Under the pieces are notes generated by a model. It did not search any database. It was not told the DNA's origin and saw only the letters and a list, made by a program, of their open reading frames with translations. This document shows positions 1-64,000 of a DNA stretch of 64,000 bases, in pieces (positions within the stretch are counted from its first letter, which is position 1; the number at the start of each line of letters is the position of its first letter). Location of the stretch: contig JBEGVZ010000026.1 in NCBI GenBank assembly GCA_041178085.1, positions 1-64,000 of the forward strand, read 5' to 3'. The position numbers were made by a program, and so were the translations under genes. This DNA is from Pseudomonadota bacterium (lineage in GTDB: Bacteria > Bdellovibrionota_B > Oligoflexia > Oligoflexales > RGVZ01).

Positions 1-1
1 G

Positions 2-247
2 ATTGAGACCATTGACACCATAGAAGCCAATGAGGCCGGAAAAGAGCTGATTCTGGTCAGCCGGACGACCATGTCTTCGCGGCCTTATACGTGGTTCAAC
101 AAGAAACCTTGGAAGATTTACAAGACCCGTGTCATCACGCTTCAAATGGCGGGTGACACGGTGAGCTTCCTGGAGCAGTCGGAAGACGCGCTTGGCAAAG
201 AAGAGTCGGCGCTCAATTTCAGTCGGAAGCAAGCTGTTGGCCGTTGA
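2..247 (+). CDS. 3' end of a hypothetical protein (partial, runs off the window start)
   Basis: Frame 2 is open from base 2 to TGA at 245-247 (IETIDTIEANEAGKELILVSR...KQAVGR*). It overlaps the MATE gene end tail-to-tail. Confidence 0.55.
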   Translation: METIDTIEANEAGKELILVSRTTMSSRPYTWFNKKPWKIYKTRVITLQMAGDTVSFLEQSEDALGKEESALNFSRKQAVGR

Positions 248-1601
248 TATGATCGATCGGCCAGCGGTACCATACGAACACAAGCCAGAATGAAACGGCG
301 ACCAGTCCGGTCGCCAGTCCAATCCACAGTCCCAGCACATTCATGTCGCGGAAAAAACAAAGCCAAAGTCCGAGAGGCAGACCTAGCAGGTAATAACCGA
401 GCAAGTTGGCGTACATCGAAGCTTTGGTGTTGCCGACGCCACGGAGTGCCCCCGTCGCCGCGACCTGGATTCCGTCAAAGGTTTGAAAAAGTCCAACACA
501 CAGCAGGCAGCCCAATCCGATCCTCAACACTTCCGGGTCATTGGTGAAGCTACCGTAGATGATTCCAGGAAACCCAATGATGATAAGGGTGCTGATCGCC
601 ATGATTCCGCCTCCGAGCAGTATTCCTGACCACCCGGCCTGCCGCGCCCGCGCATCGTTCCCCTCTCCAATGTGATGGCCGACCATCACTGAAGTTGCCT
701 GTGAGATACCAAGCGGGAACATGAACGTGAACGATGCGATACGCAGAAGAATCTGGTGGGCTGCAGTGGCTTGGGCACCAAGGCGTGTGACCACGATGGT
801 CGAAAGCGAAAAAGCGCCGACTTCGGCAGCCGCCTGGGCTGCTGCCGGTATACCCTGCCTGAGGATTCGCTTCACCAGCTGCCAGGATGGTGACCATGCG
901 TCTTTGAAGACCTGGAAGAGCATGAAACGGTAGGCAAGGCTCGAATATGCGAGGATCGCCACCACAATGAAGATGCGCGCGGCGATGGTGGCAAGGGCAG
1001 AACCCTGGACGCCAAGGGCCTGAAAGCCGAATTCCCCCAGGACCCATGCCCGGTTGGCGATATAGTTCAACAAGTTGGCCAAGATGATGATCAGCGCCAT
1101 TGGCAAGGGGCGTTTGCGCGCCTGCCAGAAGGAATTCATCAAGCTGGTAGCCAGGACCAGGGGGAAGCTCCACAGGATTGTCGCCAGAAAGGTATGTGCC
1201 GGGCCCAGCATTTCGGCTCCGATGCCAAATGAACTGAGGTTTGCGCTCACTACGCCAAGAAGGGTAATGCCCATTGCCGAAAGGGCGAGAGCGATCAGCA
1301 GGCCGTGCAACAGGAGGTTATGCGAATCCTTGACGTGGCCGGAGCCCAGTCGTCGTGAGATCATGGCATCCAAGGGCAGAAGCAGGGCCGATGCAGTCAC
1401 CGCTACAAACCAGAAGATGGCACCGCCCGTGCCAACTCCAGCGAGGGCGGGTGCTCCGACCTGTCCGACGATCAAGGTATCGACAACCTCCATGGTGTAG
1501 AGGCCGACCCGGCTCATGATCACCGGCAGACCGAGGCGAGCCAGTGCCACCACCTCGGCCCTCCGGGAAAGTCTGGTTTTTTGCTGGCTGTCATGTCTCA
1601 T
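219..1601 (-). CDS. MATE family efflux transporter (NorM-like)
   Basis: Multiple TM segments with MATE signatures (VDTLIVGQVGAPALAGVG; LGVQGSALAT; FQTFDGIQVAATGALRGVGNT; GLWIGL). Start moved to ATG 1601 (MRHDSQQK) to avoid overlap with hutU. Confidence 0.9.
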   Translation of the reverse strand: MRHDSQQKTRLSRRAEVVALARLGLPVIMSRVGLYTMEVVDTLIVGQVGAPALAGVGTGGAIFWFVAVTASALLLPLDAMISRRLGSGHVKDSHNLLLHGLLIALALSAMGITLLGVVSANLSSFGIGAEMLGPAHTFLATILWSFPLVLATSLMNSFWQARKRPLPMALIIILANLLNYIANRAWVLGEFGFQALGVQGSALATIAARIFIVVAILAYSSLAYRFMLFQVFKDAWSPSWQLVKRILRQGIPAAAQAAAEVGAFSLSTIVVTRLGAQATAAHQILLRIASFTFMFPLGISQATSVMVGHHIGEGNDARARQAGWSGILLGGGIMAISTLIIIGFPGIIYGSFTNDPEVLRIGLGCLLCVGLFQTFDGIQVAATGALRGVGNTKASMYANLLGYYLLGLPLGLWLCFFRDMNVLGLWIGLATGLVAVSFWLVFVWYRWPIDHINGQQLASD

Positions 1602-1657
1602 GAGGCGGCGCCTGTTGTCGCTGTGGTATAGAATAGGACGTTCCGGAGGTCGTAGAC

Positions 1658-3703
1658 ATGACTGATAATCGTGAATCCTTTCGCGAAATGCAATTCCAGC
1701 TGTTGGAAGAGGGTGAGTCCCTGCCGCCAAGGGCAGACTTCGAGGCCGGGATCCGCCGTGCCCCGGTGCGGCCGCTTCGGCTGGACCGTCAGGATGTTGA
1801 GCTGGCCCTTGCCAATGCGTTGCGTTATATCCCGCGGCGTTTCCATGAAACCATGGCGCCGGAATTTCTTGAGGAGCTGATGACGCGCGGCCGGATCTAC
1901 GGATACCGCTTCCGCCCCCAAGGCGCCATCAAAGCGCGACCGGTCAGTGAGTACAAAGGTCGTTGCCTTGAGGGCAAGGCCCTGCAGCTGATGATCGATA
2001 ATAACCTTGATTTCGAAATTGCCCTTTATCCCTATGAACTTGTGACTTACGGAGAAACGGGGCAGGTCTGTCAGAACTGGATGCAGTACTGCCTGATCAA
2101 GAAGTACCTGGAAAATCTGACCAGGGAACAGACGCTCGCCCTTTATTCCGGACATCCGATGGGTGTTTTCAAATCCCACCCGATGGCGCCCCGGGTGATC
2201 ACCACAAACGCATTGATGATTGGCATGTACGACAACCCGGAATCATGGCACCGCGCGGCAGCCATCGGTGTGGCCAATTACGGACAGATGACAGCCGGTG
2301 GCTGGATGTACATCGGTCCCCAGGGAATCGTTCATGGCACTTACAATACGATCATGCTCGCTGGTCGCTTGAAGCTTGGGCTCAAGGAGAATCAAAATCT
2401 GGCGGGGAAGCTGTTCGTGACCAGTGGCCTTGGTGGCATGAGCGGTGCGCAGGGCAAGGCCGTTGAGATTGCTGGTGGTGCAGGGATCATCGCTGAAGTA
2501 GACCCGTCACGCATTGAGACCCGGCGCAGCCAGGGCTGGGTCAGCGAAGTTGCCAGGTCGCCTGAAGCTGCTTTCGCAGCAGCCTCGAAAGCGATGAAGG
2601 AACGCCGCGGCCGGGCAATCGCGTTTCATGGAAATATTGTTGATTTGCTGCAGTACGCGGTCGAGAACCATTTGCAGATCGATCTGCTTTCTGACCAGAC
2701 GAGTTGCCATGCCGTGTATGAAGGTGGTTACTGTCCGCGCGGAGTTGATTTTGAGGAACGAACCCGGCTGCTGGCAGAGGATCCGTTGAAGTTCCGCAAG
2801 CTGGTGGATGCGACCCTCGGGGAACATTACCGGGCGGTCAAGGACCTTGTCGCGCGCGGGACGTACTTTTTTGATTACGGCAATGCCTTCATGAAGTCTG
2901 TGTTTGACACGGGCATCAAGGAGATTGCAAAGAACGGTCGCGACGAACGCGATGGATTTGTCTTCCCGAGTTATGTCGAAGATATCCTCGGGCCAGAGCT
3001 TTTTGATTATGGCTACGGGCCTTTCCGCTGGGTTTGCCTGAGCGGAAAACCGGAAGACCTTGCTCGCACGGACAGGGCGGCTGCGGACGTGATCCGCGGG
3101 ATCCGCCCCCAGCTCCGCTATCAAGACCGTGACAATCTTGCCTGGGTGGAAGACGCCGGCAAGAACCGGCTTGTGGTCGGATCTCAGGCGCGCATCCTTT
3201 ATCAGGATGCGGGGGGGCGTCGTGCGATCGCGCTCAAGTTCAATGAGATGGTGCGAAGCGGTGAGATCGGTCCAGTGATGCTTGGTCGTGATCACCACGA
3301 TACCGGCGGTACTGATTCTCCGTTCCGCGAGACATCAAACATCAAAGACGGCTCGAACATCATGGCCGACATGGCGACTCAGATCTTTGCCGGCAACGCA
3401 GCGCGGGGCATGACACTGGTTGCCCTGCACAACGGCGGTGGCGTCGGCATCGGCAAGTCCATCAATGGTGGCTTCGGCATGGTCCTCGATGGTAGCGACC
3501 GTGCCAGCCAGGTGGTCGATATGGCCATGCCCTGGGATGTTATGGGCGGAGTCGCAAGGCGTGCCTGGGCGCGCAACAAGAATTCAATTTCGACCTGCGC
3601 TGAATTCAACGAGCAGCATAAAGGAACGGATCACGTCACTTTGCCCCATGAGGCTGATCCTGGCATGGTTGCACGCGTGGTCGATGCACGGATGGGCCGG
3701 TGA
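1658..3703 (+). CDS. hutU: Urocanate hydratase (long, ~680 aa form)
   Basis: YGQMTAGGWMYIGPQGIVHGT, GLGGMSGAQ, SDQTSCH, FDYGNAF, GRDHHD and HNGGGVGIG motifs. GGAGG RBS upstream. Confidence 0.96.
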   Translation: MTDNRESFREMQFQLLEEGESLPPRADFEAGIRRAPVRPLRLDRQDVELALANALRYIPRRFHETMAPEFLEELMTRGRIYGYRFRPQGAIKARPVSEYKGRCLEGKALQLMIDNNLDFEIALYPYELVTYGETGQVCQNWMQYCLIKKYLENLTREQTLALYSGHPMGVFKSHPMAPRVITTNALMIGMYDNPESWHRAAAIGVANYGQMTAGGWMYIGPQGIVHGTYNTIMLAGRLKLGLKENQNLAGKLFVTSGLGGMSGAQGKAVEIAGGAGIIAEVDPSRIETRRSQGWVSEVARSPEAAFAAASKAMKERRGRAIAFHGNIVDLLQYAVENHLQIDLLSDQTSCHAVYEGGYCPRGVDFEERTRLLAEDPLKFRKLVDATLGEHYRAVKDLVARGTYFFDYGNAFMKSVFDTGIKEIAKNGRDERDGFVFPSYVEDILGPELFDYGYGPFRWVCLSGKPEDLARTDRAAADVIRGIRPQLRYQDRDNLAWVEDAGKNRLVVGSQARILYQDAGGRRAIALKFNEMVRSGEIGPVMLGRDHHDTGGTDSPFRETSNIKDGSNIMADMATQIFAGNAARGMTLVALHNGGGVGIGKSINGGFGMVLDGSDRASQVVDMAMPWDVMGGVARRAWARNKNSISTCAEFNEQHKGTDHVTLPHEADPGMVARVVDARMGR

Positions 3704-5403
3704 GCGGACCTGTGAGCCAGGATACGTCCTCAACAGCCGCCGGTGGTTTGTCCAAAGCGTTGGAGCCAGCGGAATTGCTTGGCTGGATGCCGCGCCGGGT
3801 TGTGATTGTTGACGATGACAAATCAGTCCTGTTTGCGTTTGAGCGGGCGTTCCGCGATGCCGGTGTCAAAGAGGTTTTGCCTTTTGAAGATGGTGCATCA
3901 GCAGCGCGTATCATTGGTAGCGGTGCAGCAGTCGACGCCTTCGTCCTGGATTGGCGCTTGCCTGACCTGGGCGGATTGGCGCTGTTGAACCGGATCCGTG
4001 CGCAGGCCATCTTCGACCGTACGCCCGTGGTGGTGGTTTCGGGTTTCCTGGAAAAAAGAGATTTTCGTCTGGCAGCTGAATTCCCTCTTTTGACCTTGGT
4101 GGAAAAGCCTTCCCACGCAAATTTTGTGTTTAAAAAACTGGGGGAGCTTTACCGGGAGCGCGATTTTTTCGATGGTGAGGGCGCGCGCCTTGCCGCGGAA
4201 ATCAATTCGCTTGAACCGCGGGCTAATTTCATTGGTGAACGTTGGGAGAATATCCGCACCCGGCTGCGCGATGCGCCGCGACCAGCGCCGGTTTATTTCA
4301 TCGCCATCAACCTGCTCAGGCAGCGCGGCATGGAGGCCTTGGCCGACGTCCTTTTACAGGACTTGCTTGGCCTGGAACCGGATTGCGCCCCGGCCCTTAT
4401 TGAGTTGGGGCGAAAGAAAATGGCCGACGGTAATTACCCGGCAGCGTCGCGCTTGTTGATGCGGGCTGCAGCACTCGCTCCGCGGAACCTTGAGCGCCTT
4501 TGCCTGCTTGGCGATGTTCAGATCAGGCTGATGAAGGGGCAGGAGGCCCGGGACACTTTTACCGTGGCGGCGGGGATCGATCAGGAGGATGAGCGGGTTA
4601 CCAGCGGACTTAATATTGCGGAAAATATGGTTAGGCACATGTCGTCCATCGACATGTCGCGCATGCAAGGCAATCTTGCGTCCATGTTGAATGCAATCGG
4701 TGTCTTGATGGTGCGTGAAGGCAAGATTAGCGAAGGGGTCCAGCATTACATGTCGGCCATTCGTTTCGTGGATGACGATTCAGACTGGATCAAGCTCGGA
4801 TTCAACCTTGGACTTGCCTACATGCGCTGGCAGCGCCCGACGGATGCCGCGCAGTGGTTTGGCAAGGTATGGGAAAAGTCGAAGGGTAGTTTTTTCAAGG
4901 CGAAGCGTTATTTTGACCAGGCCGTTAAGGATGCGCAGAAGCTCGATCAGTCCGCCGGTTCAACCATCGATTTCTCCGCCGGGATTCCTGAAGCCGAAAA
5001 AACCAAAGGCACCAGTTCATCGAACACGCAGGGGGGCGATTCGTCCGCTTTTCTGACTGATCAGGGTTCGCTCATTTCACATCCCGGAATCGAAGAGACT
5101 GAAAGCGGATTGCCCACCGCTGAGTACCCGCCGGACCTGTTAGCGTGGGACAAGGTCAGGAAAGTCCTGAAGACCGCCCGGGTACCCGATCCGGACCTTT
5201 TTGAGGATACGGGAACCCAGCACCTGAAGCGCAGTCACTCTGCGTTCGGTGGCCTGATCGGTGATCGTAGTGTGTGCATCCTGATTCCCAAGTCCATTCC
5301 GGTTCCACGTGTTCCCGACATGGATGAGTTGGAGGCCAAAGGGGCAGGGGTCAAAGTCCTTCGGCGTACGCGCAGGGTTTGGGCCCTTATGTGGCCACCT
5401 TGA
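3700..5403 (+). CDS. Response regulator receiver domain + TPR-repeat protein
   Basis: N-terminal REC domain (VIVDDD, FVLDWRLP, VVVSG, EKP) followed by TPR-like helical repeats. 4-bp overlap with hutU. Confidence 0.8.
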   Translation: MSGPVSQDTSSTAAGGLSKALEPAELLGWMPRRVVIVDDDKSVLFAFERAFRDAGVKEVLPFEDGASAARIIGSGAAVDAFVLDWRLPDLGGLALLNRIRAQAIFDRTPVVVVSGFLEKRDFRLAAEFPLLTLVEKPSHANFVFKKLGELYRERDFFDGEGARLAAEINSLEPRANFIGERWENIRTRLRDAPRPAPVYFIAINLLRQRGMEALADVLLQDLLGLEPDCAPALIELGRKKMADGNYPAASRLLMRAAALAPRNLERLCLLGDVQIRLMKGQEARDTFTVAAGIDQEDERVTSGLNIAENMVRHMSSIDMSRMQGNLASMLNAIGVLMVREGKISEGVQHYMSAIRFVDDDSDWIKLGFNLGLAYMRWQRPTDAAQWFGKVWEKSKGSFFKAKRYFDQAVKDAQKLDQSAGSTIDFSAGIPEAEKTKGTSSSNTQGGDSSAFLTDQGSLISHPGIEETESGLPTAEYPPDLLAWDKVRKVLKTARVPDPDLFEDTGTQHLKRSHSAFGGLIGDRSVCILIPKSIPVPRVPDMDELEAKGAGVKVLRRTRRVWALMWPP

Positions 5404-5456
5404 TAGTGGTTTTTGGGGGGGCAGCGCCCTGCTGTGACCGCCTCCGATTGAGGCGG

Positions 5457-7751
5457 TCATTTTTTCTGGCGATTTCTCTTGTTGTTGATCAGGAACTTCA
5501 GGCTGCTGCGTGCCGCCCGTTCTGAATAGCCAAAGCGCGTATGGAGTTGCTTGTATCCCGTCTTGGCAAGCTCTCTCTCCTGCTCACCCATTTGTCGTTC
5601 CAGGTCAGTGCCCATTGCCAGCATGGCTTTTTGTGCCGCTTCGATGACTTTTGATTTTTCTTCGAAGTAATGATCCTGCACCTTGCGGACCAAGTCGGGG
5701 AAGATCCCCTGGATGTCGACTTTTGCCGAGGGATTCTCGATTTTCCATGCCGCAATCCTGGCCAGTACTCCTTCCCGGTGTTTTTCTACGTTTGCGGTGA
5801 CGCCCAGGATTTTTTCCAGGTCCTTCATCATGTTCTGGTTAACTGGTTCGTAGGAGGAGGTTTTCTGGTTGTAGATCTTCTCCTTCTTGATCTCGGCGAC
5901 GATGTTTTCGACATAACGATGAAGCAGGATTTCGTATTGTTGCTCTTCAACCAAGGTCAGGGATGCCAGCAGTTCGTGTTCAAAGGTGTCGGCAAACTCG
6001 TCCTGGATCATTTTCACGAACAGCGCAGCATCGTGATATTTGCCGCGGGGCTCAAATTGCAGAAAGTCATAAACGGAGCGATCCTTGACCAGGAGGTCGA
6101 GCTCCCGGAATATATCCTGGGGTCCCAGCAGGTTGTCCCGGCATCCCTGGGCCGCACGGTAGAGGATTTGCCGGACTTCTCTGGGGGACGCGCCGAATCT
6201 TCCTTCGTAGACCACCGATCCCGTCGATTCCTCCATGATCTGGTGGCGCAGTTCCTTCAATTGCTGCTCTTCACCCGGCTTCATCCCGGCAATAGCCTGG
6301 CGTTCGTACAAGCGCACTTTGTTGCGCGGTTCCAGGCGTGCGATCAGTCCACGCACCTGGGAGTCGTAAGCTTCTGGATCAGGTTGCTTGAGCCGGGTCA
6401 TCACTGCCCATACAGCCAGTAGTTCGATGGTGTGTGGGATGATCTCGTAGGACTTAGCGAGCGCCCTTTTGTCGGGTTCGTAGATTCGCGCCTCCATGCC
6501 AGGCCGCAACAGGTAGGGGACCTTGATGAATTCAAACCTGCCGCGGAATGAGCTGAAGTCGGGAATTGTCTTGAACGCGTCCAGGTGTTTCTCGTTGCTG
6601 GTTGCGACAAACACCACATCGAGCAGCGCGGTGGCGGACGGCAGGGAGATCATGCCACGCTCAACGGTCGACAACAGGTACTTGAATGTCTCGACCGGTC
6701 GCTTCAACAGGTCCGAAAATTCAAGGATGCCGCGATTGGCCTCCATCAACTCGCCTTGCGCCTCAAAGAAACGGATGTTTTGCAGGACGCCCGGCAGGTT
6801 TGCCAGGTTCTTGTCCATCGTCAACTGCTTCTCCTGCGCATCCACCGACATCTGCGGTTCGACCGTGGAGATTCCGACGCGGTACTGCCGGGAATAAAAG
6901 AAACGTTCGATCTGGATGTGTCGCAGGACTTTTGAGGCGTCACCTTCATAGGCATTCAACAGGTTCTCGAAGATCAACTGGTTCCTTTTCGACAGCCCGC
7001 CGAGCAGTATGTGCGGGGGCAGTTCGACTTCCTCCGGGGCGCAACCCTCGTTCTGTGCGATCCAGGTTTTTAGCCATTGCTCCCTTTGTGGCATCGGGAT
7101 CAGGTAGACCGGGTTTTCCTTGAATTCCGAAACCAGCTTTGAGGCGATATCGCCCTCTTCAAGAAGGGCGTAAGAAGCAGGCTGCGTGTGGTTGTCCGCA
7201 GACTTCCCGAAGCCGATCGGACCGGACTCACCTTTGGTCTTTGGCGCGGCGCTCCGGTCGTTGGGGAAAACCCAGTTGAAACGGTAGACGGCGCCCTCTT
7301 CCTGCTCACTATACATTTGCATCGCATGGGCAACCGACTCGACCGTTGAAGTCTTGGCCGAACCGTTGGGACCGTGCAGCATGATCAATTTGTTGGCATA
7401 GCCTTGACGGACAAATGCCTGGAGGATGTTGTAAAAGTCTTTCTGGACTTGCTCGCCGCCAATAATCGGTATGTGCCTTTCGGTGCCGATGTCAAAAATC
7501 CGGAAGCGGTCGCCGGTCCTGCCAAAATGATCAAACGCATCCCGCAGGTAGGTGGCGCTGTTGCGGATCATCCGACGTGGTTGCTTTTGCACCAGTGCCA
7601 GGAAGTCCGGGAAGGTTATGACTGTTTTTCGCTGCTTGAACAGGTTCTTGCTGGTGGCCGTGAAGCCATCCAGCAGGTTCGCCACGTTGGCGTTGGAGGT
7701 CGCGGGATAAAGCTCTTGAGGCTGGTTGTCACTGCGGTCCTGGCTGGCCAT
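5457..7751 (-). CDS. PrkA/YeaG family AAA+ serine protein kinase
   Basis: LHGPNGSAKTS Walker A, GELMEANRGILEFSDLLK, VPYLL, EGRFGASPRE. Start taken at MASQD (GAGG upstream). Confidence 0.88.
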   Translation of the reverse strand: MASQDRSDNQPQELYPATSNANVANLLDGFTATSKNLFKQRKTVITFPDFLALVQKQPRRMIRNSATYLRDAFDHFGRTGDRFRIFDIGTERHIPIIGGEQVQKDFYNILQAFVRQGYANKLIMLHGPNGSAKTSTVESVAHAMQMYSEQEEGAVYRFNWVFPNDRSAAPKTKGESGPIGFGKSADNHTQPASYALLEEGDIASKLVSEFKENPVYLIPMPQREQWLKTWIAQNEGCAPEEVELPPHILLGGLSKRNQLIFENLLNAYEGDASKVLRHIQIERFFYSRQYRVGISTVEPQMSVDAQEKQLTMDKNLANLPGVLQNIRFFEAQGELMEANRGILEFSDLLKRPVETFKYLLSTVERGMISLPSATALLDVVFVATSNEKHLDAFKTIPDFSSFRGRFEFIKVPYLLRPGMEARIYEPDKRALAKSYEIIPHTIELLAVWAVMTRLKQPDPEAYDSQVRGLIARLEPRNKVRLYERQAIAGMKPGEEQQLKELRHQIMEESTGSVVYEGRFGASPREVRQILYRAAQGCRDNLLGPQDIFRELDLLVKDRSVYDFLQFEPRGKYHDAALFVKMIQDEFADTFEHELLASLTLVEEQQYEILLHRYVENIVAEIKKEKIYNQKTSSYEPVNQNMMKDLEKILGVTANVEKHREGVLARIAAWKIENPSAKVDIQGIFPDLVRKVQDHYFEEKSKVIEAAQKAMLAMGTDLERQMGEQERELAKTGYKQLHTRFGYSERAARSSLKFLINNKRNRQKK

Positions 7752-7944
7752 GGCACACCTCTTAAAGGGAAGCTTCCCCACCCTCAAGGATACCGGATAG
7801 GCGGGGGGCAGTCACCGTGGGACAGCCCCCCAGAGGGGGGCTATCTTGCTGCCATGACAGCCAACCTTTTTTTGTGTTATCGTTTTTCCAACAAAGCAGT
7901 GGCCCTGAATCCAGCACGGTTCGCATCACCTTGCGGCGAGGTCT

Positions 7945-9276
7945 ATGAAAAAAGTATTTATCCTCGATACCAATATCCTCCTCAACAACCCTGACAGTAT
8001 CTTCAAGTTTGACGACAACGATGTGGTCATCCCGATCTCCGTGATCGAGGAAGTCGACACGTTCAAGAAGGACTTGAGTGAAACTGGCCGCAATGCCCGT
8101 GAGGTATCGCGAATCCTTGACCGCTTGCGCGAAAAGGGGACCCTTTCATCGGGGATCCGCCTTTTTGACGAAAACAAGGAATCTGGCAGCTTGTTCGTCT
8201 ACCTCGGGCACAACATGAACGTTCTTCCCGACGTGCTGGCAGACAACACGGACAACCACATCTTGTCGATCGCCTTGACCCTGCAAAAGCAGTTTGGTGA
8301 TGGACGCAAGGTGATCATCATCACCAAAGACTCAAACCTCCGGATCAAGGCAGACGCCTTTGGCATTGCGGCGGAGGATTTTGAGGCCGACAAGGTCGAT
8401 ATCTCGCATCTCTATTCAGGTTACCGGAACGTCAAGGCAAGCTCCCAGCTGATCAATGATTTTTACAATCGCAGGGAGATGAAGTCCCCGGTTACGGATC
8501 TCTATCCGAACGAGTTCGTGATCCTGGAAGACCAGGATGACGCCAACCAGTTCGTGTACGGGATGTTTGATCCACGCGATGAGATGGTCCGGATGCTCGA
8601 ACCCCATTCGGAAGGGGTCTGGGGCATCTATCCCCGCAACATCGAGCAGACCTTTGCCCTTGAGGCATTGCTGGACGACAACATCAAGCTGGTAACGTTA
8701 AGTGGCGGCGCCGGTACGGGCAAAACCCTGATGGCAATTGCGGCCGGGCTTGCAAAAACAACGGATGAGGACGAGTACCACAAGCTTCTGGTGGCCCGCC
8801 CGATCTTCCCTCTCGGGCGGGATCTGGGATTCCTGCCGGGCGACCTGGATGAAAAACTGAATCCCTGGATGCAGCCAATCTTCGATAATCTTGAGTTATT
8901 GCTGGGCGGCGGTGCTGGCGGGCGCCACAAAAGATTCAGCAAGAGCTACCAGGAGTTGATCAACCAGGGGATGTTGCAGGTCGAGCCATTGACCTACATC
9001 CGTGGCCGCTCACTTCCCCATCAATACTTTGTGGTGGATGAGGCACAGAACCTGACGCCTCATGAGATCAAGACGATTTTGACCCGTGCCGGGGAAGGGA
9101 CGAAGATCGTCCTGACGGGCGACCCTTACCAGATCGACAACCCCTACATCGATTCCGAGAACAACGGTTTGACTTATGTGATCGAGCGCTTCCGCAGCGC
9201 CAAGGTTGCCGCCCACATCACGCTTCAGCGCGGTGAGCGTAGTGAGCTGGCAACCCTTGCGGCCTCGCTGCTATAG
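7945..9276 (+). CDS. PhoH family protein with N-terminal PIN domain (PhoH2/YlaK-like)
   Basis: ILDTNILL PIN start, GGAGTGKT Walker A, LGFLPGD, YIRGRS, DEAQN, GDPYQID. Confidence 0.93.
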   Translation: MKKVFILDTNILLNNPDSIFKFDDNDVVIPISVIEEVDTFKKDLSETGRNAREVSRILDRLREKGTLSSGIRLFDENKESGSLFVYLGHNMNVLPDVLADNTDNHILSIALTLQKQFGDGRKVIIITKDSNLRIKADAFGIAAEDFEADKVDISHLYSGYRNVKASSQLINDFYNRREMKSPVTDLYPNEFVILEDQDDANQFVYGMFDPRDEMVRMLEPHSEGVWGIYPRNIEQTFALEALLDDNIKLVTLSGGAGTGKTLMAIAAGLAKTTDEDEYHKLLVARPIFPLGRDLGFLPGDLDEKLNPWMQPIFDNLELLLGGGAGGRHKRFSKSYQELINQGMLQVEPLTYIRGRSLPHQYFVVDEAQNLTPHEIKTILTRAGEGTKIVLTGDPYQIDNPYIDSENNGLTYVIERFRSAKVAAHITLQRGERSELATLAASLL

Positions 9277-9885
9277 CAGCGAGGTGATCGCATCCATGAC
9301 TTCGTCGGTGTGTCCGTCTACCTTGACCTTGGGCCATGCAGCCGCAACCTTTCCGTCTTTGTTGATCAGGAAGGTTGCGCGCTGGATGCCCATGTACTTC
9401 TTGCCGTAATTGTTCTTTTCGACCCATACGCCATAGCTTTTGGCCAGGTCGTGAGCGGTATCAGCGAGCAGTAGAAATGGCAGCTTGTACTTCGCAGTGA
9501 AGCGCTTGTGACTCTCCACGCTGTCGCCGCTCACACCCACAACCACGGTACCAGTGGACAGGATTCGGGAATGGTTGTCGCGGAACGAGCATGCCTCCAC
9601 CGTGCAGCCGGGTGTATCGTCCTTGGGATAGAAGTAAAGGACGATGGCGTTCCGTCCAAGGAAGGACCCCGAATCAACCAGCTCGCCGGAAGTGCTTGGA
9701 AGTTTGAACGATGGTGCGCGTGTGCCGACAGACGGCATTCCGCTGCCTGTGACCTTCCGGGCCACCGGCCGTGACGACTTCTTCACGGTTTTTTTGGCTG
9801 CCGCCTTTTTCACCGTTTTTTTCTTCGCCGTCTTCTTCCGTGCAGATTTCTTCGCCGTTTTTTTCTTGCTGACTGGCATGCTCAT
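9271..9885 (-). CDS. bcp: Bcp/PrxQ peroxiredoxin with Lys/Ala-rich N-terminal extension
   Basis: LYFYPKDDTPGCTVEACSFRD active site, GIQRATFLI, WPKVKVDGH. Confidence 0.9.
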   Translation of the reverse strand: MSMPVSKKKTAKKSARKKTAKKKTVKKAAAKKTVKKSSRPVARKVTGSGMPSVGTRAPSFKLPSTSGELVDSGSFLGRNAIVLYFYPKDDTPGCTVEACSFRDNHSRILSTGTVVVGVSGDSVESHKRFTAKYKLPFLLLADTAHDLAKSYGVWVEKNNYGKKYMGIQRATFLINKDGKVAAAWPKVKVDGHTDEVMDAITSLL

Positions 9886-9899
9886 TCTCCCTTCTGGTC

Positions 9900-9924
9900 A
9901 AAAAAAACCGGCTCAGTGAGCCGG
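9900..9924 (-). terminator. Intrinsic terminator of the YceI gene
   Basis: CCGGCTC-agt-GAGCCGG hairpin over the stop codon, followed by a U8 run on the minus strand. Confidence 0.65.
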
Positions 9925-10524
9925 CTTCTTCTCTGCTTGTGGCTGAAGTTCCATCTCGATCTCGATCTTGACCTTCTCGCCGACCACGACGCCACCGGTC
10001 TCCAGAGCCTTGTTCCAGGTGAGGCCGAAGTCCTTGCGGTTGATCTCGGTCGATGCGCTGAGGCCACGCTTCATGTTGCCCCAGGGATCCTTGAATGCAG
10101 CGGTAGGACCTTCAACGTTTAGGGTCACGTCCTTGGTGACATCACGGATGGTGAGTGCGCCCGTAACCTTGAGCTTGTCTTTTCCGGCCTTGGCGACTTT
10201 CTTCGAGACAAACTTGATCTTCGGGTATTTCGCCGTGTCAAAAAAGTCAGGGGCACGCAGGTGCTCGTCACGCTTGGCATTGTTGGTGTTGATCGTCGCG
10301 ACATCGAGCGTTGCCTCAACGGTGGATTTGGTGATGTCCTTGTCGTCAATGTTTACGGTGGCATCAACTCCGGTGATGTCGCCGTTCACATTGGCTACCA
10401 TCATGTGCTTGATCTTGAAGTGGGCTGCAGAGTGCGCACTGTCAGCCGTCCAGGTTGCAGCCAGGGCCGGTGTTGCAGCAGCAAAGGAAAGGGCGATTAA
10501 CGAAGTTTTCAACTGGTTCATCAT
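9913..10524 (-). CDS. YceI family secreted lipid/polyisoprenoid-binding protein
   Basis: Signal peptide (ALA-AT), WTADSAHS, RDEHLRAPDFFD, DPWG, INRKDFGL. Confidence 0.92.
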   Translation of the reverse strand: MMNQLKTSLIALSFAAATPALAATWTADSAHSAAHFKIKHMMVANVNGDITGVDATVNIDDKDITKSTVEATLDVATINTNNAKRDEHLRAPDFFDTAKYPKIKFVSKKVAKAGKDKLKVTGALTIRDVTKDVTLNVEGPTAAFKDPWGNMKRGLSASTEINRKDFGLTWNKALETGGVVVGEKVKIEIEMELQPQAEKKPAH

Positions 10525-10581
10525 GAGCAGTCCTCCAATGGGTTTGAGTAGGGGGATTCTAGTCCAAGGGGGCGGTCCGTG

Positions 10582-11823
10582 CTAGGCGCGGACCAAAACT
10601 TTTTTTCCTGACCATTCCGCAACAAAGCTGGCTGGTCCCTGATCCATCATGGTGGCCAGGTGTCCCAGCAGATCTTCATTGACCTTGCGCTTGCGGGAAA
10701 ACCACATGAGGGCGTTGGCTGGTCCTGAGTGGATGAATTCACGCCACTCTGGCTCTCGCGCGTTGCGGCGGGCGCGGAACTCGACCATGTGTGTGCAATC
10801 GGTGAAAGCACGCGACATCTCGTCGTTCCGGGGGTTTTCAATGACCCGTACCCGTTCGCTCAACTTGACCGGGCCCTCCGGCAGCTTCCAGAGGCTGCGG
10901 TGAAGTTTGACAAAACTTTGCCAGATGTCGCGCGGTGGCGCCGTGTCACCCGTTTCAAAGTAGTCCTCGTCAATCTCAGACCGGTATTTGCGCGGGACCA
11001 CCTTGACCGCTGCACGGTCGAATTTATGGGGTTCAAGAATCTCAATCGTGTTGGCGATTTTCCAAAGATCGTCACGGTGTTTCCTGACCAGGTCCGCGCA
11101 GCCTTCCAGAAGTTCAAGTTCCTGCCCGTAGTGCTTGCCCCAGATGACCTTCAATGCCTGCTTGGTCCAGGCTCCGGTTTCGGGGTCGGACGCGCGCTCT
11201 GCTTTGGATGCCAGGCCGTTCATCCTGGTCATCATGGCCTTGACGTCAAAGCCTTGCCGGGTCAGCGCCCACTGACCGATGGCCATTTCGACTTGCTGGG
11301 CGAGTGTCTGAATGCTGCCCCAGAAGCGCTCTCCTTTGTCTCCGTTGTCGTGGTGACAAAAGAAAGTTGAGCAGACTGAGTTACGGAAAGCGTAAAGGTT
11401 GCACATCCCTGATTTTTTTTCCAGGAACGGACACAGCACCTTCTCGCTCTTTCCAAAGCGTTCGTTGGCCGTGTCGGACAGGTAAAACGCCCACTGGGAC
11501 GGCGATGAAACCATGCCCTCCGGCAGGATGTAGCCATCATCGACCAGCCGGCGCACGATTGTCGAGGAAGCTGGGTGGTTGAGCGCAAGTCCCAGGAGAA
11601 AGTTGGGAACGCGGGGATGATAGGTGCAGCAGCGGTAGTCCGGGCGCCAGCCTTCGAAGCGGGCTCGCGGGCAATTCAGGCACGTCGCCCGTCGTTCCTG
11701 GGGGTAGGTCATGTCCGCGATCGCTGGCGGAAGCATGTACCGCCACACGCCCGGAACCCAGTGTTCGCCGAGCTTGAATGCCTGTTCGATCGGGTCGGTC
11801 GGGATGCCTGGTTTTTTCGACAT
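10582..11823 (-). CDS. Cysteine-cluster protein (YkgJ/CxxCxxCC-like Zn or Fe-S binding) with C-terminal extension
   Basis: CLNC...CCTYHP...CPFL....MCNLYAFRNSVCSTFFC cysteine pattern. Confidence 0.65.
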   Translation of the reverse strand: MSKKPGIPTDPIEQAFKLGEHWVPGVWRYMLPPAIADMTYPQERRATCLNCPRARFEGWRPDYRCCTYHPRVPNFLLGLALNHPASSTIVRRLVDDGYILPEGMVSSPSQWAFYLSDTANERFGKSEKVLCPFLEKKSGMCNLYAFRNSVCSTFFCHHDNGDKGERFWGSIQTLAQQVEMAIGQWALTRQGFDVKAMMTRMNGLASKAERASDPETGAWTKQALKVIWGKHYGQELELLEGCADLVRKHRDDLWKIANTIEILEPHKFDRAAVKVVPRKYRSEIDEDYFETGDTAPPRDIWQSFVKLHRSLWKLPEGPVKLSERVRVIENPRNDEMSRAFTDCTHMVEFRARRNAREPEWREFIHSGPANALMWFSRKRKVNEDLLGHLATMMDQGPASFVAEWSGKKVLVRA

Positions 11824-11998
11824 TTGGTATATACTTGTAATTATTGGTTAATTCCCCGACCAATTCAGAGTGGGCCGGGTAGATGGTTCAAGACCTCAAT
11901 CTTGCTGGAAAATTCTGGTATTTTGTATAAGAAAGTATCGTGCCTGTCGAACTTGACGGCAGGCTATCCGAGTCAACTGTCGAAAGGAAATCCCGCTT

Positions 11999-12481
11999 TT
12001 GGAAGTCATCAACCGCTCTAACGCCCGTTTGTACCCCCAAGTCCGCCTCGTCGGCGAAGACACCAACGAAATCGTATCAGTCCAGGACGCTCTCCGCAGG
12101 GCGGAAGAGGAGGGGCTCGATCTTTGTCTCGTCAGCGACAAGTCCACGCCACCCGTCGTCCGTTTGCAAGACTTCAAGAAACTTCTTTATGAGCAGAAGA
12201 AAGCCAAGTCCAAGCAGCAGAAGGGCTCCGAGCTCAAGGAAATCCAGCTAAAGATCAACATCAGCGATCACGACCTGCAAACCAAGATCAACTCGATCAA
12301 TAAATTCATCGAGCGTGGAGACAAGGTGAAGATCGTGGTCCGTCTGCGTGGACGTGAGCGGGAATCGCCCCAGCGCGCCAAGGAACTCCTGGCCCGTGTG
12401 ACCAGCGTTATCAGCAAGTGCAAGGTCTCAACCATACCGGGGCCTATTGCCATCGCACTTCTGGAACCCACGAAAGCCTGA
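11999..12481 (+). CDS. infC: Translation initiation factor IF-3
   Basis: VRLVG, ALRRAEEEGLDL, PPVVRLQDF, KEIQLKINISDHDLQTK, GDKVKI..RLRGRE. Non-ATG start (TTG, AAGGA upstream). Confidence 0.92.
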   Translation: MEVINRSNARLYPQVRLVGEDTNEIVSVQDALRRAEEEGLDLCLVSDKSTPPVVRLQDFKKLLYEQKKAKSKQQKGSELKEIQLKINISDHDLQTKINSINKFIERGDKVKIVVRLRGRERESPQRAKELLARVTSVISKCKVSTIPGPIAIALLEPTKA

Positions 12482-12512
12482 AGGTTTTCCTCCCTGTCTT
12501 TTCTAGAATGCC

Positions 12513-12542
12513 AAGAACCCCGGCCTGTCCGGGGTTCTTCTT
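12513..12542 (+). terminator. Intrinsic terminator after infC
   Basis: AAGAACCCCGG-cctgt-CCGGGGTTCTT 11-bp hairpin with a T-rich tail. Confidence 0.7.
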
Positions 12543-12684
12543 GTCCGGCGCGATCCTTGACCGGTCCCAAAAAATCGTTTCTAATTGAATACAGCTTCTC
12601 CCATAAAGTTGAAAAAACAGGCTTTTAGCGCAGCATGAGGCAGCGTGGCGGGCTATCGAAGTGTCGACACGGAGGTTTGACGCT

Positions 12685-13587
12685 ATGAAGAAGACGGAAG
12701 AGAACCGTTATCCGCATTCGGCGACCTTGTTCCGTTTCTGCAAGGAAGCACTGGAGATCCGCTACGAAGGCAACGTCAAGGTTATCGACCAGGACGTGGG
12801 TGCCATTCTTGGCTACGATCCTGCGGACTGCAGCCATTGGAAGAAAGGCAAAAAGAACATCCGTGCTCTTTCGACCCTTCGCGGTCTTGCCGACCACCTC
12901 AATGTCGACGAACGCCTGATCATTGACATTGCTTCCGGAGCTGTCGGTCTTGATGAGGCAGTATTCGAGTACCGTGGCTACGGTGCTTTCTCGATCTCTG
13001 GCCGCCACCTGGAAAATCTCAAGAAGGAATACTTCAAGAATCCAGGGCGCTGGCAAGGCGATGGCGCCCAGGCCTCCTTCGAAACCCTGTTTGACGTCAA
13101 TCGTCCAGCAATCCTCGCCATGGTTAGCGCCATCATTGAGCAGGGTCGCTTCACTGAAGCCCCGATTTATATCCCGGAAGTGCTGCAGATGTTCCCGGCG
13201 GTATCCCTGGTGGCCGAGTCGAGCTTGGACAAGCCTTTTATCGCTGAGTACACCGGCGAGGGTGTGGATCTTCGTTTGACCATCCGTCACCGGGCAAGTG
13301 ACAGCCGCTCATTCATCCGCTTCCTGAGTGCCAAGGAGCTGTTCAACTGGATCGTTCGTTCCGGACATCCGTTTGGCCAGGCGTTCCGCTCGTCGCCAGC
13401 TGAAGTCCTGGACGTCCAAAGTAATGCGTTCGCCGGCCTCCTTCTCGTCCCCGGTGAATTCATGCCGCGCGAAGTCGAACGGATCGACAGCTCGCTGGAT
13501 ATCGTTCAGCAACTGGCATCCACTTTCTGGGTTTCGAAGGCACTGATGAACCAGCGCTTGCGTGACTACATGGAAAATTTGACTTGA
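12685..13587 (+). CDS. HTH (XRE-like) + ImmA/IrrE-like domain protein, catalytic motif degenerate
   Basis: N-terminal DQDVGAILGYDPADCSHWKKGK HTH-like segment. C-terminal RFLSAKELF...QSNAFAGLLLVP...QQLASTFWVS. GGAGG RBS before ATG 12685. Confidence 0.65.
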   Translation: MKKTEENRYPHSATLFRFCKEALEIRYEGNVKVIDQDVGAILGYDPADCSHWKKGKKNIRALSTLRGLADHLNVDERLIIDIASGAVGLDEAVFEYRGYGAFSISGRHLENLKKEYFKNPGRWQGDGAQASFETLFDVNRPAILAMVSAIIEQGRFTEAPIYIPEVLQMFPAVSLVAESSLDKPFIAEYTGEGVDLRLTIRHRASDSRSFIRFLSAKELFNWIVRSGHPFGQAFRSSPAEVLDVQSNAFAGLLLVPGEFMPREVERIDSSLDIVQQLASTFWVSKALMNQRLRDYMENLT

Positions 13588-13636
13588 GTCAAAATTAAGC
13601 CGGGCATGGCTGGGATATCCTGGCCTTGCACTGCAT

Positions 13637-13668
13637 AAACCCCGCTTGCTCCGGCAGGCGGGGTTTTT
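13637..13668 (+). terminator. Intrinsic terminator
   Basis: AAACCCCGCTTGC-tccg-GCAGGCGGGGTTTTT. Confidence 0.8.
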
Positions 13669-13674
13669 CGTTAT

Positions 13675-13701
13675 TCAAGCCAGGCTTTTTGGTGCCGATA
13701 G
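13675..13701 (+). promoter_or_regulatory. Sigma28 (FliA)-like promoter
   Basis: TCAAG-N15-CCGATAG (GCCGATAG), about 50 bp upstream of the ORF at 13750. Confidence 0.55.
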
Positions 13702-13749
13702 TCCAGGCTGAGCAGGTGGAAAGCCAAGCCTAGATGGAGCAATGAACTT

Positions 13750-14946
13750 ATGTCAGCGCCATTCAAACTCAAGAACGGGTCGGTTGCTGTTTTGGCCGAG
13801 GTTCCGGGCGGATTGTACAATTCCGCGCACCTCAAAAAGATCGCTGCAATCGCAGACCAGCACTCGCTGATCATGAAGGCAACCGAAGACCAGCGGATCG
13901 CCATGTTCGTGACCCCTGAACAGGCGGAATCAATCACCCGCGACCTGGCTGCCGGCGGACTGACCGTGCGTGATTACCAGGCGGGTGTGCATCAACCGGT
14001 GGCTTGCATCGGGGCTCTGTGTCCGGAGAGCAAGCAGGATGCGCTCAAGGCTTCGATGGAGATCACGGAGGCCCTGGCCGGTGTGTCCTCTGATTGTGCG
14101 CTCAAAATTGGTATCAACGGTTGTGCAAACTGTTGTGTTCCCTGCCATACGCTGGACATTGCCGTGGTAGGGACCGAGGAAGGCTACCGGATGACGCTGG
14201 GTGGCAAACAAGCCCTTGTGCCAGAGCTTGGCACCTTTGCCGGAGAAGGCATCCCCGCAGCGGAGGTTGTCGGCAAGGTCAAGGATGTCGTTGATGTTTA
14301 CCGCGAACTTGCCCAGCCGGGTGAATCGCTGGCGGCTGTGATCGAAAGGGCTGGCATGACCGCGTTCGTCAAGGCGCTGGCTCCGTATAGTGGCGACGCT
14401 GGTGGTGTCGCGGAGGATCTGGTCGCCGATGCGCCTGCAGCTCCTCAAACCACAGATTCAGGTGAAGCCAGTGAAGCGGTGGTAGCAGCAAATCCAGGCG
14501 ATGAGGTTGTGGATCCCAATACTGTGGCAGTCGATGAGGAAATGACTGAGCGCGCCCTCGAGCAATCCATCGCAGACGAGGCAAATATTCCGGTCGTGAT
14601 CGATGAGAATGCGGAAGAGCGGGATGCCTTGTTGGCTTCCATGCCCGATAATGTGGTGGAGATGCCTGAGTCCCGGGAACCCTTGGAGCAAGCCACGGAA
14701 CCTTCGACTTCTGCCTTGAATGCATCCTCGATGAACATCGAGGGGATGGAGATCGGCAAGGATGGCAAGTTTACCGTGACATTCTCCAACGGCGCATCAA
14801 TCGCTGTGGATCCGGGCGTGATCCCGTTTGCTGGATCTCGCACGGTCAGGTTCGCTGGCAAGGAACTGTTGATCCGCGCGGACGTGAAAGGATTCAACAT
14901 CGAGGTGGATGGACTTGCCTTCCATCTGCCGCTTGAGGCTGCTTGA
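13750..14946 (+). CDS. Nitrite/sulfite reductase 4Fe-4S-like domain protein with acidic C-terminal extension
   Basis: EVPGG..., TEDQRI, ACIGALC and KIGINGCANCC, LDIAVVG, YRMTLGGK, GESLAAVIERAG. Followed by an Asp/Glu-rich region. Confidence 0.7.
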   Translation: MSAPFKLKNGSVAVLAEVPGGLYNSAHLKKIAAIADQHSLIMKATEDQRIAMFVTPEQAESITRDLAAGGLTVRDYQAGVHQPVACIGALCPESKQDALKASMEITEALAGVSSDCALKIGINGCANCCVPCHTLDIAVVGTEEGYRMTLGGKQALVPELGTFAGEGIPAAEVVGKVKDVVDVYRELAQPGESLAAVIERAGMTAFVKALAPYSGDAGGVAEDLVADAPAAPQTTDSGEASEAVVAANPGDEVVDPNTVAVDEEMTERALEQSIADEANIPVVIDENAEERDALLASMPDNVVEMPESREPLEQATEPSTSALNASSMNIEGMEIGKDGKFTVTFSNGASIAVDPGVIPFAGSRTVRFAGKELLIRADVKGFNIEVDGLAFHLPLEAA

Positions 14947-14967
14947 GGCTACGACCTTTTTGCGGCC

Positions 14968-15909
14968 TCAAGGCTCCGTCGGCTTCCGGACGATCGTTCC
15001 GGCGCTGGTAACAGACAACATCAATTTGTTTGTGTCCGCAAAGAACCGGGCCAGGTTGGGGTACCGGTTGCGCATCTGCCATGCCCAGAACAACTGGCGC
15101 CGCGGATGGCGGTGACTGGACAGTATCTGCAGCACAGCCTGCTCTTCCTCGTTCAAATCGAGCTCGTTCTTGCGATTGAAGAAGTCTGTTGCCGCATCAC
15201 GAACCTGCTGGTCAAGTTCCTGGTGCTTTTGCCGTGCCTCCAGCAGGTCAACCTTCTGGGTTTCCTCCTCGAACAGGAGCTGAAAGTGTTGCCAGGAACT
15301 GGCAAGCAGGGAAAGCGTCGGGATGCGCTGGCCGAAATGACGTAGCATGAGGAGAACCTGGTCTACCGGATGGGTCTCGCATAACGTCCTGGCTGCTTGC
15401 TCGGAGGCGGAGATTTCCTTGTCGTCCATGCTCCTGTTGCGCACGAAGGATTCCATGACCCGTTCCCAGGTGTGGGTTTCTGCGCTGCGGTGGTTCTTTT
15501 CCTTGTCGCGGCGGTGGCCGTCGAGGACGTGCAGGTTTGTGGACTCCTGACGGCGGAAGGGAAAGACCAGGGCATCGTGGGAGGAGCGGGCGCTGCCTTC
15601 CTCGTGATGCCATTTGTGTGTGTCAAACTGCATGGCCATCCGGATGGACTGGATTTTGGGCGCCTGGGTCAAGTCACCATAACCAACCCGGATGATGTTC
15701 CTGGTGGCAAGCGCGCTGATTGCGTTACGGATCTCCACCGGTTCCCAGTGAAGCATCAGCGCAAGTTCATTCTCGGTGGTGATGATCTGGTCGAGCCCGG
15801 ACACGGCGCAATTCAGCAGATACAGGACGATGCTGTACTCGCAAGGGGTCAACTTTGCGAGTGCCAAAAGCTTGAAACCGGATTCCCTGTAAAAACTTTG
15901 GACGCTCAT
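14968..15909 (-). CDS. Hypothetical protein with N-terminal winged-helix-like domain
   Basis: 313-aa ORF with GGAG RBS. LTPCEYSIVLYLL...TENELALMLHWEPVEIRNAISALATRNII resembles a wHTH. Confidence 0.6.
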   Translation of the reverse strand: MSVQSFYRESGFKLLALAKLTPCEYSIVLYLLNCAVSGLDQIITTENELALMLHWEPVEIRNAISALATRNIIRVGYGDLTQAPKIQSIRMAMQFDTHKWHHEEGSARSSHDALVFPFRRQESTNLHVLDGHRRDKEKNHRSAETHTWERVMESFVRNRSMDDKEISASEQAARTLCETHPVDQVLLMLRHFGQRIPTLSLLASSWQHFQLLFEEETQKVDLLEARQKHQELDQQVRDAATDFFNRKNELDLNEEEQAVLQILSSHRHPRRQLFWAWQMRNRYPNLARFFADTNKLMLSVTSAGTIVRKPTEP

Positions 15910-15956
15910 GACTTGTTCTCCACCTTGTCCGGAGCATCCATCTTACCCGACTCGGC

Positions 15957-17984
15957 CTATTCGCTCCAGCGTGCGACCGTCTGACCGGCGGTAACCTGGT
16001 CGCCGATGGCGACCTCGATGCTTTCTATTCGGCCGGCCCTTTGCGACTTGACCTCGAATTCCATTTTCATGGACTCGATCACGAGCACCGGAGCCCCTTC
16101 TTCGACACTGGAACCCGCGATGACCTTGATTGCAACAATCTTGCCGGGCACCGGGGCGGAAACGTGCCGGTTGTTTGTCTGGCCCCCCTGGCCGCTGGCG
16201 CCCAGGCCCGCGAGCGCTGAAAGGCCTGGTTTCTCGATGCTACGCTGAAAGTCATGGCCACAGAGATTGACATGGATCGTGCGATTTCCGCCTGTTTTCT
16301 GGACGGCGAAATGAAATGGCACGCTACGACCCTTTACTTTGACCGATCCGAGTCCCATGCGCGTTACTGTGGTGGCGTCGCGCGCAGTTACTTTTTCGTG
16401 GTGAAGCCTGGCCGGCCCGGACAAGTCTCCCTGTGGCGCCGTGGTTGCGATCGCACGCGCGCCACCGAAGGCCAGACGGGTCAGTGATTCGGTGGTTGCG
16501 CCTGTGGGTGCCGGGGAGGCCGTTCCAGTGGAGTAGGCGACCGCGTCCAAGGCCGCTGTTGCACCCGCTTCAACTTCAGCCCGCGCCAAGGCTTCCCATG
16601 ACTTGAATGCCGGCATCTGGTCGGCGATGAAATGGGTGCTGACCGCGTGGTCCTTGAAACGGCTTGTGCCGGACAACCAGGTCAACAGGGCAATGTTGTT
16701 CGCCTGATTTGCAAGGAACATCTGTCCAAGCGCCTGATTGAGCCGGGCCAGGGCAGCTGGACGGGATTCCCCGGTTGCGACCAGCTTTGCCACCATGGGG
16801 TCGAACCTTGAAGTCACTTCATCCACCATGTCGAGGCCGGTTTCCCAGCGGATGCCCGGGCTGCAGGGGGTGATAAATGCCGATACCGGCCCGGGGGCCG
16901 GGAAGAAATTGTTATGAACATCCTCGGCATAGATCCTGGCTTCGACGGAATGGCCGCGGGGTTTCAGCGAACCGAACGCAGCTGGCATTTTTGCGCCGCA
17001 GGCGATGAGAAGTTGCCATTCGACCAGGTCAAGACCGAAGACCTCCTCCGTGACGGGATGCTCAACCTGCAGCCTCGTGTTCATTTCCAGGAAAAAGAAA
17101 GGCTGACTTGCAGAGGCAGGCGCGTTGCCGTCGACCAGGAACTCAACCGTTCCGGCCGAATCGTAGCCAACAGATTTCGCAAGCCCGATGGCCGCATCAT
17201 GCATTGCCTTGCGAGTGGTATCGTGAAGCTCAGGCGCTGGCGCCTCTTCAATGATTTTCTGGTGACGCCTTTGGAGTGAGCAGTCACGATCACCGATGGC
17301 GACTGCCTGACCGTGCTTGTCGGCAAGGATCTGCACTTCGACGTGGCGCGGGCTTTCAAGGTAGCGTTCGACGACGAGCAGCCCGTTGCCGAAGGAACTG
17401 CGTGCTTCCGACGCGGCACGCGCAGCCTGTTCGAGCAAGGACTCCACGTCGCGAACGATGCGCATGCCCTTGCCGCCGCCGCCGTAAGCAGCTTTGATTA
17501 AAAGCGGGAAGCCAGTTGCTAAAGCAAATTTTTTCAGTGCATCGCGTCCCTTGGCCGGGTCATTCTCGATGTCAATTCCATCCAGCCCCTCAATGCACGG
17601 GACTTTTGCCTTGATTGCCAGCGACCTGGCAGCCGCCTTGCTGGCCATGGCTTCGATAGCGTCCGGATTCGGACCAACCCAGGTCAGCCCGGCTTTGTTC
17701 ACATCTGCAGCGAAGGCTGCGTTTTCCGAAAGGAAACCGAAGCCAGGGTGCACCGCATCGCAGCCATTGGCTTTTGCGATGCGGATCATTTCTGCGGCAT
17801 TCAAATACAGGGCTGTGGTTTCTTCTTCGACGTGGTGAAAAAGGGTGATCACGTCAGCCAAGTATGCTGGCGGAGTTGTGCGGTCCGTGACGGCGACGGT
17901 CTCAATGCCAAGGCGCTGCGCGGTCAAGGCGATCCTGCGTGCGATTTCTCCGCGATTGGCGATAAAGAGTCGTTTGATCTTCAC
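15957..17984 (-). CDS. Acyl-CoA carboxylase alpha subunit (biotin carboxylase + biotin carrier; methylcrotonyl/geranyl-CoA carboxylase-like)
   Basis: IANRGEIA, HPGFGFLSEN, GGGGKGMR, RDCSLQRRHQK, EMNTRLQVEHPVTE, ESMKME biotinylation site. Confidence 0.95.
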   Translation of the reverse strand: MKIKRLFIANRGEIARRIALTAQRLGIETVAVTDRTTPPAYLADVITLFHHVEEETTALYLNAAEMIRIAKANGCDAVHPGFGFLSENAAFAADVNKAGLTWVGPNPDAIEAMASKAAARSLAIKAKVPCIEGLDGIDIENDPAKGRDALKKFALATGFPLLIKAAYGGGGKGMRIVRDVESLLEQAARAASEARSSFGNGLLVVERYLESPRHVEVQILADKHGQAVAIGDRDCSLQRRHQKIIEEAPAPELHDTTRKAMHDAAIGLAKSVGYDSAGTVEFLVDGNAPASASQPFFFLEMNTRLQVEHPVTEEVFGLDLVEWQLLIACGAKMPAAFGSLKPRGHSVEARIYAEDVHNNFFPAPGPVSAFITPCSPGIRWETGLDMVDEVTSRFDPMVAKLVATGESRPAALARLNQALGQMFLANQANNIALLTWLSGTSRFKDHAVSTHFIADQMPAFKSWEALARAEVEAGATAALDAVAYSTGTASPAPTGATTESLTRLAFGGARAIATTAPQGDLSGPARLHHEKVTARDATTVTRMGLGSVKVKGRSVPFHFAVQKTGGNRTIHVNLCGHDFQRSIEKPGLSALAGLGASGQGGQTNNRHVSAPVPGKIVAIKVIAGSSVEEGAPVLVIESMKMEFEVKSQRAGRIESIEVAIGDQVTAGQTVARWSE

Positions 17985-18847
17985 TGCGATTCCTGTGCCA
18001 TGAGTTGGGAAAAGTTGAGCGCCTCACTGGTCTTGGCCGACCACGGCGCTGGTGTCCTGGAAAAGAAAGCGGTCAGGCCCGCCTGCCCCTCTGGACCAGT
18101 GCGCGCCGCTGCAATCGCCTGGGCGGTGTATTCTCCCTGGGCGCCTTTGTTCATCCGGACCTTTTCAATCAGTTCCTTCACGGCTGCCTGGGCAGCTGGA
18201 CCCGCCTGAAGCACCTGATCAATTTCATTCCGGAGCGCCTCATTGACCTCTGAAGGCGCCGTGATGATGTCGACAAGTCCGCATGACTTTGCCTCTTCAG
18301 CAGTGATCACGCGTGAGGTCAACGCCGCGCGTCGCAAGAATCCAGGCGCGATGCGCCGGGTAAGATAAGGCATGATTACGGCCGGGATCAGTCCCAGTCG
18401 TGCTTCGCTAAGGCAGAACTTGCTGGTGTCCTCCGCGATCACAATGTCGCAGCAGGCAATCAGGCCGACGGCACCACCGTAAGCGGCACCTCGCACGACG
18501 CCAATGGTCGGTCGCGGGAAGTTGGCCAGCGCTTCAAATACGGCAGTCAATCGAGAGGCGTCTGCAAGGTTCTCCGCATGCGAAAGCGCGGCGCTTTGCT
18601 GCATCCAGGCGAGGTCTGCTCCGGCACAAAAATGACGTCCACGGCCGGCCAGAATGAGGCAGCGGATTGTCGGGTCTTTCTGGAGTTCTTCGCGGGCTCT
18701 TTTCAATTCCGCTGCCAATGAATCCAGCATGTCCCCGCTCAGGGCGTTGGCTGCAGACGGCCGATCAAGCAGCACTGCAATCGCCTTGCTGCGGCCTTCA
18801 GCGTCAAGGACCAGCCGTGTCGTGAAGATGCTGGAAATTGCACTCAT
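17981..18847 (-). CDS. Enoyl-CoA hydratase/isomerase (methylglutaconyl-CoA hydratase-like)
   Basis: FCAGADLAWM, GAAYGGAVGL, FCLSEARLGLIPAVI. Start at MSAISS (ATGA overlap with the upstream gene). Confidence 0.9.
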   Translation of the reverse strand: MSAISSIFTTRLVLDAEGRSKAIAVLLDRPSAANALSGDMLDSLAAELKRAREELQKDPTIRCLILAGRGRHFCAGADLAWMQQSAALSHAENLADASRLTAVFEALANFPRPTIGVVRGAAYGGAVGLIACCDIVIAEDTSKFCLSEARLGLIPAVIMPYLTRRIAPGFLRRAALTSRVITAEEAKSCGLVDIITAPSEVNEALRNEIDQVLQAGPAAQAAVKELIEKVRMNKGAQGEYTAQAIAAARTGPEGQAGLTAFFSRTPAPWSAKTSEALNFSQLMAQESQ

Positions 18848-20691
18848 CGATCCGCCCCGGGAGATACGCTGTTCAGCACATCCTTGGGTATGAGGGTCTT
18901 GTGTCGCAGCAGTGCCTGGGCAAAGGTCTTGCCCTGCGCGTCTGTCCTGAGTGTCACCGTGCCACCCCCGCCGAGTGCCTCGTCCAGCAGGAAGTTGAAG
19001 CCTGACATGTTGGGCAGGGCGTAACGGGTGACGCTGCCGTGGCAAAGCTCCTGAAAAAGGTCTTTGACGCGTTGTGCAGTCAGGTACGAGCCAAGGAAGT
19101 CATAGGCTTTTGCGCTGCGCGCCATGATGCCGATATTTGCCATGTCGCCCTTGTCGCCGCTGCGTCCAAGGCAAATCGCAGAGAGGGCTGTGGCCTCGGG
19201 GTTGGCCTGGATTTGCATGGCGGTCTTGATGTCACAGGAGGCTCGGTCTGCAACCTGGTCCGGCTTGAACCTGGCAGGATCAAATTTGCCCGACTGTTCG
19301 GGCGGGACAACGGTTTCACTGTGTATCCCGCGTCCTTCCTCGCACATGGCGATCTTTGGACGCACGGCGGACTTTGGCATCAGGGCCGGCCAGTAACTGA
19401 CAATTTCCTGGGCCTTTGGCACTCCGCCGAGCACGCATACGCCGGGTGGGCCGGACAAAATCAGGCTGGGGATCAGTTTGCCAAAACGCCGCAGTTTTTT
19501 TTCATCTGCACTGCGGGCGCCCAGGCGCAGCAGGATTTCGTTGCCGTCATCCATTCCGCCAAGGGAGCGATGGCAGGCATTCCATCCAAAGTATTCGGTT
19601 GAAGTTTCGCTCAGTCCGTCCTTGCCGCATTTCTCCCAGAAAATCCGTGCGAACGCTTCGGCCTTGGCGCGAGCGTCCGGGCCGGAAATGGCAATTGCGC
19701 CAAGGCTCTTGAATCCATCTGCGTAAGCCATTGAAACCTTGTAGAGCGGAGTCGGTTCGTAGCCCCTGATTCCACTGACTTTCACGCGGTCTGCGCCAGC
19801 CTGCTCAAGGCGGATCGTGGCAAAGTCAGCAACCACATCCGGAGTGATGTAGCTGTGAGGATTGCCCATTTCATAGAAGAGCTGCTCGCGGACCGTGTCC
19901 GTAGAGACAAGGCCACCACTGCCCGGGTGCTTGGTGACGTAGAAGGTTCCGTCGCGATGGACTTCGATGATCGGAAAACCCATGTTGCTGAAAGAGGGAA
20001 CCTTTCGCCAGTCGGTGAAATTGCCCCCCGTGGCCTGTGTGCCGCATTCGATGATGTGACCGGCGACGACGCCGTGGGCAAGCTTGTCCCAGTCTGTGGG
20101 AGCCCAGCCGAACTCGTGCAACATCGCACCGATGGTGATCCCGGTGTCAGTGACCCGGCCGGTGACGATGATGTTTGGTTCCCACTTCAGGGCATCGGCG
20201 ACTGGAGCCGCGCCAAAATATATGTTTGCCGATTCGATCCTTGACGCCACGCCCGTGAAGGCCGAGCCAGATTCCATGTTGCGGAAATCGCAGCCCTCGC
20301 CTTGAAGGCGCGGGATGTCAGACAGGATGTCGTCTCCGTAAACGATCGCCACGCGGGGTGACAGTCCGAGCTTGCGCCCCAAGGCTGTGATGGCCTCGGC
20401 ACAACCTTGCGGGTTGACGCCACCAGCGTTCGTGATGATCCGGGTTCCGGACTTCATGATGTCCGGCAACACTTCCTCAAGCATGCCCAGGAAGTCACGC
20501 GCATAGCCGAGTTTTGGATCGTTCGCCCGCTGCTTTTGCATGATCGACATCGTCACTTCGGCCAGGAAGTCCATCGAAATGTAGTCGAGGTGTCCCCCCC
20601 GCACCTGGCGCTTCAACGCATCCGGATCATCGCCCCAGTAGCCACCGGCATTACCGATACGGATTACATCTTTTTTGGTCCTGGTCGTCAT
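18844..20691 (-). CDS. AtuA family (DUF1446) acyclic terpene utilization protein
   Basis: RIGNAGGYWGDD, DFLAEVTM, ITNAGGVNP, GRVTD, GHIIECGTQATGGNF, GRSGDKGD, DAQGK. Confidence 0.92.
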   Translation of the reverse strand: MTTRTKKDVIRIGNAGGYWGDDPDALKRQVRGGHLDYISMDFLAEVTMSIMQKQRANDPKLGYARDFLGMLEEVLPDIMKSGTRIITNAGGVNPQGCAEAITALGRKLGLSPRVAIVYGDDILSDIPRLQGEGCDFRNMESGSAFTGVASRIESANIYFGAAPVADALKWEPNIIVTGRVTDTGITIGAMLHEFGWAPTDWDKLAHGVVAGHIIECGTQATGGNFTDWRKVPSFSNMGFPIIEVHRDGTFYVTKHPGSGGLVSTDTVREQLFYEMGNPHSYITPDVVADFATIRLEQAGADRVKVSGIRGYEPTPLYKVSMAYADGFKSLGAIAISGPDARAKAEAFARIFWEKCGKDGLSETSTEYFGWNACHRSLGGMDDGNEILLRLGARSADEKKLRRFGKLIPSLILSGPPGVCVLGGVPKAQEIVSYWPALMPKSAVRPKIAMCEEGRGIHSETVVPPEQSGKFDPARFKPDQVADRASCDIKTAMQIQANPEATALSAICLGRSGDKGDMANIGIMARSAKAYDFLGSYLTAQRVKDLFQELCHGSVTRYALPNMSGFNFLLDEALGGGGTVTLRTDAQGKTFAQALLRHKTLIPKDVLNSVSPGADR

Positions 20692-20694
20692 GGA

Positions 20695-22293
20695 TCACAT
20701 CCTGAAGATTCCGAAACGGGTTTTTTCCCATTCGTGATAGAGCGTGGAAGTCAGCGCCATGGATAGCATGGCTCTTGAATTGCGTGGATCAATCACACCG
20801 TCATCCCACAAACGCGCCGTTGAATAATACGCAGATCCTTCCCGCGTATATTTTTCAAGGATTGGCGTGCGGATTTTTTCACGTTCGCCAGCGCTCAGAG
20901 CCTGGCCTTTCTTGGCAAGTTGCTGTTCCTTGACGGTTGCAAGGACGTCCGCCGCTTGCTCGCCGCCCATGACAGAGATGCGGGAGTTGGGCCACATGAA
21001 CAGGTAGGCCGGATCGTAAGCTCGTCCGCACATGCCGTAGTTGCCGGCCCCAAAACTTCCACCCACCACCATGGTCACTTTGGGAACCCGTGCATTGGCG
21101 ACGGCGTGTACCATCTTGGCCCCGTCACGGGCTATGCCGCCGTGTTCATACTTTTTGCCAACGATGAATCCAGTGATGTTCTGCAGAAACAGGAGGGGCG
21201 TGTTTTCCTGCGTGCAGAGCTCGATGAAATGGGAAGCCTTAAGGGCCGATTCCGAAAACAGGACGCCGTTGTTGGCGATGATTCCCACCGGCACACCGTT
21301 GATGTGCGCAAACCCAGTGACCAATGTGGTCGCGTAGTTTGGCTTGAATTCGAAAAGTTCGGAATCGTCCACCACGCGGGCGATGATCTCGCGGACATCG
21401 AAAAACTTGCGCGGGTCTTGGGGCAGGATGCCAAGGATTTCTGCCGGGTCGTATGCTGGTCCTGATGCAGCGCGCAAGGCCACTAGCGGGCGCACAGGTT
21501 GGCCCAGGTGCTCGACGATGCGGCGGACGATACCAACGGCATGGACGTCATTCTCCGCAATGTGGTCGGCAACGCCACTGATGCGCGTATGGACATCCGC
21601 GCCGCCCAGCTCTTCTGCCGTGACGTCTTCGCCCGTGGCAGCCTTCACGAGGGGCGGGCCTGCAAGAAAAATGGTCCCGTTGCCGCGAACGATGACGCTT
21701 TGGTCCGACATGGCCGGGATATAAGCGCCGCCCGCGGTGCAGAATCCATGCACTGAAGCGATTTGCTGGATACCGGCAGCGCTCATTCGCGCCTGGTTGA
21801 AGAAGATGCGTCCGAAGTCGTCCTTGTCGGGAAAGACTTCGTCCTGCATCGGCAGAAATGCGCCACCAGAGTCCACCAGATAGACACATGGCAAGTGCAA
21901 TTGTGCGGCGATCTCTTGAGCGCGCAGGTGCTTTTTCACCGTGATGGGGTAATAAGTCCCGCCTTTCACCGAATGATCGTTCGCCACGATCATGCAAGGC
22001 CGGCCGTGCACCAGGCCTACACCCGTGACGATACCGCCGGCGGGCACGTCGTCTTCATACAGCCCTTCGCCGGCAAGTGGCGAAAGTTCCATGAAGGATG
22101 ATTCGGGATCGACCAGCGCGTGTACCCGGTCCCGCACGGAGAGCTTGCCATCGGACCGCTTTGCGGCGCCCGCTTGGGAGACTTGGAGTCCGCGTGCGGT
22201 CTTCGCTGCGAGGTCGTCTGCGGCTTGCAGGTGAAACGAGTGGTTGGCCTTGAAGTCAGCGGATTTGGTTGAAATCTGGCTTTGGATTTTCAT
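20695..22293 (-). CDS. Acyl-CoA carboxylase carboxyltransferase (beta) subunit (methylcrotonyl-CoA carboxylase-like)
   Basis: [71 protein letters not shown]. Start at MKIQSQ. Confidence 0.95.
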
Positions 22294-23015
22294 GTGACGT
22301 TGAACGGCTCCAGGTCTTTCCAGCAATCGAGGCCGTCGCCATCGACGGTCAGCAAGTTTTTCAGGACTTCCGCAGTGACGCGCACGTCCCCCATGGACCT
22401 GTGGCGGCTGCTGAAAGTCAGGTTGTAATGAGCGGCCAGCGTATCGAGTTTGCGATTTTCCAGTTTTGGCAGGATGGTTCGCGCCATTTTCAGTGTACAG
22501 AAACAAGGAAGGTCAACTTCATAGCCGAGGCGCAAGGCCGCTGCCCTCAGCATTGTAAAGTCAAACTCCGCGTTGTGGGCCACCATGAGGCTGCCGTCAA
22601 CAAACTGAAGGAATTCCGGCAGAACATCCTCTACCCGGGGTTGGCCGGTGAGCATGTCCGGAGTGATGCCGGTAAGTTGCTGGATCTGGGCGCTAAGCTC
22701 AACTTCGGTGGAAATAAAAGTTGAGAACGTATCGACGACTTCGAAACCCACGAGTTTTTCCGCCCCGATCTCGATGATCCGGTCCTGGTTGATGTCGAGG
22801 CCGGTGGTCTCAAAGTCGAAGACCACGATCGGAACTTCCTCGATTCTTGCGGTTGGTGCAGGCACAAAACGGACCACCCTCCTGAGGGTAAGTGCGTCGT
22901 CCTTGTTGCGCTCGGCAGTCGTGGCAGAATCACCGCCAAGGGTACTGCCGTCGGGATAAATCACCGAGTGGAACATGGAATGTGCAAGCGCCGAAACGGC
23001 CGCGTTGCTGGTCAT
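22290..23015 (-). CDS. DEDDh 3'-5' exonuclease (DnaQ/PolC-like)
   Basis: [23 protein letters not shown]. Confidence 0.9.
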
Positions 23016-24415
23016 GCGCGGGTCCCGCCCAGGCTTTGCCGGGAGCGCCTCAGGCGCATTACCGTGCCGCCAAACACTGCAGTCACCATCGCCAAACCCG
23101 CGAGCATCGTTGCCACCGCTGTCGAAGCATTCAAACCGGTAATCCTGGCACCTGTCATGGCAAGTTCAAGCGAAGTCACGGGGACCCAAAGCGCAGCAGC
23201 AACGAGTTTTGCAGCCATCGGATGCCGGGAAATCCACTCTGCCGCGGGCGGACTGAGCCGGTAATAGGTTTCTACCAGCTCGCTTCCTGCTGGATGCAAT
23301 CGAGCGATTCCATCCCGGAACCAACGCAACGGGCGCAAATTTTTGTGGAGGGGTGTACCGTACGTCGCGGTTGCGATGAAGCATCGCAAGTCTTCCTCGG
23401 TGGCCTCGCCTTCCCCGTTCAGTTCAGTCAGTGTGATATTTGCGCTTGGCGTTGCTGTCAGGCAGAGGCTCCGCTTGAGCGCATCTGGCTGGTACATGGC
23501 GACGACGGCGTAGGACACGTCGTTTTCCAGTCCGTTGATTTGGCGGTTGCCGTTGCTGGCACTTTTGACCTTGATGTTCTCCGGGTCGAGCAGGGCAAGC
23601 GCGGCGGTATCGAGGTATGCCTTGTCCGGACAAGTGATGCACGCGCCGCCCGAGGCAAGCGATTCATCAAAGGTGCATGAGCTGGCCGGGTCCGATTCAG
23701 AACTGGGCGAGAACACTTTCGCCGGCAGGGCTGGATAGCTTGCCCCGAGGCGAAATGAGATGACCGTGGCATCGGTCGGTGAACCAGTGGAAGCAGCATC
23801 CGATGCACCGACAAAGGCAATGCTGGTTTTACGATCGAAGGACACGTCGAGGGAGCGGTGGCTGCCGATGATACGCAGGTTCTCCGGAGCTTCGTTGACC
23901 ACGGTCGGGTTCACCGTCACGGTGCCATCTACGGCGTCGCCCTTCTGGGTTTGGTCTTCATAATATTTGAAACGCAGCTTCACCGTCTTCTGGTCGGAGC
24001 TTTGTTTGATGAGGTTGGAAAGTCCGTTGGCGGATACCTGAATGACCCGGATGTAAAAGGTCATGTCGCTATTGCCGTTGGCATTTGTTTCGGTCGCCGC
24101 GTCGTCACGAAACTCAAGGTAGAAAGCGACGGCCGCAGTACCTGCCGGGTCCGTGCCAAGGGCTTCCGACGCGCTTATGTCAGGCAGGAGCAGTCCAAGC
24201 CGTTGATTGAGGGATGATTCTTTCGGCTTGAGTGCGACGTCACTGGGCAGGACGTCCTTCACCACCACGCTCAGGTCGAAAAAACCGCGACTGGTGTCAC
24301 GCGGCAGTGACCCCGTGCTGGTGATCGAGCCAATCGCGAACGCTTCGGAGGACAACAACACGAGGGCGACAATCGCCGCCACCATGGACATACCGGACCG
24401 TGAAGAATGGATCAT
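23012..24415 (-). CDS. Secreted protein with C-terminal CFI-box-CTERM domain
   Basis: Signal peptide. C-terminal CFIATATYG...LRWFRD...VETYYRLSPPAA followed by TM segments. Confidence 0.8.
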   Translation of the reverse strand: MIHSSRSGMSMVAAIVALVLLSSEAFAIGSITSTGSLPRDTSRGFFDLSVVVKDVLPSDVALKPKESSLNQRLGLLLPDISASEALGTDPAGTAAVAFYLEFRDDAATETNANGNSDMTFYIRVIQVSANGLSNLIKQSSDQKTVKLRFKYYEDQTQKGDAVDGTVTVNPTVVNEAPENLRIIGSHRSLDVSFDRKTSIAFVGASDAASTGSPTDATVISFRLGASYPALPAKVFSPSSESDPASSCTFDESLASGGACITCPDKAYLDTAALALLDPENIKVKSASNGNRQINGLENDVSYAVVAMYQPDALKRSLCLTATPSANITLTELNGEGEATEEDLRCFIATATYGTPLHKNLRPLRWFRDGIARLHPAGSELVETYYRLSPPAAEWISRHPMAAKLVAAALWVPVTSLELAMTGARITGLNASTAVATMLAGLAMVTAVFGGTVMRLRRSRQSLGGTRA

Positions 24416-24466
24416 TCCCCGCTTCCTTTTCGAGCAGGTTGAATACTGAAATTTCAGCTGTGGACT

Positions 24467-25444
24467 CTATAGCTTGTCGAGATCCAGAACAAGCCCATCG
24501 TATCCCATGATCAGCTTTGGTCCGCCGGATGGTATGTCTTTCCAGACATCGCCGTAATTCCGGGCATTGGCAGCCAGAAAGTCTGCGGCTTCCTTGGCCA
24601 TTGACTGGAGCTTGTGGGGCGTTGACCAAGGGTCGTGGTGAACAAAAGCGACGGACTTGATTCGTTCTCTCAGGGCTAGCTCGACGCCTATCACGGGCGT
24701 GCAGTGGCCCCAATCAAAGCGGTTCTCAAGCTCGACCCGGTCGTATTGGGAGTCGAAGACCATGAGGTCAAGATTCTGAAGGAATTTCAGGTCTTTACCG
24801 AGTTCCTTGGGGGTCCTGCGCTTGAACTCCCCGTCGACCGCGACGCTGACCGCCTGTCCCTTGTGGTCGACCCGGTAGCCGAAGCAGCCGCCGGGGTGGT
24901 CGAGGGCGAACGAAGCGATTTGTAACGCCCCGACTTTGAACGGTTCGTAGACTTTGTGGTGGTGGAATTCGACCTTGGCTTGCAGCTGGTCCCAGATCAG
25001 GGGGAAATTGACCCCGTTGAACTTGATTTTCACGAATTCCGGTGCATTTTTGTGTACGTGGTGGATGTGGATGGTGCAGTTTTTCGAGTGCAGGGGGAGA
25101 AAAAAAGGAAATCCGATCAGGTGATCCCAGTGCATGTGGGTGAGCAGGATGTGGAACTCTTTCTGGCCGCGTTGCATCGCCTGTGTCCCGGCATCGCGGA
25201 TGCCGGAGCCCATGTCGACAAACACGGAATGCTCGCCCGCCCGGACTTCGGTGCACATGGTGGCACCGCCATAACTGAGCGGCCTGCCGAGGCGACCATC
25301 CTGGGCCGCCTTTGCAAACTCATCGAGCGTCAAAATACCAAGTGATTTTGCTTGGTTGGTTGCGGCCACCAACAGACCCAGGAATTCACTGTCCGGCATG
25401 GTCCGGGGGATCGAGCCTCTGGTTCCCCAAAATGTGACTTCCAC
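24467..25444 (-). CDS. MBL-fold metallo-hydrolase
   Basis: FWGTRGS, YGGATMC, DMGSG, THMHWDH, HPGG, DSQY, WGH, HHDP. GTG start after GAGG. Confidence 0.9.
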   Translation of the reverse strand: MEVTFWGTRGSIPRTMPDSEFLGLLVAATNQAKSLGILTLDEFAKAAQDGRLGRPLSYGGATMCTEVRAGEHSVFVDMGSGIRDAGTQAMQRGQKEFHILLTHMHWDHLIGFPFFLPLHSKNCTIHIHHVHKNAPEFVKIKFNGVNFPLIWDQLQAKVEFHHHKVYEPFKVGALQIASFALDHPGGCFGYRVDHKGQAVSVAVDGEFKRRTPKELGKDLKFLQNLDLMVFDSQYDRVELENRFDWGHCTPVIGVELALRERIKSVAFVHHDPWSTPHKLQSMAKEAADFLAANARNYGDVWKDIPSGGPKLIMGYDGLVLDLDKL

Positions 25445-25613
25445 CAAGACCTCTTTTTCGCTCAAGTGGCCAATATCCTTGATGGTATCACGGAGGCGGC
25501 GTTTTCTGAAGAAAGCTGTCGCCAGCACCACTTCGCTGTGTTATCAAACGGGGCTTCCGGCAGGTCCGGATCGACGTCGAAGGTTTCAATTTTCGCAAGT
25601 TTTTGGAGGAATC

Positions 25614-25901
25614 ATGGCCGTTTGTGTTCGTCTCCAGCGCCATGGCAGCACGCATCGTCCCTTTTATCACATCGTCGCCACTGACTCCCGCAAGAAGCTC
25701 AGGGGCCAGGTCCTCGACCGCCTCGGTCATTACGACCCTGCCGGTGAGCCGTCCAAGATTGTCATGGACGAGGCACGTCTTCGCTTCTGGTACGAAAAAG
25801 GCGCAGAGTTGAGCAACACGGTTGCCAAGATCGCCAAGATCCAGAACGTGAAGCTCGAACGTGCGAAGACCACACCGGCACGCGCTAAAAAAGCCAAGTA
25901 A
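25614..25901 (+). CDS. rpsP: 30S ribosomal protein S16
   Basis: MAVCVRLQRHGSTHRPFYHIVATDSR...LGHYDP...W...GA. GGAGG RBS. Confidence 0.95.
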   Translation: MAVCVRLQRHGSTHRPFYHIVATDSRKKLRGQVLDRLGHYDPAGEPSKIVMDEARLRFWYEKGAELSNTVAKIAKIQNVKLERAKTTPARAKKAK

Positions 25902-25944
25902 TCTGTCGTCCGGGGATCCATCCAGGAAGCCCTTCGGCGGTGAT

Positions 25945-26487
25945 TTGCTGAAGTCTGGCGAAGACCGTTGGTTGTTGATCGGCACCGTTGGCAAGCCTCA
26001 TGGCTTGCGCGGTGCCTTTTTCATTTCGGGACGTTCGGAGCCTTTTCCGGCATCCTGCCGGCAAGTGGTACTCGGGCCAGACCCGGAACACGGACGTGTA
26101 TTTTCAGTTGCTCGCGGCTCGCTGCAACCCGACCGCCCGGTGTTGGGCCTGGTCGAAGTGTCCGACAGGACTTTCGTAGAGGGAATGCGTGGCGAGAAAA
26201 TCTGGATCGCTCGCAGCAGCCTGCAAGTGGACGAGTCTGCTGAGTACCTTTGGTCGGATATCGCCGGCGCGGAGGTCTTTGATTCCACCGGTAATCTCAT
26301 GGGCCGGATCGTCGACATGGTCAATTACGGCGCAAGCGATATCGCGGTGCTGGAAAATGCAAACGGTCAGCGCCTCGACCTGCCATTCGTGCCCGTGTAC
26401 GTGGACATGAATTTCCGCAGCAGCGACAGGCGGATCAATCTTCTGGTCGAGGCCGCAGTGTTCGAAGAGTTCTGGATCAAGGGATAA
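25945..26487 (+). CDS. rimM: Ribosome maturation factor RimM
   Basis: IGTVGKPHGLRG, EYLWSDI.G, GASD, LPFV. Lies between rpsP and trmD. Start position uncertain. Confidence 0.9.
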   Translation: MLKSGEDRWLLIGTVGKPHGLRGAFFISGRSEPFPASCRQVVLGPDPEHGRVFSVARGSLQPDRPVLGLVEVSDRTFVEGMRGEKIWIARSSLQVDESAEYLWSDIAGAEVFDSTGNLMGRIVDMVNYGASDIAVLENANGQRLDLPFVPVYVDMNFRSSDRRINLLVEAAVFEEFWIKG

Positions 26488-26488
26488 C

Positions 26489-27199
26489 ATGCTGCAAATC
26501 TCTGTCATTTCCGTGCATCCAGCTTTTGTTGCGGCTTACGCGGGATTTGGTGCATTGCGTGCAGCCATGGGATCAGGCTCCCTTGCCTTTGAAAGCATTG
26601 ATCTGCGGGATTATGCAATCGACAAGCATGCCAGCGTCGATGATGCGCCCTATGGTGGCGGAGACGGCATGGTCTTGCGTGCCGATGTCCTTGGCAAGGC
26701 CCTCTCTGCGATGGTCCCTGCTGACGGGAACGAGTCCGCCGTGCACGTCATTTCGACGGCTCCCGGTGCGCGGGCTTGGGGCCAGCAAGATGCCCGAAGG
26801 CTTGCTGCGATCAATAAGAAGCTGGTTTTTGTTTGTGGCCGTTTTGCTGGTATCGATCAGCGTTTCCTGGACCTGCACGTCGATGAAGAGTTTTCGATCG
26901 GCGATTTTGTCGTGTCAGGTGGTGAACTCCCGGTCCTCGCCATGGTCGACAGCATCGTCCGGATGCTACCTGGGGCTTTGGGTAACTCTGCCAGCGCGCG
27001 CGACGACTCGTTCTCTGATGGCATGCAGGGGCTTCTTGAATATCCCCTTTATACCCGCCCGTCAGTTTACGAGGGCATGCCGGTACCATCTGTTTTGCTC
27101 AGCGGAGATCATGCCGCGATTCAGAAGTGGCGGCGTGAGCAGGCGATGGAGCGGACGCGCAGGCTCCGCCCCGATCTGCTGCGTGATCACCAGACGTAG
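26489..27199 (+). CDS. trmD: tRNA (guanine-N1)-methyltransferase
   Basis: VDDAPYGGGDGMV, VCGRFAGID.R, SIGDFVVSGGE, LEYPLYTRP, VLLSGDH. Confidence 0.96.
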   Translation: MLQISVISVHPAFVAAYAGFGALRAAMGSGSLAFESIDLRDYAIDKHASVDDAPYGGGDGMVLRADVLGKALSAMVPADGNESAVHVISTAPGARAWGQQDARRLAAINKKLVFVCGRFAGIDQRFLDLHVDEEFSIGDFVVSGGELPVLAMVDSIVRMLPGALGNSASARDDSFSDGMQGLLEYPLYTRPSVYEGMPVPSVLLSGDHAAIQKWRREQAMERTRRLRPDLLRDHQT

Positions 27200-28161
27200 C
27201 GCAGTGTAAACGAACCCATCAAATTGAAGGTACTGCCGCCGATGGCGACCGTTTCCCCGGTGGTCCCAGGGGTCTGCGTGCTTTTTGCCGAGTTTTTCGT
27301 GTGCACGGTTGGCACTTGTTCAGCGCCGTTGGTGACGCTGAATGACTTGTCCTCGGTGTCAGTTTTGGTGGTGGTCTGTCCACCAGACCCGAATAACAGT
27401 CCAGTCGAAAAACCGAGCGACAGGTGCGGGAACCAGCGCAAGTAGAAGTCTGTCCCGACCCTTGGTCCCAGCAACAAGCGGCCGGTGGTTGAAGAGGATA
27501 CATTGCCGACATCATTGCGCTGCACCGAGTAGGTGGTTTCCTGCGCTGTATCGCTCCATGAAGTCGTGGTGCTTCCGGTCTTATACGAGACACTGCCAGT
27601 CGAAGTGTAGGCAAACATGAACCCTGCCGTGGCACGCAGCCAGCGGTCGGCAAAAACGACGTATTTTGGTTGCACGCCGAAAGTGATCTGACGAGGGTTG
27701 ACCTTGCCCGTATCGGCTATGGCGACGGTTCTTGTCTTGGGCGTCGACACTTCGTTGTTGCTGGTTGTTTCGCTGTGGTTGACGGTGTCTGCGGTTTTTG
27801 AATAACCGAGGTAAAACTCAACGCCTGTTTTCGGCGTCATGTAGCCATAATTGATTGCCGTTGTGCCCAGTACGCCAAATTCAGGGTTGGCAAGTTCGAT
27901 ACCAATCGAGTGTTTTAAGCGCGGTGGTGTCGAAGTCCTGGTGAATGCTGCTTGATCGCCAGGTTGCAATCCGCTGTTTTCCGTCTGGGGGGTCTGGCCT
28001 TCGTCATCTGATCCCGTTTCTTCGCGGGCTGTAGTCGCTGCAGGCTTTGGTGCTTGGGTCATGGCTGCAGGCTTTGCGGCAGCCAGGGCGGGGGAGCATG
28101 GTGTAAATGGATTGATAGCGGCCAAGAGGACAAGGATTGGGAAGAACCGGATCGGGGCCAT
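27187..28161 (-). CDS. Probable outer-membrane beta-barrel protein with long Thr/Ser-rich loops
   Basis: Signal peptide (ALA-AA), alternating beta-strand patterns, C-terminal GSFTLRYVW aromatic end. GAGGAG RBS before MAPIRFF. Confidence 0.6.
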   Translation of the reverse strand: MAPIRFFPILVLLAAINPFTPCSPALAAAKPAAMTQAPKPAATTAREETGSDDEGQTPQTENSGLQPGDQAAFTRTSTPPRLKHSIGIELANPEFGVLGTTAINYGYMTPKTGVEFYLGYSKTADTVNHSETTSNNEVSTPKTRTVAIADTGKVNPRQITFGVQPKYVVFADRWLRATAGFMFAYTSTGSVSYKTGSTTTSWSDTAQETTYSVQRNDVGNVSSSTTGRLLLGPRVGTDFYLRWFPHLSLGFSTGLLFGSGGQTTTKTDTEDKSFSVTNGAEQVPTVHTKNSAKSTQTPGTTGETVAIGGSTFNLMGSFTLRYVW

Positions 28162-28171
28162 GGAAAACTCC

Positions 28172-29374
28172 TCAAAATGGCGCATAAAAATCAGAGCGAA
28201 GATTCTGATCAACCTGTTCTGGCAGGATCGCCCCCAGTCGCGCAAGCCGCTTGAGCGTGGCGACTGATTTTCCCCATGCAGACGGCGTCAGCTTTTTTCC
28301 GTCCAGAAAGGCATGCCATATCTGGAGCCTGTTGTGAATTCCAAGATCCCTGGTTTCTTCGAAGTCGAACCACTGCAGGGGTGGCAGGCGCAATTTAAGC
28401 CTGCGCAGGTGCAGTGCGTCCCTGCCTTGCGGAGAGTGCCTGGCGTCGCTGACAGGCTTGAACCAGAACATTTCCAGGTTGCCTTCAAATTGCTGCGCGT
28501 TCGCTCTGCGCGGGAGTTCACGTATCACCGAGGCAGGATCCAGGAGCGGGTTTGGCAGGTCATCGAGTTCCCCATAGCGATCAAAGATGCCGGCCAGTTG
28601 CAGTCCGGCGCCAGCGAACACTTCAAACCATCTCTCGACCGGCCAGCGTAGCTCGTGTGGGTGCAAGAACATGTCAGCAACCCGGGCTGGATTGTCCAGT
28701 GTGACCTTGCCAATCGCTTTCACCTTGGCGGCCAGTTCTGGGGACGTTGCCGCCATAGCCAGAATCCTTGATTTGGCTTCGCGCGTGGCTGCGACCGGAT
28801 CGCCGCCAAGGATGTCGATCCCTGAGTTCCGGAACTCGTCCTGGATGCGGTGAATCCACCATCTTCCAGGGGAGTTGTAGACCATTGCACGGATGGTCCC
28901 TCCGGGTAGCAGCTGCTGCGCCATGGCTGCGATGGCCGGACCCGGGTCAGCCATGTGATGGAGCATGCCGAAGGTCTCAATGTGGGCAAATTGGCGACCC
29001 TCCCGGGCACAGCTCGCAAGAAACTCTACGATGTCCTTGTGGTGGAATTCGGATGCACCACGGCAAAGCAGAGTTCGCAGTCGTCCACGACGCAGGCTGC
29101 GACGGGACAAGTCGACGTTGGCGACGGCATTGCCGGGCGCCTCCCACTTTCTGATGATGTAGGGCAATATTTCTCCGCAACCGGCGACGAGGGTGTCCCC
29201 GGCCGGCGCGACTAGCCGGCTTGCGACCAGGCGACCAGCAAACCAGGACGAGGTCAGATAACCGTCTTGCCAACGTGGCTTTCCCAGCAACGGGTAATTC
29301 GGGTAGGGGAACCGGTCGTAGAGGGCGGCGACCTTCGCCTGAATTTCAGCGTCCTGCTTGGTGATTTCCGGCAA
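28172..29374 (-). CDS. Class I SAM-dependent methyltransferase
   Basis: YDRFPYP, LVAGCGE, VDLS, GMLHHMADP, LLPGG...MVY, DMFLHPHE. Confidence 0.8.
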   Translation of the reverse strand: MPEITKQDAEIQAKVAALYDRFPYPNYPLLGKPRWQDGYLTSSWFAGRLVASRLVAPAGDTLVAGCGEILPYIIRKWEAPGNAVANVDLSRRSLRRGRLRTLLCRGASEFHHKDIVEFLASCAREGRQFAHIETFGMLHHMADPGPAIAAMAQQLLPGGTIRAMVYNSPGRWWIHRIQDEFRNSGIDILGGDPVAATREAKSRILAMAATSPELAAKVKAIGKVTLDNPARVADMFLHPHELRWPVERWFEVFAGAGLQLAGIFDRYGELDDLPNPLLDPASVIRELPRRANAQQFEGNLEMFWFKPVSDARHSPQGRDALHLRRLKLRLPPLQWFDFEETRDLGIHNRLQIWHAFLDGKKLTPSAWGKSVATLKRLARLGAILPEQVDQNLRSDFYAPF

Positions 29375-29464
29375 TTGCGGCGGCCTCCCGCCGGAATCTT
29401 ATTGCATTTACCGGCACTTGGTCAAAAGATCGGAGGATCAATCAGGTATCCGCAGGAGGTCCCC

Positions 29465-31498
29465 GTGATCAGGTCAGTGCTCGTGCCATCTTCCACTCCC
29501 CGGGGTGGAGTCCGTCTTGCCCTTGGTGTCCTGGCTTTTGTTCCCGCCCTCCTTGCCGCAATGCCGGCAGGGAAATCAAGCAAGATCCCGGACAGGCGGG
29601 AGTTTCCAGTCAGCTCCAAGATAAATCCGTGCGAGGATTTTTATGGTTACGCTTGCTCTGAGGTGATCGATTCCTTCCAGCTGCGTCCCGACCGTTCACG
29701 GCACATTTTTGCCTTCAATGATTCGGGCGAGCGACTGCTTGACCAGAAAAAGAAATATCTCGCCGGACTTCTGGTTGAAAAGAAGAAGCACGAGGGACGC
29801 ACCAAAGACCTGCGCGATAACTTCCAGGCTTGCATGGATCCGAAAGGCAGCGCCAAGGATGAACGGGAAATCGTCGCGCGTACCTTGTCGGAGATTGATG
29901 GCCTCAAGAGCGGTGCCGACGTGGCAAAATGGGCTGGCAGTCGCCTGCCGGCTGGTCAACCCAGCGGGTTCGATATCGGTGCGGTGCCCAACCAGGACGA
30001 TCCAGACGTTGAGGACTTTCTGCTTCTTGCGACCCTCAAGACGCTCCCCGAGCGCAGCTACTACGACAAAAAGGACGTAACAAAAGACCTCGAGTCAGTG
30101 ATGCGCGAATTCTTCGTTGCCTTGAAGCTGTCTGATCCTGGTAAGCGGGCGGCCCGGGTGGTTGCCTTCGAAAAACAGTTTGCCCAGACCTTTCCGCTCC
30201 CGGCCGAGATGCGTGAACTGTACAGCTCGAAACGTTACATCGACAAAAAGGCCTTCGCAGCCCGGCACTCGAATTTATTTCTTGCACCGGCGCTGGATCA
30301 GGTGCCGGAGAAAACTCTTTTGCGGGACATGACCCCGGACAACCTTGCCTGGTTGGACCAGCAGATGGCCAAGGGCGATGTCGAGACATTGAAAGATGTT
30401 TTCCGTTGGCATGCTCTGGCCGGATTCATGGATGATGCCTATCCTTCTTTCTTCAACAAGAACTTCCAGTTCCTGCGGAAGCACCTGGGTGGTCCTGAAA
30501 AGCGTCCTGTGCGTGAAGAGCGGTGTGCGCAGGCAGTCATCGGCCAGTTTGGCAAGGAGCTGGACGCTGACCTGGTCGATAAGTTGTTCCCTGGCTTTCC
30601 GACCGCGAGGTTCATCGCCCTTGCCGAGAAAGTCCGTGCGGAAATCATTCGCGGCCTTGAGCAAAACAAGTGGCTGGAGGAACCCAGTCGCAAGGCGGCG
30701 ATCGAAAAGATCAAGGTCGCAAGGTTGCAGCTGGTGAAGCCGCAAAACGAAGAGGAATGGGACTTCAACCCCGACGGCGATTATTTGCCGTGGGCCCGTC
30801 ACAGCAATGCGATGACGCTGGAAAAACTTTTGACGGCCAGGATGTTTGGACGCCTTGGCAAGCCGCGCAACCGTGACCGTTGGAGCATGTCGCCGCTCAC
30901 AGTTAACGCGTATTATTCCTCGGCGGATAACAAATTCGTGATGCCGATCGGGATCCTCCAGTATCCCTTCTATGACCCCAAGGCCATGGATCACGTGAAC
31001 CTGGGTGCCGTTGGCGCGGTCATCGGCCACGAATTGGGCCACGGAATAGACGACAAGGGTTCCCGGTACGACAAGGACGGGCGCCTCAAGCAATGGATGA
31101 CGGAAGAAGACCTGGGTGATTTCAAGAAAATTACCGGTGGCCTGGTGGCGCAGTTTGATGCCATCGGACACAACGGAAAGCTCACGCTCGGCGAGAACAT
31201 TGGTGACCTCGTGGGTCTCACATTTGGCTACAAGACTGCGTTCAGCATGGCCAGTGGGTCCGAGGTGATTCCGCCAAACTCCGCCAAGCGTGATTTCTTC
31301 ACCCAGTATGCCCGTGTGTGGTGCGGGGTAGTGCGCCCCAAGATGGCAGAACTGCTCCTGAAAACCGACCCGCATTCTGCGATCAAGGCACGGGTCAACG
31401 AGCAGGTGAAGCACCAGCCCGGTTTCCAGGAGGCCTTCGCTTGCAAGGAAGGTGACAAGATGGTGCTGAAACCGGAGCAGCGTATTTCAGTCTGGTGA
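29465..31498 (+). CDS. M13 family zinc metallopeptidase (neprilysin/PepO-like)
   Basis: PCEDFYGYAC, VNAYY, GAVIGHELGHGIDDKG, TLGENIGD, DPHS, RVN. GTG start after AGGAGG. Confidence 0.95.
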   Translation: MIRSVLVPSSTPRGGVRLALGVLAFVPALLAAMPAGKSSKIPDRREFPVSSKINPCEDFYGYACSEVIDSFQLRPDRSRHIFAFNDSGERLLDQKKKYLAGLLVEKKKHEGRTKDLRDNFQACMDPKGSAKDEREIVARTLSEIDGLKSGADVAKWAGSRLPAGQPSGFDIGAVPNQDDPDVEDFLLLATLKTLPERSYYDKKDVTKDLESVMREFFVALKLSDPGKRAARVVAFEKQFAQTFPLPAEMRELYSSKRYIDKKAFAARHSNLFLAPALDQVPEKTLLRDMTPDNLAWLDQQMAKGDVETLKDVFRWHALAGFMDDAYPSFFNKNFQFLRKHLGGPEKRPVREERCAQAVIGQFGKELDADLVDKLFPGFPTARFIALAEKVRAEIIRGLEQNKWLEEPSRKAAIEKIKVARLQLVKPQNEEEWDFNPDGDYLPWARHSNAMTLEKLLTARMFGRLGKPRNRDRWSMSPLTVNAYYSSADNKFVMPIGILQYPFYDPKAMDHVNLGAVGAVIGHELGHGIDDKGSRYDKDGRLKQWMTEEDLGDFKKITGGLVAQFDAIGHNGKLTLGENIGDLVGLTFGYKTAFSMASGSEVIPPNSAKRDFFTQYARVWCGVVRPKMAELLLKTDPHSAIKARVNEQVKHQPGFQEAFACKEGDKMVLKPEQRISVW

Positions 31499-31524
31499 AA
31501 CCTGTGCGCAATGGAGGGCTGGTC

Positions 31525-32085
31525 ATGAATTCGATGCTAGTCAGGTTTTGTTTGGCTGTTTTTTTTCTGGGTGCACCCCCTGCGGGCAGTGCTGCGTCCA
31601 AGTCTTTTTTCGAGCATCAGGCAGATAGCATCGGCGGCAAGGCCGTGAAGATGAGTGAGTACAAGGGGCAGGTTGTGCTGGTCGTCAATACCGCATCTCG
31701 TTGTGGCTTTACTGGCCAGTACAAGGACTTGCAGTCACTTTATGAAAAGTACAAGTCACGCGGGTTTGTCGTGGTCGCATTCCCGAGCAATGATTTTGCG
31801 GCGCAGGAGCCAGGGTCAAACAGTGACATCAAGAAGTTCTGTGACCTCAATTACAAGGTCCGGTTCCCGATGATGGCAAAAGGCAAGGTGATCGGTCCAG
31901 ACAAGCAACCTGTTTACCGCTTTCTGGTTGAGAACTCTCCGGTGAAGGGCGAAGTTTCCTGGAACTTTGAAAAGTTCCTTGTCGATCGTCAGGGCCGGGT
32001 CGTCGGGCGCTTTGATCCTGCGGTTTCGCCGGGTGATCCGAAGCTTGTCACCCAGCTGGAAACACTTCTGGCAGCAAGGAAATAG
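31525..32085 (+). CDS. Glutathione peroxidase (Cys type) with signal peptide
   Basis: VVNTASRCGFTGQY, FPSNDF..QEPG, WNFEKFLVD. Confidence 0.93.
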   Translation: MNSMLVRFCLAVFFLGAPPAGSAASKSFFEHQADSIGGKAVKMSEYKGQVVLVVNTASRCGFTGQYKDLQSLYEKYKSRGFVVVAFPSNDFAAQEPGSNSDIKKFCDLNYKVRFPMMAKGKVIGPDKQPVYRFLVENSPVKGEVSWNFEKFLVDRQGRVVGRFDPAVSPGDPKLVTQLETLLAARK

Positions 32086-32100
32086 AGGCGGGAATTCGAC

Positions 32101-34092
32101 ATGACTCGTGCGCCAGACAACGCAATTGAGGTGGTCGAGGGCATCGAACGGCCCGCCGCGGTCGCGCGGGTGGCCGAGCTCGCTCACCAGATCATGCACC
32201 ACAAGCGAGCCTACTACGCAGGGAAGCCCGAAATTTCTGATGCGGCGTATGATGCGCTGGAAGATGAGTTGCGGAAAATTGCCCCGGAACATCCGGTTTT
32301 GCAGGTGGTCGGTGATGGATCTGTTGCGGCCGGACCAGAAGCTGGCCGGAAAGTGGAACACCGGACACCGATGCTTTCGCTCGATAAGACCTATGAACTT
32401 TCTGAGCTGCATCGTTGGGCAGGAACTCGTCCCGTGATGGGAACGCTCAAGGTAGATGGCAACAGTCTGAGTGTTGTGTACGAATCTGGTCGGATGGTGC
32501 TGGCAAAGACACGCGGAAACGGCCGGGTTGGGGAGGATGTGACTGCCAAGGCGGCCTGGATCGCAGACATCCCACATCACCTTGCTGGTGGGATTTCATG
32601 TGAGATCCGTGGGGAGCTTTATTGCTCCGAAGGTAACTTCATCCGCCTTGCCGATGAGATGGTGAAGCTTGGGCTTGAACGTCCGACCAGTCCGCGCAAC
32701 ATCGTGGCCGGGCTCCTTGGTCGCAAGCAGCATTTCGATCTGGCACGTTATTTCTCGTTTTTCGCATTTGATTACATGCCGGATGGTGAGGGAGCCCCCC
32801 GGTTCAAGACTGAAGTCGAGAAGTTCAAGTGGCTGGGCAAGGCGGGATTTTCCCTTCCTCATCCGCAGAAAATCCTCACCCAGGAAGGTGTCGACCGCTA
32901 CCTTGCATACGTCAAAAAGTTAATGGAAGAGGACGAGATCGGGTTGGACGGTGCAGTCTTTTCCTACGACGAACTCGCGCTGCATGAGGAGCTTGGCAGC
33001 ACATCCCATCATCCGCGCTACAAGTTGTCGTTCAAGTGGCAGGGTCAGACAGCGGTATCCGTGGTTAAACAAATCACATGGGCCACTTCGCGACTCGGCA
33101 TTGTTACTCCAGTCGCGGTCATTGAGCCGGTGTTCCTCAGCGGGGCGTCGATCAGCAATATCACTTTGCACAATGCCGCCCACGTCAAGGCCTGGAATTT
33201 GAAGGCCGGGGACCGGATCGAAATTGTCCGCTCCGGGGAGGTCATCCCGAAGTTCCTTGCCGTGGTCGAGGCCGGGCCTGGAAATTACCATTGGCCCGAA
33301 AAATGTCCGGAATGTGGTGCGCGCCTGGTTGCCGATGACGTGCGTTTGAAGTGTCCTGATGCGACCGGGTGCCCGGCGCAGCAGCTGGGCGCGATCCTGA
33401 ATTGGATCAAATGTGCTGAAATTGACGACCTCAACGACAAGCGGTTGCTGCCGCTCATGGATGCTGGCCTGGTCAAGACTATGGCGGATCTCTATCGATT
33501 GAAGGTGGAAGATTTTCTCGTGATCCCCCAAACGCGAGAAAAGATGGCGGCAAAGCTTCACGCTCACATTCAGGCCAGCCGCACCTTGCCTTTGGCTTCA
33601 TTCCTGAATGGGCTGGGTGTTGAGGGGGCCGGGCGGACCACGTGGGAAAAGCTACTGGAGCATTTTCACGGGATTGATGGGATCCTTGGTGCCTCTGTTG
33701 AACAGATTGCTGCGATTGAAGGTTTTGCGGAGAAATCAGCGACCCAGATTGTTCGTGGCTTGGCTGCGCGCAGGGAGTGGATTCGTGACCTGCAGGCCGC
33801 CGGGGTCAAACCGCATGCGCCCGAGGCCTATGTTCCCGGCGCTGATGCCCCTTTGGCTGGCCTTCAGTTTGTCATCACAGGTGCCCTGTCCCGCCCGCGT
33901 TCCGAGATTGAGAAGGCAATCAAGACGGCAGGGGGGAAGCTTGGCTCGGCCGTCAGCGGCAATACATTCGCCGTGGTCACGGAAGACCCATCGTCCGGGT
34001 CGTCCAAGATGAAAAAAGCACTCGAACTCGGGGTGAAAATCTGGAATGAAAGGCAACTCTTCGAAGCGATAGAAAAAGGGGTCCCCAAGTGA
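32101..34092 (+). CDS. ligA: NAD-dependent DNA ligase
   Basis: ISDAAYD, PMLSLDK, LKVDG, TRGNGRVGEDVT, EIRGE, RSGEVIP, CPEC zinc finger, C-terminal BRCT. Confidence 0.96.
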   Translation: MTRAPDNAIEVVEGIERPAAVARVAELAHQIMHHKRAYYAGKPEISDAAYDALEDELRKIAPEHPVLQVVGDGSVAAGPEAGRKVEHRTPMLSLDKTYELSELHRWAGTRPVMGTLKVDGNSLSVVYESGRMVLAKTRGNGRVGEDVTAKAAWIADIPHHLAGGISCEIRGELYCSEGNFIRLADEMVKLGLERPTSPRNIVAGLLGRKQHFDLARYFSFFAFDYMPDGEGAPRFKTEVEKFKWLGKAGFSLPHPQKILTQEGVDRYLAYVKKLMEEDEIGLDGAVFSYDELALHEELGSTSHHPRYKLSFKWQGQTAVSVVKQITWATSRLGIVTPVAVIEPVFLSGASISNITLHNAAHVKAWNLKAGDRIEIVRSGEVIPKFLAVVEAGPGNYHWPEKCPECGARLVADDVRLKCPDATGCPAQQLGAILNWIKCAEIDDLNDKRLLPLMDAGLVKTMADLYRLKVEDFLVIPQTREKMAAKLHAHIQASRTLPLASFLNGLGVEGAGRTTWEKLLEHFHGIDGILGASVEQIAAIEGFAEKSATQIVRGLAARREWIRDLQAAGVKPHAPEAYVPGADAPLAGLQFVITGALSRPRSEIEKAIKTAGGKLGSAVSGNTFAVVTEDPSSGSSKMKKALELGVKIWNERQLFEAIEKGVPK

Positions 34093-35177
34093 AGGTCAAT
34101 TTGCCCGGAAAACCCGCATATGATTCGTGGAAAGTTGCGATGGAGCGCCTTGAGCGCGGGACACCGCCGGCAGAGGATGCCGGTTTCCTTGGCGCTGACC
34201 TGGATCCTTCGGAAGCCAAACTGGTTTTGATTCCCTCACCCTGGGATGTGACGACTTCCTACAGGCCCGGGACAGCAAATGGCCCGGCGGCAATCATTGC
34301 CGCGAGCCACCAGCTCGACCTGGATGATGTCAGCTTCGGCAAGGTGTACCGCTCCGGCATCTCGTTCTTGCCGCATCCGGATGAGATTGAGCGCCTGAAC
34401 GCCGTGCTTCGCGTCAGGGCAGAAAAAGTGATGGCTGACCTTGGTGAGGGGGAAGCGGACAAGGGTGACCTTGCGGCCGTGAATGAGGGCGGCGCTTCCT
34501 TGAACCGCTATGTGCGTGAGGCCGCCAGGGGAATCCTTGATCGTGGATCTTTTGCTGCTGTTGTGGGCGGAGACCATGCTTCGCCATTCGGGCTGATGGA
34601 GGCATTGGCTGAAAAACACAAGGATGGTTTCGGGGTCCTGCATTTCGATGCCCATCACGATCTGCGTGACGCCTACGAAGGCTTCACCTTCTCCCATGCG
34701 TCGATCTTTCATAACGTCATGGAACGCATACCTGCCGTGTCCAGGCTGGTGCAGGTCGGCATCCGCGATTTCTGTGAGGAAGAGCGCGATTACATGCTTG
34801 CCCTTGGCAAGCGAGGCTCCGTTTTCTACCAGCGGGAATTGTTCCGGCGAAAGGCGCGCGGGGAATCTTGGCACTCAATCTGCGAGGACATCATTTCGCA
34901 GCTACCTGCCAAAGTTTACATTTCGTTTGATATCGATGGGCTTGATCCCGTGTGCTGTCCTTCGACTGGTACGCCGGTGCCTGGTGGCCTGGGCTTTGAC
35001 GAGGCAGTTTACTTGCTTGAACTTCTGGCAGGTTCAGGACGGAAGGTCGTTGGCTTTGATCTTTGTGAGGTTTCGCCAGATCCATCCGGCCAGAGCGAGT
35101 GGGACGCCAATGTCGGTTGCCGGATGCTCTACAAGCTGTGTGGTGTGCTTGCCAAGACCCAGGGACTATTGCCTTGA
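34089..35177 (+). CDS. Agmatinase/ureohydrolase family protein
   Basis: GGDHAS, FDAHHD, SHAS, SFDIDGLDP, TGTPVPGG. Confidence 0.9.
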   Translation: MKVNLPGKPAYDSWKVAMERLERGTPPAEDAGFLGADLDPSEAKLVLIPSPWDVTTSYRPGTANGPAAIIAASHQLDLDDVSFGKVYRSGISFLPHPDEIERLNAVLRVRAEKVMADLGEGEADKGDLAAVNEGGASLNRYVREAARGILDRGSFAAVVGGDHASPFGLMEALAEKHKDGFGVLHFDAHHDLRDAYEGFTFSHASIFHNVMERIPAVSRLVQVGIRDFCEEERDYMLALGKRGSVFYQRELFRRKARGESWHSICEDIISQLPAKVYISFDIDGLDPVCCPSTGTPVPGGLGFDEAVYLLELLAGSGRKVVGFDLCEVSPDPSGQSEWDANVGCRMLYKLCGVLAKTQGLLP

Positions 35178-36503
35178 GTTCCCGTTGAAGCGCTGCCCGG
35201 TTGTAACGACTTTGGCGGGGCAGACGGTCTCCGATGAGACGTCTTTGCCGAACAGGATCCATGTGTCGATCGCGTAACGCCCTTTTGCAAGGCCAGAGGT
35301 TTCAAAGTACACTCCCCGGGAAGATCCGTCTGCGCGCCCGTCCTTTTTCCAGTCGCCAGCCTTCCGGAATTCCACGACATCAAGCACGAGATTGGGAAAG
35401 AAACCCATTTCCACGATGTTGCGCGCCAAGATCATGTCCAGAGCGATGGGGTCTTCGCCTAGTTTTCCCATGAGCCTGAAACGGCACTCAACCCCCGGGC
35501 ACTGTTCCAGGATCCTGCGCGTCTTTTCTTGATGTTCCACCAGCGTCGTGCCGGCTTTTTGTACTGGCATGTTGCTTTGTGGATGCCCAGGGTCAAAGGT
35601 CGCGCGGTCGAGCTTGAAGGAATATAGAGATCCGCTGCCCGGGTGGAGGTTCTCAGGGGCGTTGCGTGGAACGTCTATCACCATCGGGATGTTCGCTGAC
35701 TTCTCGAAAAAGGAGGCGATGGTGCTCATCTTGAGGTCGATCTTGAATGCAAGCAGGCGCAGGTAGAACGAAATTCCTTCGACAAATCCGACTGGCCCGG
35801 CAGTGGATGCCATCACATAGGACTCTATGTCTTCGTTGTTGAACTCCAGTGTGAAGAACCTTTTGATGTCGAGGCGGATCGTGATTTCCGCCTCGTAGGC
35901 GCTGCGGACCCATTCTCCGCTGCTGGTTTTGGCATTCAGACTTTCGTAGAGCAACTCGTTCCTGGGGTGGTATTGGTAAACGAATTCCGAGGACGAAATC
36001 TCACGTTTTGCCGGGTTGCCAGTCACGGGATAGCGAGGTTCAAACTCCGCGGACGGATGTTGCGTGCAGGCGACAAGGTACGCGAATACCTGTTTGCCGC
36101 CGTCCCCCGCTTTCTGCAGCTCAACCAGTTCCTGTCCACCGCAGGGTAGCGCGGCTTTTCCGTCGAATCTGCCCTTGAAGCCTGACACCTCAAATACCAG
36201 CCGGTCCCGCGACGTTATGCTTGTGTCCGTCTGCTTCTGCGCCCCTTGCTTCCCGGGTTGTGAAATCCGTGCGGTGTCGATCGACAGGTCATCGGATACC
36301 GGTACGATTTGCAACGAAAGGGGAAGCCATCCTGCTTTTGGTTCGTAGGAATAGAGATGGATCGTCGACAGTGGAATCTTGCCAATCCAAGCATGCCCCG
36401 CATCCAAGTTGAAGTATGCAGGACACGCAAGCGCCCCTTCCGGGATGGCTGCCCCTGCTGCCACCAGAACGGGAATCACGCCCGAGATCACTTTGGAAAC
36501 CAT
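35166..36503 (-). CDS. Hypothetical secreted protein
   Basis: Long ORF with an N-terminal signal peptide from MVSKVISG (GGAG upstream). No family recognised. Confidence 0.6.
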   Translation of the reverse strand: MVSKVISGVIPVLVAAGAAIPEGALACPAYFNLDAGHAWIGKIPLSTIHLYSYEPKAGWLPLSLQIVPVSDDLSIDTARISQPGKQGAQKQTDTSITSRDRLVFEVSGFKGRFDGKAALPCGGQELVELQKAGDGGKQVFAYLVACTQHPSAEFEPRYPVTGNPAKREISSSEFVYQYHPRNELLYESLNAKTSSGEWVRSAYEAEITIRLDIKRFFTLEFNNEDIESYVMASTAGPVGFVEGISFYLRLLAFKIDLKMSTIASFFEKSANIPMVIDVPRNAPENLHPGSGSLYSFKLDRATFDPGHPQSNMPVQKAGTTLVEHQEKTRRILEQCPGVECRFRLMGKLGEDPIALDMILARNIVEMGFFPNLVLDVVEFRKAGDWKKDGRADGSSRGVYFETSGLAKGRYAIDTWILFGKDVSSETVCPAKVVTTGQRFNGNSRQ

Positions 36504-36593
36504 GCTCCGCAAGTCTGCACTCCGTCCCTGATAGCCCTTTAAGGGGAGCATCGGCGCACGGCATGGGAATCTTGAGGCAAATTCGGGGCTTTG

Positions 36594-37016
36594 TCACATT
36601 GTCCAGTCGAAGCTGCCTTGCTGGACGTCGCGGAAGCACTGGGACTTGTTCTCTGTGCAGACAAAAACCACCATTTTGTAGGTGATTTTTCCCAATTTTT
36701 TTTCAGGTTTGGAAACCATTGAAAATCCAGCCAGGTCTTCCTTGAAATCGCTGCGGCCCATTTTTGTCTTTTCGAGGACCAGGCCCTGATGGGTCTTGAT
36801 CTCAAGGGACCAAGGACCCTCGGTGTTGATTTTGAGGCCCTTGCCCGGCAATGTTTTGAAGTCGAACTTCAGCTGGCCGTCACCTTGCGCACTCCAGTCG
36901 ACCTGGACGCTTGCCTGCTTGGAGGAAGATGGTGTCGCACTGTTGCCAGACTTTGCTGCTACCGTGGCGCAAAATATGAGCGCAGAACAAATGATTTTCA
37001 ACGGTTTCGTTTTCAT
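36594..37016 (-). CDS. Small hypothetical secreted protein (beta-rich, C-terminal Cys pair)
   Basis: Signal peptide, KINTEGPW, FVCTENKSQC. Confidence 0.65.
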   Translation of the reverse strand: MKTKPLKIICSALIFCATVAAKSGNSATPSSSKQASVQVDWSAQGDGQLKFDFKTLPGKGLKINTEGPWSLEIKTHQGLVLEKTKMGRSDFKEDLAGFSMVSKPEKKLGKITYKMVVFVCTENKSQCFRDVQQGSFDWTM

Positions 37017-37049
37017 ATTGGCTCCCGGTTTTGCAATCCAGAGACTATC

Positions 37050-39380
37050 TTACATCATCCGGCCGCTCTGTTGGCGTCCTGGGTTTCGCCGGTCTACCGA
37101 GACGATGTCGGGAAGGGATTCGACTTTCCTGATGATCGCCTGCAGCTGCGAAAGGCTGTTCAAGGTCAACTCGAAGTCGAGATGCCCCATCAAGTCACTG
37201 GAAACCTGTATATTCGCCCGCTGGATATTGGCACCACAGGACGCGATTGCCATCGTGACATCGGCCAGGACGCCCGGTCGATCCCGTGTGATGACCCGTA
37301 TGAAAGCGTGGTGGCTGCCCTGTGCGGTGCTGTCGCCAGGTGTGCCCCCCGCCCATTGGACGGACACGCGACGTTGTGGATCGAGGTCAAGCGCCCTGGA
37401 ACAGCTGACGCGGTGGACGGTGACACCACGCCCCCTGGTGATGAAACCTTGGATTTCTTCGCCGGGAAGGGGATTGCAGCAACGCCCGAAATTGACCAGC
37501 ACGTTGTCGATGCCGCTGACCAGGATGCCGTGGCTTGGCCCCGCCTTGACGTGGGATAGCTGCTGGCTCGTCGTTGTCGCTGTGCCGCTTGCGTCAGCAG
37601 TTCCGTCGCCGCGGCTGGCAGCATTGGTGCCGGCTGTTCCGTCAGTGGCCTTGGCTGACGCAGCGCCATCACTGCGCACATCTTTTTCTGGCAGGACGCG
37701 GGCCAGGACTTCGCGGGCGTCGAGCTTGCCGTATCCAATGGAGGCCAGCATGTCATCGACGCCACTTTCCTTGCCGGCGCGGGCAAGCGCCTCGCCATGG
37801 CCTTGCTTAAGCAGCTTTTCCAGGTCAAGTCCGCGCGCCTCGCATGCCTGCTCCATCAGTGAACGGCCCATTTTCCGGCTCTTTTCCCTCTGTTGGCTGC
37901 GCAGGTAAGAGCGGATCTTGTTCTTGGCGCGCGAACTGGTGACGTAGTTCAGCCAGTCCTTGTTGGGTTTCTGGTTGGGCGAAGTGAGGATTTCGACGAT
38001 GTCGCCCGACTTGAGTTTCTTCTTGATCGGAACGATTTTGCCGTTGACCTTGGCACCAACGGTCGTCAGTCCGATCGCGGAGTGGACGTTGAAGGCGAAA
38101 TCAAGTGGCGTCGCCCCGTGTGGCAGGCGGATCACGTCGCCCTTGGGAGTGAAGATGAAGATCTCATCATCGAAAAGGTCAACCTTGACCGCTTCCAGAA
38201 ATTCCTCCGGGTCTTTCAACTCCGTCTGCCACTCCATGATCTGACGTAGCCAGGCAAATTTCTTGAGGTCAGTGTTGGGAGAACGCGGATCGACCGCTGC
38301 GTTCGAGCCTGAGCCTTTCTCTTTGTAGCTCCAGTGTGCAGCAATCCCGTACTCGCAAGTCTCATGCATCTCGTGGGTACGGATCTGGATTTCGGCTGGT
38401 TCACCATTCGGGCGGATTACGGTCGTATGCAGGGACTGATACATGTTTGCCTTCGGCATCGCGATGTAGTCCTTGAATCGTCCAGGCATCGGTTTCCACA
38501 TGGCATGGACAACGCCCAGAGCCTCGTAGCAGTCCTTGACTGAATCGACGATGATCCTGAATGCGAAGAGGTCATTGACCTCCTCAAACGCGAGGTGGCG
38601 CTCGACCATTTTTTTGTAGATCGAAAAGAAATGTTTTGGCCTGCCGTATACGATGACGTTCTGGAAACCGTATTTTTTGAGTTCGGACTCTAGCTTCTGT
38701 TTGACCTCTTCGATGTGTGCCAGGCGTTCTGCCTTTTTTGCCGCAACCTTGGATTTCAGGTCTTTGTAGACGTCCGTTTTCATTTGCCGCAGGCAGAGGT
38801 CTTCCAGTTCACTTTTGATCCCATAAATCCCAAGGCGGCTGGCAAGCGGTGCGTATATATCGATGGTTTCCTGAGCGATGCGCTTGCGTTTTGCTGGTGG
38901 AAGGACTTCGATGGTGCGCATGTTATGCAGGCGATCGGCAAGTTTGATCAGGATGACGCGAACGTCCTTTGCCATCGCAAAGACCATCTTGCGAAAGTTC
39001 TCCGCCATACGTTCCTGGCTGGAGCGGAATTCGATCTTGCCGATCTTGGTCATGCCGTCGACCAGGTCTGCAACCTGCTTTCCGAACAGTTGCTCGACTT
39101 CGGCCAGCGGTGTTTCCGTGTCCTCCACCACATCGTGCAGGATGGCGGCTACGATTGAGGGCAAGTCGGCCTTGAATTTGGTGAGTATCAGCGCGACATT
39201 GAGAGGATGGGTGATATAGGGTTCACCGGTTGCGCGCAGCTGCGGACCGTGGCGCTCCGCGCCAAACTTGTAGGCTTTCTCCAGCGCAGTCAGATCCTGG
39301 CCGGGCAGGTACCCCTTGAGAGTGCCGTGTAGCTCCTCAAAAAGAAGCTCGGCAGTCGATGTCTGGTTTGTTTCATCCAC
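37050..39380 (-). CDS. spoT: Bifunctional (p)ppGpp synthetase/hydrolase RelA/SpoT
   Basis: GEPYITHP, LHDVVEDT (intact HD), IKLADRLHNMRT, GRPKH, FKDYIA.PK.N.YQSLHT, TGS and ACT domains. Confidence 0.96.
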   Translation of the reverse strand: MDETNQTSTAELLFEELHGTLKGYLPGQDLTALEKAYKFGAERHGPQLRATGEPYITHPLNVALILTKFKADLPSIVAAILHDVVEDTETPLAEVEQLFGKQVADLVDGMTKIGKIEFRSSQERMAENFRKMVFAMAKDVRVILIKLADRLHNMRTIEVLPPAKRKRIAQETIDIYAPLASRLGIYGIKSELEDLCLRQMKTDVYKDLKSKVAAKKAERLAHIEEVKQKLESELKKYGFQNVIVYGRPKHFFSIYKKMVERHLAFEEVNDLFAFRIIVDSVKDCYEALGVVHAMWKPMPGRFKDYIAMPKANMYQSLHTTVIRPNGEPAEIQIRTHEMHETCEYGIAAHWSYKEKGSGSNAAVDPRSPNTDLKKFAWLRQIMEWQTELKDPEEFLEAVKVDLFDDEIFIFTPKGDVIRLPHGATPLDFAFNVHSAIGLTTVGAKVNGKIVPIKKKLKSGDIVEILTSPNQKPNKDWLNYVTSSRAKNKIRSYLRSQQREKSRKMGRSLMEQACEARGLDLEKLLKQGHGEALARAGKESGVDDMLASIGYGKLDAREVLARVLPEKDVRSDGAASAKATDGTAGTNAASRGDGTADASGTATTTSQQLSHVKAGPSHGILVSGIDNVLVNFGRCCNPLPGEEIQGFITRGRGVTVHRVSCSRALDLDPQRRVSVQWAGGTPGDSTAQGSHHAFIRVITRDRPGVLADVTMAIASCGANIQRANIQVSSDLMGHLDFELTLNSLSQLQAIIRKVESLPDIVSVDRRNPGRQQSGRMM

Positions 39381-39461
39381 CCGGGTACCCTCACGCCCAT
39401 CCTCAAGATTTATCGGCGTTTTTTGGTCGTAACTCAGGTGGACCTCGAAAAAACTCGTTGG

Positions 39462-40145
39462 TCAGAGTGAATTTCTATCGAAATTTTTCTTTAATTTCAA
39501 TATGTTGCCGCTGAGCTCGAATTCTTCGAGCAGGCGGTCACACAATGCCACGCCCCCGGCGCCCGAGATTTTTCCGGTTTCTCCGCCGACGATGATGGCT
39601 TCCAGCTCCGCGTAAGCGCGTTCAAGCTGGTCGTTGACGATGAAGTAATCATAGATGCGCCCGGCGGCAATTTCATCCCGCGCGGTCTTGAAGCGGCGCC
39701 ATCGTACTTCCGGTGCATCTGTTCCGCGCTTTTCGAGTCTTTTCCATAGGTCCTCCATCGACGGAGGAAGAATGAAAATGGAGATTGCCCCGGGGAGTTT
39801 CGGCTTGATCGTCTTCCAGCCCTGGACATCAATCTCCAGAATAACCTTGTGACCCCTGCCCGTAATTCGCTCAATTTCCGCGTGGCTTGTACCGTAGAGG
39901 TTGCCAAAGACCTCGGCCCATTCCAGCATTTTTCCGGCGTTGATGTGTCGCTGGAACTCAGTCCGGTCGACAAAGTGATAGTGCATGCCGTCGACTTCCC
40001 CCGTCCGCTGCGGGCGGGTGGTCAGGCTTACTGAGATCTCGACATCCGGGTGCTGGTTGTGGAGCCGGCTATTCAACGTCGTCTTGCCAGTTCCGGATGG
40101 AGCTGAAACAGCGAAGATACCAGCAGGTTGGAGCAAATTTCCCAT
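39462..40145 (-). CDS. gmk: Guanylate kinase
   Basis: SAPSGTGKTT, TTRPQR.GEVDG..YHF, LEWAEVFGNLYGT, LEIDVQG. Confidence 0.96.
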   Translation of the reverse strand: MGNLLQPAGIFAVSAPSGTGKTTLNSRLHNQHPDVEISVSLTTRPQRTGEVDGMHYHFVDRTEFQRHINAGKMLEWAEVFGNLYGTSHAEIERITGRGHKVILEIDVQGWKTIKPKLPGAISIFILPPSMEDLWKRLEKRGTDAPEVRWRRFKTARDEIAAGRIYDYFIVNDQLERAYAELEAIIVGGETGKISGAGGVALCDRLLEEFELSGNILKLKKNFDRNSL

Positions 40146-40226
40146 GTTCGTTTTTACCAGCTTGTCGGCCTTTTGACCAATCGTAAATCGCGGGAGCGAT
40201 AGCCGCAGGGCTGGCTGCCCCCTGTT

Positions 40227-40565
40227 TCACTTGTCCTGGTACGCTTGGAGGATGATTTGTGCTTCGGCCGTCAGGATCTGTATCGCCCGGGTGACGGCCT
40301 CTGATTTTTCGCCGCCAAGGGCCTGAAAAGCGCCCAGTTCGCATGCCAATTCCAGGGTGCGCATGGCGCCCTTGAGGTCATGTGCTTTTTGCCGCAGTGC
40401 CTGGGTATCCCCGCCGTCCAGCACCAGGGCTTTTTGCCCGTTTATGGTCTGACTCGCCCAGAGTTGAGCCACGTTGCTCATGGACACGATCTCCTGTCGA
40501 AGTTTTGTGCGTGGTGCCCCTGTAACCAATGTACAACGTTCGCCGTGATCGTCATGTATAATCAT
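40227..40565 (-). CDS. Small Hpt (histidine phosphotransfer)-like protein
   Basis: GDTQALRQKAHDLKGAM matches the Hpt AHxLKG pattern. Start uncertain (may be MSNVAQ). Confidence 0.55.
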   Translation of the reverse strand: MIIHDDHGERCTLVTGAPRTKLRQEIVSMSNVAQLWASQTINGQKALVLDGGDTQALRQKAHDLKGAMRTLELACELGAFQALGGEKSEAVTRAIQILTAEAQIILQAYQDK

Positions 40566-40581
40566 CCGGATGGCCCGGGGT

Positions 40582-42507
40582 ATGAAAATGTCAATTGGTG
40601 AAAAAAAATTTCGCCGCTCGCGTGCGGGTGTGGTTGCCGCTCTGATTGCGACGGCGTTCCTGCAGCAGATTCAGGCTTGTGGGCCGGCATTTCCAGATAC
40701 CGGACCGGGTGGAAATCCGGTCGACCCATCCGTCAGTCCCGGGCGTGACCGCGGCTATTTCGATCTTAGTGGCGAAAATGCCCAGCCACCCCCGCAAAAA
40801 AATGTTCCGGGCTCCTGGATCGTCGCCTTTCGTGCCAATGCCGCCCGCGAGTCATTGCATTTTGCAAACTTCGCAATGGAATCGCGCTTTCATCAAACGA
40901 CGCTGTCACGCTCTTTTGCATCGGACCCAAGGGTTAGGTCGGTTGATTTCATCACGGCACTCGACTTGTCGTCGCCAGAAATCGGATCGGAGTTGTCGGG
41001 GCTTCTGACGGGTAACGGTGTTTTTGGGGTGTTGCCTCCGCCCTCTTCAGTGGCTGCGGTTGCGAAGGTTGATTTTGCCTCGGATGACGAGGCGCGTTCT
41101 GTGTTGGGAGAGTGGGAAGCTGCGGGCAAGACATGGTTTGCAGAAGCCAACGGTATCAGTGATCTTTATGGCACGCTGGATGCCGCCGACGAGACTTTCA
41201 AAACCTGGGCAGCAGCTTACGACAAGACTGTCGTGCCCCACCTTGCGGTGACCAAGGTCGCCGCGGCTTTGGCCAGGTTTACCAATCCGGATCCTGAAAA
41301 GGACCTGGACAAGCCCGGTAATCAGGACATCCTCGATTCTCCGCCGATCATCGCAGTGATTGACAACGGCGTGGATTACGCGCACCCCCAACTGAAGAAT
41401 CAGATCTTCGAGAATCCCAGCCCGGGATCAAGTGGATGTTCAGACGATGTGCACGGATGCAATGTGACCGCAATGAAAGGCGGCAGCCTTGGCAACGGGG
41501 CAGTCTTGCCGGATGGTGTTTCCGGCGAGGGGCAGCCTTGTGATGGCGAAGATCGCAAATGTCCCCATGGAACCCACGTGGCCGGGATCATCGCGGCCGA
41601 GCCCGACGTTTCCGCAGGCACGGTCGGTGCCCCGGCCGGAGTCTGCCCGTTTTGCAAGATCCTGCCCGTCAAGGCGACTTCCGCTGGTGGTGGCATCACC
41701 GATGCGTCGCAACTTGCGGGTTTGAAGTATGTCTCGCTATTCAGGGGGCGGTACGGCAACGCGATCCGCGTTGTGAACGCCTCCTTTGGGCAGTTCACCC
41801 GCAACCGCGCCATCGCGGTCATGGTTGCAACGTTGCGCAGAGCCGGAAACGGAATTGTGGTCGTCAGCGCGGCAGGAAACGAGGATACCATGTTGCGGGC
41901 TTATCCCGCGGCACTTCAGGACGCCGTCGCCGTAGCTGCCCTTGACTCCAATAACTCCAAGGCATCGTCCAGCAATTTTGGCAGCTGGGTGGATATCTCG
42001 GCTCCTGGTGTCGAGATTGAATCAACGGCACCGGGCGGCGGCAGCGTCCCCAAAAGCGGCACATCCATGGCCGCGCCGGTGGTGGCAGGCGTCATGGGGC
42101 TCATGGTGGCATACAAGCCAGGCATCTCGGCGGCGGATCTAATCGGACGCATCACGTCGACGGCGGATCCCGGCATTTACCGGGGAGACGATGAGAGCAA
42201 TCTCAATTACCGTTTCTACTACGCCCGGATCGGCGGTGAAGTCGTCCCGCGGCCCTTGCTGGGAGCCGGTTTGGTTCAGGCGCAGGGCACTTTGCAGAAT
42301 GTTCCCACTGGTGCCTTCACTTCAGCCAGAATCCAGCGAGTGACACCAGGCTGTGGCATCGTTTTCGATCCGCAGGGTAAACCGCGGAATTCCTGGGATC
42401 TGGGTTTGCTTGCCTTGTTGTTGGTTGCTCCGTTTTACGCGGCTAGTCGCCATGCACGCCGGGCCTTGCGCGCACAACGCCGCGTAAAGGAGGCCCCATG
42501 GGGGTAA
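40582..42507 (+). CDS. S8 family serine peptidase (subtilase) with C-terminal membrane anchor
   Basis: Catalytic triad VIDNG / HGTHVAG / GTSMAAP. C-terminal GCGIV...LLALLLVAPF..RHARR anchor. TATAAT at 40557. Confidence 0.92.
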   Translation: MKMSIGEKKFRRSRAGVVAALIATAFLQQIQACGPAFPDTGPGGNPVDPSVSPGRDRGYFDLSGENAQPPPQKNVPGSWIVAFRANAARESLHFANFAMESRFHQTTLSRSFASDPRVRSVDFITALDLSSPEIGSELSGLLTGNGVFGVLPPPSSVAAVAKVDFASDDEARSVLGEWEAAGKTWFAEANGISDLYGTLDAADETFKTWAAAYDKTVVPHLAVTKVAAALARFTNPDPEKDLDKPGNQDILDSPPIIAVIDNGVDYAHPQLKNQIFENPSPGSSGCSDDVHGCNVTAMKGGSLGNGAVLPDGVSGEGQPCDGEDRKCPHGTHVAGIIAAEPDVSAGTVGAPAGVCPFCKILPVKATSAGGGITDASQLAGLKYVSLFRGRYGNAIRVVNASFGQFTRNRAIAVMVATLRRAGNGIVVVSAAGNEDTMLRAYPAALQDAVAVAALDSNNSKASSSNFGSWVDISAPGVEIESTAPGGGSVPKSGTSMAAPVVAGVMGLMVAYKPGISAADLIGRITSTADPGIYRGDDESNLNYRFYYARIGGEVVPRPLLGAGLVQAQGTLQNVPTGAFTSARIQRVTPGCGIVFDPQGKPRNSWDLGLLALLLVAPFYAASRHARRALRAQRRVKEAPWG

Positions 42508-42944
42508 GCCTGGCGCTGGTTTTTCATCTCGCCTCCGCCCTTTTTGCTTGTGGGCTGGGCTGGTGGGGATTGAGGTTGCAGCGTGACATCCGATTCATGC
42601 GCCAGATGGTCGTCTGGGCTCAGGCGGATTTATCAGTAAAACCAGCCAGCAGGGTTGCTTGCACAGCTCCTGCGTTGATCCGGCGCATGGCCCGCGTCGC
42701 GGGTGTACTGGTCGCAGGTAAGCTTGCTGAAGAAAAGGGTTTTCCGGTTGTTGGCGTTGATCCACGGCCGCTTGCACAAATTTTTTTGCGGTACCCGGTA
42801 TCCTTGGTACAATTCTCTCATTCGACAGTAACGATTCTGATCCAGTCGGAAAAGGATGTGGGCCGGCCCGACGCGGGGCAACTCAAAGCATCCGTGGCGG
42901 GATCCGTCAGTTTTGAAGTCAGTTTTAGCGGGAGCACGACATGA
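42498..42944 (+). CDS. Hypothetical membrane-anchored protein
   Basis: N-terminal TM segment. GGAGG RBS. Overlaps both neighbouring genes. Confidence 0.5.
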   Translation: MGVSLALVFHLASALFACGLGWWGLRLQRDIRFMRQMVVWAQADLSVKPASRVACTAPALIRRMARVAGVLVAGKLAEEKGFPVVGVDPRPLAQIFLRYPVSLVQFSHSTVTILIQSEKDVGRPDAGQLKASVAGSVSFEVSFSGSTT

Positions 42945-44047
42945 AGCAGGTCATTCCATTCCAAGGATACCTTTTATTGATGCTCCTAAGCTTGCCTCTG
43001 CCGGCCTGCGTCAGCATGACATCCGGGGAAGGACCGTCAGCCGCAAGCGGTGCGCGTGCTCAAGATAACCGTGGGTCCGGTGCCCGGGAAGCGACAGGCA
43101 TGGACGAGCCTGTGGCTGCACCGGACCGGTCGCCAAGGGTCACCAGCGGAATGACTTTGGAACAGGCCATCGAAACGGCAATAAACTCCGGCGGCGAGTC
43201 CCTGGAGGATGCCCGGCGGTTGATCAGTCACAGAAGGCAGTGGGCTTCTGCTCACCGCATGATCGAGGCTGGAATCCGTGATGGAATCATCGCCTACGAT
43301 AATATCCGGCTTGCCAATTCCGTGGCTCTTTATCAATCCTCGCCATTACCGGCTTCCGTCCAGCTCTTTCAATCTCTGGTAACCTCGGGCCGTCCTGTTG
43401 CAAGGCAGCTGGGGTGGCAAATCGCGGCCGCGATGCCATCACGACCGATCGCTGCAGCAATGGACCAGGAACTTGGGCGGGCTGTGAGTGAAAGCGACGA
43501 GGCGTCGATCCTGATTCCCCAGATGGCCGTGGCGGTCCAGGCCAACAGATTGAAGTCTGCTTACACTTTGCTGCGTCAGGGTTTGATGCAGACTGGCCAG
43601 GAGGCGTTTGCACTGTCGATGGCAAACATCGATCCGACACGTGCGTCTGGTGACTTTCTTGACTATCTGTCGCTTGCATCGCCCGAGGAGCTTCGCCAAT
43701 TGACGCAAAATTCAGTGAATGTTTATACGTGCCTCATTGCCCTGAAACACATTTCTTCTTACCAGGCGCCGCTCTCGAATCCCAATTCCGAGCACTTGAT
43801 TTACTATGCCGTTTCTCGCAACAATGCGCTGGCCGACCTGGCGCAACAGGCGATCGAATCCTACTTGCCCAAGGACAGAGCTCAAGTTGCGATCATGATG
43901 TCCCGCATGCCCCAATGGGTCCAGATCGCTTATGTGGAAAGTGTCCGCCGTCGCAAGACGCCGGCTGTTGCCCTGCTCCTTGCTGAACTGAAGAAGATTA
44001 CTTCATCCAGCGATGTTGCCGAGGAAGTCGAGGAAGTGCTGCGCTGA
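42941..44047 (+). CDS. Hypothetical lipoprotein, helical-repeat-like
   Basis: Lipobox LPAC. Ala/Leu-rich helical sequence. Confidence 0.65.
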   Translation: MKQVIPFQGYLLLMLLSLPLPACVSMTSGEGPSAASGARAQDNRGSGAREATGMDEPVAAPDRSPRVTSGMTLEQAIETAINSGGESLEDARRLISHRRQWASAHRMIEAGIRDGIIAYDNIRLANSVALYQSSPLPASVQLFQSLVTSGRPVARQLGWQIAAAMPSRPIAAAMDQELGRAVSESDEASILIPQMAVAVQANRLKSAYTLLRQGLMQTGQEAFALSMANIDPTRASGDFLDYLSLASPEELRQLTQNSVNVYTCLIALKHISSYQAPLSNPNSEHLIYYAVSRNNALADLAQQAIESYLPKDRAQVAIMMSRMPQWVQIAYVESVRRRKTPAVALLLAELKKITSSSDVAEEVEEVLR

Positions 44048-44105
44048 TTGCCAGGTTTATTCAGGGCTGTTTTGTTGTGCGTTTTCGCCAACTAAAAATT
44101 TCCAC

Positions 44106-44132
44106 TAAAGTTTTTCGCCAAAATTCCGATAA
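44106..44132 (+). promoter_or_regulatory. Sigma28 (FliA)-like promoter
   Basis: TAAAG-N15-CCGATAA, near-consensus, 54 bp before ATG 44187. Confidence 0.65.
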
Positions 44133-44186
44133 GGCGAATCCTTGGTGGTTGCTGCTCGTTGGATCTATTGAACGGAAGGATGGCGC

Positions 44187-45389
44187 ATGGTTGCAAAGCG
44201 GAAACTGTTATCGTTGTGTCTAGTCATTTCAGCTACCGGGATTTCGTGTAAAAGCCTGGATGTAAGTCCCGATTCCGCTGACGTGAAAACCCTGGAAAAT
44301 TTCGCTGCCGGTGAGACGATCATCGAGAATGCTTGTGGCGCGGACCGCCTGTCTGATCCGATTGACGACAACGTAGCCGGGCTGATTGAGGGTCTGAGCC
44401 TGGTTCAGGCCAGTGAAAGCCGCAAGGAATCGCTGGCGACGGCAATGGGCTCCATGCCGGTGAACCTGCTGAACCTTTATTTCGCGACGGGCAATCGTAT
44501 CGTCGTCTCGGACAAAGCCTTCGACGGCAAGTCGGACGAAGGCATTGATGACTGCCAGATTGCCCGGCGTCAGGGCAGGGTGCTTGACGGGCGCGTCCGC
44601 ATTTCCGGGCGTCCTGAGCTCGAATCCTGTATCGTTTCGGAGAGCCAGGGCGACGGCCAGGTCCGCCTAGGCATCTACATCAAAGACAACGATGCTGCGA
44701 TCCGTCATGCGCTTGTACGCAGGATGAGCCAGGCAGTATCCATGCACCTCTCCCGCCTGGTTGCGGATCAAGAGGGCAAGCCTGCAATTGGTGAGTTTGA
44801 AGACGAATCTTTCGTGGGCTGGAAGTCTTCCCTTCTTACAGCCCTGGACAAGGACATCGCGGCGTTGCCAGCTGCTTCGACCAGCAATTACCGGAAGTTG
44901 CGTTCAAGTCTCAAGGCAGCTGAACTTGGCCATTACGCATTTGCCGAGGCGATGGACTCCTTCTACTGCAGTTCACGGACTCGCGAAAACATGAAAGCAA
45001 AGTTTCCAAGCGCCCATGCTGGATTCCTCGAACTGGACGCCGAACTTCGTCAGATCTGGTCCGAGCAGTCCCTCGATACGAAATCGACAGAGCTTGCCCT
45101 CGGTCCAGTCGGTCGGGTCCTTGTCGGTGCCGGGCGAGTCGGGATGTTTGCCGCGCGCGGAGTCGGCCGGGTAGGATATGGTGCTGCCCGCGTTGGTGCT
45201 GGTGTGGTTCGTGGCACCGGACGTGTTGCCTTCGGTGCAGCACGGTTCGCCGCTCGTGGAACAGGTGCTGTGATTCGCGGCGGTGCGAATGTGATCCAGG
45301 GCGTCGGTTCCGGAGTTAGCAACGCGATTGAGTACCGTCGTGGCTCCGGTTACGTGTTTCCCCGCATGCACGGTGTCTATCGTCGCTAA
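44187..45389 (+). CDS. Lipoprotein with ATLF/LFn-like domain and Gly/Arg-rich C-terminal tail (paralog of 58394-59848)
   Basis: Lipobox GISC. MPVNLLNLYFATGNRIVVSD and FAEAMDSFYCSSRTRENMKAKFPSAH blocks. ELAL followed by a 95-aa tail. Confidence 0.7.
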   Translation: MVAKRKLLSLCLVISATGISCKSLDVSPDSADVKTLENFAAGETIIENACGADRLSDPIDDNVAGLIEGLSLVQASESRKESLATAMGSMPVNLLNLYFATGNRIVVSDKAFDGKSDEGIDDCQIARRQGRVLDGRVRISGRPELESCIVSESQGDGQVRLGIYIKDNDAAIRHALVRRMSQAVSMHLSRLVADQEGKPAIGEFEDESFVGWKSSLLTALDKDIAALPAASTSNYRKLRSSLKAAELGHYAFAEAMDSFYCSSRTRENMKAKFPSAHAGFLELDAELRQIWSEQSLDTKSTELALGPVGRVLVGAGRVGMFAARGVGRVGYGAARVGAGVVRGTGRVAFGAARFAARGTGAVIRGGANVIQGVGSGVSNAIEYRRGSGYVFPRMHGVYRR

Positions 45390-45410
45390 AATCCAGGGTT
45401 GAAGTATCCT

Positions 45411-45869
45411 TCAGGCCGACAGTTGCTGCTTGCGTCGCACCGCGTCGGCCCATCTAGTCTTCTCTTCCCCGGTTTCCGGTGTGAACGGCACAAGTTCCAC
45501 CGGATTCCTGTTTTCATCCACGGAAACCATATAAAAAAAGCAAGTCATCACGTGGCGGCACTCGCCGTTTCGAGGATTCTCGGTGACCACCTTGATGCCG
45601 ATTTCCATCGATGTCTTGCCAACATAGTTAACCCGGGCCATGAACGTGGCAAGCTCGCCGACATGCACGGGCTGCTTGAATACCACCTTTTCCACCGCGA
45701 GAGTGACGGCATAACGCCCCGAATAACGGACAGCACAGGCGTATGCCACCTGGTCCAGTAACTTCAGCATTGCCCCGCCGTGCACGTTGCCAGAGAAATT
45801 CACCATGTCTGGCGTCATCAGAACCGTCATGTTCAGGTCGCGGGATTTGATTGATTCTTGATTCGCCAC
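45411..45869 (-). CDS. Acyl-CoA thioesterase (hotdog fold, YciA-like)
   Basis: NFSGNVHGGAMLKLLDQVA, F.QPVHVGE, GKTSMEIG. Confidence 0.92.
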   Translation of the reverse strand: MANQESIKSRDLNMTVLMTPDMVNFSGNVHGGAMLKLLDQVAYACAVRYSGRYAVTLAVEKVVFKQPVHVGELATFMARVNYVGKTSMEIGIKVVTENPRNGECRHVMTCFFYMVSVDENRNPVELVPFTPETGEEKTRWADAVRRKQQLSA

Positions 45870-45909
45870 GGGTACCTCCGGGGTTAGCTACTGGCACTTT
45901 GTCACGCAA

Positions 45910-45994
45910 CCCAAGTGGTGATCGGATGCGTTCCAGAAAATATGAGGTTCACCTCCCTGAAACCGGCAGCGGCAAGCTTCCGATGCACCACGGG
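45910..45994 (-). ncRNA. Candidate structured RNA / leader of unknown family
   Basis: Nested complementary segments forming a multi-stem rod (see findings). Confidence 0.3.
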
Positions 45995-46109
45995 AAATAG
46001 TTAAATTTCGGTCATTTGCCAAAACTTAGATGCCACCAGCAAGTTTACCTGCTGCCGGATCAACCGATACACACACTGGATTCCTTTTGAACCGTGCGGC
46101 CGTGATAGG

Positions 46110-47072
46110 GTGGGAGTGGTGTCGAATCAATCAAAAAACCAGCTGTCGTCACCGCAGATCCCTGCGAAGATCGGCCCCTACAAGGTCGTCGGGGAGATCG
46201 GTTCGGGGGGGCTTGGGCGGGTTTTTCGTGGTGTCGACGAGCGTAACGGAAACTCTGTTGCGATCAAAGTGCTGCACGACAAGTACGCACGCAACAGCAA
46301 GTTCCTTGGCATCTTCCATCGTGAATTGCTGATTGTATCCAGCCTGCACCACAAGCATATCGTCAGCTACCTGGGAAGTTTCTTCAATCCACCCAATTGC
46401 TACATCGTCACAGAGTTTGTGGATGGATGGTCAGGATATGCTTTCCTCAAGCTGGTGAAGAGAGTGCCCCCCCTGGTGGCATTATGCATCGTGATCGACA
46501 TGCTTCAGGGCATCGATCACCTGCACTTGCACGACACCATTCACTCGGATCTTTCTGCAGCAAACTACCTTGTCGATAAGCGTGGTCGCGTGCTGGTCAC
46601 GGACTTTGGGCTGGCTTGCCGTCTTGAAGTTGAGGACTACCGCAATTACATGATCGGAACCCCGGGATACTATTCGCCTGAGCATATTTCGAACGAGCCG
46701 ATCGTCCAGCAAACTGACATCTATTGTGCGGGGCTGATTTTATTTGAGCTGATAACGGGCCAGAAGATCGTGCCGGCATCGTCTGATCGCTTGCAGACCA
46801 TCGAACTGATGCGCCGTCTGAAGGTGACAACCCTTGGCCTGATGGACAAGAAGATGGACAAGGCGTTGTGCCAGCTGATCCGTACCGCCTTGCAATTTAG
46901 TGTTTCCCGTCGCTACCAGACGGCAGACCTGATGATGTTTGCTTGTTATGAGATCTTGAAACGTTACGGGATCCGATACGCACGACACGCGATCAAGCGC
47001 TTCCTGGTTGATCAGGCAATGGTCCCCGGGCCATATGAAGGCCACGAACAAAACATCTACCAGGGCCTGTAA
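46110..47072 (+). CDS. Hanks-type Ser/Thr protein kinase (kinase domain only)
   Basis: IGSGGLGRVF, VAIKVL, HRE, IHSDLSAANYL, TDFG, GTPGYYSPE, TDIY. Confidence 0.9.
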   Translation: MGVVSNQSKNQLSSPQIPAKIGPYKVVGEIGSGGLGRVFRGVDERNGNSVAIKVLHDKYARNSKFLGIFHRELLIVSSLHHKHIVSYLGSFFNPPNCYIVTEFVDGWSGYAFLKLVKRVPPLVALCIVIDMLQGIDHLHLHDTIHSDLSAANYLVDKRGRVLVTDFGLACRLEVEDYRNYMIGTPGYYSPEHISNEPIVQQTDIYCAGLILFELITGQKIVPASSDRLQTIELMRRLKVTTLGLMDKKMDKALCQLIRTALQFSVSRRYQTADLMMFACYEILKRYGIRYARHAIKRFLVDQAMVPGPYEGHEQNIYQGL

Positions 47073-48781
47073 TCATATAAAAATAACGTCCGGTGGCAAC
47101 TGGCGAGGGGATCCGATCCGACCTCCAGGGTGTTACCCAGGCTTCCGTCCGGTTTTACGCAAAGCATTTCGACTCCGGCCGGAGCGAATGCCTCAAAGCG
47201 CGGCGGGCGATCCTCACTTGTCAGAAGCGAAATGCCAGGTAATTTGCGAAACGTGGAGGCGTCCACTGACTGCCACTTGCCTGCTCGCGTGAATTCCGCG
47301 TCGCGGGTGATGCCGCGGATCTGCTGCACCGAAGCATCTGGCCGGTGTAACTTGATCATTGCAGTCCACTGGTATTTGTCGACGAACAGTGGTGTGTTGC
47401 GCTGGTTCCATCTGCCGGCAACAAAGTTTGCAATCGAACTGAATCCGCTGGTTTCCTCGCTGATGCGATCGGGCTTGCTGGAGATAGCGGCGCGGAGTTG
47501 TGGCTGGATCGCAAGCGTGGCGATGGCCAGCAGGATCAAAGCATTGCCAATGCCAGCCGGAAGCAGGGAGTGTTCAAGTCGGGGTTTTCGCTCTTCGCCC
47601 AGCGACCACGCAGGATGCAGGGCAGCGAGGATAGCAACTCCCGCAAATCCCATCGCTGGCCAGTTGGCTTCGACTTTGGTGAACGGTGCGAACAAGCCAA
47701 AGAATGCAAAGGGAACCCAGGCTGCCAACCTGGTGAGTGCCAGGGCCGGATCAGGTTTTTCTGACCTTGCCACTGGGCGCCTTGTTCTGCGTTCCCGGAA
47801 AATCATGATCGCTGCAGCCGGCAGGAGAAGTCCGGGAGCAGCTAGCTGACTGCCGAGGTATTCCCAGAACCATTTCGCACCTTGTTCCAGCTTTCCCTTC
47901 GTCCGCCTTGGAGGCGCCGGTTTGACCACTGCGGATCTTTTGCTGAGCACGGCATCGTATTGGGAGAAAAAACCAGCGAGTCTATCGTCCAGGCGGGAGT
48001 AAGGCAGTCGCGAAGGGGCTGGAGGTGGCTCAAATCCATCCTCCAGGGGGGCAGCTCCGTGATCACCGGCAAAACCATGGCGCAGCTGGAAGCCGAAAGT
48101 AGCCCATTGGTGCCGGGCGTTCCAGATCACGTGCGGCGAGAATACGAGTACCGCTGTCACCGTGGTCAGTGCGAAGGCACTGGCACGCCTTGTCAGCGGG
48201 ACTGTGCGCAGTGAGCGGTTGAAGAGCAGCATCCATGTGAAAATCAATGGCATCAGGGCAAAGGTATATTTTGCCAGCATCCCCAGACCGAAAAAGATTC
48301 CACAGGTGATCGCATTGAGCACGGGAAGCCGTTCCAGCGGTTTCATCAAACCATCGATCACCAGGATCGCGGCCAGCAGGGAAGCCGTCCAGAAAACCAT
48401 CAGGAATGCATCTGGAGTCAGCAAGACGCCACTGGCAATTCCGGCAAAGCTTGCGCAGAAAATGAAAACAGCAAGAGTTGGCTGCCGGGCTCCGAGGCGC
48501 CTCGCTACGGCATGCAGAGAGGCCGGAATGATCAGAGATGCAAGAAGTACCACTGGCAGGCGCATGATAAGGGGATTTGCAGAAAATTCTGGGCCAGCAA
48601 GGTCGCGTAACAATCCACCCAGGGCAACCATCGGCGGGTGGTCGAAATATCCCCATGAAAGATTTGTTGACCAGATGGCGTAATAGGCTTCATCCGTCGT
48701 AACGGGAAGTACGGCGGCAACCAGAAACCGGATCGCAAGCACGGCGACGACCCACAGCCATAAACGGGCGGACGGGATCAT
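47057..48781 (-). CDS. ArnT/GT39-like membrane glycosyltransferase
   Basis: DEAYYAIW...WGYFDHPPMV, TPDA, GLGMLAKYT, PHVIWN, EANW. Many TM segments. Confidence 0.88.
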   Translation of the reverse strand: MIPSARLWLWVVAVLAIRFLVAAVLPVTTDEAYYAIWSTNLSWGYFDHPPMVALGGLLRDLAGPEFSANPLIMRLPVVLLASLIIPASLHAVARRLGARQPTLAVFIFCASFAGIASGVLLTPDAFLMVFWTASLLAAILVIDGLMKPLERLPVLNAITCGIFFGLGMLAKYTFALMPLIFTWMLLFNRSLRTVPLTRRASAFALTTVTAVLVFSPHVIWNARHQWATFGFQLRHGFAGDHGAAPLEDGFEPPPAPSRLPYSRLDDRLAGFFSQYDAVLSKRSAVVKPAPPRRTKGKLEQGAKWFWEYLGSQLAAPGLLLPAAAIMIFRERRTRRPVARSEKPDPALALTRLAAWVPFAFFGLFAPFTKVEANWPAMGFAGVAILAALHPAWSLGEERKPRLEHSLLPAGIGNALILLAIATLAIQPQLRAAISSKPDRISEETSGFSSIANFVAGRWNQRNTPLFVDKYQWTAMIKLHRPDASVQQIRGITRDAEFTRAGKWQSVDASTFRKLPGISLLTSEDRPPRFEAFAPAGVEMLCVKPDGSLGNTLEVGSDPLASCHRTLFLYDYRPW

Positions 48782-51063
48782 CTGAGCGCCTTGCGCAGTC
48801 GTTCGATCAATTGTGTCTGGCGCTTTGCAGAGACCTGGTTGCGAACAGCATGGCCAAGCGCACGCTTCGAGCCGACAAAGATCGCAAATTTCCGGGCCCG
48901 GGTCAGGCCTGTGTAGATCAGGTTGCGTTGCAGCATGATGTAGTGCTGCATTGAAACCGGGATCACGACAGCCGGGAATTCACTGCCTTGCGACTTGTGA
49001 ATCGTGATTGCGTAAGCCAGGCGCAGGTCGCCGGCCTCCTCATTGCCGTAGGCGATCAGGCGTCCATCGGGGAACGCCACCAGGACTTTTCCACCGTCAA
49101 CGCCAGCTTCCTGGACAAACCCGATGTCGCCGTTGAAAACGCCGAGGTCGTAGTTGTTGACGAGCTGAATGACTTTGTCGCCCTTGCGGAAGTTGCGCTT
49201 GTTACTCCCTGGCGATGCCCCACGATCCGGGTTCAGGAGTCTTTGCAGTTCGTCGTTGAAGGTTTGTGTCCCCAAGTCACCGCGGTTCATCGGCGTCAGC
49301 ACCTGAATGTCTCGCACCGGATCCAGGCCGAGTTTCGCCGGGATTTCCTCTGCAACCAGGCGCTTCACTGTGGTCAAGACGTCTTCCGCGGTGTCGACTT
49401 CGATGAATTGGCAGTCGCTGGGCTGTCCAGAATTGTCACTGAATTCCGGTTCCTGTCCGCGATTGATCGTGTGGGCGGTGCGGACGATGTGTGACTCGTT
49501 TGCCTGACGGAAGATTTGATCCAATTTGATGAATGGAACTTGCCGGCACTCAATCAGGTCACGAAGGACGTTGCCTGGTCCTACCGACGGCAGCTGGTCA
49601 ACGTCCCCGATCAGTACGAGCTGGGACTTGTCTGGCAGGGCCTTGACCAGGCTCGCCATGAGGCGGACGTCAATCATCGAGGCCTCGTCGATGATGATCA
49701 CCTGGGCATCGAGTGGATTATCTGCCGAACGGGTGAAACCGCCCGCTGCAGGCGCCCACTCGAGCAGGCGGTGGATGGTCTTGGCTTTTTCCGCAGCCAC
49801 TTCGCTCAGTCGCTGCGCTGCGCGACCGGTCGGTGCTGCAAGTGCAACTTTTTTGCCCATAGCCTTGAACAGGCGGATGATCACATTGGCGGTGGTGGTC
49901 TTGCCGACGCCAGGTCCACCGGTCAGGACAAAAATGCCGCTCTGTACAGCGTGTTTCACTGCCTGTAGCTGGGCCTCGCTCAAAGTTGTCCCAGAGGCAG
50001 CAATGTAACGCGTCACCCAGTTCTCGATGCGCGCCGGGTCAACTTCCACGGGGTGCTCGAGGAGTCGCGCGATGCCCGCTGCCACGTCGGCCTCTGCGGC
50101 CATGAGTTCACCGCGGTAATGCCCTTCGGCCTTTTCCCCGGTCGGTGAGAAAGTGTTTTCCGTGATCACCGCGCCTGAGTTTTGCAATGCGCGCAGTTCG
50201 CCCTCAAGGCGCATCCCAAGTTGTGCCTCCGGCAAGTCGAGTGTCTGCGACAGGCCAGAGGAAAGCTGTGGGCTGGTCAGGTAGCAATGCCCTTTTTCCT
50301 CCGCTTGTTGCAGCTGGTACAGGATTGCTGCGCGGACGCGCTGCGGTGAGTCTTTGGCAATTCCAACATTGAGCGCAATGGCATCGGCTTTCAGGAAGCC
50401 GATTCCGTGCAGGTCTTCGGCCAGTCGATAAGGGTCCGTGGACACGATCTCGATCGTCGCTGCGCCGTATAGCTTGAAAATCTTCCGGGCGAAATTTGGC
50501 GTGATGCCGTGCTGGTTCAGGAACATCATCACATCTGCTGCAGCGCGTTGTGATTGCCAGGCGTCGATGATGACCTGGGCTTTCTTGCGCGCGATGCTCT
50601 GGACCTGGGTCAGGCAAGCCGGGTTTTCGTCAAGGATCTTGAACGTGTCCTCGCCGAAGTGGGCGACGATCTTTTCGGCGGTCTTTTCGCCGATGCCCTT
50701 GATCAGGCCAGAAGACAAATAACGGATCATCGCCGGCCTGGAGGTCGGTCGCACTGGCAGCGCCCGCTCAACCTTGAACTGGCGGCCATACTGGGGGTGA
50801 AAACTCCACGTTCCTGTGAACTGGAACAGTTCCCCGGCGCTGATATCAACGAAGTGCCCGGTGGCCGTCACTGTGACGTTGGTGCTGGTGTCGCGCACCC
50901 GCAGGACACTGTAGCCGTTTTCCTGGTTGGCGTAAGTGACGCGTTCCACTTCCCCGCGCAGGGTCGAGGAGGCACCTGCCTCAGCGCGCAGTTCCGCGTC
51001 GGTACGACCTTCACGGCTATACCCGGCAGGGGGTGGGGGTTGCTGGTTGTCAAACGGTGTCAT
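48778..51063 (-). CDS. recD2: ATP-dependent RecD-like DNA helicase
   Basis: N-terminal OB/HhH region (HPQYGRQF, GIGEKTA, GIGFLKAD), GGPGVGKTT, DEASM, GDVDQLPSVGPG, YAITIHKSQGSEF. Confidence 0.95.
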   Translation of the reverse strand: MTPFDNQQPPPPAGYSREGRTDAELRAEAGASSTLRGEVERVTYANQENGYSVLRVRDTSTNVTVTATGHFVDISAGELFQFTGTWSFHPQYGRQFKVERALPVRPTSRPAMIRYLSSGLIKGIGEKTAEKIVAHFGEDTFKILDENPACLTQVQSIARKKAQVIIDAWQSQRAAADVMMFLNQHGITPNFARKIFKLYGAATIEIVSTDPYRLAEDLHGIGFLKADAIALNVGIAKDSPQRVRAAILYQLQQAEEKGHCYLTSPQLSSGLSQTLDLPEAQLGMRLEGELRALQNSGAVITENTFSPTGEKAEGHYRGELMAAEADVAAGIARLLEHPVEVDPARIENWVTRYIAASGTTLSEAQLQAVKHAVQSGIFVLTGGPGVGKTTTANVIIRLFKAMGKKVALAAPTGRAAQRLSEVAAEKAKTIHRLLEWAPAAGGFTRSADNPLDAQVIIIDEASMIDVRLMASLVKALPDKSQLVLIGDVDQLPSVGPGNVLRDLIECRQVPFIKLDQIFRQANESHIVRTAHTINRGQEPEFSDNSGQPSDCQFIEVDTAEDVLTTVKRLVAEEIPAKLGLDPVRDIQVLTPMNRGDLGTQTFNDELQRLLNPDRGASPGSNKRNFRKGDKVIQLVNNYDLGVFNGDIGFVQEAGVDGGKVLVAFPDGRLIAYGNEEAGDLRLAYAITIHKSQGSEFPAVVIPVSMQHYIMLQRNLIYTGLTRARKFAIFVGSKRALGHAVRNQVSAKRQTQLIERLRKALR

Positions 51064-51240
51064 CCGACATTCCCCAGTGGCTGGCATCAGCATGGCTATC
51101 CATTGAAAACGATTAATGAAAGTGCTGCCTTTTTGCAAGGCACAAGAATTTCCCTAAGGGTTACCGGGGGTGGGCCGACAAGAAATCTGTAGGGTTTGTC
51201 GGTTTGCCAACTTGTGGATATGGACCTGAAGGAGCTTTTT

Positions 51241-51678
51241 ATGCAATTCCGCTTTGCTTTCAAGCACATGGAGACGTCCCCCGCCCTGACCCGTTACGCC
51301 GAGGAGAAAATTCTCGACCGGGTCCAGAAGTTTGTCACAAAGCCCATCGAGGCCCACGTGACTTTTACCGTCGAACATCTAAGCCACTCGGCCCACTGCT
51401 CTTTGCACGGGGGTGATGGCTTTAACTTGGAGGTGCAGCACGTTTGCGGGGACATGTACGGGTCGATCGACCACATGGTGGACAAGCTCGCGACACAGCT
51501 CAAACGCCACAAGGAAAAGTTGAAAGGACATAAGTCAAAGCGGCAGCTCCGGCTGCTGGATCCGATGGACAAGAACTATGCGTTCTCCTCCAAAACGGAA
51601 TTTGACATTGATTCGGAGCCGGTAGACGCCGAGGACATCCTGAAATTTGAGATGGCCCGGCGGCGAATGGCGCGGTGA
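51241..51678 (+). CDS. hpf: Ribosome hibernation promoting factor (HPF/RaiA)
   Basis: KHMETSPALTRYAEEK, DMYGSID...DKL..QLKRHKEKLK. AAGGAG RBS. Confidence 0.9.
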   Translation: MQFRFAFKHMETSPALTRYAEEKILDRVQKFVTKPIEAHVTFTVEHLSHSAHCSLHGGDGFNLEVQHVCGDMYGSIDHMVDKLATQLKRHKEKLKGHKSKRQLRLLDPMDKNYAFSSKTEFDIDSEPVDAEDILKFEMARRRMAR

Positions 51679-51770
51679 TAAGACCGCGTTGCCCCGCGGT
51701 CCTGGCGTACGGGAATGCGCCGGAACCGTTGATTGACCTCGTCCGGTCATTTGGGGCGTGTAAAACGATG

Positions 51771-51808
51771 GGGCAGGACCGCAGCATTGGTCCTGCCCTG
51801 TCATTTTT
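51771..51808 (+). terminator. Possible terminator hairpin after hpf
   Basis: GGGCAGGACC-N8-GGTCCTGCCC followed by TGTCATTTTT. Confidence 0.45.
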
Positions 51809-51849
51809 CCCGTGAGAATTTGCCGGCGATCGTGGTACCCACTTCGTCC

Positions 51850-52557
51850 ATGAAATCCGCCGACGAGTACAAGCTCATTTCCCCCGGTCAGAATGCCCTG
51901 GAACCATCGTGGAATGCTCGGCTGGCCCGGGTGTTCTCCCAACCCTTCATGAATGATTTGAGGGAATTCCTGCGCCGTGAACATGCATCCGGCAAAAAGA
52001 TTTTCCCCCCTGCCCAGGAGATTTTTGGGGCTTTTGACTCTTGCCCTTTCGACCAGGTAAAAGTCGTTATCCTGGGACAAGATCCCTACCACGGTCCTGG
52101 ACAGGCCCACGGCCTTTGTTTCTCCGTTCGCAAGGGCACACCTGTGCCGCCCTCCCTGCTTAATATTTTTAAGGAAATCCGGGATGAGTTCGGTTGCCTT
52201 CCGCCCAAAGATGGCGACCTCACGGCGTGGGCCAGGCAGGGCGTTCTGCTGCTCAATACGGTTCTGACGGTCGAGGCTGGTAAACCGGAAAGTCATCGTG
52301 ACCGGGGCTGGGAAAAATTCACGGACGAGGTCCTTGATGTCCTTAACCGGGAGCGTGAAGGGCTGGTTTTTGTGTTATGGGGCTCACACGCACAGGCCAA
52401 GGCCCGGCTCATTGACCCGGCGCGTCATCTGATCCTGAAGGCGCCACATCCTTCGCCTCTGTCCGCCTACCGTGGTTTTTTCGGTTGCGGGCATTTTAAG
52501 AAAATCAACGAATGGCTTGTCGCCCGCGGCGCTTCGCCGATTTGCTGGGTGCCTTGA
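51850..52557 (+). CDS. ung: Uracil-DNA glycosylase (family 1)
   Basis: VILGQDPYHG, QAHGLCFSV, PPSL.NI, QGVLLLN, LWG, HPSPLS. Confidence 0.97.
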   Translation: MKSADEYKLISPGQNALEPSWNARLARVFSQPFMNDLREFLRREHASGKKIFPPAQEIFGAFDSCPFDQVKVVILGQDPYHGPGQAHGLCFSVRKGTPVPPSLLNIFKEIRDEFGCLPPKDGDLTAWARQGVLLLNTVLTVEAGKPESHRDRGWEKFTDEVLDVLNREREGLVFVLWGSHAQAKARLIDPARHLILKAPHPSPLSAYRGFFGCGHFKKINEWLVARGASPICWVP

Positions 52558-52781
52558 TTTGCGATTCCTTTCCCTTTGCAGACTTTCTTTTTTGGGAAAG
52601 GTCAGAGCCAAAATTGGCATTTTTGCAACATCTGGCCAGAACCCTTGTTTGCGGCGTGGTTTCCCTTGATTTTGACGGCGTGAAAATCTTGGCCAGCTGG
52701 ACAACAAATTTTGCCTACCCGTATAATTTTGAATGAATCCCGGACAATCTTCCTGAACACGCCGACTTTTTGGGGGTTTTC

Positions 52782-54926
52782 ATGCGCCTGTTAACCATGT
52801 GCCGCACCCACTGGCTGGTTTTCCCGGCAATTATTGCCGCGCTGACCGCGACTGTCGTTTCAGCAGCTCCGCTGAAAACATTCAACCTCGACAAGGAGCA
52901 TGTCCCTGGCCAGCTGATCGTGAAGTTTAAGCGTGGCGCATCGGCCGAGAAATCCGCACTGGGCGTGCTGGCAGGTTATGGTGCATTCAGTGCCATTCCG
53001 TTCTCGCGGACTGGTGCGATGAAGGTAACCTTTCCGGGCAAGGAGTCTCGCAACTCACTGATGGCCGTTGCGCAGCAAATTGCGTCACGCCCTGACGTCC
53101 TGTACGTCGAGGCGAACACCATCATTCGCATGGATGCAAAATTCCCCAACGACCCCAACTTTGCGCAACTCTACGGCATGCACAACGATGGCTCAACGGG
53201 CGGCACTGCAAATGCAGACATCAACGCTCCAGAGGCGTGGGAAGTTTCGACGGGTTCGAAAAATGTTGTGGTTGGCGTGATTGACACAGGTATTGATTAC
53301 ACGCATCCAGACATTGCCCCGAATTACTGGACCAACCCGGGCGAGACGGGAACAGACAGCGAAGGCCGCGACAAGCAGACCAACGGCGTTGACGATGACA
53401 ACAACGGTTATGTCGATGACTTCCGCGGCTGGGACTTCGTCAACAATGACAATGATCCGATGGACGACAACAGCCATGGTACCCACTGTGCTGGCACCAT
53501 CGGCGGCAAGGGCAATGACGGGGTCGGTGTGGTCGGTGTCAACTGGGACGTCAGCCTGGTCGGGATCAAGTTCCTCTCTGGCGGCGGTTCTGGAACCCTC
53601 GAAGACGCAGTCAAGGCGATTGAGTACGGGACAAAGATTGGCGTCCAGTTGACCAGCAACAGCTGGGGCGGCGGCGGCTTCTCCGACACCATGGCAGCGG
53701 CGATTGCCGAAGCGCAGTCAAAAAACATCCTTTTTGTCGCCGCAGCCGGTAACAGCAGCGCTGACAACGACTCTGACCCGCATTATCCATCTTCGTACGA
53801 TCACGATAACGTCATTGCAGTTGCAGCAACTGACAACAAGGACGGCATGGCTTACTTCAGCTGCTTCGGTTCGACGAGTGTTGACCTTGGCGCACCAGGC
53901 GTGGACATCCTCAGTTCGATTCCGGAAGGTCACGGTTACACCAAATACAGTGGAACCTCGATGGCGACCCCGCATGTGGCAGGAGCCGCTGCACTTGTGA
54001 AGTCAGCATTTCCTGAGCTGAATGCTGCTCAGGTCAAGGCTCGCCTTCTCAATGGCGTTGACCAGGTCCAGTCTCTGCAGGGCAAGACGACCACTGGCGG
54101 TCGCTTGAACCTGGAAAACTCTCTTGAAGTAGACTCGATTGCCCCTGGCGCGGTTGCCGGGATCCGGGCAGTAGGTGCTACCAGGGATTCGGTCACCTTC
54201 AATTTCACTGCGACCGGCGATGACGGCGACTCCGGCCTTGCGAAGGGCTACGAGGTCCGTATTTCATCGACGCCGATCACCGATGCAGAGGGCTGGGCAG
54301 CTGCACGGCGCGCCAAAGCTTCTTTTTCGGTCAATACAGACACTCGCGAAGCTTCGGTTGTGATTTCGGGTCTTGATTTCAACAGCCAGGGATACCTCGC
54401 GATTCGTGCGACGGATAACGTGGGCAACATGAGCAGCCTTTCTGCTCCGGTACCCTACGCGGTGCGCCAGGTCCAGGTCGTCGCCCGCAATACGGCCAGC
54501 TCGCTGGCTGACGTCGTCGCCACTGGTACATGGGGCGTTGAAGATGCACCAACCAGTGAGGATCCAGACAACAAGGTGTTCTCTGACAGCCCCGGCGCTG
54601 ACTACCCGTCCAACAACGACACTAGCCTGACGCTGCCAGTATGGAACGTCTCCAAGTCTGATTCATCGCTTGTCGTACGCATGCGCTGGAACCTCGAGAA
54701 CCGTTATGACAACGGATCCGTGGAAGTATCCACGGACGGCACGACATGGACCGCGCTTGACACACTCACTGGTGATAGTGGTTGGGTCACGCGGCAGTAC
54801 GACCTCTCGGGCGTACTGGCATCGAGCCAAACGCTCCAGGTCCGCTTCAAGCTGACATCAGATTCATCCATCGACCGCGACGGATGGTTCATCGATGATG
54901 TGATGGTGGTCAGTTCGATCGACTGA
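52782..54926 (+). CDS. Secreted S8 serine peptidase with FN3-like and beta-sandwich C-terminal domains
   Basis: Signal peptide, propeptide (VPGQLIVKFK), VIDTG / HGTHCAG / GTSMATP triad, DDDNNGYVDD insert, DGWFIDDV terminus. Confidence 0.93.
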   Translation: MRLLTMCRTHWLVFPAIIAALTATVVSAAPLKTFNLDKEHVPGQLIVKFKRGASAEKSALGVLAGYGAFSAIPFSRTGAMKVTFPGKESRNSLMAVAQQIASRPDVLYVEANTIIRMDAKFPNDPNFAQLYGMHNDGSTGGTANADINAPEAWEVSTGSKNVVVGVIDTGIDYTHPDIAPNYWTNPGETGTDSEGRDKQTNGVDDDNNGYVDDFRGWDFVNNDNDPMDDNSHGTHCAGTIGGKGNDGVGVVGVNWDVSLVGIKFLSGGGSGTLEDAVKAIEYGTKIGVQLTSNSWGGGGFSDTMAAAIAEAQSKNILFVAAAGNSSADNDSDPHYPSSYDHDNVIAVAATDNKDGMAYFSCFGSTSVDLGAPGVDILSSIPEGHGYTKYSGTSMATPHVAGAAALVKSAFPELNAAQVKARLLNGVDQVQSLQGKTTTGGRLNLENSLEVDSIAPGAVAGIRAVGATRDSVTFNFTATGDDGDSGLAKGYEVRISSTPITDAEGWAAARRAKASFSVNTDTREASVVISGLDFNSQGYLAIRATDNVGNMSSLSAPVPYAVRQVQVVARNTASSLADVVATGTWGVEDAPTSEDPDNKVFSDSPGADYPSNNDTSLTLPVWNVSKSDSSLVVRMRWNLENRYDNGSVEVSTDGTTWTALDTLTGDSGWVTRQYDLSGVLASSQTLQVRFKLTSDSSIDRDGWFIDDVMVVSSID

Positions 54927-54952
54927 GTGCCAGTTAGGTTTTCTGGCAGATT

Positions 54953-54982
54953 AAAGCCCGGGTTTCAGGCCCGGGCTTTTTT
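54953..54982. terminator. Bidirectional intrinsic terminator
   Basis: AAAGCCCGGG-tttcagg-CCCGGGCTTTTTT between convergent genes. Confidence 0.8.
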
Positions 54983-54986
54983 GCGT

Positions 54987-55733
54987 TCAGTGCTTGTCCC
55001 AGCAGGATTCGACTTCGATCTTGGTGAAGAACTTGGCGCGGCAGACAGCGCATACGTACTTGGCGCCATCGCGAAAAAACTTCTTGTTGGGATCCTTGCC
55101 CTTTGCCGCCTGGTTGCCATTATTGGCATCCTTTGTCCGTGCGTCCGTCATTCCATTTCCTCCATGAGTCTGGTTGCTCTTCGTAAGGGGTTTGTAACCC
55201 GTTGCGATCGCTGCCGCGTGCTTCAATACGGCCTTGAACAACGGCTTGATGATTTTTTGATCAAGAAGCCGGTTGTGTATCTGGAACGGCATCAGTGCCG
55301 TTCTTGACATCTCATGAAGTACCACAGGACTGACCGTCCGCGCACTGATCGTGAAAGGCAGTTCCATTTTTTTCACAGCCGTAGAAAGCGTCTTCACAGT
55401 TGCCTGGCTGGCCTCTTGGTTTGCGTCCGCGACCATGGTTTCGGAGCACTGCTGTGCACAAGCTGTTGCGTCTGCCGGGTCGGCATACTCCCGCTTGCAG
55501 AAGCGGCAACGATGAAGAACGAACATGCCTTTACGAATCGCAACAGTTGGCTGGGCGTGGAGCTGTGTTTCCCAGCAGCCCTCAACACAAATCGAGGCGG
55601 CAGACCACGTCGGGTGAAGGGCCCGGCAGATTCCGCAGTAGAAACCGCCAGCGGTCGGTACCACCCGTTTGATGATGGTAAAGGCTCCGACGGCATCGGT
55701 GGCGGTTTGATGCCCTTTTTTGAACAATCCCAA
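54987..55733 (-). CDS. Protein with three zinc-finger-like Cys motifs
   Basis: CGIC-x12-C-x3-C, CRFC-x12-C-x3-C, CAVC-x12-C-x3-H. TTG start after AAGGAAG. Confidence 0.65.
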   Translation of the reverse strand: MGLFKKGHQTATDAVGAFTIIKRVVPTAGGFYCGICRALHPTWSAASICVEGCWETQLHAQPTVAIRKGMFVLHRCRFCKREYADPADATACAQQCSETMVADANQEASQATVKTLSTAVKKMELPFTISARTVSPVVLHEMSRTALMPFQIHNRLLDQKIIKPLFKAVLKHAAAIATGYKPLTKSNQTHGGNGMTDARTKDANNGNQAAKGKDPNKKFFRDGAKYVCAVCRAKFFTKIEVESCWDKH

Positions 55734-55759
55734 TGGCGCTTCCTTTGCTAATAAGATTG

Positions 55760-55786
55760 CTTTCGGATATTCCGTTCCCAGCCTGA
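55760..55786 (-). promoter_or_regulatory. Sigma28-like promoter
   Basis: TCAGG-N15-CCGAAAG on the minus strand, upstream of the zinc-finger gene. Confidence 0.45.
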
Positions 55787-55919
55787 GTGGCAGGTTCCAA
55801 GTTACCGTAACTATTGGATTAAGTTGTTTCGCTGCACTTGCAAAAATGACAGGGGGTGGTGCCGGTTGCCCTGGCTCCACCCCCAAATGATTCGTGCGCG
55901 CGTTTCGAACGATACCTGC

Positions 55920-58175
55920 TCAGTTTTCCTGGAATGCGACGTCTGGGATCACTTGGCTTTGCAGCAACCGGACCGTGAAAGAGGAGCGGCCTGCTGGCAC
56001 GGACTTCATTTTCGTCTTGCCGGACCACGTGAGCGAGTGCTGAAGGCGGTCATGGTTCCAGGAGGACCATTTCTCCTGGAAGTACCAGGCCGCCACAACT
56101 TTGCTGGTCTCAAATTTCTCAGCATTCTGGATCGTAACTCCACCAAGGCGCTGGTTTGCCGTGATGGTGATGGATTCGTCGTCATGGGCGTTGACCTGGA
56201 GTGCGCCTTTCTGTTCGGGCGCATTGGCCTGTGTCAAGAGTTCCTCCAGGGTGTAGGTCCTGGCGATCCGGCTGAAGTTTATCCGCAAACTGGCTTTTTC
56301 TTTTGCCGTCGGTGCTTCCCGCGAGGCCAGCAACTCGGAGATTTCAGACTCTTGCTTGCCCCACACATAGAACGCCCAGTTGAAGGGATTCCACTTGGAT
56401 TCGTAAACGTAGGCGCGGGGACCTGCGAGTTCGTTCGGGGTGTATTCGTTGATTCTCCGGCCCCAGTCGACAAGCTGCGGGAACTCAAGGCTGACACCGT
56501 CACGTTGCTGGACCTCAAGCAGTCCAGCCTTTGAGAAATAGACCGGATCTTTCCTGGAAATTTCCGGGCGGAAGAGCTTCCGTTCAGGAACGATGATCGT
56601 CAGGGTCTGGTCCTTATCGAGTTCGACGCCGAGATTTTGGGCTTCGACGCCAGAACTCACTTCCATTGTGCGTTCGTCGGCAGATCCCACCTTCCCGGAG
56701 ATCATCCGTGAGCGCGTGGTAGCAGTTTCGGACACAAGTTTGCCCAGGATCCGGTACTGGATTTTGGAATCTGTTTGCGAGCGCAGGAAATCGATCACAG
56801 CAGACACTTTGAACGCCATCGGTGCGAGCGGATTGCGGGCAGGCTTTTTAGCTGCAGGTTGCTCGTCTTCCGCATCATCCTCTGACCTGCCGGCTTTTGG
56901 TTTTTCTTCAGCTCCCGATTCAGTCGTTTTTTCCGCCTTTTTTTGATCTTCATCTGCTGCCTGGTTTGCAGTCAGAGATGACGTGCCCCGGATCACCCGG
57001 TCACGAATGCTGGATGAAGGACGGTCGACGTCCCACGGATCCTTCTTTTTTACTTTTTCCTCGTTGTCTTCTTCGTCATCTTCTTCGTTATCGTGCGTGG
57101 TTCTGCGGGAATCACTGTTTCTGCGATCAGTTTCGCGGGTGGTTTTGCGGCGGGTGGTTCCGCTGGAGTCTTCATCATCGCGGTCGTCCCGTATCGTGCG
57201 GGATTTGTTGGCATCAGCCGCCATAAGTTTTTCCGGGCTGATTTTCTCCATCATCATCTTGATCAGGGCGTTTGCTGCTTCAGAAAGTTGGTCGGAGTCC
57301 GACTCGATGACTGCCTCTGCGCTGGTCGTGCGGATTGCGTCCGCCAGCTTTGATTTCAACTCGGACTCAAGCACAACGCCTGCATTGACCGGGCCATCGT
57401 AACCAAGGCTGGACTGAAGTGCGCTGGCAACAGCTTTGCCGTTGAACGTCATGCTGCCAAATTCGCGGGTCTCCCGCGCTTCGAATTTGAGCGATGCCAC
57501 CAACTGGATGCCCAGGCCGCGGCTGAGCTTTGAGAGCATGCGCTGGGAGTCCGGTTTGCTGAGCTCGATGGTTGAGCTGATTGTCTCGCCCAGCCAGGTC
57601 GTGAGGTCTGTCCCGTCCGGAGAAAGCATCACCGGTGTTCCGATCCCGTCGATGCGCATCTCGATGTTTGTGATTGGCAGTGGCGACAGAGACCAGACTT
57701 TGTTTTCCGGCTGCTTTAGCTCTTCGTAGTGCTTGTTGATCGAATCCCGCAATTTGGTGAAGTTACATGTATGGGCGAAGCGCTCGGACTCAGTCGGGCC
57801 ACCGACGATGTTTCGTGACTCGGTGCCGCGATGGAGGTTGACGGCAAAGTCGAATGCGATGTTACCGTTGTCCAGGGGCAGCAGCTTGATCGATGTCTTG
57901 TTTTCAAGGTCCCGTGCCAGAGTGACTTTCGGGATCACGAAGTAAGTACCACGGAAGCGCTGGGTTCCCTGCAGGATGTGGTAGTTACAGTCGATTGCCA
58001 CATCTATGGGAACGGGGTCGAAGGAGACTCCGTCCGCCGCCAGGCGTGCGCCATCTTTGTTTGCGAAGTCTGCGGGGCCTCCGCAGCTGCTCAGGTTGAT
58101 ACTCAGGATTGTAGCCAGGATCAGGAATGGCCTGGTTGCTGTCACTGTCGCCTTGGAACCGAGGACGCTGCGCAT
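55920..58175 (-). CDS. Large hypothetical lipoprotein with central charged low-complexity region
   Basis: 751-aa ORF with lipobox LSSC and GGAG RBS. No family recognised. Confidence 0.7.
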   Translation of the reverse strand: MRSVLGSKATVTATRPFLILATILSINLSSCGGPADFANKDGARLAADGVSFDPVPIDVAIDCNYHILQGTQRFRGTYFVIPKVTLARDLENKTSIKLLPLDNGNIAFDFAVNLHRGTESRNIVGGPTESERFAHTCNFTKLRDSINKHYEELKQPENKVWSLSPLPITNIEMRIDGIGTPVMLSPDGTDLTTWLGETISSTIELSKPDSQRMLSKLSRGLGIQLVASLKFEARETREFGSMTFNGKAVASALQSSLGYDGPVNAGVVLESELKSKLADAIRTTSAEAVIESDSDQLSEAANALIKMMMEKISPEKLMAADANKSRTIRDDRDDEDSSGTTRRKTTRETDRRNSDSRRTTHDNEEDDEEDNEEKVKKKDPWDVDRPSSSIRDRVIRGTSSLTANQAADEDQKKAEKTTESGAEEKPKAGRSEDDAEDEQPAAKKPARNPLAPMAFKVSAVIDFLRSQTDSKIQYRILGKLVSETATTRSRMISGKVGSADERTMEVSSGVEAQNLGVELDKDQTLTIIVPERKLFRPEISRKDPVYFSKAGLLEVQQRDGVSLEFPQLVDWGRRINEYTPNELAGPRAYVYESKWNPFNWAFYVWGKQESEISELLASREAPTAKEKASLRINFSRIARTYTLEELLTQANAPEQKGALQVNAHDDESITITANQRLGGVTIQNAEKFETSKVVAAWYFQEKWSSWNHDRLQHSLTWSGKTKMKSVPAGRSSFTVRLLQSQVIPDVAFQEN

Positions 58176-58309
58176 GCGGACTCCGTGTTTGGTGTTTATG
58201 ACGAAGCGCGCGCAACGTATTATTTCTATTAGTATAAGTAAAGTATTTTATTGATTTACTTTTAAGTATTATAAATTTAAGTGTAAATACCTGATTTTAT
58301 TAGATAATT

Positions 58310-58344
58310 AAAAACCCCAAGTTCAGAGGAACTTGGGGTGTTTT
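58310..58344 (-). terminator. Intrinsic terminator of the 58394-59848 gene
   Basis: ACCCCAAGTTC-agag-GAACTTGGGGT hairpin with a U-run on the minus strand. Confidence 0.75.
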
Positions 58345-58393
58345 CTTCAGAGGCCGATCGGATTCCGCAGTATTCACCCGGTTTTCGGGAGAT

Positions 58394-59848
58394 TCAACCT
58401 CCCGTCATGACGGTACAGCTGCCACAAGAACCCCCGACGCCCCCCTGGCAAGATGAGCAGTCTCCTCCGCAGGCCATGCCGCCACCACAGTTGCCGCTAC
58501 CGCAGTTGCCTCCAGAACACCCGCTGGCTGCCAGGTTGCTAAAGATGCCGGCGTTCTTGCCCAGCTGGCCCGGGTTGATGCGATTTGCTTGCGGCGGCAT
58601 CAGGGATGGCAGGCCGCCACCGCCGCCGCCCCCACCGCCGAGCAATTGGCTGAACAGGGATGACAGGTTGCCGAGGCCCCCCGCGCCGCCGCCCCCACCG
58701 CCAAGCTGCCCCAGCAGCGGCATGAACATTTTCATCAAACTACCGATGTCGAAATTCAGGGCGAGTTCATTCTCTTTCGCTAAGGTGGGATCTGATCCGT
58801 CAAGGGCGAGGAAGCCGCTGCGCACTTCTCCCGGAGGGGTCGCGTTTCCCGTAAGTTCACGTGAAATTTGCAGCAGCGCCTGGTGCACCTGGTCGTAAAC
58901 CTTGTAGGAAGACGGGAAGTCGGCCTTCATCACGGCAAGCGACTCGCTGTTGCAGCTGAGTGATTGCTCCGCATGGGCAAGGAAGTAATCCCTCACCTGG
59001 CTGCGGCGCGCTTCAACGATTCCGGAGTCGAGTGTTCGCGATTCTCCGGCTCGCCTGAAGCTGACCAGATCAAGCAGCGAGGTTTTCGATTTTGCGGCAC
59101 GCAATTCAGATTCCACCTCTTCACCCATGATTGGTTTCAGCGGTGCAAGAGTGTACTTTTTCGATGCAAGGAGGTCGGCCAGGAACGCGTCAGCCAGTTG
59201 TTCCTTGAACGACACAAACTGCATGCTTTCTTTCTGGTTGATGCTGAAGCTGGCACCTTGCCTTGTTGGCGCGGCAAAGCGCGAGTAAAGCTGCGCGTAC
59301 AGGTAACCGAAGATTTGTGGTCCAAAGTAACGGATACGATCCGGGGAAGCGCTGTGGACAATCGTGAAGATCGTTTTCTGGTTTCCCTGCGGGTCGTCAG
59401 CGAAGACGAAGCAACCGTCAGTGATGTCTCCCGTCGTCTGCCCGCTGGCAGTCTGGGCGTTCTTGCAGTAGTCGCCAATTTTTGACGGGTCAGTGATCAT
59501 CACCTGGCCGCCAAGGGTGAGAAAAAGTTTCTGCATCGCCGGGTCGAGCGCAGAGAAGTAGTCTCGAACCGCTTTTTTCAGGGAGGCCTGTTCCTCGCTC
59601 CCCCTGCTCTGCAGGGAACTGCTCTTATCGAGGACGATCCGGTTATCGGGAATCAGAACCTCATTGTTGCCTTTGCATTGGTAAAGCTTGGTGATGCCAC
59701 CAGCTGCGACGGCATCCAAGGTCTTTACGGAGGAATCCTGGGACGCTTTGCACGATGCCAGGAACGAGCCGGCGAGTATCCCGGCAGCTGCAACCTTTAA
59801 CAGACCCGAAAACCCATTGGTGTCGGAAATTGTCGAGCGCTTGCCCAT
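58394..59848 (-). CDS. Lipoprotein with ATLF/LFn-like domain and Gly/Cys-rich C-terminal tail (paralog of 44187-45389)
   Basis: Lipobox LASC. LDPAMQKLFLTLGGQVMITD and FLAHAEQSLSCNSESLAVMKADFPSSY blocks. ELAL followed by a 120-aa tail. GGAGG RBS. Confidence 0.7.
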   Translation of the reverse strand: MGKRSTISDTNGFSGLLKVAAAGILAGSFLASCKASQDSSVKTLDAVAAGGITKLYQCKGNNEVLIPDNRIVLDKSSSLQSRGSEEQASLKKAVRDYFSALDPAMQKLFLTLGGQVMITDPSKIGDYCKNAQTASGQTTGDITDGCFVFADDPQGNQKTIFTIVHSASPDRIRYFGPQIFGYLYAQLYSRFAAPTRQGASFSINQKESMQFVSFKEQLADAFLADLLASKKYTLAPLKPIMGEEVESELRAAKSKTSLLDLVSFRRAGESRTLDSGIVEARRSQVRDYFLAHAEQSLSCNSESLAVMKADFPSSYKVYDQVHQALLQISRELTGNATPPGEVRSGFLALDGSDPTLAKENELALNFDIGSLMKMFMPLLGQLGGGGGGAGGLGNLSSLFSQLLGGGGGGGGGLPSLMPPQANRINPGQLGKNAGIFSNLAASGCSGGNCGSGNCGGGMACGGDCSSCQGGVGGSCGSCTVMTGG

Positions 59849-60033
59849 GTCTTGATTGCCTCCCCCGGTTTAACAAAACTTGTCTGATCGTTTCGGTTTA
59901 TCGGTCGATAAACTATAGCGGCGCCGGAGCGATCTAATTTTCTCCAACAAATACAGTGATTTGCCTGTACGTATTATCTGCGCTTTGGGCTGGTCGTTGT
60001 GGTGGCGGGTCTGAGCGGGGGCGAGTGCCCCGA

Positions 60034-61944
60034 TCAAGGAACCCGGGACACTCTGAGAACTAACGTCGTTCCTGGTTCCATAGCGCCCAGGTAAAGCCCG
60101 CTCGGTACATTCCCCGAACGATGTAGTACGTCCCCTGGAACGCCTTGCCCAGGCAAAACGGCTGGATCAGAAGGAGTCCAGCCCTTACTCATGAACTGGT
60201 CGACAAACAGGTAGCGAGTGTCCGGCGAGTTGATAACCCCCATCGCACCGAGCGCACCGGTGGTGTCTGTGCCGTCCTGCGCGGTGAAGTGGATTGTGGT
60301 TTCATGGGCATTGGCTGGATCCGTATTGGTGACGACCAGCCAGGCGTCCCCGGGCACAGCACCGTGCCGCAAGTAGGAAGTGATCCACTTCGCCTCAGGT
60401 TTCCAGCCATTGGGTCCAGAAAGATCGATCATCGTTCTGGCTGCCCTGGTGTTTGGCAGTTTGAATGGCGCCGAATGCTTCAAGTCCAGCAGCTTTGCAT
60501 AGCCTTCACGCAGTGCCCTGGATGCGACATCCGGGTCCCCTTGCAACCAGGAAAGAACCGCTGGCTGGTGCACGTGATCGAAGATCGACGTCTTGCCGTT
60601 GTCGCCGGCAAAGTTGCCATGTCGAGTCGCATCCTCGCCAAGCTCCTGGCCGCCGTGGACAAGAAAGTGTGCGGGTAGCAGCGCAGCATAGGCAGCAAGT
60701 CCAAGCCCGTACTTGGCCCGGCCCGCGGCATCCCTGATGCCGGGGGCGAAGTGGCGGGAAGCAACTCGAACTTCGTCGTGGTTCTCGATGTACGCAATGA
60801 AGCCAGGGCGTTTCATTTCCATCAGCTGGGATCGCTGCAGGGGAAGGTTTACCGGCGTGACGCGTGGCGCATCTGCATGCCCAGCAGCCCGGGCGTGAAG
60901 CCCCCAGTAAAGTTCCGACATGTAAACAGCGTCGATGCCTGTGGCCAGAAGGGCCTCGTAGGAAAAGCCTGGTACACGCATGCCGGTATCGTTTTCATAA
61001 ACTTCGGCCATCAGGAAAAGTTCAGGATTTTTGCGCCTGACACCTGTGCAGAAGTAACGCCAGAATTCCAGTGGCACGCTGTGGGCAAAATCAATGCGGA
61101 ATCCATCAACTCCGAGTTCAATCCAGTGGCGTGCGACCTCGAGCATCATGTCCCAAGTGCGCGGTCGCGGGTCGTAATGACCTTGGCCCGTGGAAAAATC
61201 GTAACCGTAATTGAGTTTTGCCGTTTCATACCAGTCGTTGATGGATGGCCTGGCCGCACGCAGGTTGTTGCCCGTGACCCGTGCCGGTCGTTCCGGCTGT
61301 ATTCCGGGAGTGCCCGGATCGGTGTCGAAGATGCCATCATGCTGTCGGGCGCTTTTTCTTGACGCAGGAGGAACGAACGTCTGGCCAGGCAGGTAGAAAT
61401 AATGATTGGCCGGCGAGAAGAAAACACTGGGGTCGTCACCATTGCCGAAGTCTGCCCGCCCCGGGACATTGGTGCGGTGCATGCGTGCCGTATGGTTTGG
61501 GATCAGGTCGATCACGATCTTGAGGCCGACGCCGTGGGCGCGATTCAGTGCATCCTTGAAATCGTCGATGGTGCCAATCGCCGGGTCAACATCCCATGCG
61601 TCATGGATGGCGAAGTAACTCCCTGCGTCACCTTTGACCACGTCGGGATCTGTATTGTCCGGGGTTGCGTGTTCCACAACGCCGGTCAACCACACGTAAT
61701 CCACGCCGAGTTCGCGCAAGGAACGCAGATGATCAGTGGTCAACGCATCCAGCCGTCCGGTGTGTTCCCGTCCCTGCCCGGTTGCGGCCCAGGTTCTGAC
61801 TGGCAGCTGGTAAATCACTTGAGCCTGCGTCTTGCTGGATGATGCCATGTCCGGTTCCCGTCCGGCCGGCAAGCCCAGCGCAAGAAGCATTAACGGAATC
61901 CTGTGTAACCACGTGCGACTCATGTCAAAGAAGATTCTCCGCAT
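60034..61944 (-). CDS. GH13 alpha-amylase family glycoside hydrolase
   Basis: IYQL, LGVDYVWLTG, DLIPNH, GVDGFRIDFAH, MAEVY, YIENHDE. Confidence 0.9.
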   Translation of the reverse strand: MRRIFFDMSRTWLHRIPLMLLALGLPAGREPDMASSSKTQAQVIYQLPVRTWAATGQGREHTGRLDALTTDHLRSLRELGVDYVWLTGVVEHATPDNTDPDVVKGDAGSYFAIHDAWDVDPAIGTIDDFKDALNRAHGVGLKIVIDLIPNHTARMHRTNVPGRADFGNGDDPSVFFSPANHYFYLPGQTFVPPASRKSARQHDGIFDTDPGTPGIQPERPARVTGNNLRAARPSINDWYETAKLNYGYDFSTGQGHYDPRPRTWDMMLEVARHWIELGVDGFRIDFAHSVPLEFWRYFCTGVRRKNPELFLMAEVYENDTGMRVPGFSYEALLATGIDAVYMSELYWGLHARAAGHADAPRVTPVNLPLQRSQLMEMKRPGFIAYIENHDEVRVASRHFAPGIRDAAGRAKYGLGLAAYAALLPAHFLVHGGQELGEDATRHGNFAGDNGKTSIFDHVHQPAVLSWLQGDPDVASRALREGYAKLLDLKHSAPFKLPNTRAARTMIDLSGPNGWKPEAKWITSYLRHGAVPGDAWLVVTNTDPANAHETTIHFTAQDGTDTTGALGAMGVINSPDTRYLFVDQFMSKGWTPSDPAVLPGQGVPGDVLHRSGNVPSGLYLGAMEPGTTLVLRVSRVP

Positions 61945-62884
61945 CCTTCACGACAGGCTCGGCGCGGTTTGCGCTGATTTCAAGATGAGCCCTGGCGGCA
62001 GATGAAAATACCCACCAGGTGTTGTCGAGGGTCTTGATCGCCAGCTCATGAGCCACGGAATCGCCCTTCAAGAGTTTCAGGACAAGCTCCGGTTGCTTGC
62101 CAGAAAGCTTCTCTTCGGTTGCCTGGTCGGCGAAACGGATGGCGCGTAGTTTCTCATATTTCTCCAGCCAGTCGGCCACGGCACCCTCAAAGGGCGGCCG
62201 GTCGTTGTTGCCCTGCTTTTTATCTGCTCTGGGAAAGCGTTTTTTACTGGCGCCTTTCTCGATCTCAGCGGCATCCGCTTCCGTGATCTGGCGCGGCGAC
62301 AGGACGGTACGGTCAAAGAAACGTGCGACCGGGTTGTCGTAACCAGAGACCATGTCAGCCTCAAACAGCACAACCCTTTTGCCATCCAGCGAGAGTCCGT
62401 AGCGGTCGGTGGTGCCGAAGCTGTTGGTGCCGAATTGCAAAACCAGCGGCGTGGATTCCTTGTTGCTGGTCTCAATGGTCAGCGTCGTCAAAGGGGGGTT
62501 GAGTCCAAACGCCTTGAGCTGATCTTCGCTCAATCGTGAGGTTTCGGAAATGATCCGTTTCGCCTCGAGCGGCTTGAAAAAGCCAAGCGTCTCGGTGAAA
62601 CGCTCTCCGGCCAGGAATCGGTTTTCGCCCGCCTCGATCCAGAACTGGCCGTCTGCCGCGCGACGCGTAGCGGTAAAGCCAGAGTTGGGTGTCTTGTAGG
62701 TGATCTTGCTGATGTTGCCTGGTTGGACGGAGCCCAACCTCACCGCCTCACCTTCGGTCAGGGATTTTGGGGTGCTGGCCCACCATGCGAGGCCAAGACT
62801 TGCCAGCAACATCCCGCCGTATCTCAGTGTGTCGTTGCCAAGGAAGGATATCTTGCTTTTTTGCGCGGATCGACGCTTGCTCAT
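61925..62884 (-). CDS. DUF4340-like domain protein
   Basis: N-terminal TM segment and LKAFGLNPP motif. Directly downstream of a GldG-like gene. Confidence 0.65.
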   Translation of the reverse strand: MSKRRSAQKSKISFLGNDTLRYGGMLLASLGLAWWASTPKSLTEGEAVRLGSVQPGNISKITYKTPNSGFTATRRAADGQFWIEAGENRFLAGERFTETLGFFKPLEAKRIISETSRLSEDQLKAFGLNPPLTTLTIETSNKESTPLVLQFGTNSFGTTDRYGLSLDGKRVVLFEADMVSGYDNPVARFFDRTVLSPRQITEADAAEIEKGASKKRFPRADKKQGNNDRPPFEGAVADWLEKYEKLRAIRFADQATEEKLSGKQPELVLKLLKGDSVAHELAIKTLDNTWWVFSSAARAHLEISANRAEPVVKDAENLL

Positions 62885-63999
62885 GACTTTGCATCCTTTC
62901 TGCGGCGTTTGCGGCTGCTGCGGATGGTCACGGCCCCTGCCAGCAAGACAGATGCTGGTACGACGATGATGGAACCGTAGAACCAGATCAGGTCTTGTTT
63001 ACCGGTGTGGCGAATCCGGACGTCCTCCTCGTCGGCCATTTTTCCTGCCAGAGCTTGTTCTCCCGCCAGCCACTTGATGGCGTCGGCGGCAAAGGCAAGG
63101 TTGCCCGGGTTGCGAATGAGGGCGTCCGAAAACACTGCGGAATCCGCCGCAAGGACCATCTTCCCATCCTTGCCTCCAGTGTTGGCTGAAGCCACGCCGA
63201 TGGCAACGGAGCCACGTTTTTCGCTCTTCTCATCGAAGGCGTAGTTACGGTTCCGGTCGATGAATGAGTCCGTGAGTGACCTGACCGTGATGGTGTTCCG
63301 CCAGCCGGCAACATCCGGCGTGATCGAGAATGAGCCAGACGCAAAGGTCAGCAAGGCAATTTTGTCGTCATTGCGGGAAAGCGTCTTGGTTGATTCGTGG
63401 CTGCCAAATGAGGTCGTGAACAAAATCCAATTGTCCGCAGGAGAGCGGGTCGCAGTGACGTGGCTGCGTTCGTTGGCGACCGGCAGTGGATCAAATTCAA
63501 TTCCGATGGATGCAAGCCATGGGTTCAATGCGTCCTGGCGACCTTCGGTATCGAGTGCGATGAACAAGGAACCACCACGTGCGGCGTATTCCTTCAGCGC
63601 CTCAACTTCTTCCTTCATCAAGGATTCCCGCGGACCGATCAACATCACCATGGCGGCGTCGTCCGGGACCTTTGTCGCGCTGCCTTCCGCCAGTCCAAAG
63701 GTCTTGAGGTTCCAGTTAAGGTCGCGCAGGAAGCCCTCAAAAAGGCGCGATGAAGCCAGCGGTGAGCCATTAGAGTCAACGTCTGGACTTAGCTCCTTGT
63801 GCCCGCGCATCACATAGGCGTTTTTTTCCCGGGATGTGAGGGCTATGAGTATGCGCTGGATCTCACTGTCGAGTTTTTTCAGGATGGGTCTTGCTGTAGC
63901 CAGGGTAGGGCCAAGGTCGATTCGCTCAGTTCTTGTCCCGGCTTCGGCAATGATGATTCCGGAGCGACTGGTCTTGAACTTTTCTGCGGCTGCCGGATC
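62881..63999 (-). CDS. GldG-like ABC transporter auxiliary protein (5' partial)
   Basis: Frame is open to the window edge. GHKE, VPDDAAMVMLIGP, YAARGGSLF, GNLAF...IKWL, C-terminal TM with basic tail. Confidence 0.75.
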   Translation of the reverse strand, partial: DPAAAEKFKTSRSGIIIAEAGTRTERIDLGPTLATARPILKKLDSEIQRILIALTSREKNAYVMRGHKELSPDVDSNGSPLASSRLFEGFLRDLNWNLKTFGLAEGSATKVPDDAAMVMLIGPRESLMKEEVEALKEYAARGGSLFIALDTEGRQDALNPWLASIGIEFDPLPVANERSHVTATRSPADNWILFTTSFGSHESTKTLSRNDDKIALLTFASGSFSITPDVAGWRNTITVRSLTDSFIDRNRNYAFDEKSEKRGSVAIGVASANTGGKDGKMVLAADSAVFSDALIRNPGNLAFAADAIKWLAGEQALAGKMADEEDVRIRHTGKQDLIWFYGSIIVVPASVLLAGAVTIRSSRKRRRKDAKS

Positions 64000-64000
64000 C

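Follow-up and report, generated by a model that had tools for sequence, protein, structure and literature searches.

Two genes in the window, a 64,000-nucleotide stretch of Oligoflexales DNA, encode lipoproteins (ORF1 and ORF2) that are distant paralogs. They belong to a lineage-specific family from the Oligoflexales, relatives of predatory bacteria, and structure modeling indicates that the family core has the ATLF/PPEP-1 fold, here with its metal site lost and, in tail-bearing members, placed in front of a variable C terminus. The family is apparently undescribed, as literature searches gave no publication on it. The features of both genes, by position in the window, are as follows.

44106–44131, + strand: predicted sigma-28 (FliA)-type promoter before ORF1, TAAAG-N16-CCGATA
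44187–45389, + strand: ORF1 (P0001), 400-aa lipoprotein, Arg/Gly amphipathic-tail clade (ORF list, core tree)
44187–44249, + strand: ORF1 signal peptide and lipobox Cys21, predicted from sequence
44247–45065, + strand: predicted ATLF-fold pseudo-protease core of ORF1, residues 21–293, with Cys50, Cys123, Cys148, and Cys261
44718–44732, + strand: ORF1 zinc-motif position, reading RRMSQ (profile alignment to HExxH-bearing relatives, column counts)
45090–45101, + strand: ORF1 linker motif ELAL, residues 302–305, its own instance of [FLM]-[ASGN]-L
45102–45386, + strand: ORF1 tail, 95 aa, cationic (+14), Gly/Arg amphipathic, with 7/11/18-residue periodicity
58314–58339, − strand: terminator-like hairpin after ORF2
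58394–59848, − strand: ORF2 (P0002), 484-aa lipoprotein, Cys-rich-tail clade (ORF list, core tree)
58397–58756, − strand: ORF2 tail, 120 aa, with amphipathic helix, Gly runs, and 8-Cys end
58757–58768, − strand: second ORF2 linker motif, ELAL, residues 361–364
58802–58810, − strand: first ORF2 linker motif, LAL within GFLAL (sequence; counterparts in orthologs)
58847–59752, − strand: predicted ATLF-fold pseudo-protease core of ORF2, lipobox Cys33 to about residue 334
59303–59317, − strand: ORF2 zinc-motif position, reading QIFGY (ortholog and profile alignments)
59891–59917, − strand: weak sigma-28-type promoter match before ORF2, both boxes off consensus

Paralogy and extent of the family

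An earlier note on this DNA had proposed the two ORFs as paralogs that share an ELAL motif; both ORFs and both ELAL positions were borne out, and comparison of ortholog profiles confirmed the kinship (probability 97.1, E = 6.2e-11). Direct BLASTP was weak (31 bits, E = 5e-5, 23% identity across 334 columns), while the core alignment scored 73, a score reached by 0 of 500 shuffles (mean 33.5). The tails are unrelated, as had been claimed: their alignment score of 34 was reached by 390 of 500 shuffles. The four non-lipobox cysteines said to be conserved are present in 205, 206, 207, and 207 of 207 cores. The lipobox column (family column 1) holds Cys in 177 of 207 cores, the remaining 30 being alignment gaps, and the ORF1 lipobox Cys is invariant in its orthologs (6/6). 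Similarity does not end exactly after ELAL, as had been thought, since the alignable part stops at about residues 293 and 332, respectively, and gives way to an unalignable linker. ELAL itself is not conserved; it occurs in none of five ORF1 orthologs, 1 of 18 ORF2 orthologs, and 3 of 114 linkers, and on these counts we rejected it as the family motif.

Searches of Pfam, NCBIfam, and PDB with the sequence of either ORF returned nothing named. The family comprises 610 clusters at 50% identity and was found in 49 of 131 genomes, 47 of those 49 in the one order Oligoflexales, with copy number per genome widely spread. This genome holds six copies: five with differing endings and one (C10) cut by the contig end. 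No enzymatic toxin tail was seen among these six, C10 being truncated.

The core and its lost metal site

The core of about 270 aa was modeled with a pLDDT of 87. Its best fold matches were Certhrax (Z 11.9, rmsd 3.9, 183 residues aligned), the N-terminal domain of anthrax lethal factor (LFn; Z 11.6), and PPEP-2 (Z 11.1); the first row beyond LF/PPEP-like structures and one other zincin fell at Z 5.3. Foldseek matched the model to ATLF-type structures at E = 3.8e-5. A sequence bridge leads the same way: the family profile matched HExxH-bearing Oligoflexales lipoproteins (probability 95.6, E = 1.2e-8), which in turn matched PPEP-1 (E = 1e-19). The model, the fold search, and this bridge thus back the earlier proposal of an ATLF/LFn fold with a dead zinc site. 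Pfam PF07737 (ATLF) gave no match to ORF1 or ORF2; it matched 9 of 85 cores at E ≤ 0.1, and among 60 full-length members its best score was 25 bits, below the curated cutoff of 27.4, which was just passed by a stretch of one member, G038:C14 (27.6).

HExxH is absent from ORF1 and from ORF2, as had been noted, and from all cores in sets of 85 and 147. The family consensus at the zinc-motif position reads R-x-F-G-Y, so that both zinc-binding His positions and the catalytic Glu position are replaced. At the third zinc ligand position, Glu is found in 72% of the 85 cores and in ORF1, and His in ORF2. The family and the Oligoflexales HExxH forms have in common the fold, also shared with PPEP-1 and PPEP-2, and an end of the form FAEAF-x3-C...FP-x-T-Y; unlike all of these, the family has replaced metal and catalytic residues and long variable tails. 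The alignments show that its ancestor was a zinc peptidase of the ATLF/PPEP-1 type with an HExxH motif; the family lost the metal site, kept the fold and the four cysteines, and expanded into paralog clades. Because the nearest sequence kin are the local HExxH lipoproteins, this loss was probably separate from that in LFn.

Linker, tails, and promoters

The linker is variable and of low complexity and carries one to three copies of a shared motif, G/S-[FLM]-[ASGN]-L. This pattern was picked after inspection of the sequences; it occurs 110 times in linkers against 37 ± 5.5 in shuffles and is found in 85 of 114 linkers, with no enrichment in tail or core windows. Even a looser pattern misses 18 of 114 tail-bearing members, and the residue directly after the motif is not fixed. 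In peptide clades, net charge flips across the motif, from −2.6 to +3.6 (n = 17) and from −1.6 to +2.8 (n = 10). An AlphaFold model that included the linker gave the motif a pLDDT under 50, which has no bearing on docking in the core. We also considered the motif as a genome-wide secretion signal and rejected it: in other lipoproteins, a position-specific scoring matrix (PSSM) of low power found 11 hits against 12 to 16 in shuffles, and it recovered only one of five of the family's own members. Motif patterns numbered 55 in other lipoproteins against 46.8 when shuffled, with one of six patterns at z 2.3.

One core clade is core-only, and the others bear the linker and a clade-specific tail, and the core tree places eight or more classes of tail on a single core. 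Among the tails are cationic amphipathic and Cys-rich peptides and CAP, ART, TNT-like, and lipase domains; an alpha/beta hydrolase end was also found. The CAP and TSP3 domains and C-terminal membrane anchors seen among tails look more like surface display than released toxins. Pfam matches to toxin-type ends were Tox-ART-HYD1 (E = 5e-12), RamC_N (E = 2e-22), and a weak PT-TG; TNT matched two members at E = 1e-4, below the cutoff, and was assigned by Atlas at 0.92. Only 2 of 56 long-tailed representatives (ART and RamC_N) had a C-terminal toxin-type or enzyme match over the cutoff, and most tails had no Pfam match at all. Among amphipathic tails of the ORF1 type, the best lag was 11 in 13 of 26 and 7 in 12 of 26. 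BLAST clustering gave 83 tail clusters, a figure that splits low-complexity tails of one type and so overstates diversity rather than counting it.

The earlier idea of a carrier with variable cargo holds at the family level, but free exchange of cargo at the motif does not: over the core tree, tail class needs 36 changes, and shuffled labels need 127. Tail type follows the core clade and is kept among orthologs, and the long clade varies at its extreme C-terminal end, where the terminal enzymes differ. The claim of hypervariable tails failed for ORF1 orthologs (tail identity 55 to 86%, core 58 to 76%); ORF2 orthologs are more variable (tail 18 to 42%, core 42 to 60%), with the layout kept. Orphan cassettes were sought for two tail types, one of which had 9 of 9 matches on a core, and we found no short stand-alone homolog of the ORF1 tail. 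Such clade-stable tails, and the lack of orphan C-terminal cassettes for the two types tested, set the family apart from classical polymorphic toxins. At the strain level, contigs from four runs of one study carry point substitutions, and the Gly run of ORF2 has lost 6 bases in frame; among the matches listed there, none had a recombination joint at either motif.

We found neither immunity genes nor maturation enzymes, and operon partners were shared no further than genus-level synteny. A close same-strand ORF was present at 13 of 52 loci, none shared or immunity-like as judged by eye. No conserved downstream partner appeared in the 52 loci or after toxin-like ends, which fits non-kin targets.

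With the consensus TTAAG-N16-CCGATA (PMC3627812), a sigma-28-type promoter was found before 25 of 76 tail-bearing genes against 0 of 14 core-only members, with controls at 1 of 76 and 2 of 76. Such sites also precede 29 of 262 other lipoprotein genes. This genome has fliA. In Bdellovibrio, the sigma-28 program is that of the attack phase; here, the positive control found no site before the flagellin genes (0/4), so the attack-phase link of this promoter is borrowed from Bdellovibrio.

Possible roles of carrier and tail

The explanation we prefer, to which we give slightly less than an even chance, is a lineage-specific effector carrier used in parallel against other cells, with the tail freed or exposed at the motif and expression by sigma-28. 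The proteins would reach the outer membrane by Sec and lipoprotein export, the dead core serving as constant carrier and the tail as working part. Different tails would act side by side on prey or competitors; the hosts are uncultured, and predation is assumed from phylum. The ORF1 tail may be a membrane-binding cationic amphipathic helix and that of ORF2 a helix with a Cys-rich peptide, while the long clade would combine a helical pre-toxin region with a replaceable terminal enzyme. Since zincin-type cleavage is not open to the core, the motif is most likely a site that some protease acting in trans, or an export factor, would recognize. Many tail-bearing genes may be expressed in the sigma-28 program, in attack phase by analogy with Bdellovibrio. 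A bolder and fairly doubtful form of this explanation makes the dead LF-type protease, independently of Bacillus, a universal lipid-anchored escort for membrane-active peptides and enzyme toxins, cut at G-[FL]-[ASG]-L by a dedicated protease of the sigma-28 attack program; no immunity proteins would be needed, since the producer's cytoplasm would never contain free cargo.

By architecture, the family can be likened to the APD1/APD2 proteins of Amoebophilus, lipobox prodomain effectors for which parallel use of the diverse C termini has been suggested (Zhang et al. 2012; PMC3482391). Both have a signal peptide and lipobox, a lineage-restricted constant N-terminal domain, and diverse C termini, including lipase-like ones, with differing C termini together in one genome. 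Unlike APD1/APD2, the constant domain here is a recognizable dead ATLF zincin and the hosts are Oligoflexales; the linker bears a motif, many tails are short peptides, and one clade consists of the core alone.

Uncleaved surface display would account for the CAP, TSP3, and C-terminal transmembrane anchors and for tails that stay stable within clades over long distances; the core would then be a stalk, the attached tails would serve as adhesins or in recognizing prey or host, and an export or assembly factor would dock on the strand formed by the motif. We consider such display unlikely, given that in peptide clades the change from acidic to cationic coincides exactly with the motif and that ART and TNT-like enzymes, domains that act on cytoplasmic targets, would need such targets. 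Quite unlikely, in our view, is a role in shaping the producer's own envelope or vesicles, with amphipathic tails binding its own membranes as 11-mer lipid-binding helices, the core as a peptide-binding scaffold, and the toxin-like ends as a side branch. The periodicity of the ORF1 tail, with lags of 11 and 7 in similar tails, agrees with such a role, as do single-copy, conserved tails, the existence of core-only members (33 of 147), and the fact that no immunity is required; the patchy spread over genomes, the large range of copy number, and the many tail classes on one core do not.

Two further alternatives draw on known delivery systems. It is improbable that these are SitA-like toxins for kin discrimination that pass by outer-membrane exchange and swap cassettes serially at the motif. 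The family resembles SitA of Myxococcus in being lipoproteins with a lipobox, a constant, escort-size N-terminal domain, and variable C-terminal domains (PMC8546572), and the long clade has variable terminal enzymes; however, SitA genes always have sitI, the immunity gene, beside them and bear nucleases, whereas here no immunity gene or nuclease was found, no conserved small gene follows in the 52 loci or after toxin-like ends, and most tails are not enzymes. Nor does cassette swapping fit a tail type confined to cores and a tail class that follows the core tree.

LFn lacks HExxH and docks on protective antigen (PA). The PA-binding domains of LF, EF, and Certhrax share with the family an ATLF fold without HExxH, N-terminal to variable cargo, and are its best fold matches; LFn residues 34 to 85 were also the only matches in a PDB sequence search with the family profile (E = 0.0085). 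That the core docks on a PA-type pore through which the tail would be threaded into target cells, as the earlier note had suggested by its comparison with LFn, is nonetheless very improbable. PPEP-2 lies within 1 Z of the PA-binding domains, site loss looks independent, and the family differs from these domains in its lipid anchor and four conserved cysteines. No PA-like pore gene was found: PF17475 was detected in 0 of 95 genomes in a search whose control was also silent, and neither PF17475 nor PF03495 was found in this genome, which is 96% complete.

Little is known about the ways in which Oligoflexales engage or kill other cells. The carrier domain is constant and searchable and has a boundary motif, so that candidate effectors and peptides can be listed directly from the 610 clusters. 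It is a second, apparently independent instance of the ATLF fold without a metal site in front of cargo, and the persistence of active relatives in the same order bears on the origin of LFn-type domains. Some tails resemble antimicrobial peptides or toxins, and the dead core may act as their delivery scaffold; if it does prove to be an escort, it would be a new way to deliver effectors, and its tails a new source of antimicrobial peptides that come with a leader one can read.

Two paralogous lipoproteins with an ATLF-type core

The two lipoprotein ORFs that an earlier note had drawn from the sequence are present where it placed them, on opposite strands and 13 kb apart:

44187 to 45389, forward strand: ORF1 (P0001), 400 aa
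58394 to 59848, reverse strand: ORF2 (P0002), 484 aa

Each ORF looks monocistronic; a thioesterase gene is convergent with ORF1, and a terminator-like hairpin lies at the 3' end of ORF2. Judged from sequence, their pairwise likeness is weak but real: BLASTP gave 31 bits (E = 5e-5; 23% over 334 columns), and the core alignment scored 73 against a maximum of 57 in 500 shuffles. The tails scored at chance level (390 of 500 shuffles as high). Profiles of the two ortholog groups align with a probability of 97.1 (E = 6.2e-11), and this alignment stops near residue 293/332, not exactly at ELAL as had been claimed.

The ATLF/LFn-like fold proposed for the core, a domain of ~270 aa, was borne out by an AlphaFold model, Foldseek, a fold search, and a sequence bridge. 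The model (pLDDT 87, pTM 0.85) matched lethal factor (LF; Foldseek E = 3.8e-5) as well as PPEP-2, and a search of 48,161 chains returned Certhrax (Z 11.9, rmsd 3.9, 183 aligned), LFn (11.6 and 11.5), PPEP-2 (11.1), EF (11.0), and PPEP-3 (10.4), below which came a single zincin at Z 8.2 and then a fall to 5.3. An ESM Atlas search with the core returned ATLF clusters too. Among PDB sequences, our 85-row core profile (A4) matched lethal factor alone (residues 34 to 85; best E = 0.0085); 9 of the 85 cores touched Pfam ATLF at E ≤0.1. PF07737 matches were found in 26 of 131 genomes, every one in the order Oligoflexales; among the 12 loci listed, 9 ORFs passed an HExxH filter, and 7 of these were aligned. 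Because this alignment matches both the family (probability 95.6, E = 1.2e-8) and PPEP-1 (E = 1e-19), the HExxH-bearing lipoproteins complete the sequence bridge. These ATLF/PPEP-like proteins (L150, L152, and L155-L159, in other genomes of the order) are apparently undescribed there and likely form a catalytically active family that is sister to the dead core.

The zinc site of the core is dead, as the earlier note had held: HExxH occurs in none of the 85 profile cores and none of 147 representatives (150 minus 3 dropped for a missing anchor column). In the register of the HExxH relatives, the family consensus at the zinc-motif position is R-x-F-G-Y, with RRMSQ at this place in ORF1 and QIFGY in ORF2. 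Four cysteines of the core are near-invariant and probably form two disulfides.

Linker motif and tails

Tails of at least 45 residues are present in 114 of the 147 representatives; 33 stop ≤25 residues past the core, and a short [DQEL]-[FL]-G closes 24 of these 33. In the 114 linkers, [FLM]-[SAGN]-L, a pattern picked after the sequences had been viewed, occurs 110 times in 85 sequences, versus 37 ± 5.5 in shuffles (maximum 51; n = 300), and F-x-L occurs 55 times versus 22. Neither the reversed motif nor any other spacing exceeded z 2 in linkers; tail and core windows, and other exported proteins of the own genome, showed no motif excess. Gly or Ser precedes the motif in 59%, and 18 of the 114 tail-bearing representatives lack it even in loose form. 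ELAL itself, put forward as the shared motif, is rare: it is found in 3 of 114 linkers, in none of the five orthologs of ORF1, and in one of the 18 orthologs of ORF2. In the two short-peptide clades, the net charge is acidic before the last motif and basic after it, a comparison that leaves 9 of 26 Arg/Gly members uncounted since they have no motif by the strict rule. Core-only rows, 41 in number (e.g., L137:2492-3403), lie on one branch and end in the short [DQEL]-[FL]-G or in GKAWF; they are possibly a partner or chaperone of tail-bearing forms.

The ORF1 tail (95 aa, charge +14) has a 7/11/18 periodicity, as lipid-binding amphipathic helices do, and the ORF2 tail comprises a helix, runs of Gly, and eight cysteines. 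Pfam searches of 56 long-tailed representatives found Tox-ART-HYD1 (E = 5e-12), RamC_N (2e-22), CAP, TSP3, and, weakly, PT-TG, with no match in the tail of most. Among 16 C-terminal pieces, two matched TNT at E = 1e-4, under the cut-off, and one an alpha/beta hydrolase; ESM Atlas placed a third piece near TNT. Real polymorphism occurs in the long clade: its members have a common helical region and, at the extreme C terminus, differing enzyme-like domains or none.

The notion of swapped cargo stands in part: the tails of ORF1 and ORF2 are unrelated, but tail class follows the core tree, and orthologs keep the tail (conserved as well as the core in ORF1 orthologs) or its layout (retained in the more variable ORF2 orthologs). 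Tail likeness tracks core identity: where the cores are >60% identical, 79% of pairs have similar tails, and where they are <25% identical, <1% do. On a FastTree tree of 207 core rows, eight rule-defined tail classes changed 36 times, versus 127 with shuffled labels; because kin share labels, this low count indicates inheritance, not co-evolution.

Four tails (L065, L042, L071, L073) are a ~45-aa Trp/Arg/Gly peptide with WGRWG directly after the motif. This peptide, conserved at 60 to 93% identity in three of the order's families and present in one copy per genome, is a good antimicrobial-peptide candidate. All nine WGRWG matches lay within ORFs already known as cores, and no short homolog of the ORF1 tail was found. 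P0068 ends in a RamC_N domain (class III-IV lanthionine synthetase N-terminal lyase-like) with the rest of the synthetase absent, the tail of L047:1387-2559 is seemingly split off as its own ORF 29 bases downstream, and an internal TAG lies close to where the core of G057:C17 ends.

Promoters, neighbors, and distribution

Upstream of ORF2 lies a weak sigma-28-type match, and upstream of ORF1 a better-defined site:

44106 to 44131: predicted sigma-28-type promoter before ORF1

Such promoters were found before 25 of 76 members with a tail and before none of 14 core-only ones (controls: opposite strand 1/76, coding 2/76); with a looser initial pattern, the count was 29 of 90. The core-only clade lacks them. 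In the own genome, where fliA is present, the promoter precedes 29 of 262 genes for predicted lipoproteins and 17 of 1519 for cytoplasmic proteins, by gene classes from a rough caller made for this analysis; this suggests that the FliA regulon has shifted toward exported proteins. In Bdellovibrio, 92 of 140 promoters of the attack phase bear the same motif (PMC3627812); against an attack-phase link here stand the rough gene classes and the flagellin genes of the own genome, 0 of 4 with a site.

The gene at 55920-58175 (reverse strand) encodes a 751-aa predicted lipoprotein with a charged, low-complexity middle and no Pfam match; it adjoins ORF2 orthologs in L113 and L115 and, among the matches listed, has many more changes and small gaps than flanking genes in related-strain contigs. 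The C terminus of a subtilase (S8) at 40570-42507 (forward strand) consists of Cys-Gly followed by a hydrophobic segment and basic residues, resembling C-terminal anchors on the tails of P0078, P0159, P0162, L141, and L142; such an end is a possible sorting signal. A second subtilase-like gene by sequence motifs, at 52770-54926 (forward strand) between ORF1 and ORF2, is a candidate for a protease cutting after Leu.

The own genome (3.0 Mb, 96% complete) has six family copies, namely ORF1, ORF2, and four others:

C21: 641 aa, long helical tail
C68: helix, Pro linker, CAP domain
C10: copy interrupted by a contig end
C22: core-only

Among 95 genomes of the order, a five-row profile had matches in 42. 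In a phylum sample of 131 genomes, A4 had matches in 49, of which 47 belong to the order; at E ≤0.001 it also matched 610 clusters (50% identity), or 327 at 1e-30. Twelve named records of ORF2 relatives are labeled Oligoflexales (5), Pseudobacteriovorax (1), uncultured Polynucleobacter (2), Deltaproteobacteria (1), and plain bacterium (3); we infer that the host group is Oligoflexales and that the Polynucleobacter labels are probably mislabels.

Possible modes of action

Several readings place the tails differently. Display on the surface without cleavage, to which we give appreciable though minority weight, would suit the CAP and TSP3 tails and the C-terminal anchors; the charge switch at the motif in the short-peptide clades speaks against it. 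An envelope role in the producer is unlikely; the periodicity of the ORF1 tail would fit it, but the patchy distribution and the eight or more tail classes on one core would not. We think it improbable that the proteins are SitA-like kin toxins: the layout is similar, and close same-strand downstream ORFs occur in 13 of the 52 members with at least 500 bases downstream, but no recurring or immunity-like gene was found at these 52 loci, and neighbors are common to close relatives only. Least probable is an LFn-like pore adaptor, a role suggested by the fold; our search found no PA-type pore gene, with a control query equally silent.

The reading we favor, tentatively, is that the catalytically dead, lipid-anchored core is a constant carrier and that a factor acting in trans would free or expose the tail at the linker motif. 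The tails would then work in parallel on other cells. The data above establish the fold, the dead site, the motif, and the layout of the cargo, and from these we infer export, cleavage, toxicity, and predation. Literature searches, thin on subscription journals, found nothing on the family and nothing linking ATLF with Bdellovibrionota. In its available portion, PMC3482391 presents peptidases of the ALF type as toxin domains with HExxH rather than as dead carriers, and its authors anticipated further cases of the layout seen here, that of Amoebophilus APD1/APD2 lipoprotein effectors and MafB-N toxins; SitA escort domains share it as well, from what part of PMC8546572 shows. The family would work like the APD and SitA carriers, and it appears to belong neither to SitA nor to the active ATLF peptidases.

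What the first reader, a model, noticed from the sequence alone, without database searches (positions are those of the whole stretch)
58394..58756. Cargo 2: poly-Gly-linked amphipathic segments ending in an 8-Cys RiPP-like core
Seen: after ELAL come FDIGSLMKMFMPLLGQL, a poly-Gly linker, LGNLSSLFSQLL and a G9 run. The last 41 residues (58394-58519) are CSGGNCGSGNCGGGMACGGDCSSCQGGVGGSCGSCTVMTGG, with 8 Cys among G/S/N. Knowledge: Cys/Gly/Ser-rich cores are typical of ranthipeptide (SCIFF), sactipeptide and azole RiPP precursors, and of metallothioneins. No maturase is encoded nearby. Inference: a disulfide-knotted, metal-binding or trans-modified peptide fused to its carrier. A second similar motif (GFLAL) 14 residues before ELAL may be a tandem processing site.
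Basis: partly seen in the sequence, partly recalled or inferred. Interest (0 to 1): 0.7.

Follow-up and report, generated by a model that had tools for sequence, protein, structure and literature searches.

The report
Cysteine tail on lethal-factor-like lipoprotein
The cysteine-rich stretch is the real, conserved end piece of an exported lipoprotein whose body is a catalytically dead copy of the anthrax lethal-factor fold; it is probably held by disulfide bonds rather than enzymatically modified, and it is one of many different tails (some toxin-like) in a large unannotated protein family of Oligoflexia bacteria.

Summary
Observation confirmed: 58394-58756(-) ends a 484-aa lipoprotein with two amphipathic segments, Gly runs and a 41-aa 8-Cys core. 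It is no artefact: contigs from three other studies carry it, and the core is under purifying selection in relatives.

The RiPP reading is not supported. YcaO, MNIO and PqqD were not found in the genome, 11 of 13 radical SAM enzymes are housekeeping, and SPASM does not track the tail. Cys number (6-14) and spacing vary (42 patterns in 47 tails). Lost Cys become Ala/Val/Leu, never His, which favours disulfide or packing roles.

The body folds like anthrax lethal factor domain I/PPEP (top 7 of 48,161 chains) without HExxH. It defines an unannotated family in 48 of 131 class genomes, up to 16 matches each. After an [FLM]-small-L motif (ELAL is one variant) members carry different tails: Cys-rich, CAP, weak ART-, TNT- and PT-TG-like, or none.

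Best reading: an escort-plus-payload lipoprotein family, with this tail an old disulfide-rich payload. Cleavage, delivery route and target are inferred, not shown. No earlier scan note on this family was found.

The parts
58394..59848 (-). ORF, 484-aa lipoprotein (P0001) of an unannotated family with a dead ATLF-fold carrier and variable tails
   Evidence: no Pfam hit better than E 0.05 and no NCBIfam hit; 18 orthologues at 42-57% identity
59750..59848 (-). Sec signal peptide and lipobox, lipidated Cys33 (inferred from sequence)
   Evidence: C33 invariant in 60 of 60 rows
58844..59731 (-). Carrier domain aa 40-335: anthrax lethal factor domain I / Pro-Pro endopeptidase (ATLF) fold, no HExxH, four invariant Cys (58, 128, 146, 299)
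   Evidence: fold; no HExxH in 87 of 87; invariant Cys
58802..58816 (-). First copy of the [FLM]-small-L linker motif (GFLAL, aa 345-349)
58757..58768 (-). Second copy of the motif (ELAL, aa 361-364); candidate recognition or processing site
58703..58753 (-). Amphipathic segment 1 (aa 366-382, M-P-L-L type); this pattern occurs in 29 of 47 Cys-tailed and 4 of 40 other members
   Evidence: (helix 368-380, low pLDDT)
58676..58702 (-). Gly linker aa 383-391
58640..58675 (-). Amphipathic segment 2 (aa 392-403); a similar Gly/Leu module precedes a CAP domain in paralogue G000:C68:13027
58613..58639 (-). G9 run aa 404-412; G7 in two other strains (in-frame 6-base deletion)
58526..58573 (-). Predicted helix aa 426-441 before the core; an F/Y-x-x-L-x-x-x-G-C pattern recurs in orthologues
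58397..58519 (-). 41-aa core with 8 Cys, built of degenerate C-x-G-G-x units
58314..58339 (-). Terminator-like hairpin (11 bp plus T run) right after the stop codon, separating the gene from the next lipoprotein gene
   Evidence: consensus match only; 4 sites found in the region against 2.5 in shuffles
44187..45389 (+). Paralogue in the same window: same carrier and ELAL motif, but a Cys-free Gly/Arg/Val-rich tail
   Evidence: (profile E 3.6e-40)

Best explanation
The tail is the payload end of a modular exported lipoprotein. Step 1 (sequence, conserved lipobox; inferred): Sec export and lipid anchoring at Cys33. Step 2 (fold shown on a model; role inferred): the dead lethal-factor-like domain is a binding or escort module, not a protease. 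Step 3 (motif shown; function inferred): an [FLM]-small-L motif in a loose linker marks the carrier/payload border and is probably read by a partner or protease that releases or hands on the tail. Step 4 (inferred): the Gly-linked amphipathic helices engage a membrane, and the C-x-G-G-x core is oxidised in the periplasm by the DsbA/VKOR system into a compact disulfide-rich unit with a flexible number of repeats. No dedicated modifying enzyme is needed. The likely purpose is interaction with other cells (prey or competitors), as suggested by toxin-like tails on other family members.
For: Fold: the top 7 of 48,161 chains are all ATLF-type (PPEP-2 Z 11.0, rmsd 3.3, 164 aligned; Certhrax Z 10.9; lethal factor Z 10.3; edema factor Z 9.7), the next row is Z 7.3. 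The best second-look match is lethal factor residues 32-260, Z 12.1, rmsd 4.5, 200 aligned. No HExxH in 87 of 87 rows or 17 of 17 new bodies. Family in 48 of 131 genomes, up to 16 matches each; 6 paralogues in G000 with different tails. Motif in 74 of 87 linkers against 34.2 shuffled, and 15 of 17 later-fetched loci against 6.8. Other tails: CAP (E 1.4e-9 and 1.3e-8, above cut-off), and below cut-off TNT-like (3e-4), ART-like (8.4e-4) and PT-TG (1.3e-3). Core dN/dS 0.03-0.15 in the 5 of 8 pairs that were not saturated, against 0.02-0.09 for the body and 0.10-0.33 for the linker. Even Cys counts in 34 of 47 tails. Lost Cys are replaced by A/V/L/I/M/F in 42 of 71 cells against 12% background. 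A VKOR-DsbA fusion and a second DsbA-like gene are in G000.
Against: No cleavage, oxidation state, localisation or target was measured. Five orthologues (P0012, P0013, P0015, P0016, P0017) keep Cys tails but lack a linker motif, and the stricter post-hoc motif misses P0001 itself. Some members have no tail at all (G000:C22:30428, L024, L025), so the carrier can act alone. P0018 has lost all but one tail Cys, and P0003/P0005 keep 4. 13 of 47 tails have odd Cys counts. All toxin-family hits are below the curated cut-offs, and 10 of 12 tails scanned hit nothing at E 0.1. Cys tails sit mostly in one old subfamily (44 of 45 on one side of a branch with SH-aLRT 91, quick tree), so this tail is not a recently swapped cassette. 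No immunity-like gene follows this ORF. The tail is unmodelled (pLDDT about 20-30).
Confidence: 0.5

Rival explanations
1. Uncut envelope or surface lipoprotein: the dead peptidase domain is a ligand-binding head, and the tail is a structural piece that touches the membrane and cross-links copies or partners through intermolecular disulfides. The linker motif is only a docking strand.
For: Variable Cys number and spacing, with odd counts in 13 of 47, suit loose cross-linking. Tail-less members exist. The motif is missing in five Cys-tailed orthologues. Vertical inheritance of the Cys tail. No immunity gene beside it.
Against: The same carrier and motif precede CAP and toxin-like domains. By eye the motif recurs just before the terminal domain in P0047 and L070. 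Even counts predominate (34 of 47).
Confidence: 0.28
2. Metallothionein-like metal sponge: the Cys bind Cu, Zn or Hg at the cell surface.
For: Core composition 28% Cys with almost no aromatic residues, and many CxC, CxxC and CC pairs. Tolerance of variable Cys number.
Against: His 0, Lys 8 and Asp+Glu 27 in 1,552 core residues; lost Cys go to hydrophobic residues, only 2 of 71 to Glu. No Pfam family at E 1 for the tail. Exported to an oxidising compartment. No metal-handling gene recurs among the neighbours read.
Confidence: 0.1
3. RiPP precursor with a giant dead-enzyme leader (like NHLP), modified in trans before export and cut at the motif.
For: The architecture resembles NHLP: dead enzyme domain, motif, hypervariable G/C/S-rich end (PMC2887384, passages). 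Some relatives read E-L-S-L-A-G-G; 12 of 74 motifs are followed by GG. G000 has one unassigned 297-aa radical SAM/SPASM protein, one B12 radical SAM protein and a secreted C39-like peptidase.
Against: YcaO 0 of 22 family genomes over the cut-off. MNIO in 2 of 12 Cys-tail genomes of the family, 0 in G000, yet 62 of 95 in the order. PqqD/RRE 0 in G000. SPASM in 9 of 12 genomes with and 8 of 10 without the tail. 11 of the other 12 radical SAMs are housekeeping. The C39-like peptidase was found in 4 of the 12 with one query. No maturase seen in about 40 loci read by eye. 62 of 74 motifs lack GG, including this protein's.
Confidence: 0.06
4. Low-complexity artefact or neutral read-through at GC-rich repeats.
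For: Low complexity; unrelated contigs also match the Gly runs.
Against: Present in frame in three independent studies; 15 of 18 orthologues have 6 or more tail Cys; dN/dS 0.03-0.15.
Confidence: 0.01

Closest known systems
Anthrax lethal factor domain I, edema factor and Certhrax N-terminal domains (ATLF, PF07737); Pro-Pro endopeptidases PPEP-1/2/3
   Same: Same fold on the model. Like lethal factor domain I and Certhrax domain I it lacks HExxH (PMC12943098, passages). Relative P0070 joins the carrier to an ART-like domain, the layout of Certhrax (PMC3000352, passages).
   Different: Only 7-14% identity and no Pfam ATLF hit. Gram-negative lipoprotein with a lipid anchor and disulfides. No protective-antigen-like gene was detected, but those searches had no working control. 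Multi-copy family with very diverse tails.
Myxobacterial SitA polymorphic lipoprotein toxins (PMC8546572, passages)
   Same: Lipoprotein, conserved N-terminal escort domain of about 300-375 aa, variable C-terminal module, several copies per genome; release from the anchor by proteolysis is proposed there too.
   Different: SitA always lies in an operon with an immunity gene and carries nucleases delivered by TraAB outer-membrane exchange. Here no immunity gene is evident and this tail is a Cys/Gly peptide. Homology to SitA escort domains and presence of TraAB were not tested.
NHLP / Nif11 RiPP precursors (PMC2887384, passages)
   Same: Dead-enzyme N-terminal part followed by a motif and a variable region rich in Gly, Cys and Ser.
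   Different: Those are short cytoplasmic precursors with a Gly-Gly site, clustered with YcaO or LanM and a peptidase-ABC exporter. Here there is a Sec lipoprotein signal, GG follows only 12 of 74 motifs, and no maturase tracks the tail.
Leptospira LIC_20136 D2 domain (PMC12943098, passages)
   Same: A catalytically dead ATLF-like domain in a diderm bacterium, proposed to mediate protein-protein interaction.
   Different: Part of a PilZ-like protein, reported only from Leptospira; not a lipoprotein family with variable tails.
Ranthipeptides (SCIFF), sactipeptides, MNIO-modified peptides, metallothioneins (defining features recalled, not from a call)
   Same: Cys/Gly/Ser-rich composition.
   Different: No cognate enzyme, no fixed Cys spacing, no His or Lys, and fused to a 440-aa exported protein.

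Membership tests
Ranthipeptide / sactipeptide precursor | Cys-rich core | tested here: met
   8 Cys in 41 aa
Ranthipeptide / sactipeptide precursor | Dedicated radical SAM/SPASM maturase with an RRE, adjacent or co-occurring | tested here: not met
   None adjacent; PqqD 0 in G000 with a working control; SPASM in 9 of 12 tail genomes against 8 of 10 others; the single SPASM protein reaches no NCBIfam cut-off among the 25 best rows shown
Ranthipeptide / sactipeptide precursor | Short cytoplasmic precursor with conserved Cys spacing | tested here: not met
   484-aa lipoprotein; 42 spacing patterns in 47 tails; no free-standing 66-210 aa relative of the tail (weak for low-complexity queries)
Azole RiPP / NHLP precursor | YcaO cyclodehydratase in the genome | tested here: not met
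   0 in G000 (96% complete) and 0 of 22 family genomes over the cut-off; control rings in 5 of 14
Azole RiPP / NHLP precursor | Gly-Gly cleavage site and a peptidase-ABC exporter | tested here: not met
   GG after 12 of 74 motifs, not in this protein; the only C39 hit over the cut-off is a stand-alone 223-aa protein
Azole RiPP / NHLP precursor | Dead-enzyme leader followed by a variable G/C/S-rich region | tested here: met
   (resemblance of layout only; no sequence homology to NHLP)
MNIO (DUF692)-modified peptide | MNIO enzyme in the same genome | tested here: not met
   0 in G000; 2 of 12 Cys-tail genomes in the family, 4 of 14 with G038 and G039
Lanthipeptide | LanC/LanM cyclase in the genome | tested here: inconclusive
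   0 in G000, but the control rang nowhere; Cys (431) outnumber Ser+Thr (292) in the cores
Metallothionein | Very high Cys content, few aromatic residues | tested here: met
   28% Cys, aromatic residues under 1%
Metallothionein | Small free protein matching a metallothionein profile | tested here: not met
   Tail of a 484-aa exported protein; no Pfam family at E 1
Metallothionein | Metal-thiolate clusters | not testable with these tools
   needs ICP-MS or spectroscopy
ATLF domain family (inactive, lethal factor domain I type) | ATLF fold | tested here: met
   Z 9.7-11.0 for the top 7 of 48,161 chains, next 7.3; Z 12.1 to lethal factor 32-260. Model-based; no sequence-level hit
ATLF domain family (active PPEP type) | HExxH zinc motif | tested here: not met
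   0 of 87 rows, 0 of 17 new bodies
Binary toxin A component (lethal factor, edema factor, Certhrax) | Protective-antigen-type pore partner | tested here: inconclusive
   PF03495 and PF17475 0 in G000, PF17475 0 of 95 genomes, but the control rang nowhere
Polymorphic toxin system (SitA-like) | Conserved N-terminal trafficking domain with variable C-terminal modules, several copies per genome | tested here: met
Polymorphic toxin system (SitA-like) | C-terminal toxin domain | tested here: inconclusive
   Three sub-cut-off hits in relatives (ART, TNT, PT-TG); none in this protein
Polymorphic toxin system (SitA-like) | Cognate immunity gene directly downstream | tested here: not met
   A terminator-like hairpin and a 751-aa lipoprotein gene follow this ORF. 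In 20 other loci the next ORF mostly starts 94 or more bases away; two short untested ORFs (73-75 aa) lie 3 and 38 bases behind L075 and L078
Polymorphic toxin system (SitA-like) | TraAB outer-membrane exchange; homology to SitA escort domains | not tested
   no call

The most novel reading that the evidence does not exclude
Oligoflexia have an undescribed contact- or vesicle-delivered effector system. Lipid-anchored, catalytically dead lethal-factor-like domains dock on a so far unknown translocon or receptor, are cut at a shared [FLM]-small-L motif, and release interchangeable payloads: ART-, TNT- and nuclease-like enzymes in some copies, and in this copy a membrane-active peptide of Gly-linked amphipathic helices capped by a disulfide-laddered C-x-G-G-x repeat of a new type. 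In this genus the adjacent 751-aa lipoprotein could be the pore partner.
Probability: 0.25. Interest if true: 0.85.

Novelty: new variant of a known kind. Interest (0 to 1): 0.6.

Why it matters
If true, the dead ATLF domain, known as the docking module of anthrax-type binary toxins in Gram-positive bacteria, is also used as a lipoprotein escort domain for a large variable payload repertoire in a poorly studied Gram-negative class. That would bear on where this toxin module came from and on how Oligoflexia interact with prey or competitors. The family has no Pfam or NCBIfam model and gives simple predictions: a cut near the linker motif and a fully oxidised Cys/Gly tail. For RiPP mining the result is a caution: a Cys/Gly/Ser-rich C-terminus behind a dead-enzyme leader need not be a modified peptide. 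I found no description of the family in five targeted full-text searches and two broader ones, which cover open-access papers only.

Tried and rejected
Complex prediction of the carrier (aa 40-336) with its own motif and first helix (aa 342-384): no answer, score 0.02 against a mark of 0.32, controls not folded; no evidence either way.

Expression: no RNA holder listed among 23 runs; no evidence either way.

Sequence searches of the PDB with profiles A1, A2 and A3 gave nothing better than E 0.1. The ESM Atlas gave only leads under 0.9: zincin-like clusters for the carrier, MACPF-like clusters at 0.79-0.81 for the neighbour.

The neighbouring 751-aa lipoprotein as pore partner: its model is poor (mean pLDDT 48.7, pTM 0.33). 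Fold searches found only generic beta-sandwich matches for aa 494-746 (best Z 8.0 over 82 residues). Pfam MACPF gave 0 in G000 with the control ringing in 1 of 14. The gene was found only in this genus (4 of 131 genomes), although Cys-tailed carriers are common in the sister genus. Left as a lead.

Protective-antigen-type families and LanC: no hits, but the controls were silent.

Secreted C39-like peptidase as the processing enzyme: found in 11 of 22 family genomes, including three without the Cys-tailed gene, and in only 4 of 12 with it, by one query; not pursued. DsbB was not found; a VKOR-DsbA fusion is present instead.

A search for free-standing small relatives of the tail found none among 160 candidates. 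The careful tree did not finish; the quick tree was used. No supplements were read.

Full report
What is there. The finding lies at the end of one ORF, 58394-59848(-), 484 aa. The protein has a Sec signal and lipobox (Cys33), a folded body to about aa 335, a loose linker with GFLAL (aa 345-349) and ELAL (aa 361-364), two amphipathic segments joined and followed by Gly runs, and a 41-aa core with 8 Cys and 16 Gly. A terminator-like hairpin follows at 58314-58339. The window is contig C26 of a 3.0-Mb, 96% complete genome. Earlier scan notes call this genome Bdellovibrionota/Oligoflexia (unchecked notes); a genome that holds an orthologue of the neighbouring gene is titled Pseudobacteriovorax, an Oligoflexia genus by my recall.

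Not chance, not artefact. Only this ORF of 10,563 has a 41-aa window with 8 or more Cys and 30 or more C/G/S/N. I laid 4 of 23 listed runs. Contigs from three studies cover the tail in frame with no listed change in the core; two carry an in-frame 6-base shortening of the G9 run; the fourth run does not cover the core. Of 18 orthologues at 42-57% identity, 15 have 6 or more tail Cys, two have 4 and one has 1. In eight orthologue pairs, core dN/dS was 0.03-0.15 in the five unsaturated cases, body 0.02-0.09 in four, and linker 0.10-0.33 in seven.

The carrier. Pfam and NCBIfam give nothing useful. The AlphaFold2 model is confident over most of aa 50-335 and unstructured beyond. Foldseek's five hits at E 0.001 or better are all anthrax lethal factor. 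The second look aligns aa 61-333 to lethal factor residues 32-260 at Z 12.1, rmsd 4.5, 200 residues. In the unbiased search the top 7 of 48,161 chains are all ATLF-type (PPEP-2, Certhrax, PPEP-3, lethal factor three times, edema factor; Z 9.7-11.0) and the next is Z 7.3. These scores do not separate the inactive domain I type from the peptidase type. No HExxH occurs in 87 of 87 family rows, so the domain is a dead peptidase like lethal factor domain I, which binds protective antigen and lacks HExxH (PMC12943098, passages). Four body Cys are invariant in 60 rows, which fits two disulfides in an exported protein.

The family. A profile finds it in 48 of 131 genomes of the class, up to 16 matches per genome, and six copies in this genome. 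From 112 sequences I kept 96 at under 90% identity and 87 with a body anchor and a tail; the 9 dropped were fragments or tail-less. After the body comes an [FLM]-small-L motif in 74 of 87 linkers against 34.2 by shuffling, twice or more in 27. The pattern was drawn from these same sequences, but it also held in 15 of 17 later-fetched loci against 6.8 (3 of 20 had no anchor, and some are kin of earlier rows). Literal ELAL occurs in 3 of 87. Tails differ widely: 47 of 87 are Cys-rich; others are Gly-rich helical, Pro/Gln-rich or long. Recognisable ends are CAP domains (above cut-off) and sub-cut-off ART-like (P0070), PT-TG (P0047) and TNT-like (L076) matches; 10 of 12 tails matched nothing. Some members stop after the carrier. 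The CAP-bearing paralogue in this genome has a similar amphipathic Gly/Leu module, so that module is shared and the last segment is what varies. On a quick tree of the bodies, 44 of 45 Cys-tailed rows fall on one side of a moderately supported branch (7 label changes against 28.6 shuffled): the Cys tail is an old subfamily trait, not a recent swap.

The Cys core. Counts range from 6 to 14, with 42 spacing patterns in 47 tails; the commonest gap is four residues (C-x-G-G-x-C). 34 counts are even and 13 odd (naive p 0.003, overstated because the rows are kin). In the 32-row clade around this protein, its eight Cys columns hold Cys in 22, 25, 27, 8, 31, 23, 13 and 19 rows; the fourth is shifted by one from a column with 29. 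Where a Cys is lost, A/V/L/I/M/F replaces it in 42 of 71 cells against 12% background; His never occurs in 1,552 core residues. This pattern fits inward-facing, disulfide-bonded positions of a repeat structure that can gain or lose rungs, better than fixed modification sites or metal ligands. That is inference. The genome has a VKOR-DsbA fusion and another DsbA-like gene.

The RiPP test. In G000: YcaO 0, MNIO 0, PqqD 0, all with working controls; LanC 0 with a silent control. Of 13 radical SAM enzymes, 11 match housekeeping families, one is a B12/DUF4070 protein and one an unassigned SPASM protein. Across the 22 family genomes, YcaO passes its cut-off in none, MNIO occurs in 2 of the 12 with a Cys tail, and SPASM in 9 of those 12 and 8 of the other 10. 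Reading ORFs around about 40 related loci showed other lipoproteins and housekeeping genes, no maturase (by eye, not by profile; part was cut and re-shown). The layout does resemble NHLP precursors (PMC2887384, passages), and 12 of 74 motifs are followed by GG, so a small probability remains.

How it most likely works. Export and lipid anchoring; a dead ATLF domain as escort or binding module; a short hydrophobic motif as border and probable release site; amphipathic helices for membrane contact; an oxidised Cys/Gly repeat as the payload of this copy (0.5). The fold, the missing zinc motif, the linker motif, tail diversity and selection are shown. Cleavage, oxidation, delivery and target are not. 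Against: five orthologues with Cys tails lack the motif, tail-less members exist, one orthologue has lost its Cys, the toxin-like hits are weak, and no immunity gene or pore partner was found. The main rival is an uncut surface or envelope protein whose tail cross-links (0.28); then metal binding (0.10) and RiPP (0.06).

Comparison. It works like myxobacterial SitA lipoproteins (escort domain plus variable module; PMC8546572, passages) and, in fold and in the layout of P0070, like Certhrax (PMC3000352, passages). It is not shown to be a member of either: no immunity gene, no demonstrated pore partner. The polymorphic-toxin survey lists lethal-factor-like domains as active C-terminal toxins with HExxH (PMC3482391, passages; only the first 300,000 characters are held), not as N-terminal lipoprotein carriers. 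Searches for this family in print (listings only, except the papers named above) found no description; subscription papers and supplements were not seen.

Verdict. A real, conserved feature; not a RiPP on present evidence; one tail type of an apparently undescribed family of dead-ATLF lipoproteins with polymorphic tails. New variant of a known kind, interest 0.6, carried more by the family than by this tail alone.

Noticed in passing
window 55920-58175 (-): 751-aa lipoprotein directly downstream; no Pfam or NCBIfam hit. Found in 4 of 131 genomes, exactly the four of this genus that hold an orthologue of the carrier gene; adjacent in three of them and in L058, one gene further in L060 and L061. 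N-terminal half MACPF-like only as a weak Atlas lead (0.81); C-terminal beta-sandwich with long hairpins. Fold unresolved.
   Followed up: partly
window 44187-45389 (+): Paralogue with the same carrier and ELAL but a Cys-free Gly/Arg/Val-rich tail; similar tails in L018, L019, L088 and P0051.
   Followed up: partly
G000:C68:13027-14802 (+) (L057); L087, L089: Paralogue with the amphipathic Gly/Leu module, a Pro-Gly linker and a CAP domain.
   Followed up: partly
G000:C22:30428-31402 (+) (L069); G000:C21:3568-5565 (-); G000:C10 from about 10300 to the contig end: Further paralogues: one tail-less, one with a long Gly/Ala-rich tail, one cut by the contig end.
   Followed up: partly
P0070, P0047, P0042, L072, L076, L078, L084: Relatives ending in enzyme-like domains: ART-like, PT-TG plus unknown end, HD-like (E 0.04) and TNT-like, all below cut-off; L072 and L084 look nuclease-like by eye only, with no profile hit.
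   Followed up: partly
G000:C75:2953-3405 (-) (L054): Unrelated small exported protein with a His-rich stretch and a long Cys/Asp/Gly repeat tail; looks more metallothionein-like than the finding; no Pfam or NCBIfam hit.
   Followed up: partly
G000, many contigs: Many predicted lipoproteins share a short S/A-x-L/V-K/A/R stretch a few residues after the lipidated Cys (42 of 226 loosely predicted candidates; no control run); possibly a sorting signal.
   Followed up: no
G000:C8:1091-1762 (-) (L068): Stand-alone secreted C39-like peptidase, conserved in the genus; does not track the Cys tail.
   Followed up: yes
window 40570-42507 (+) and 52770-54926 (+): Two exported proteins with subtilisin-type motifs (by eye) near the two family genes; candidate processing enzymes, untested.
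   Followed up: no
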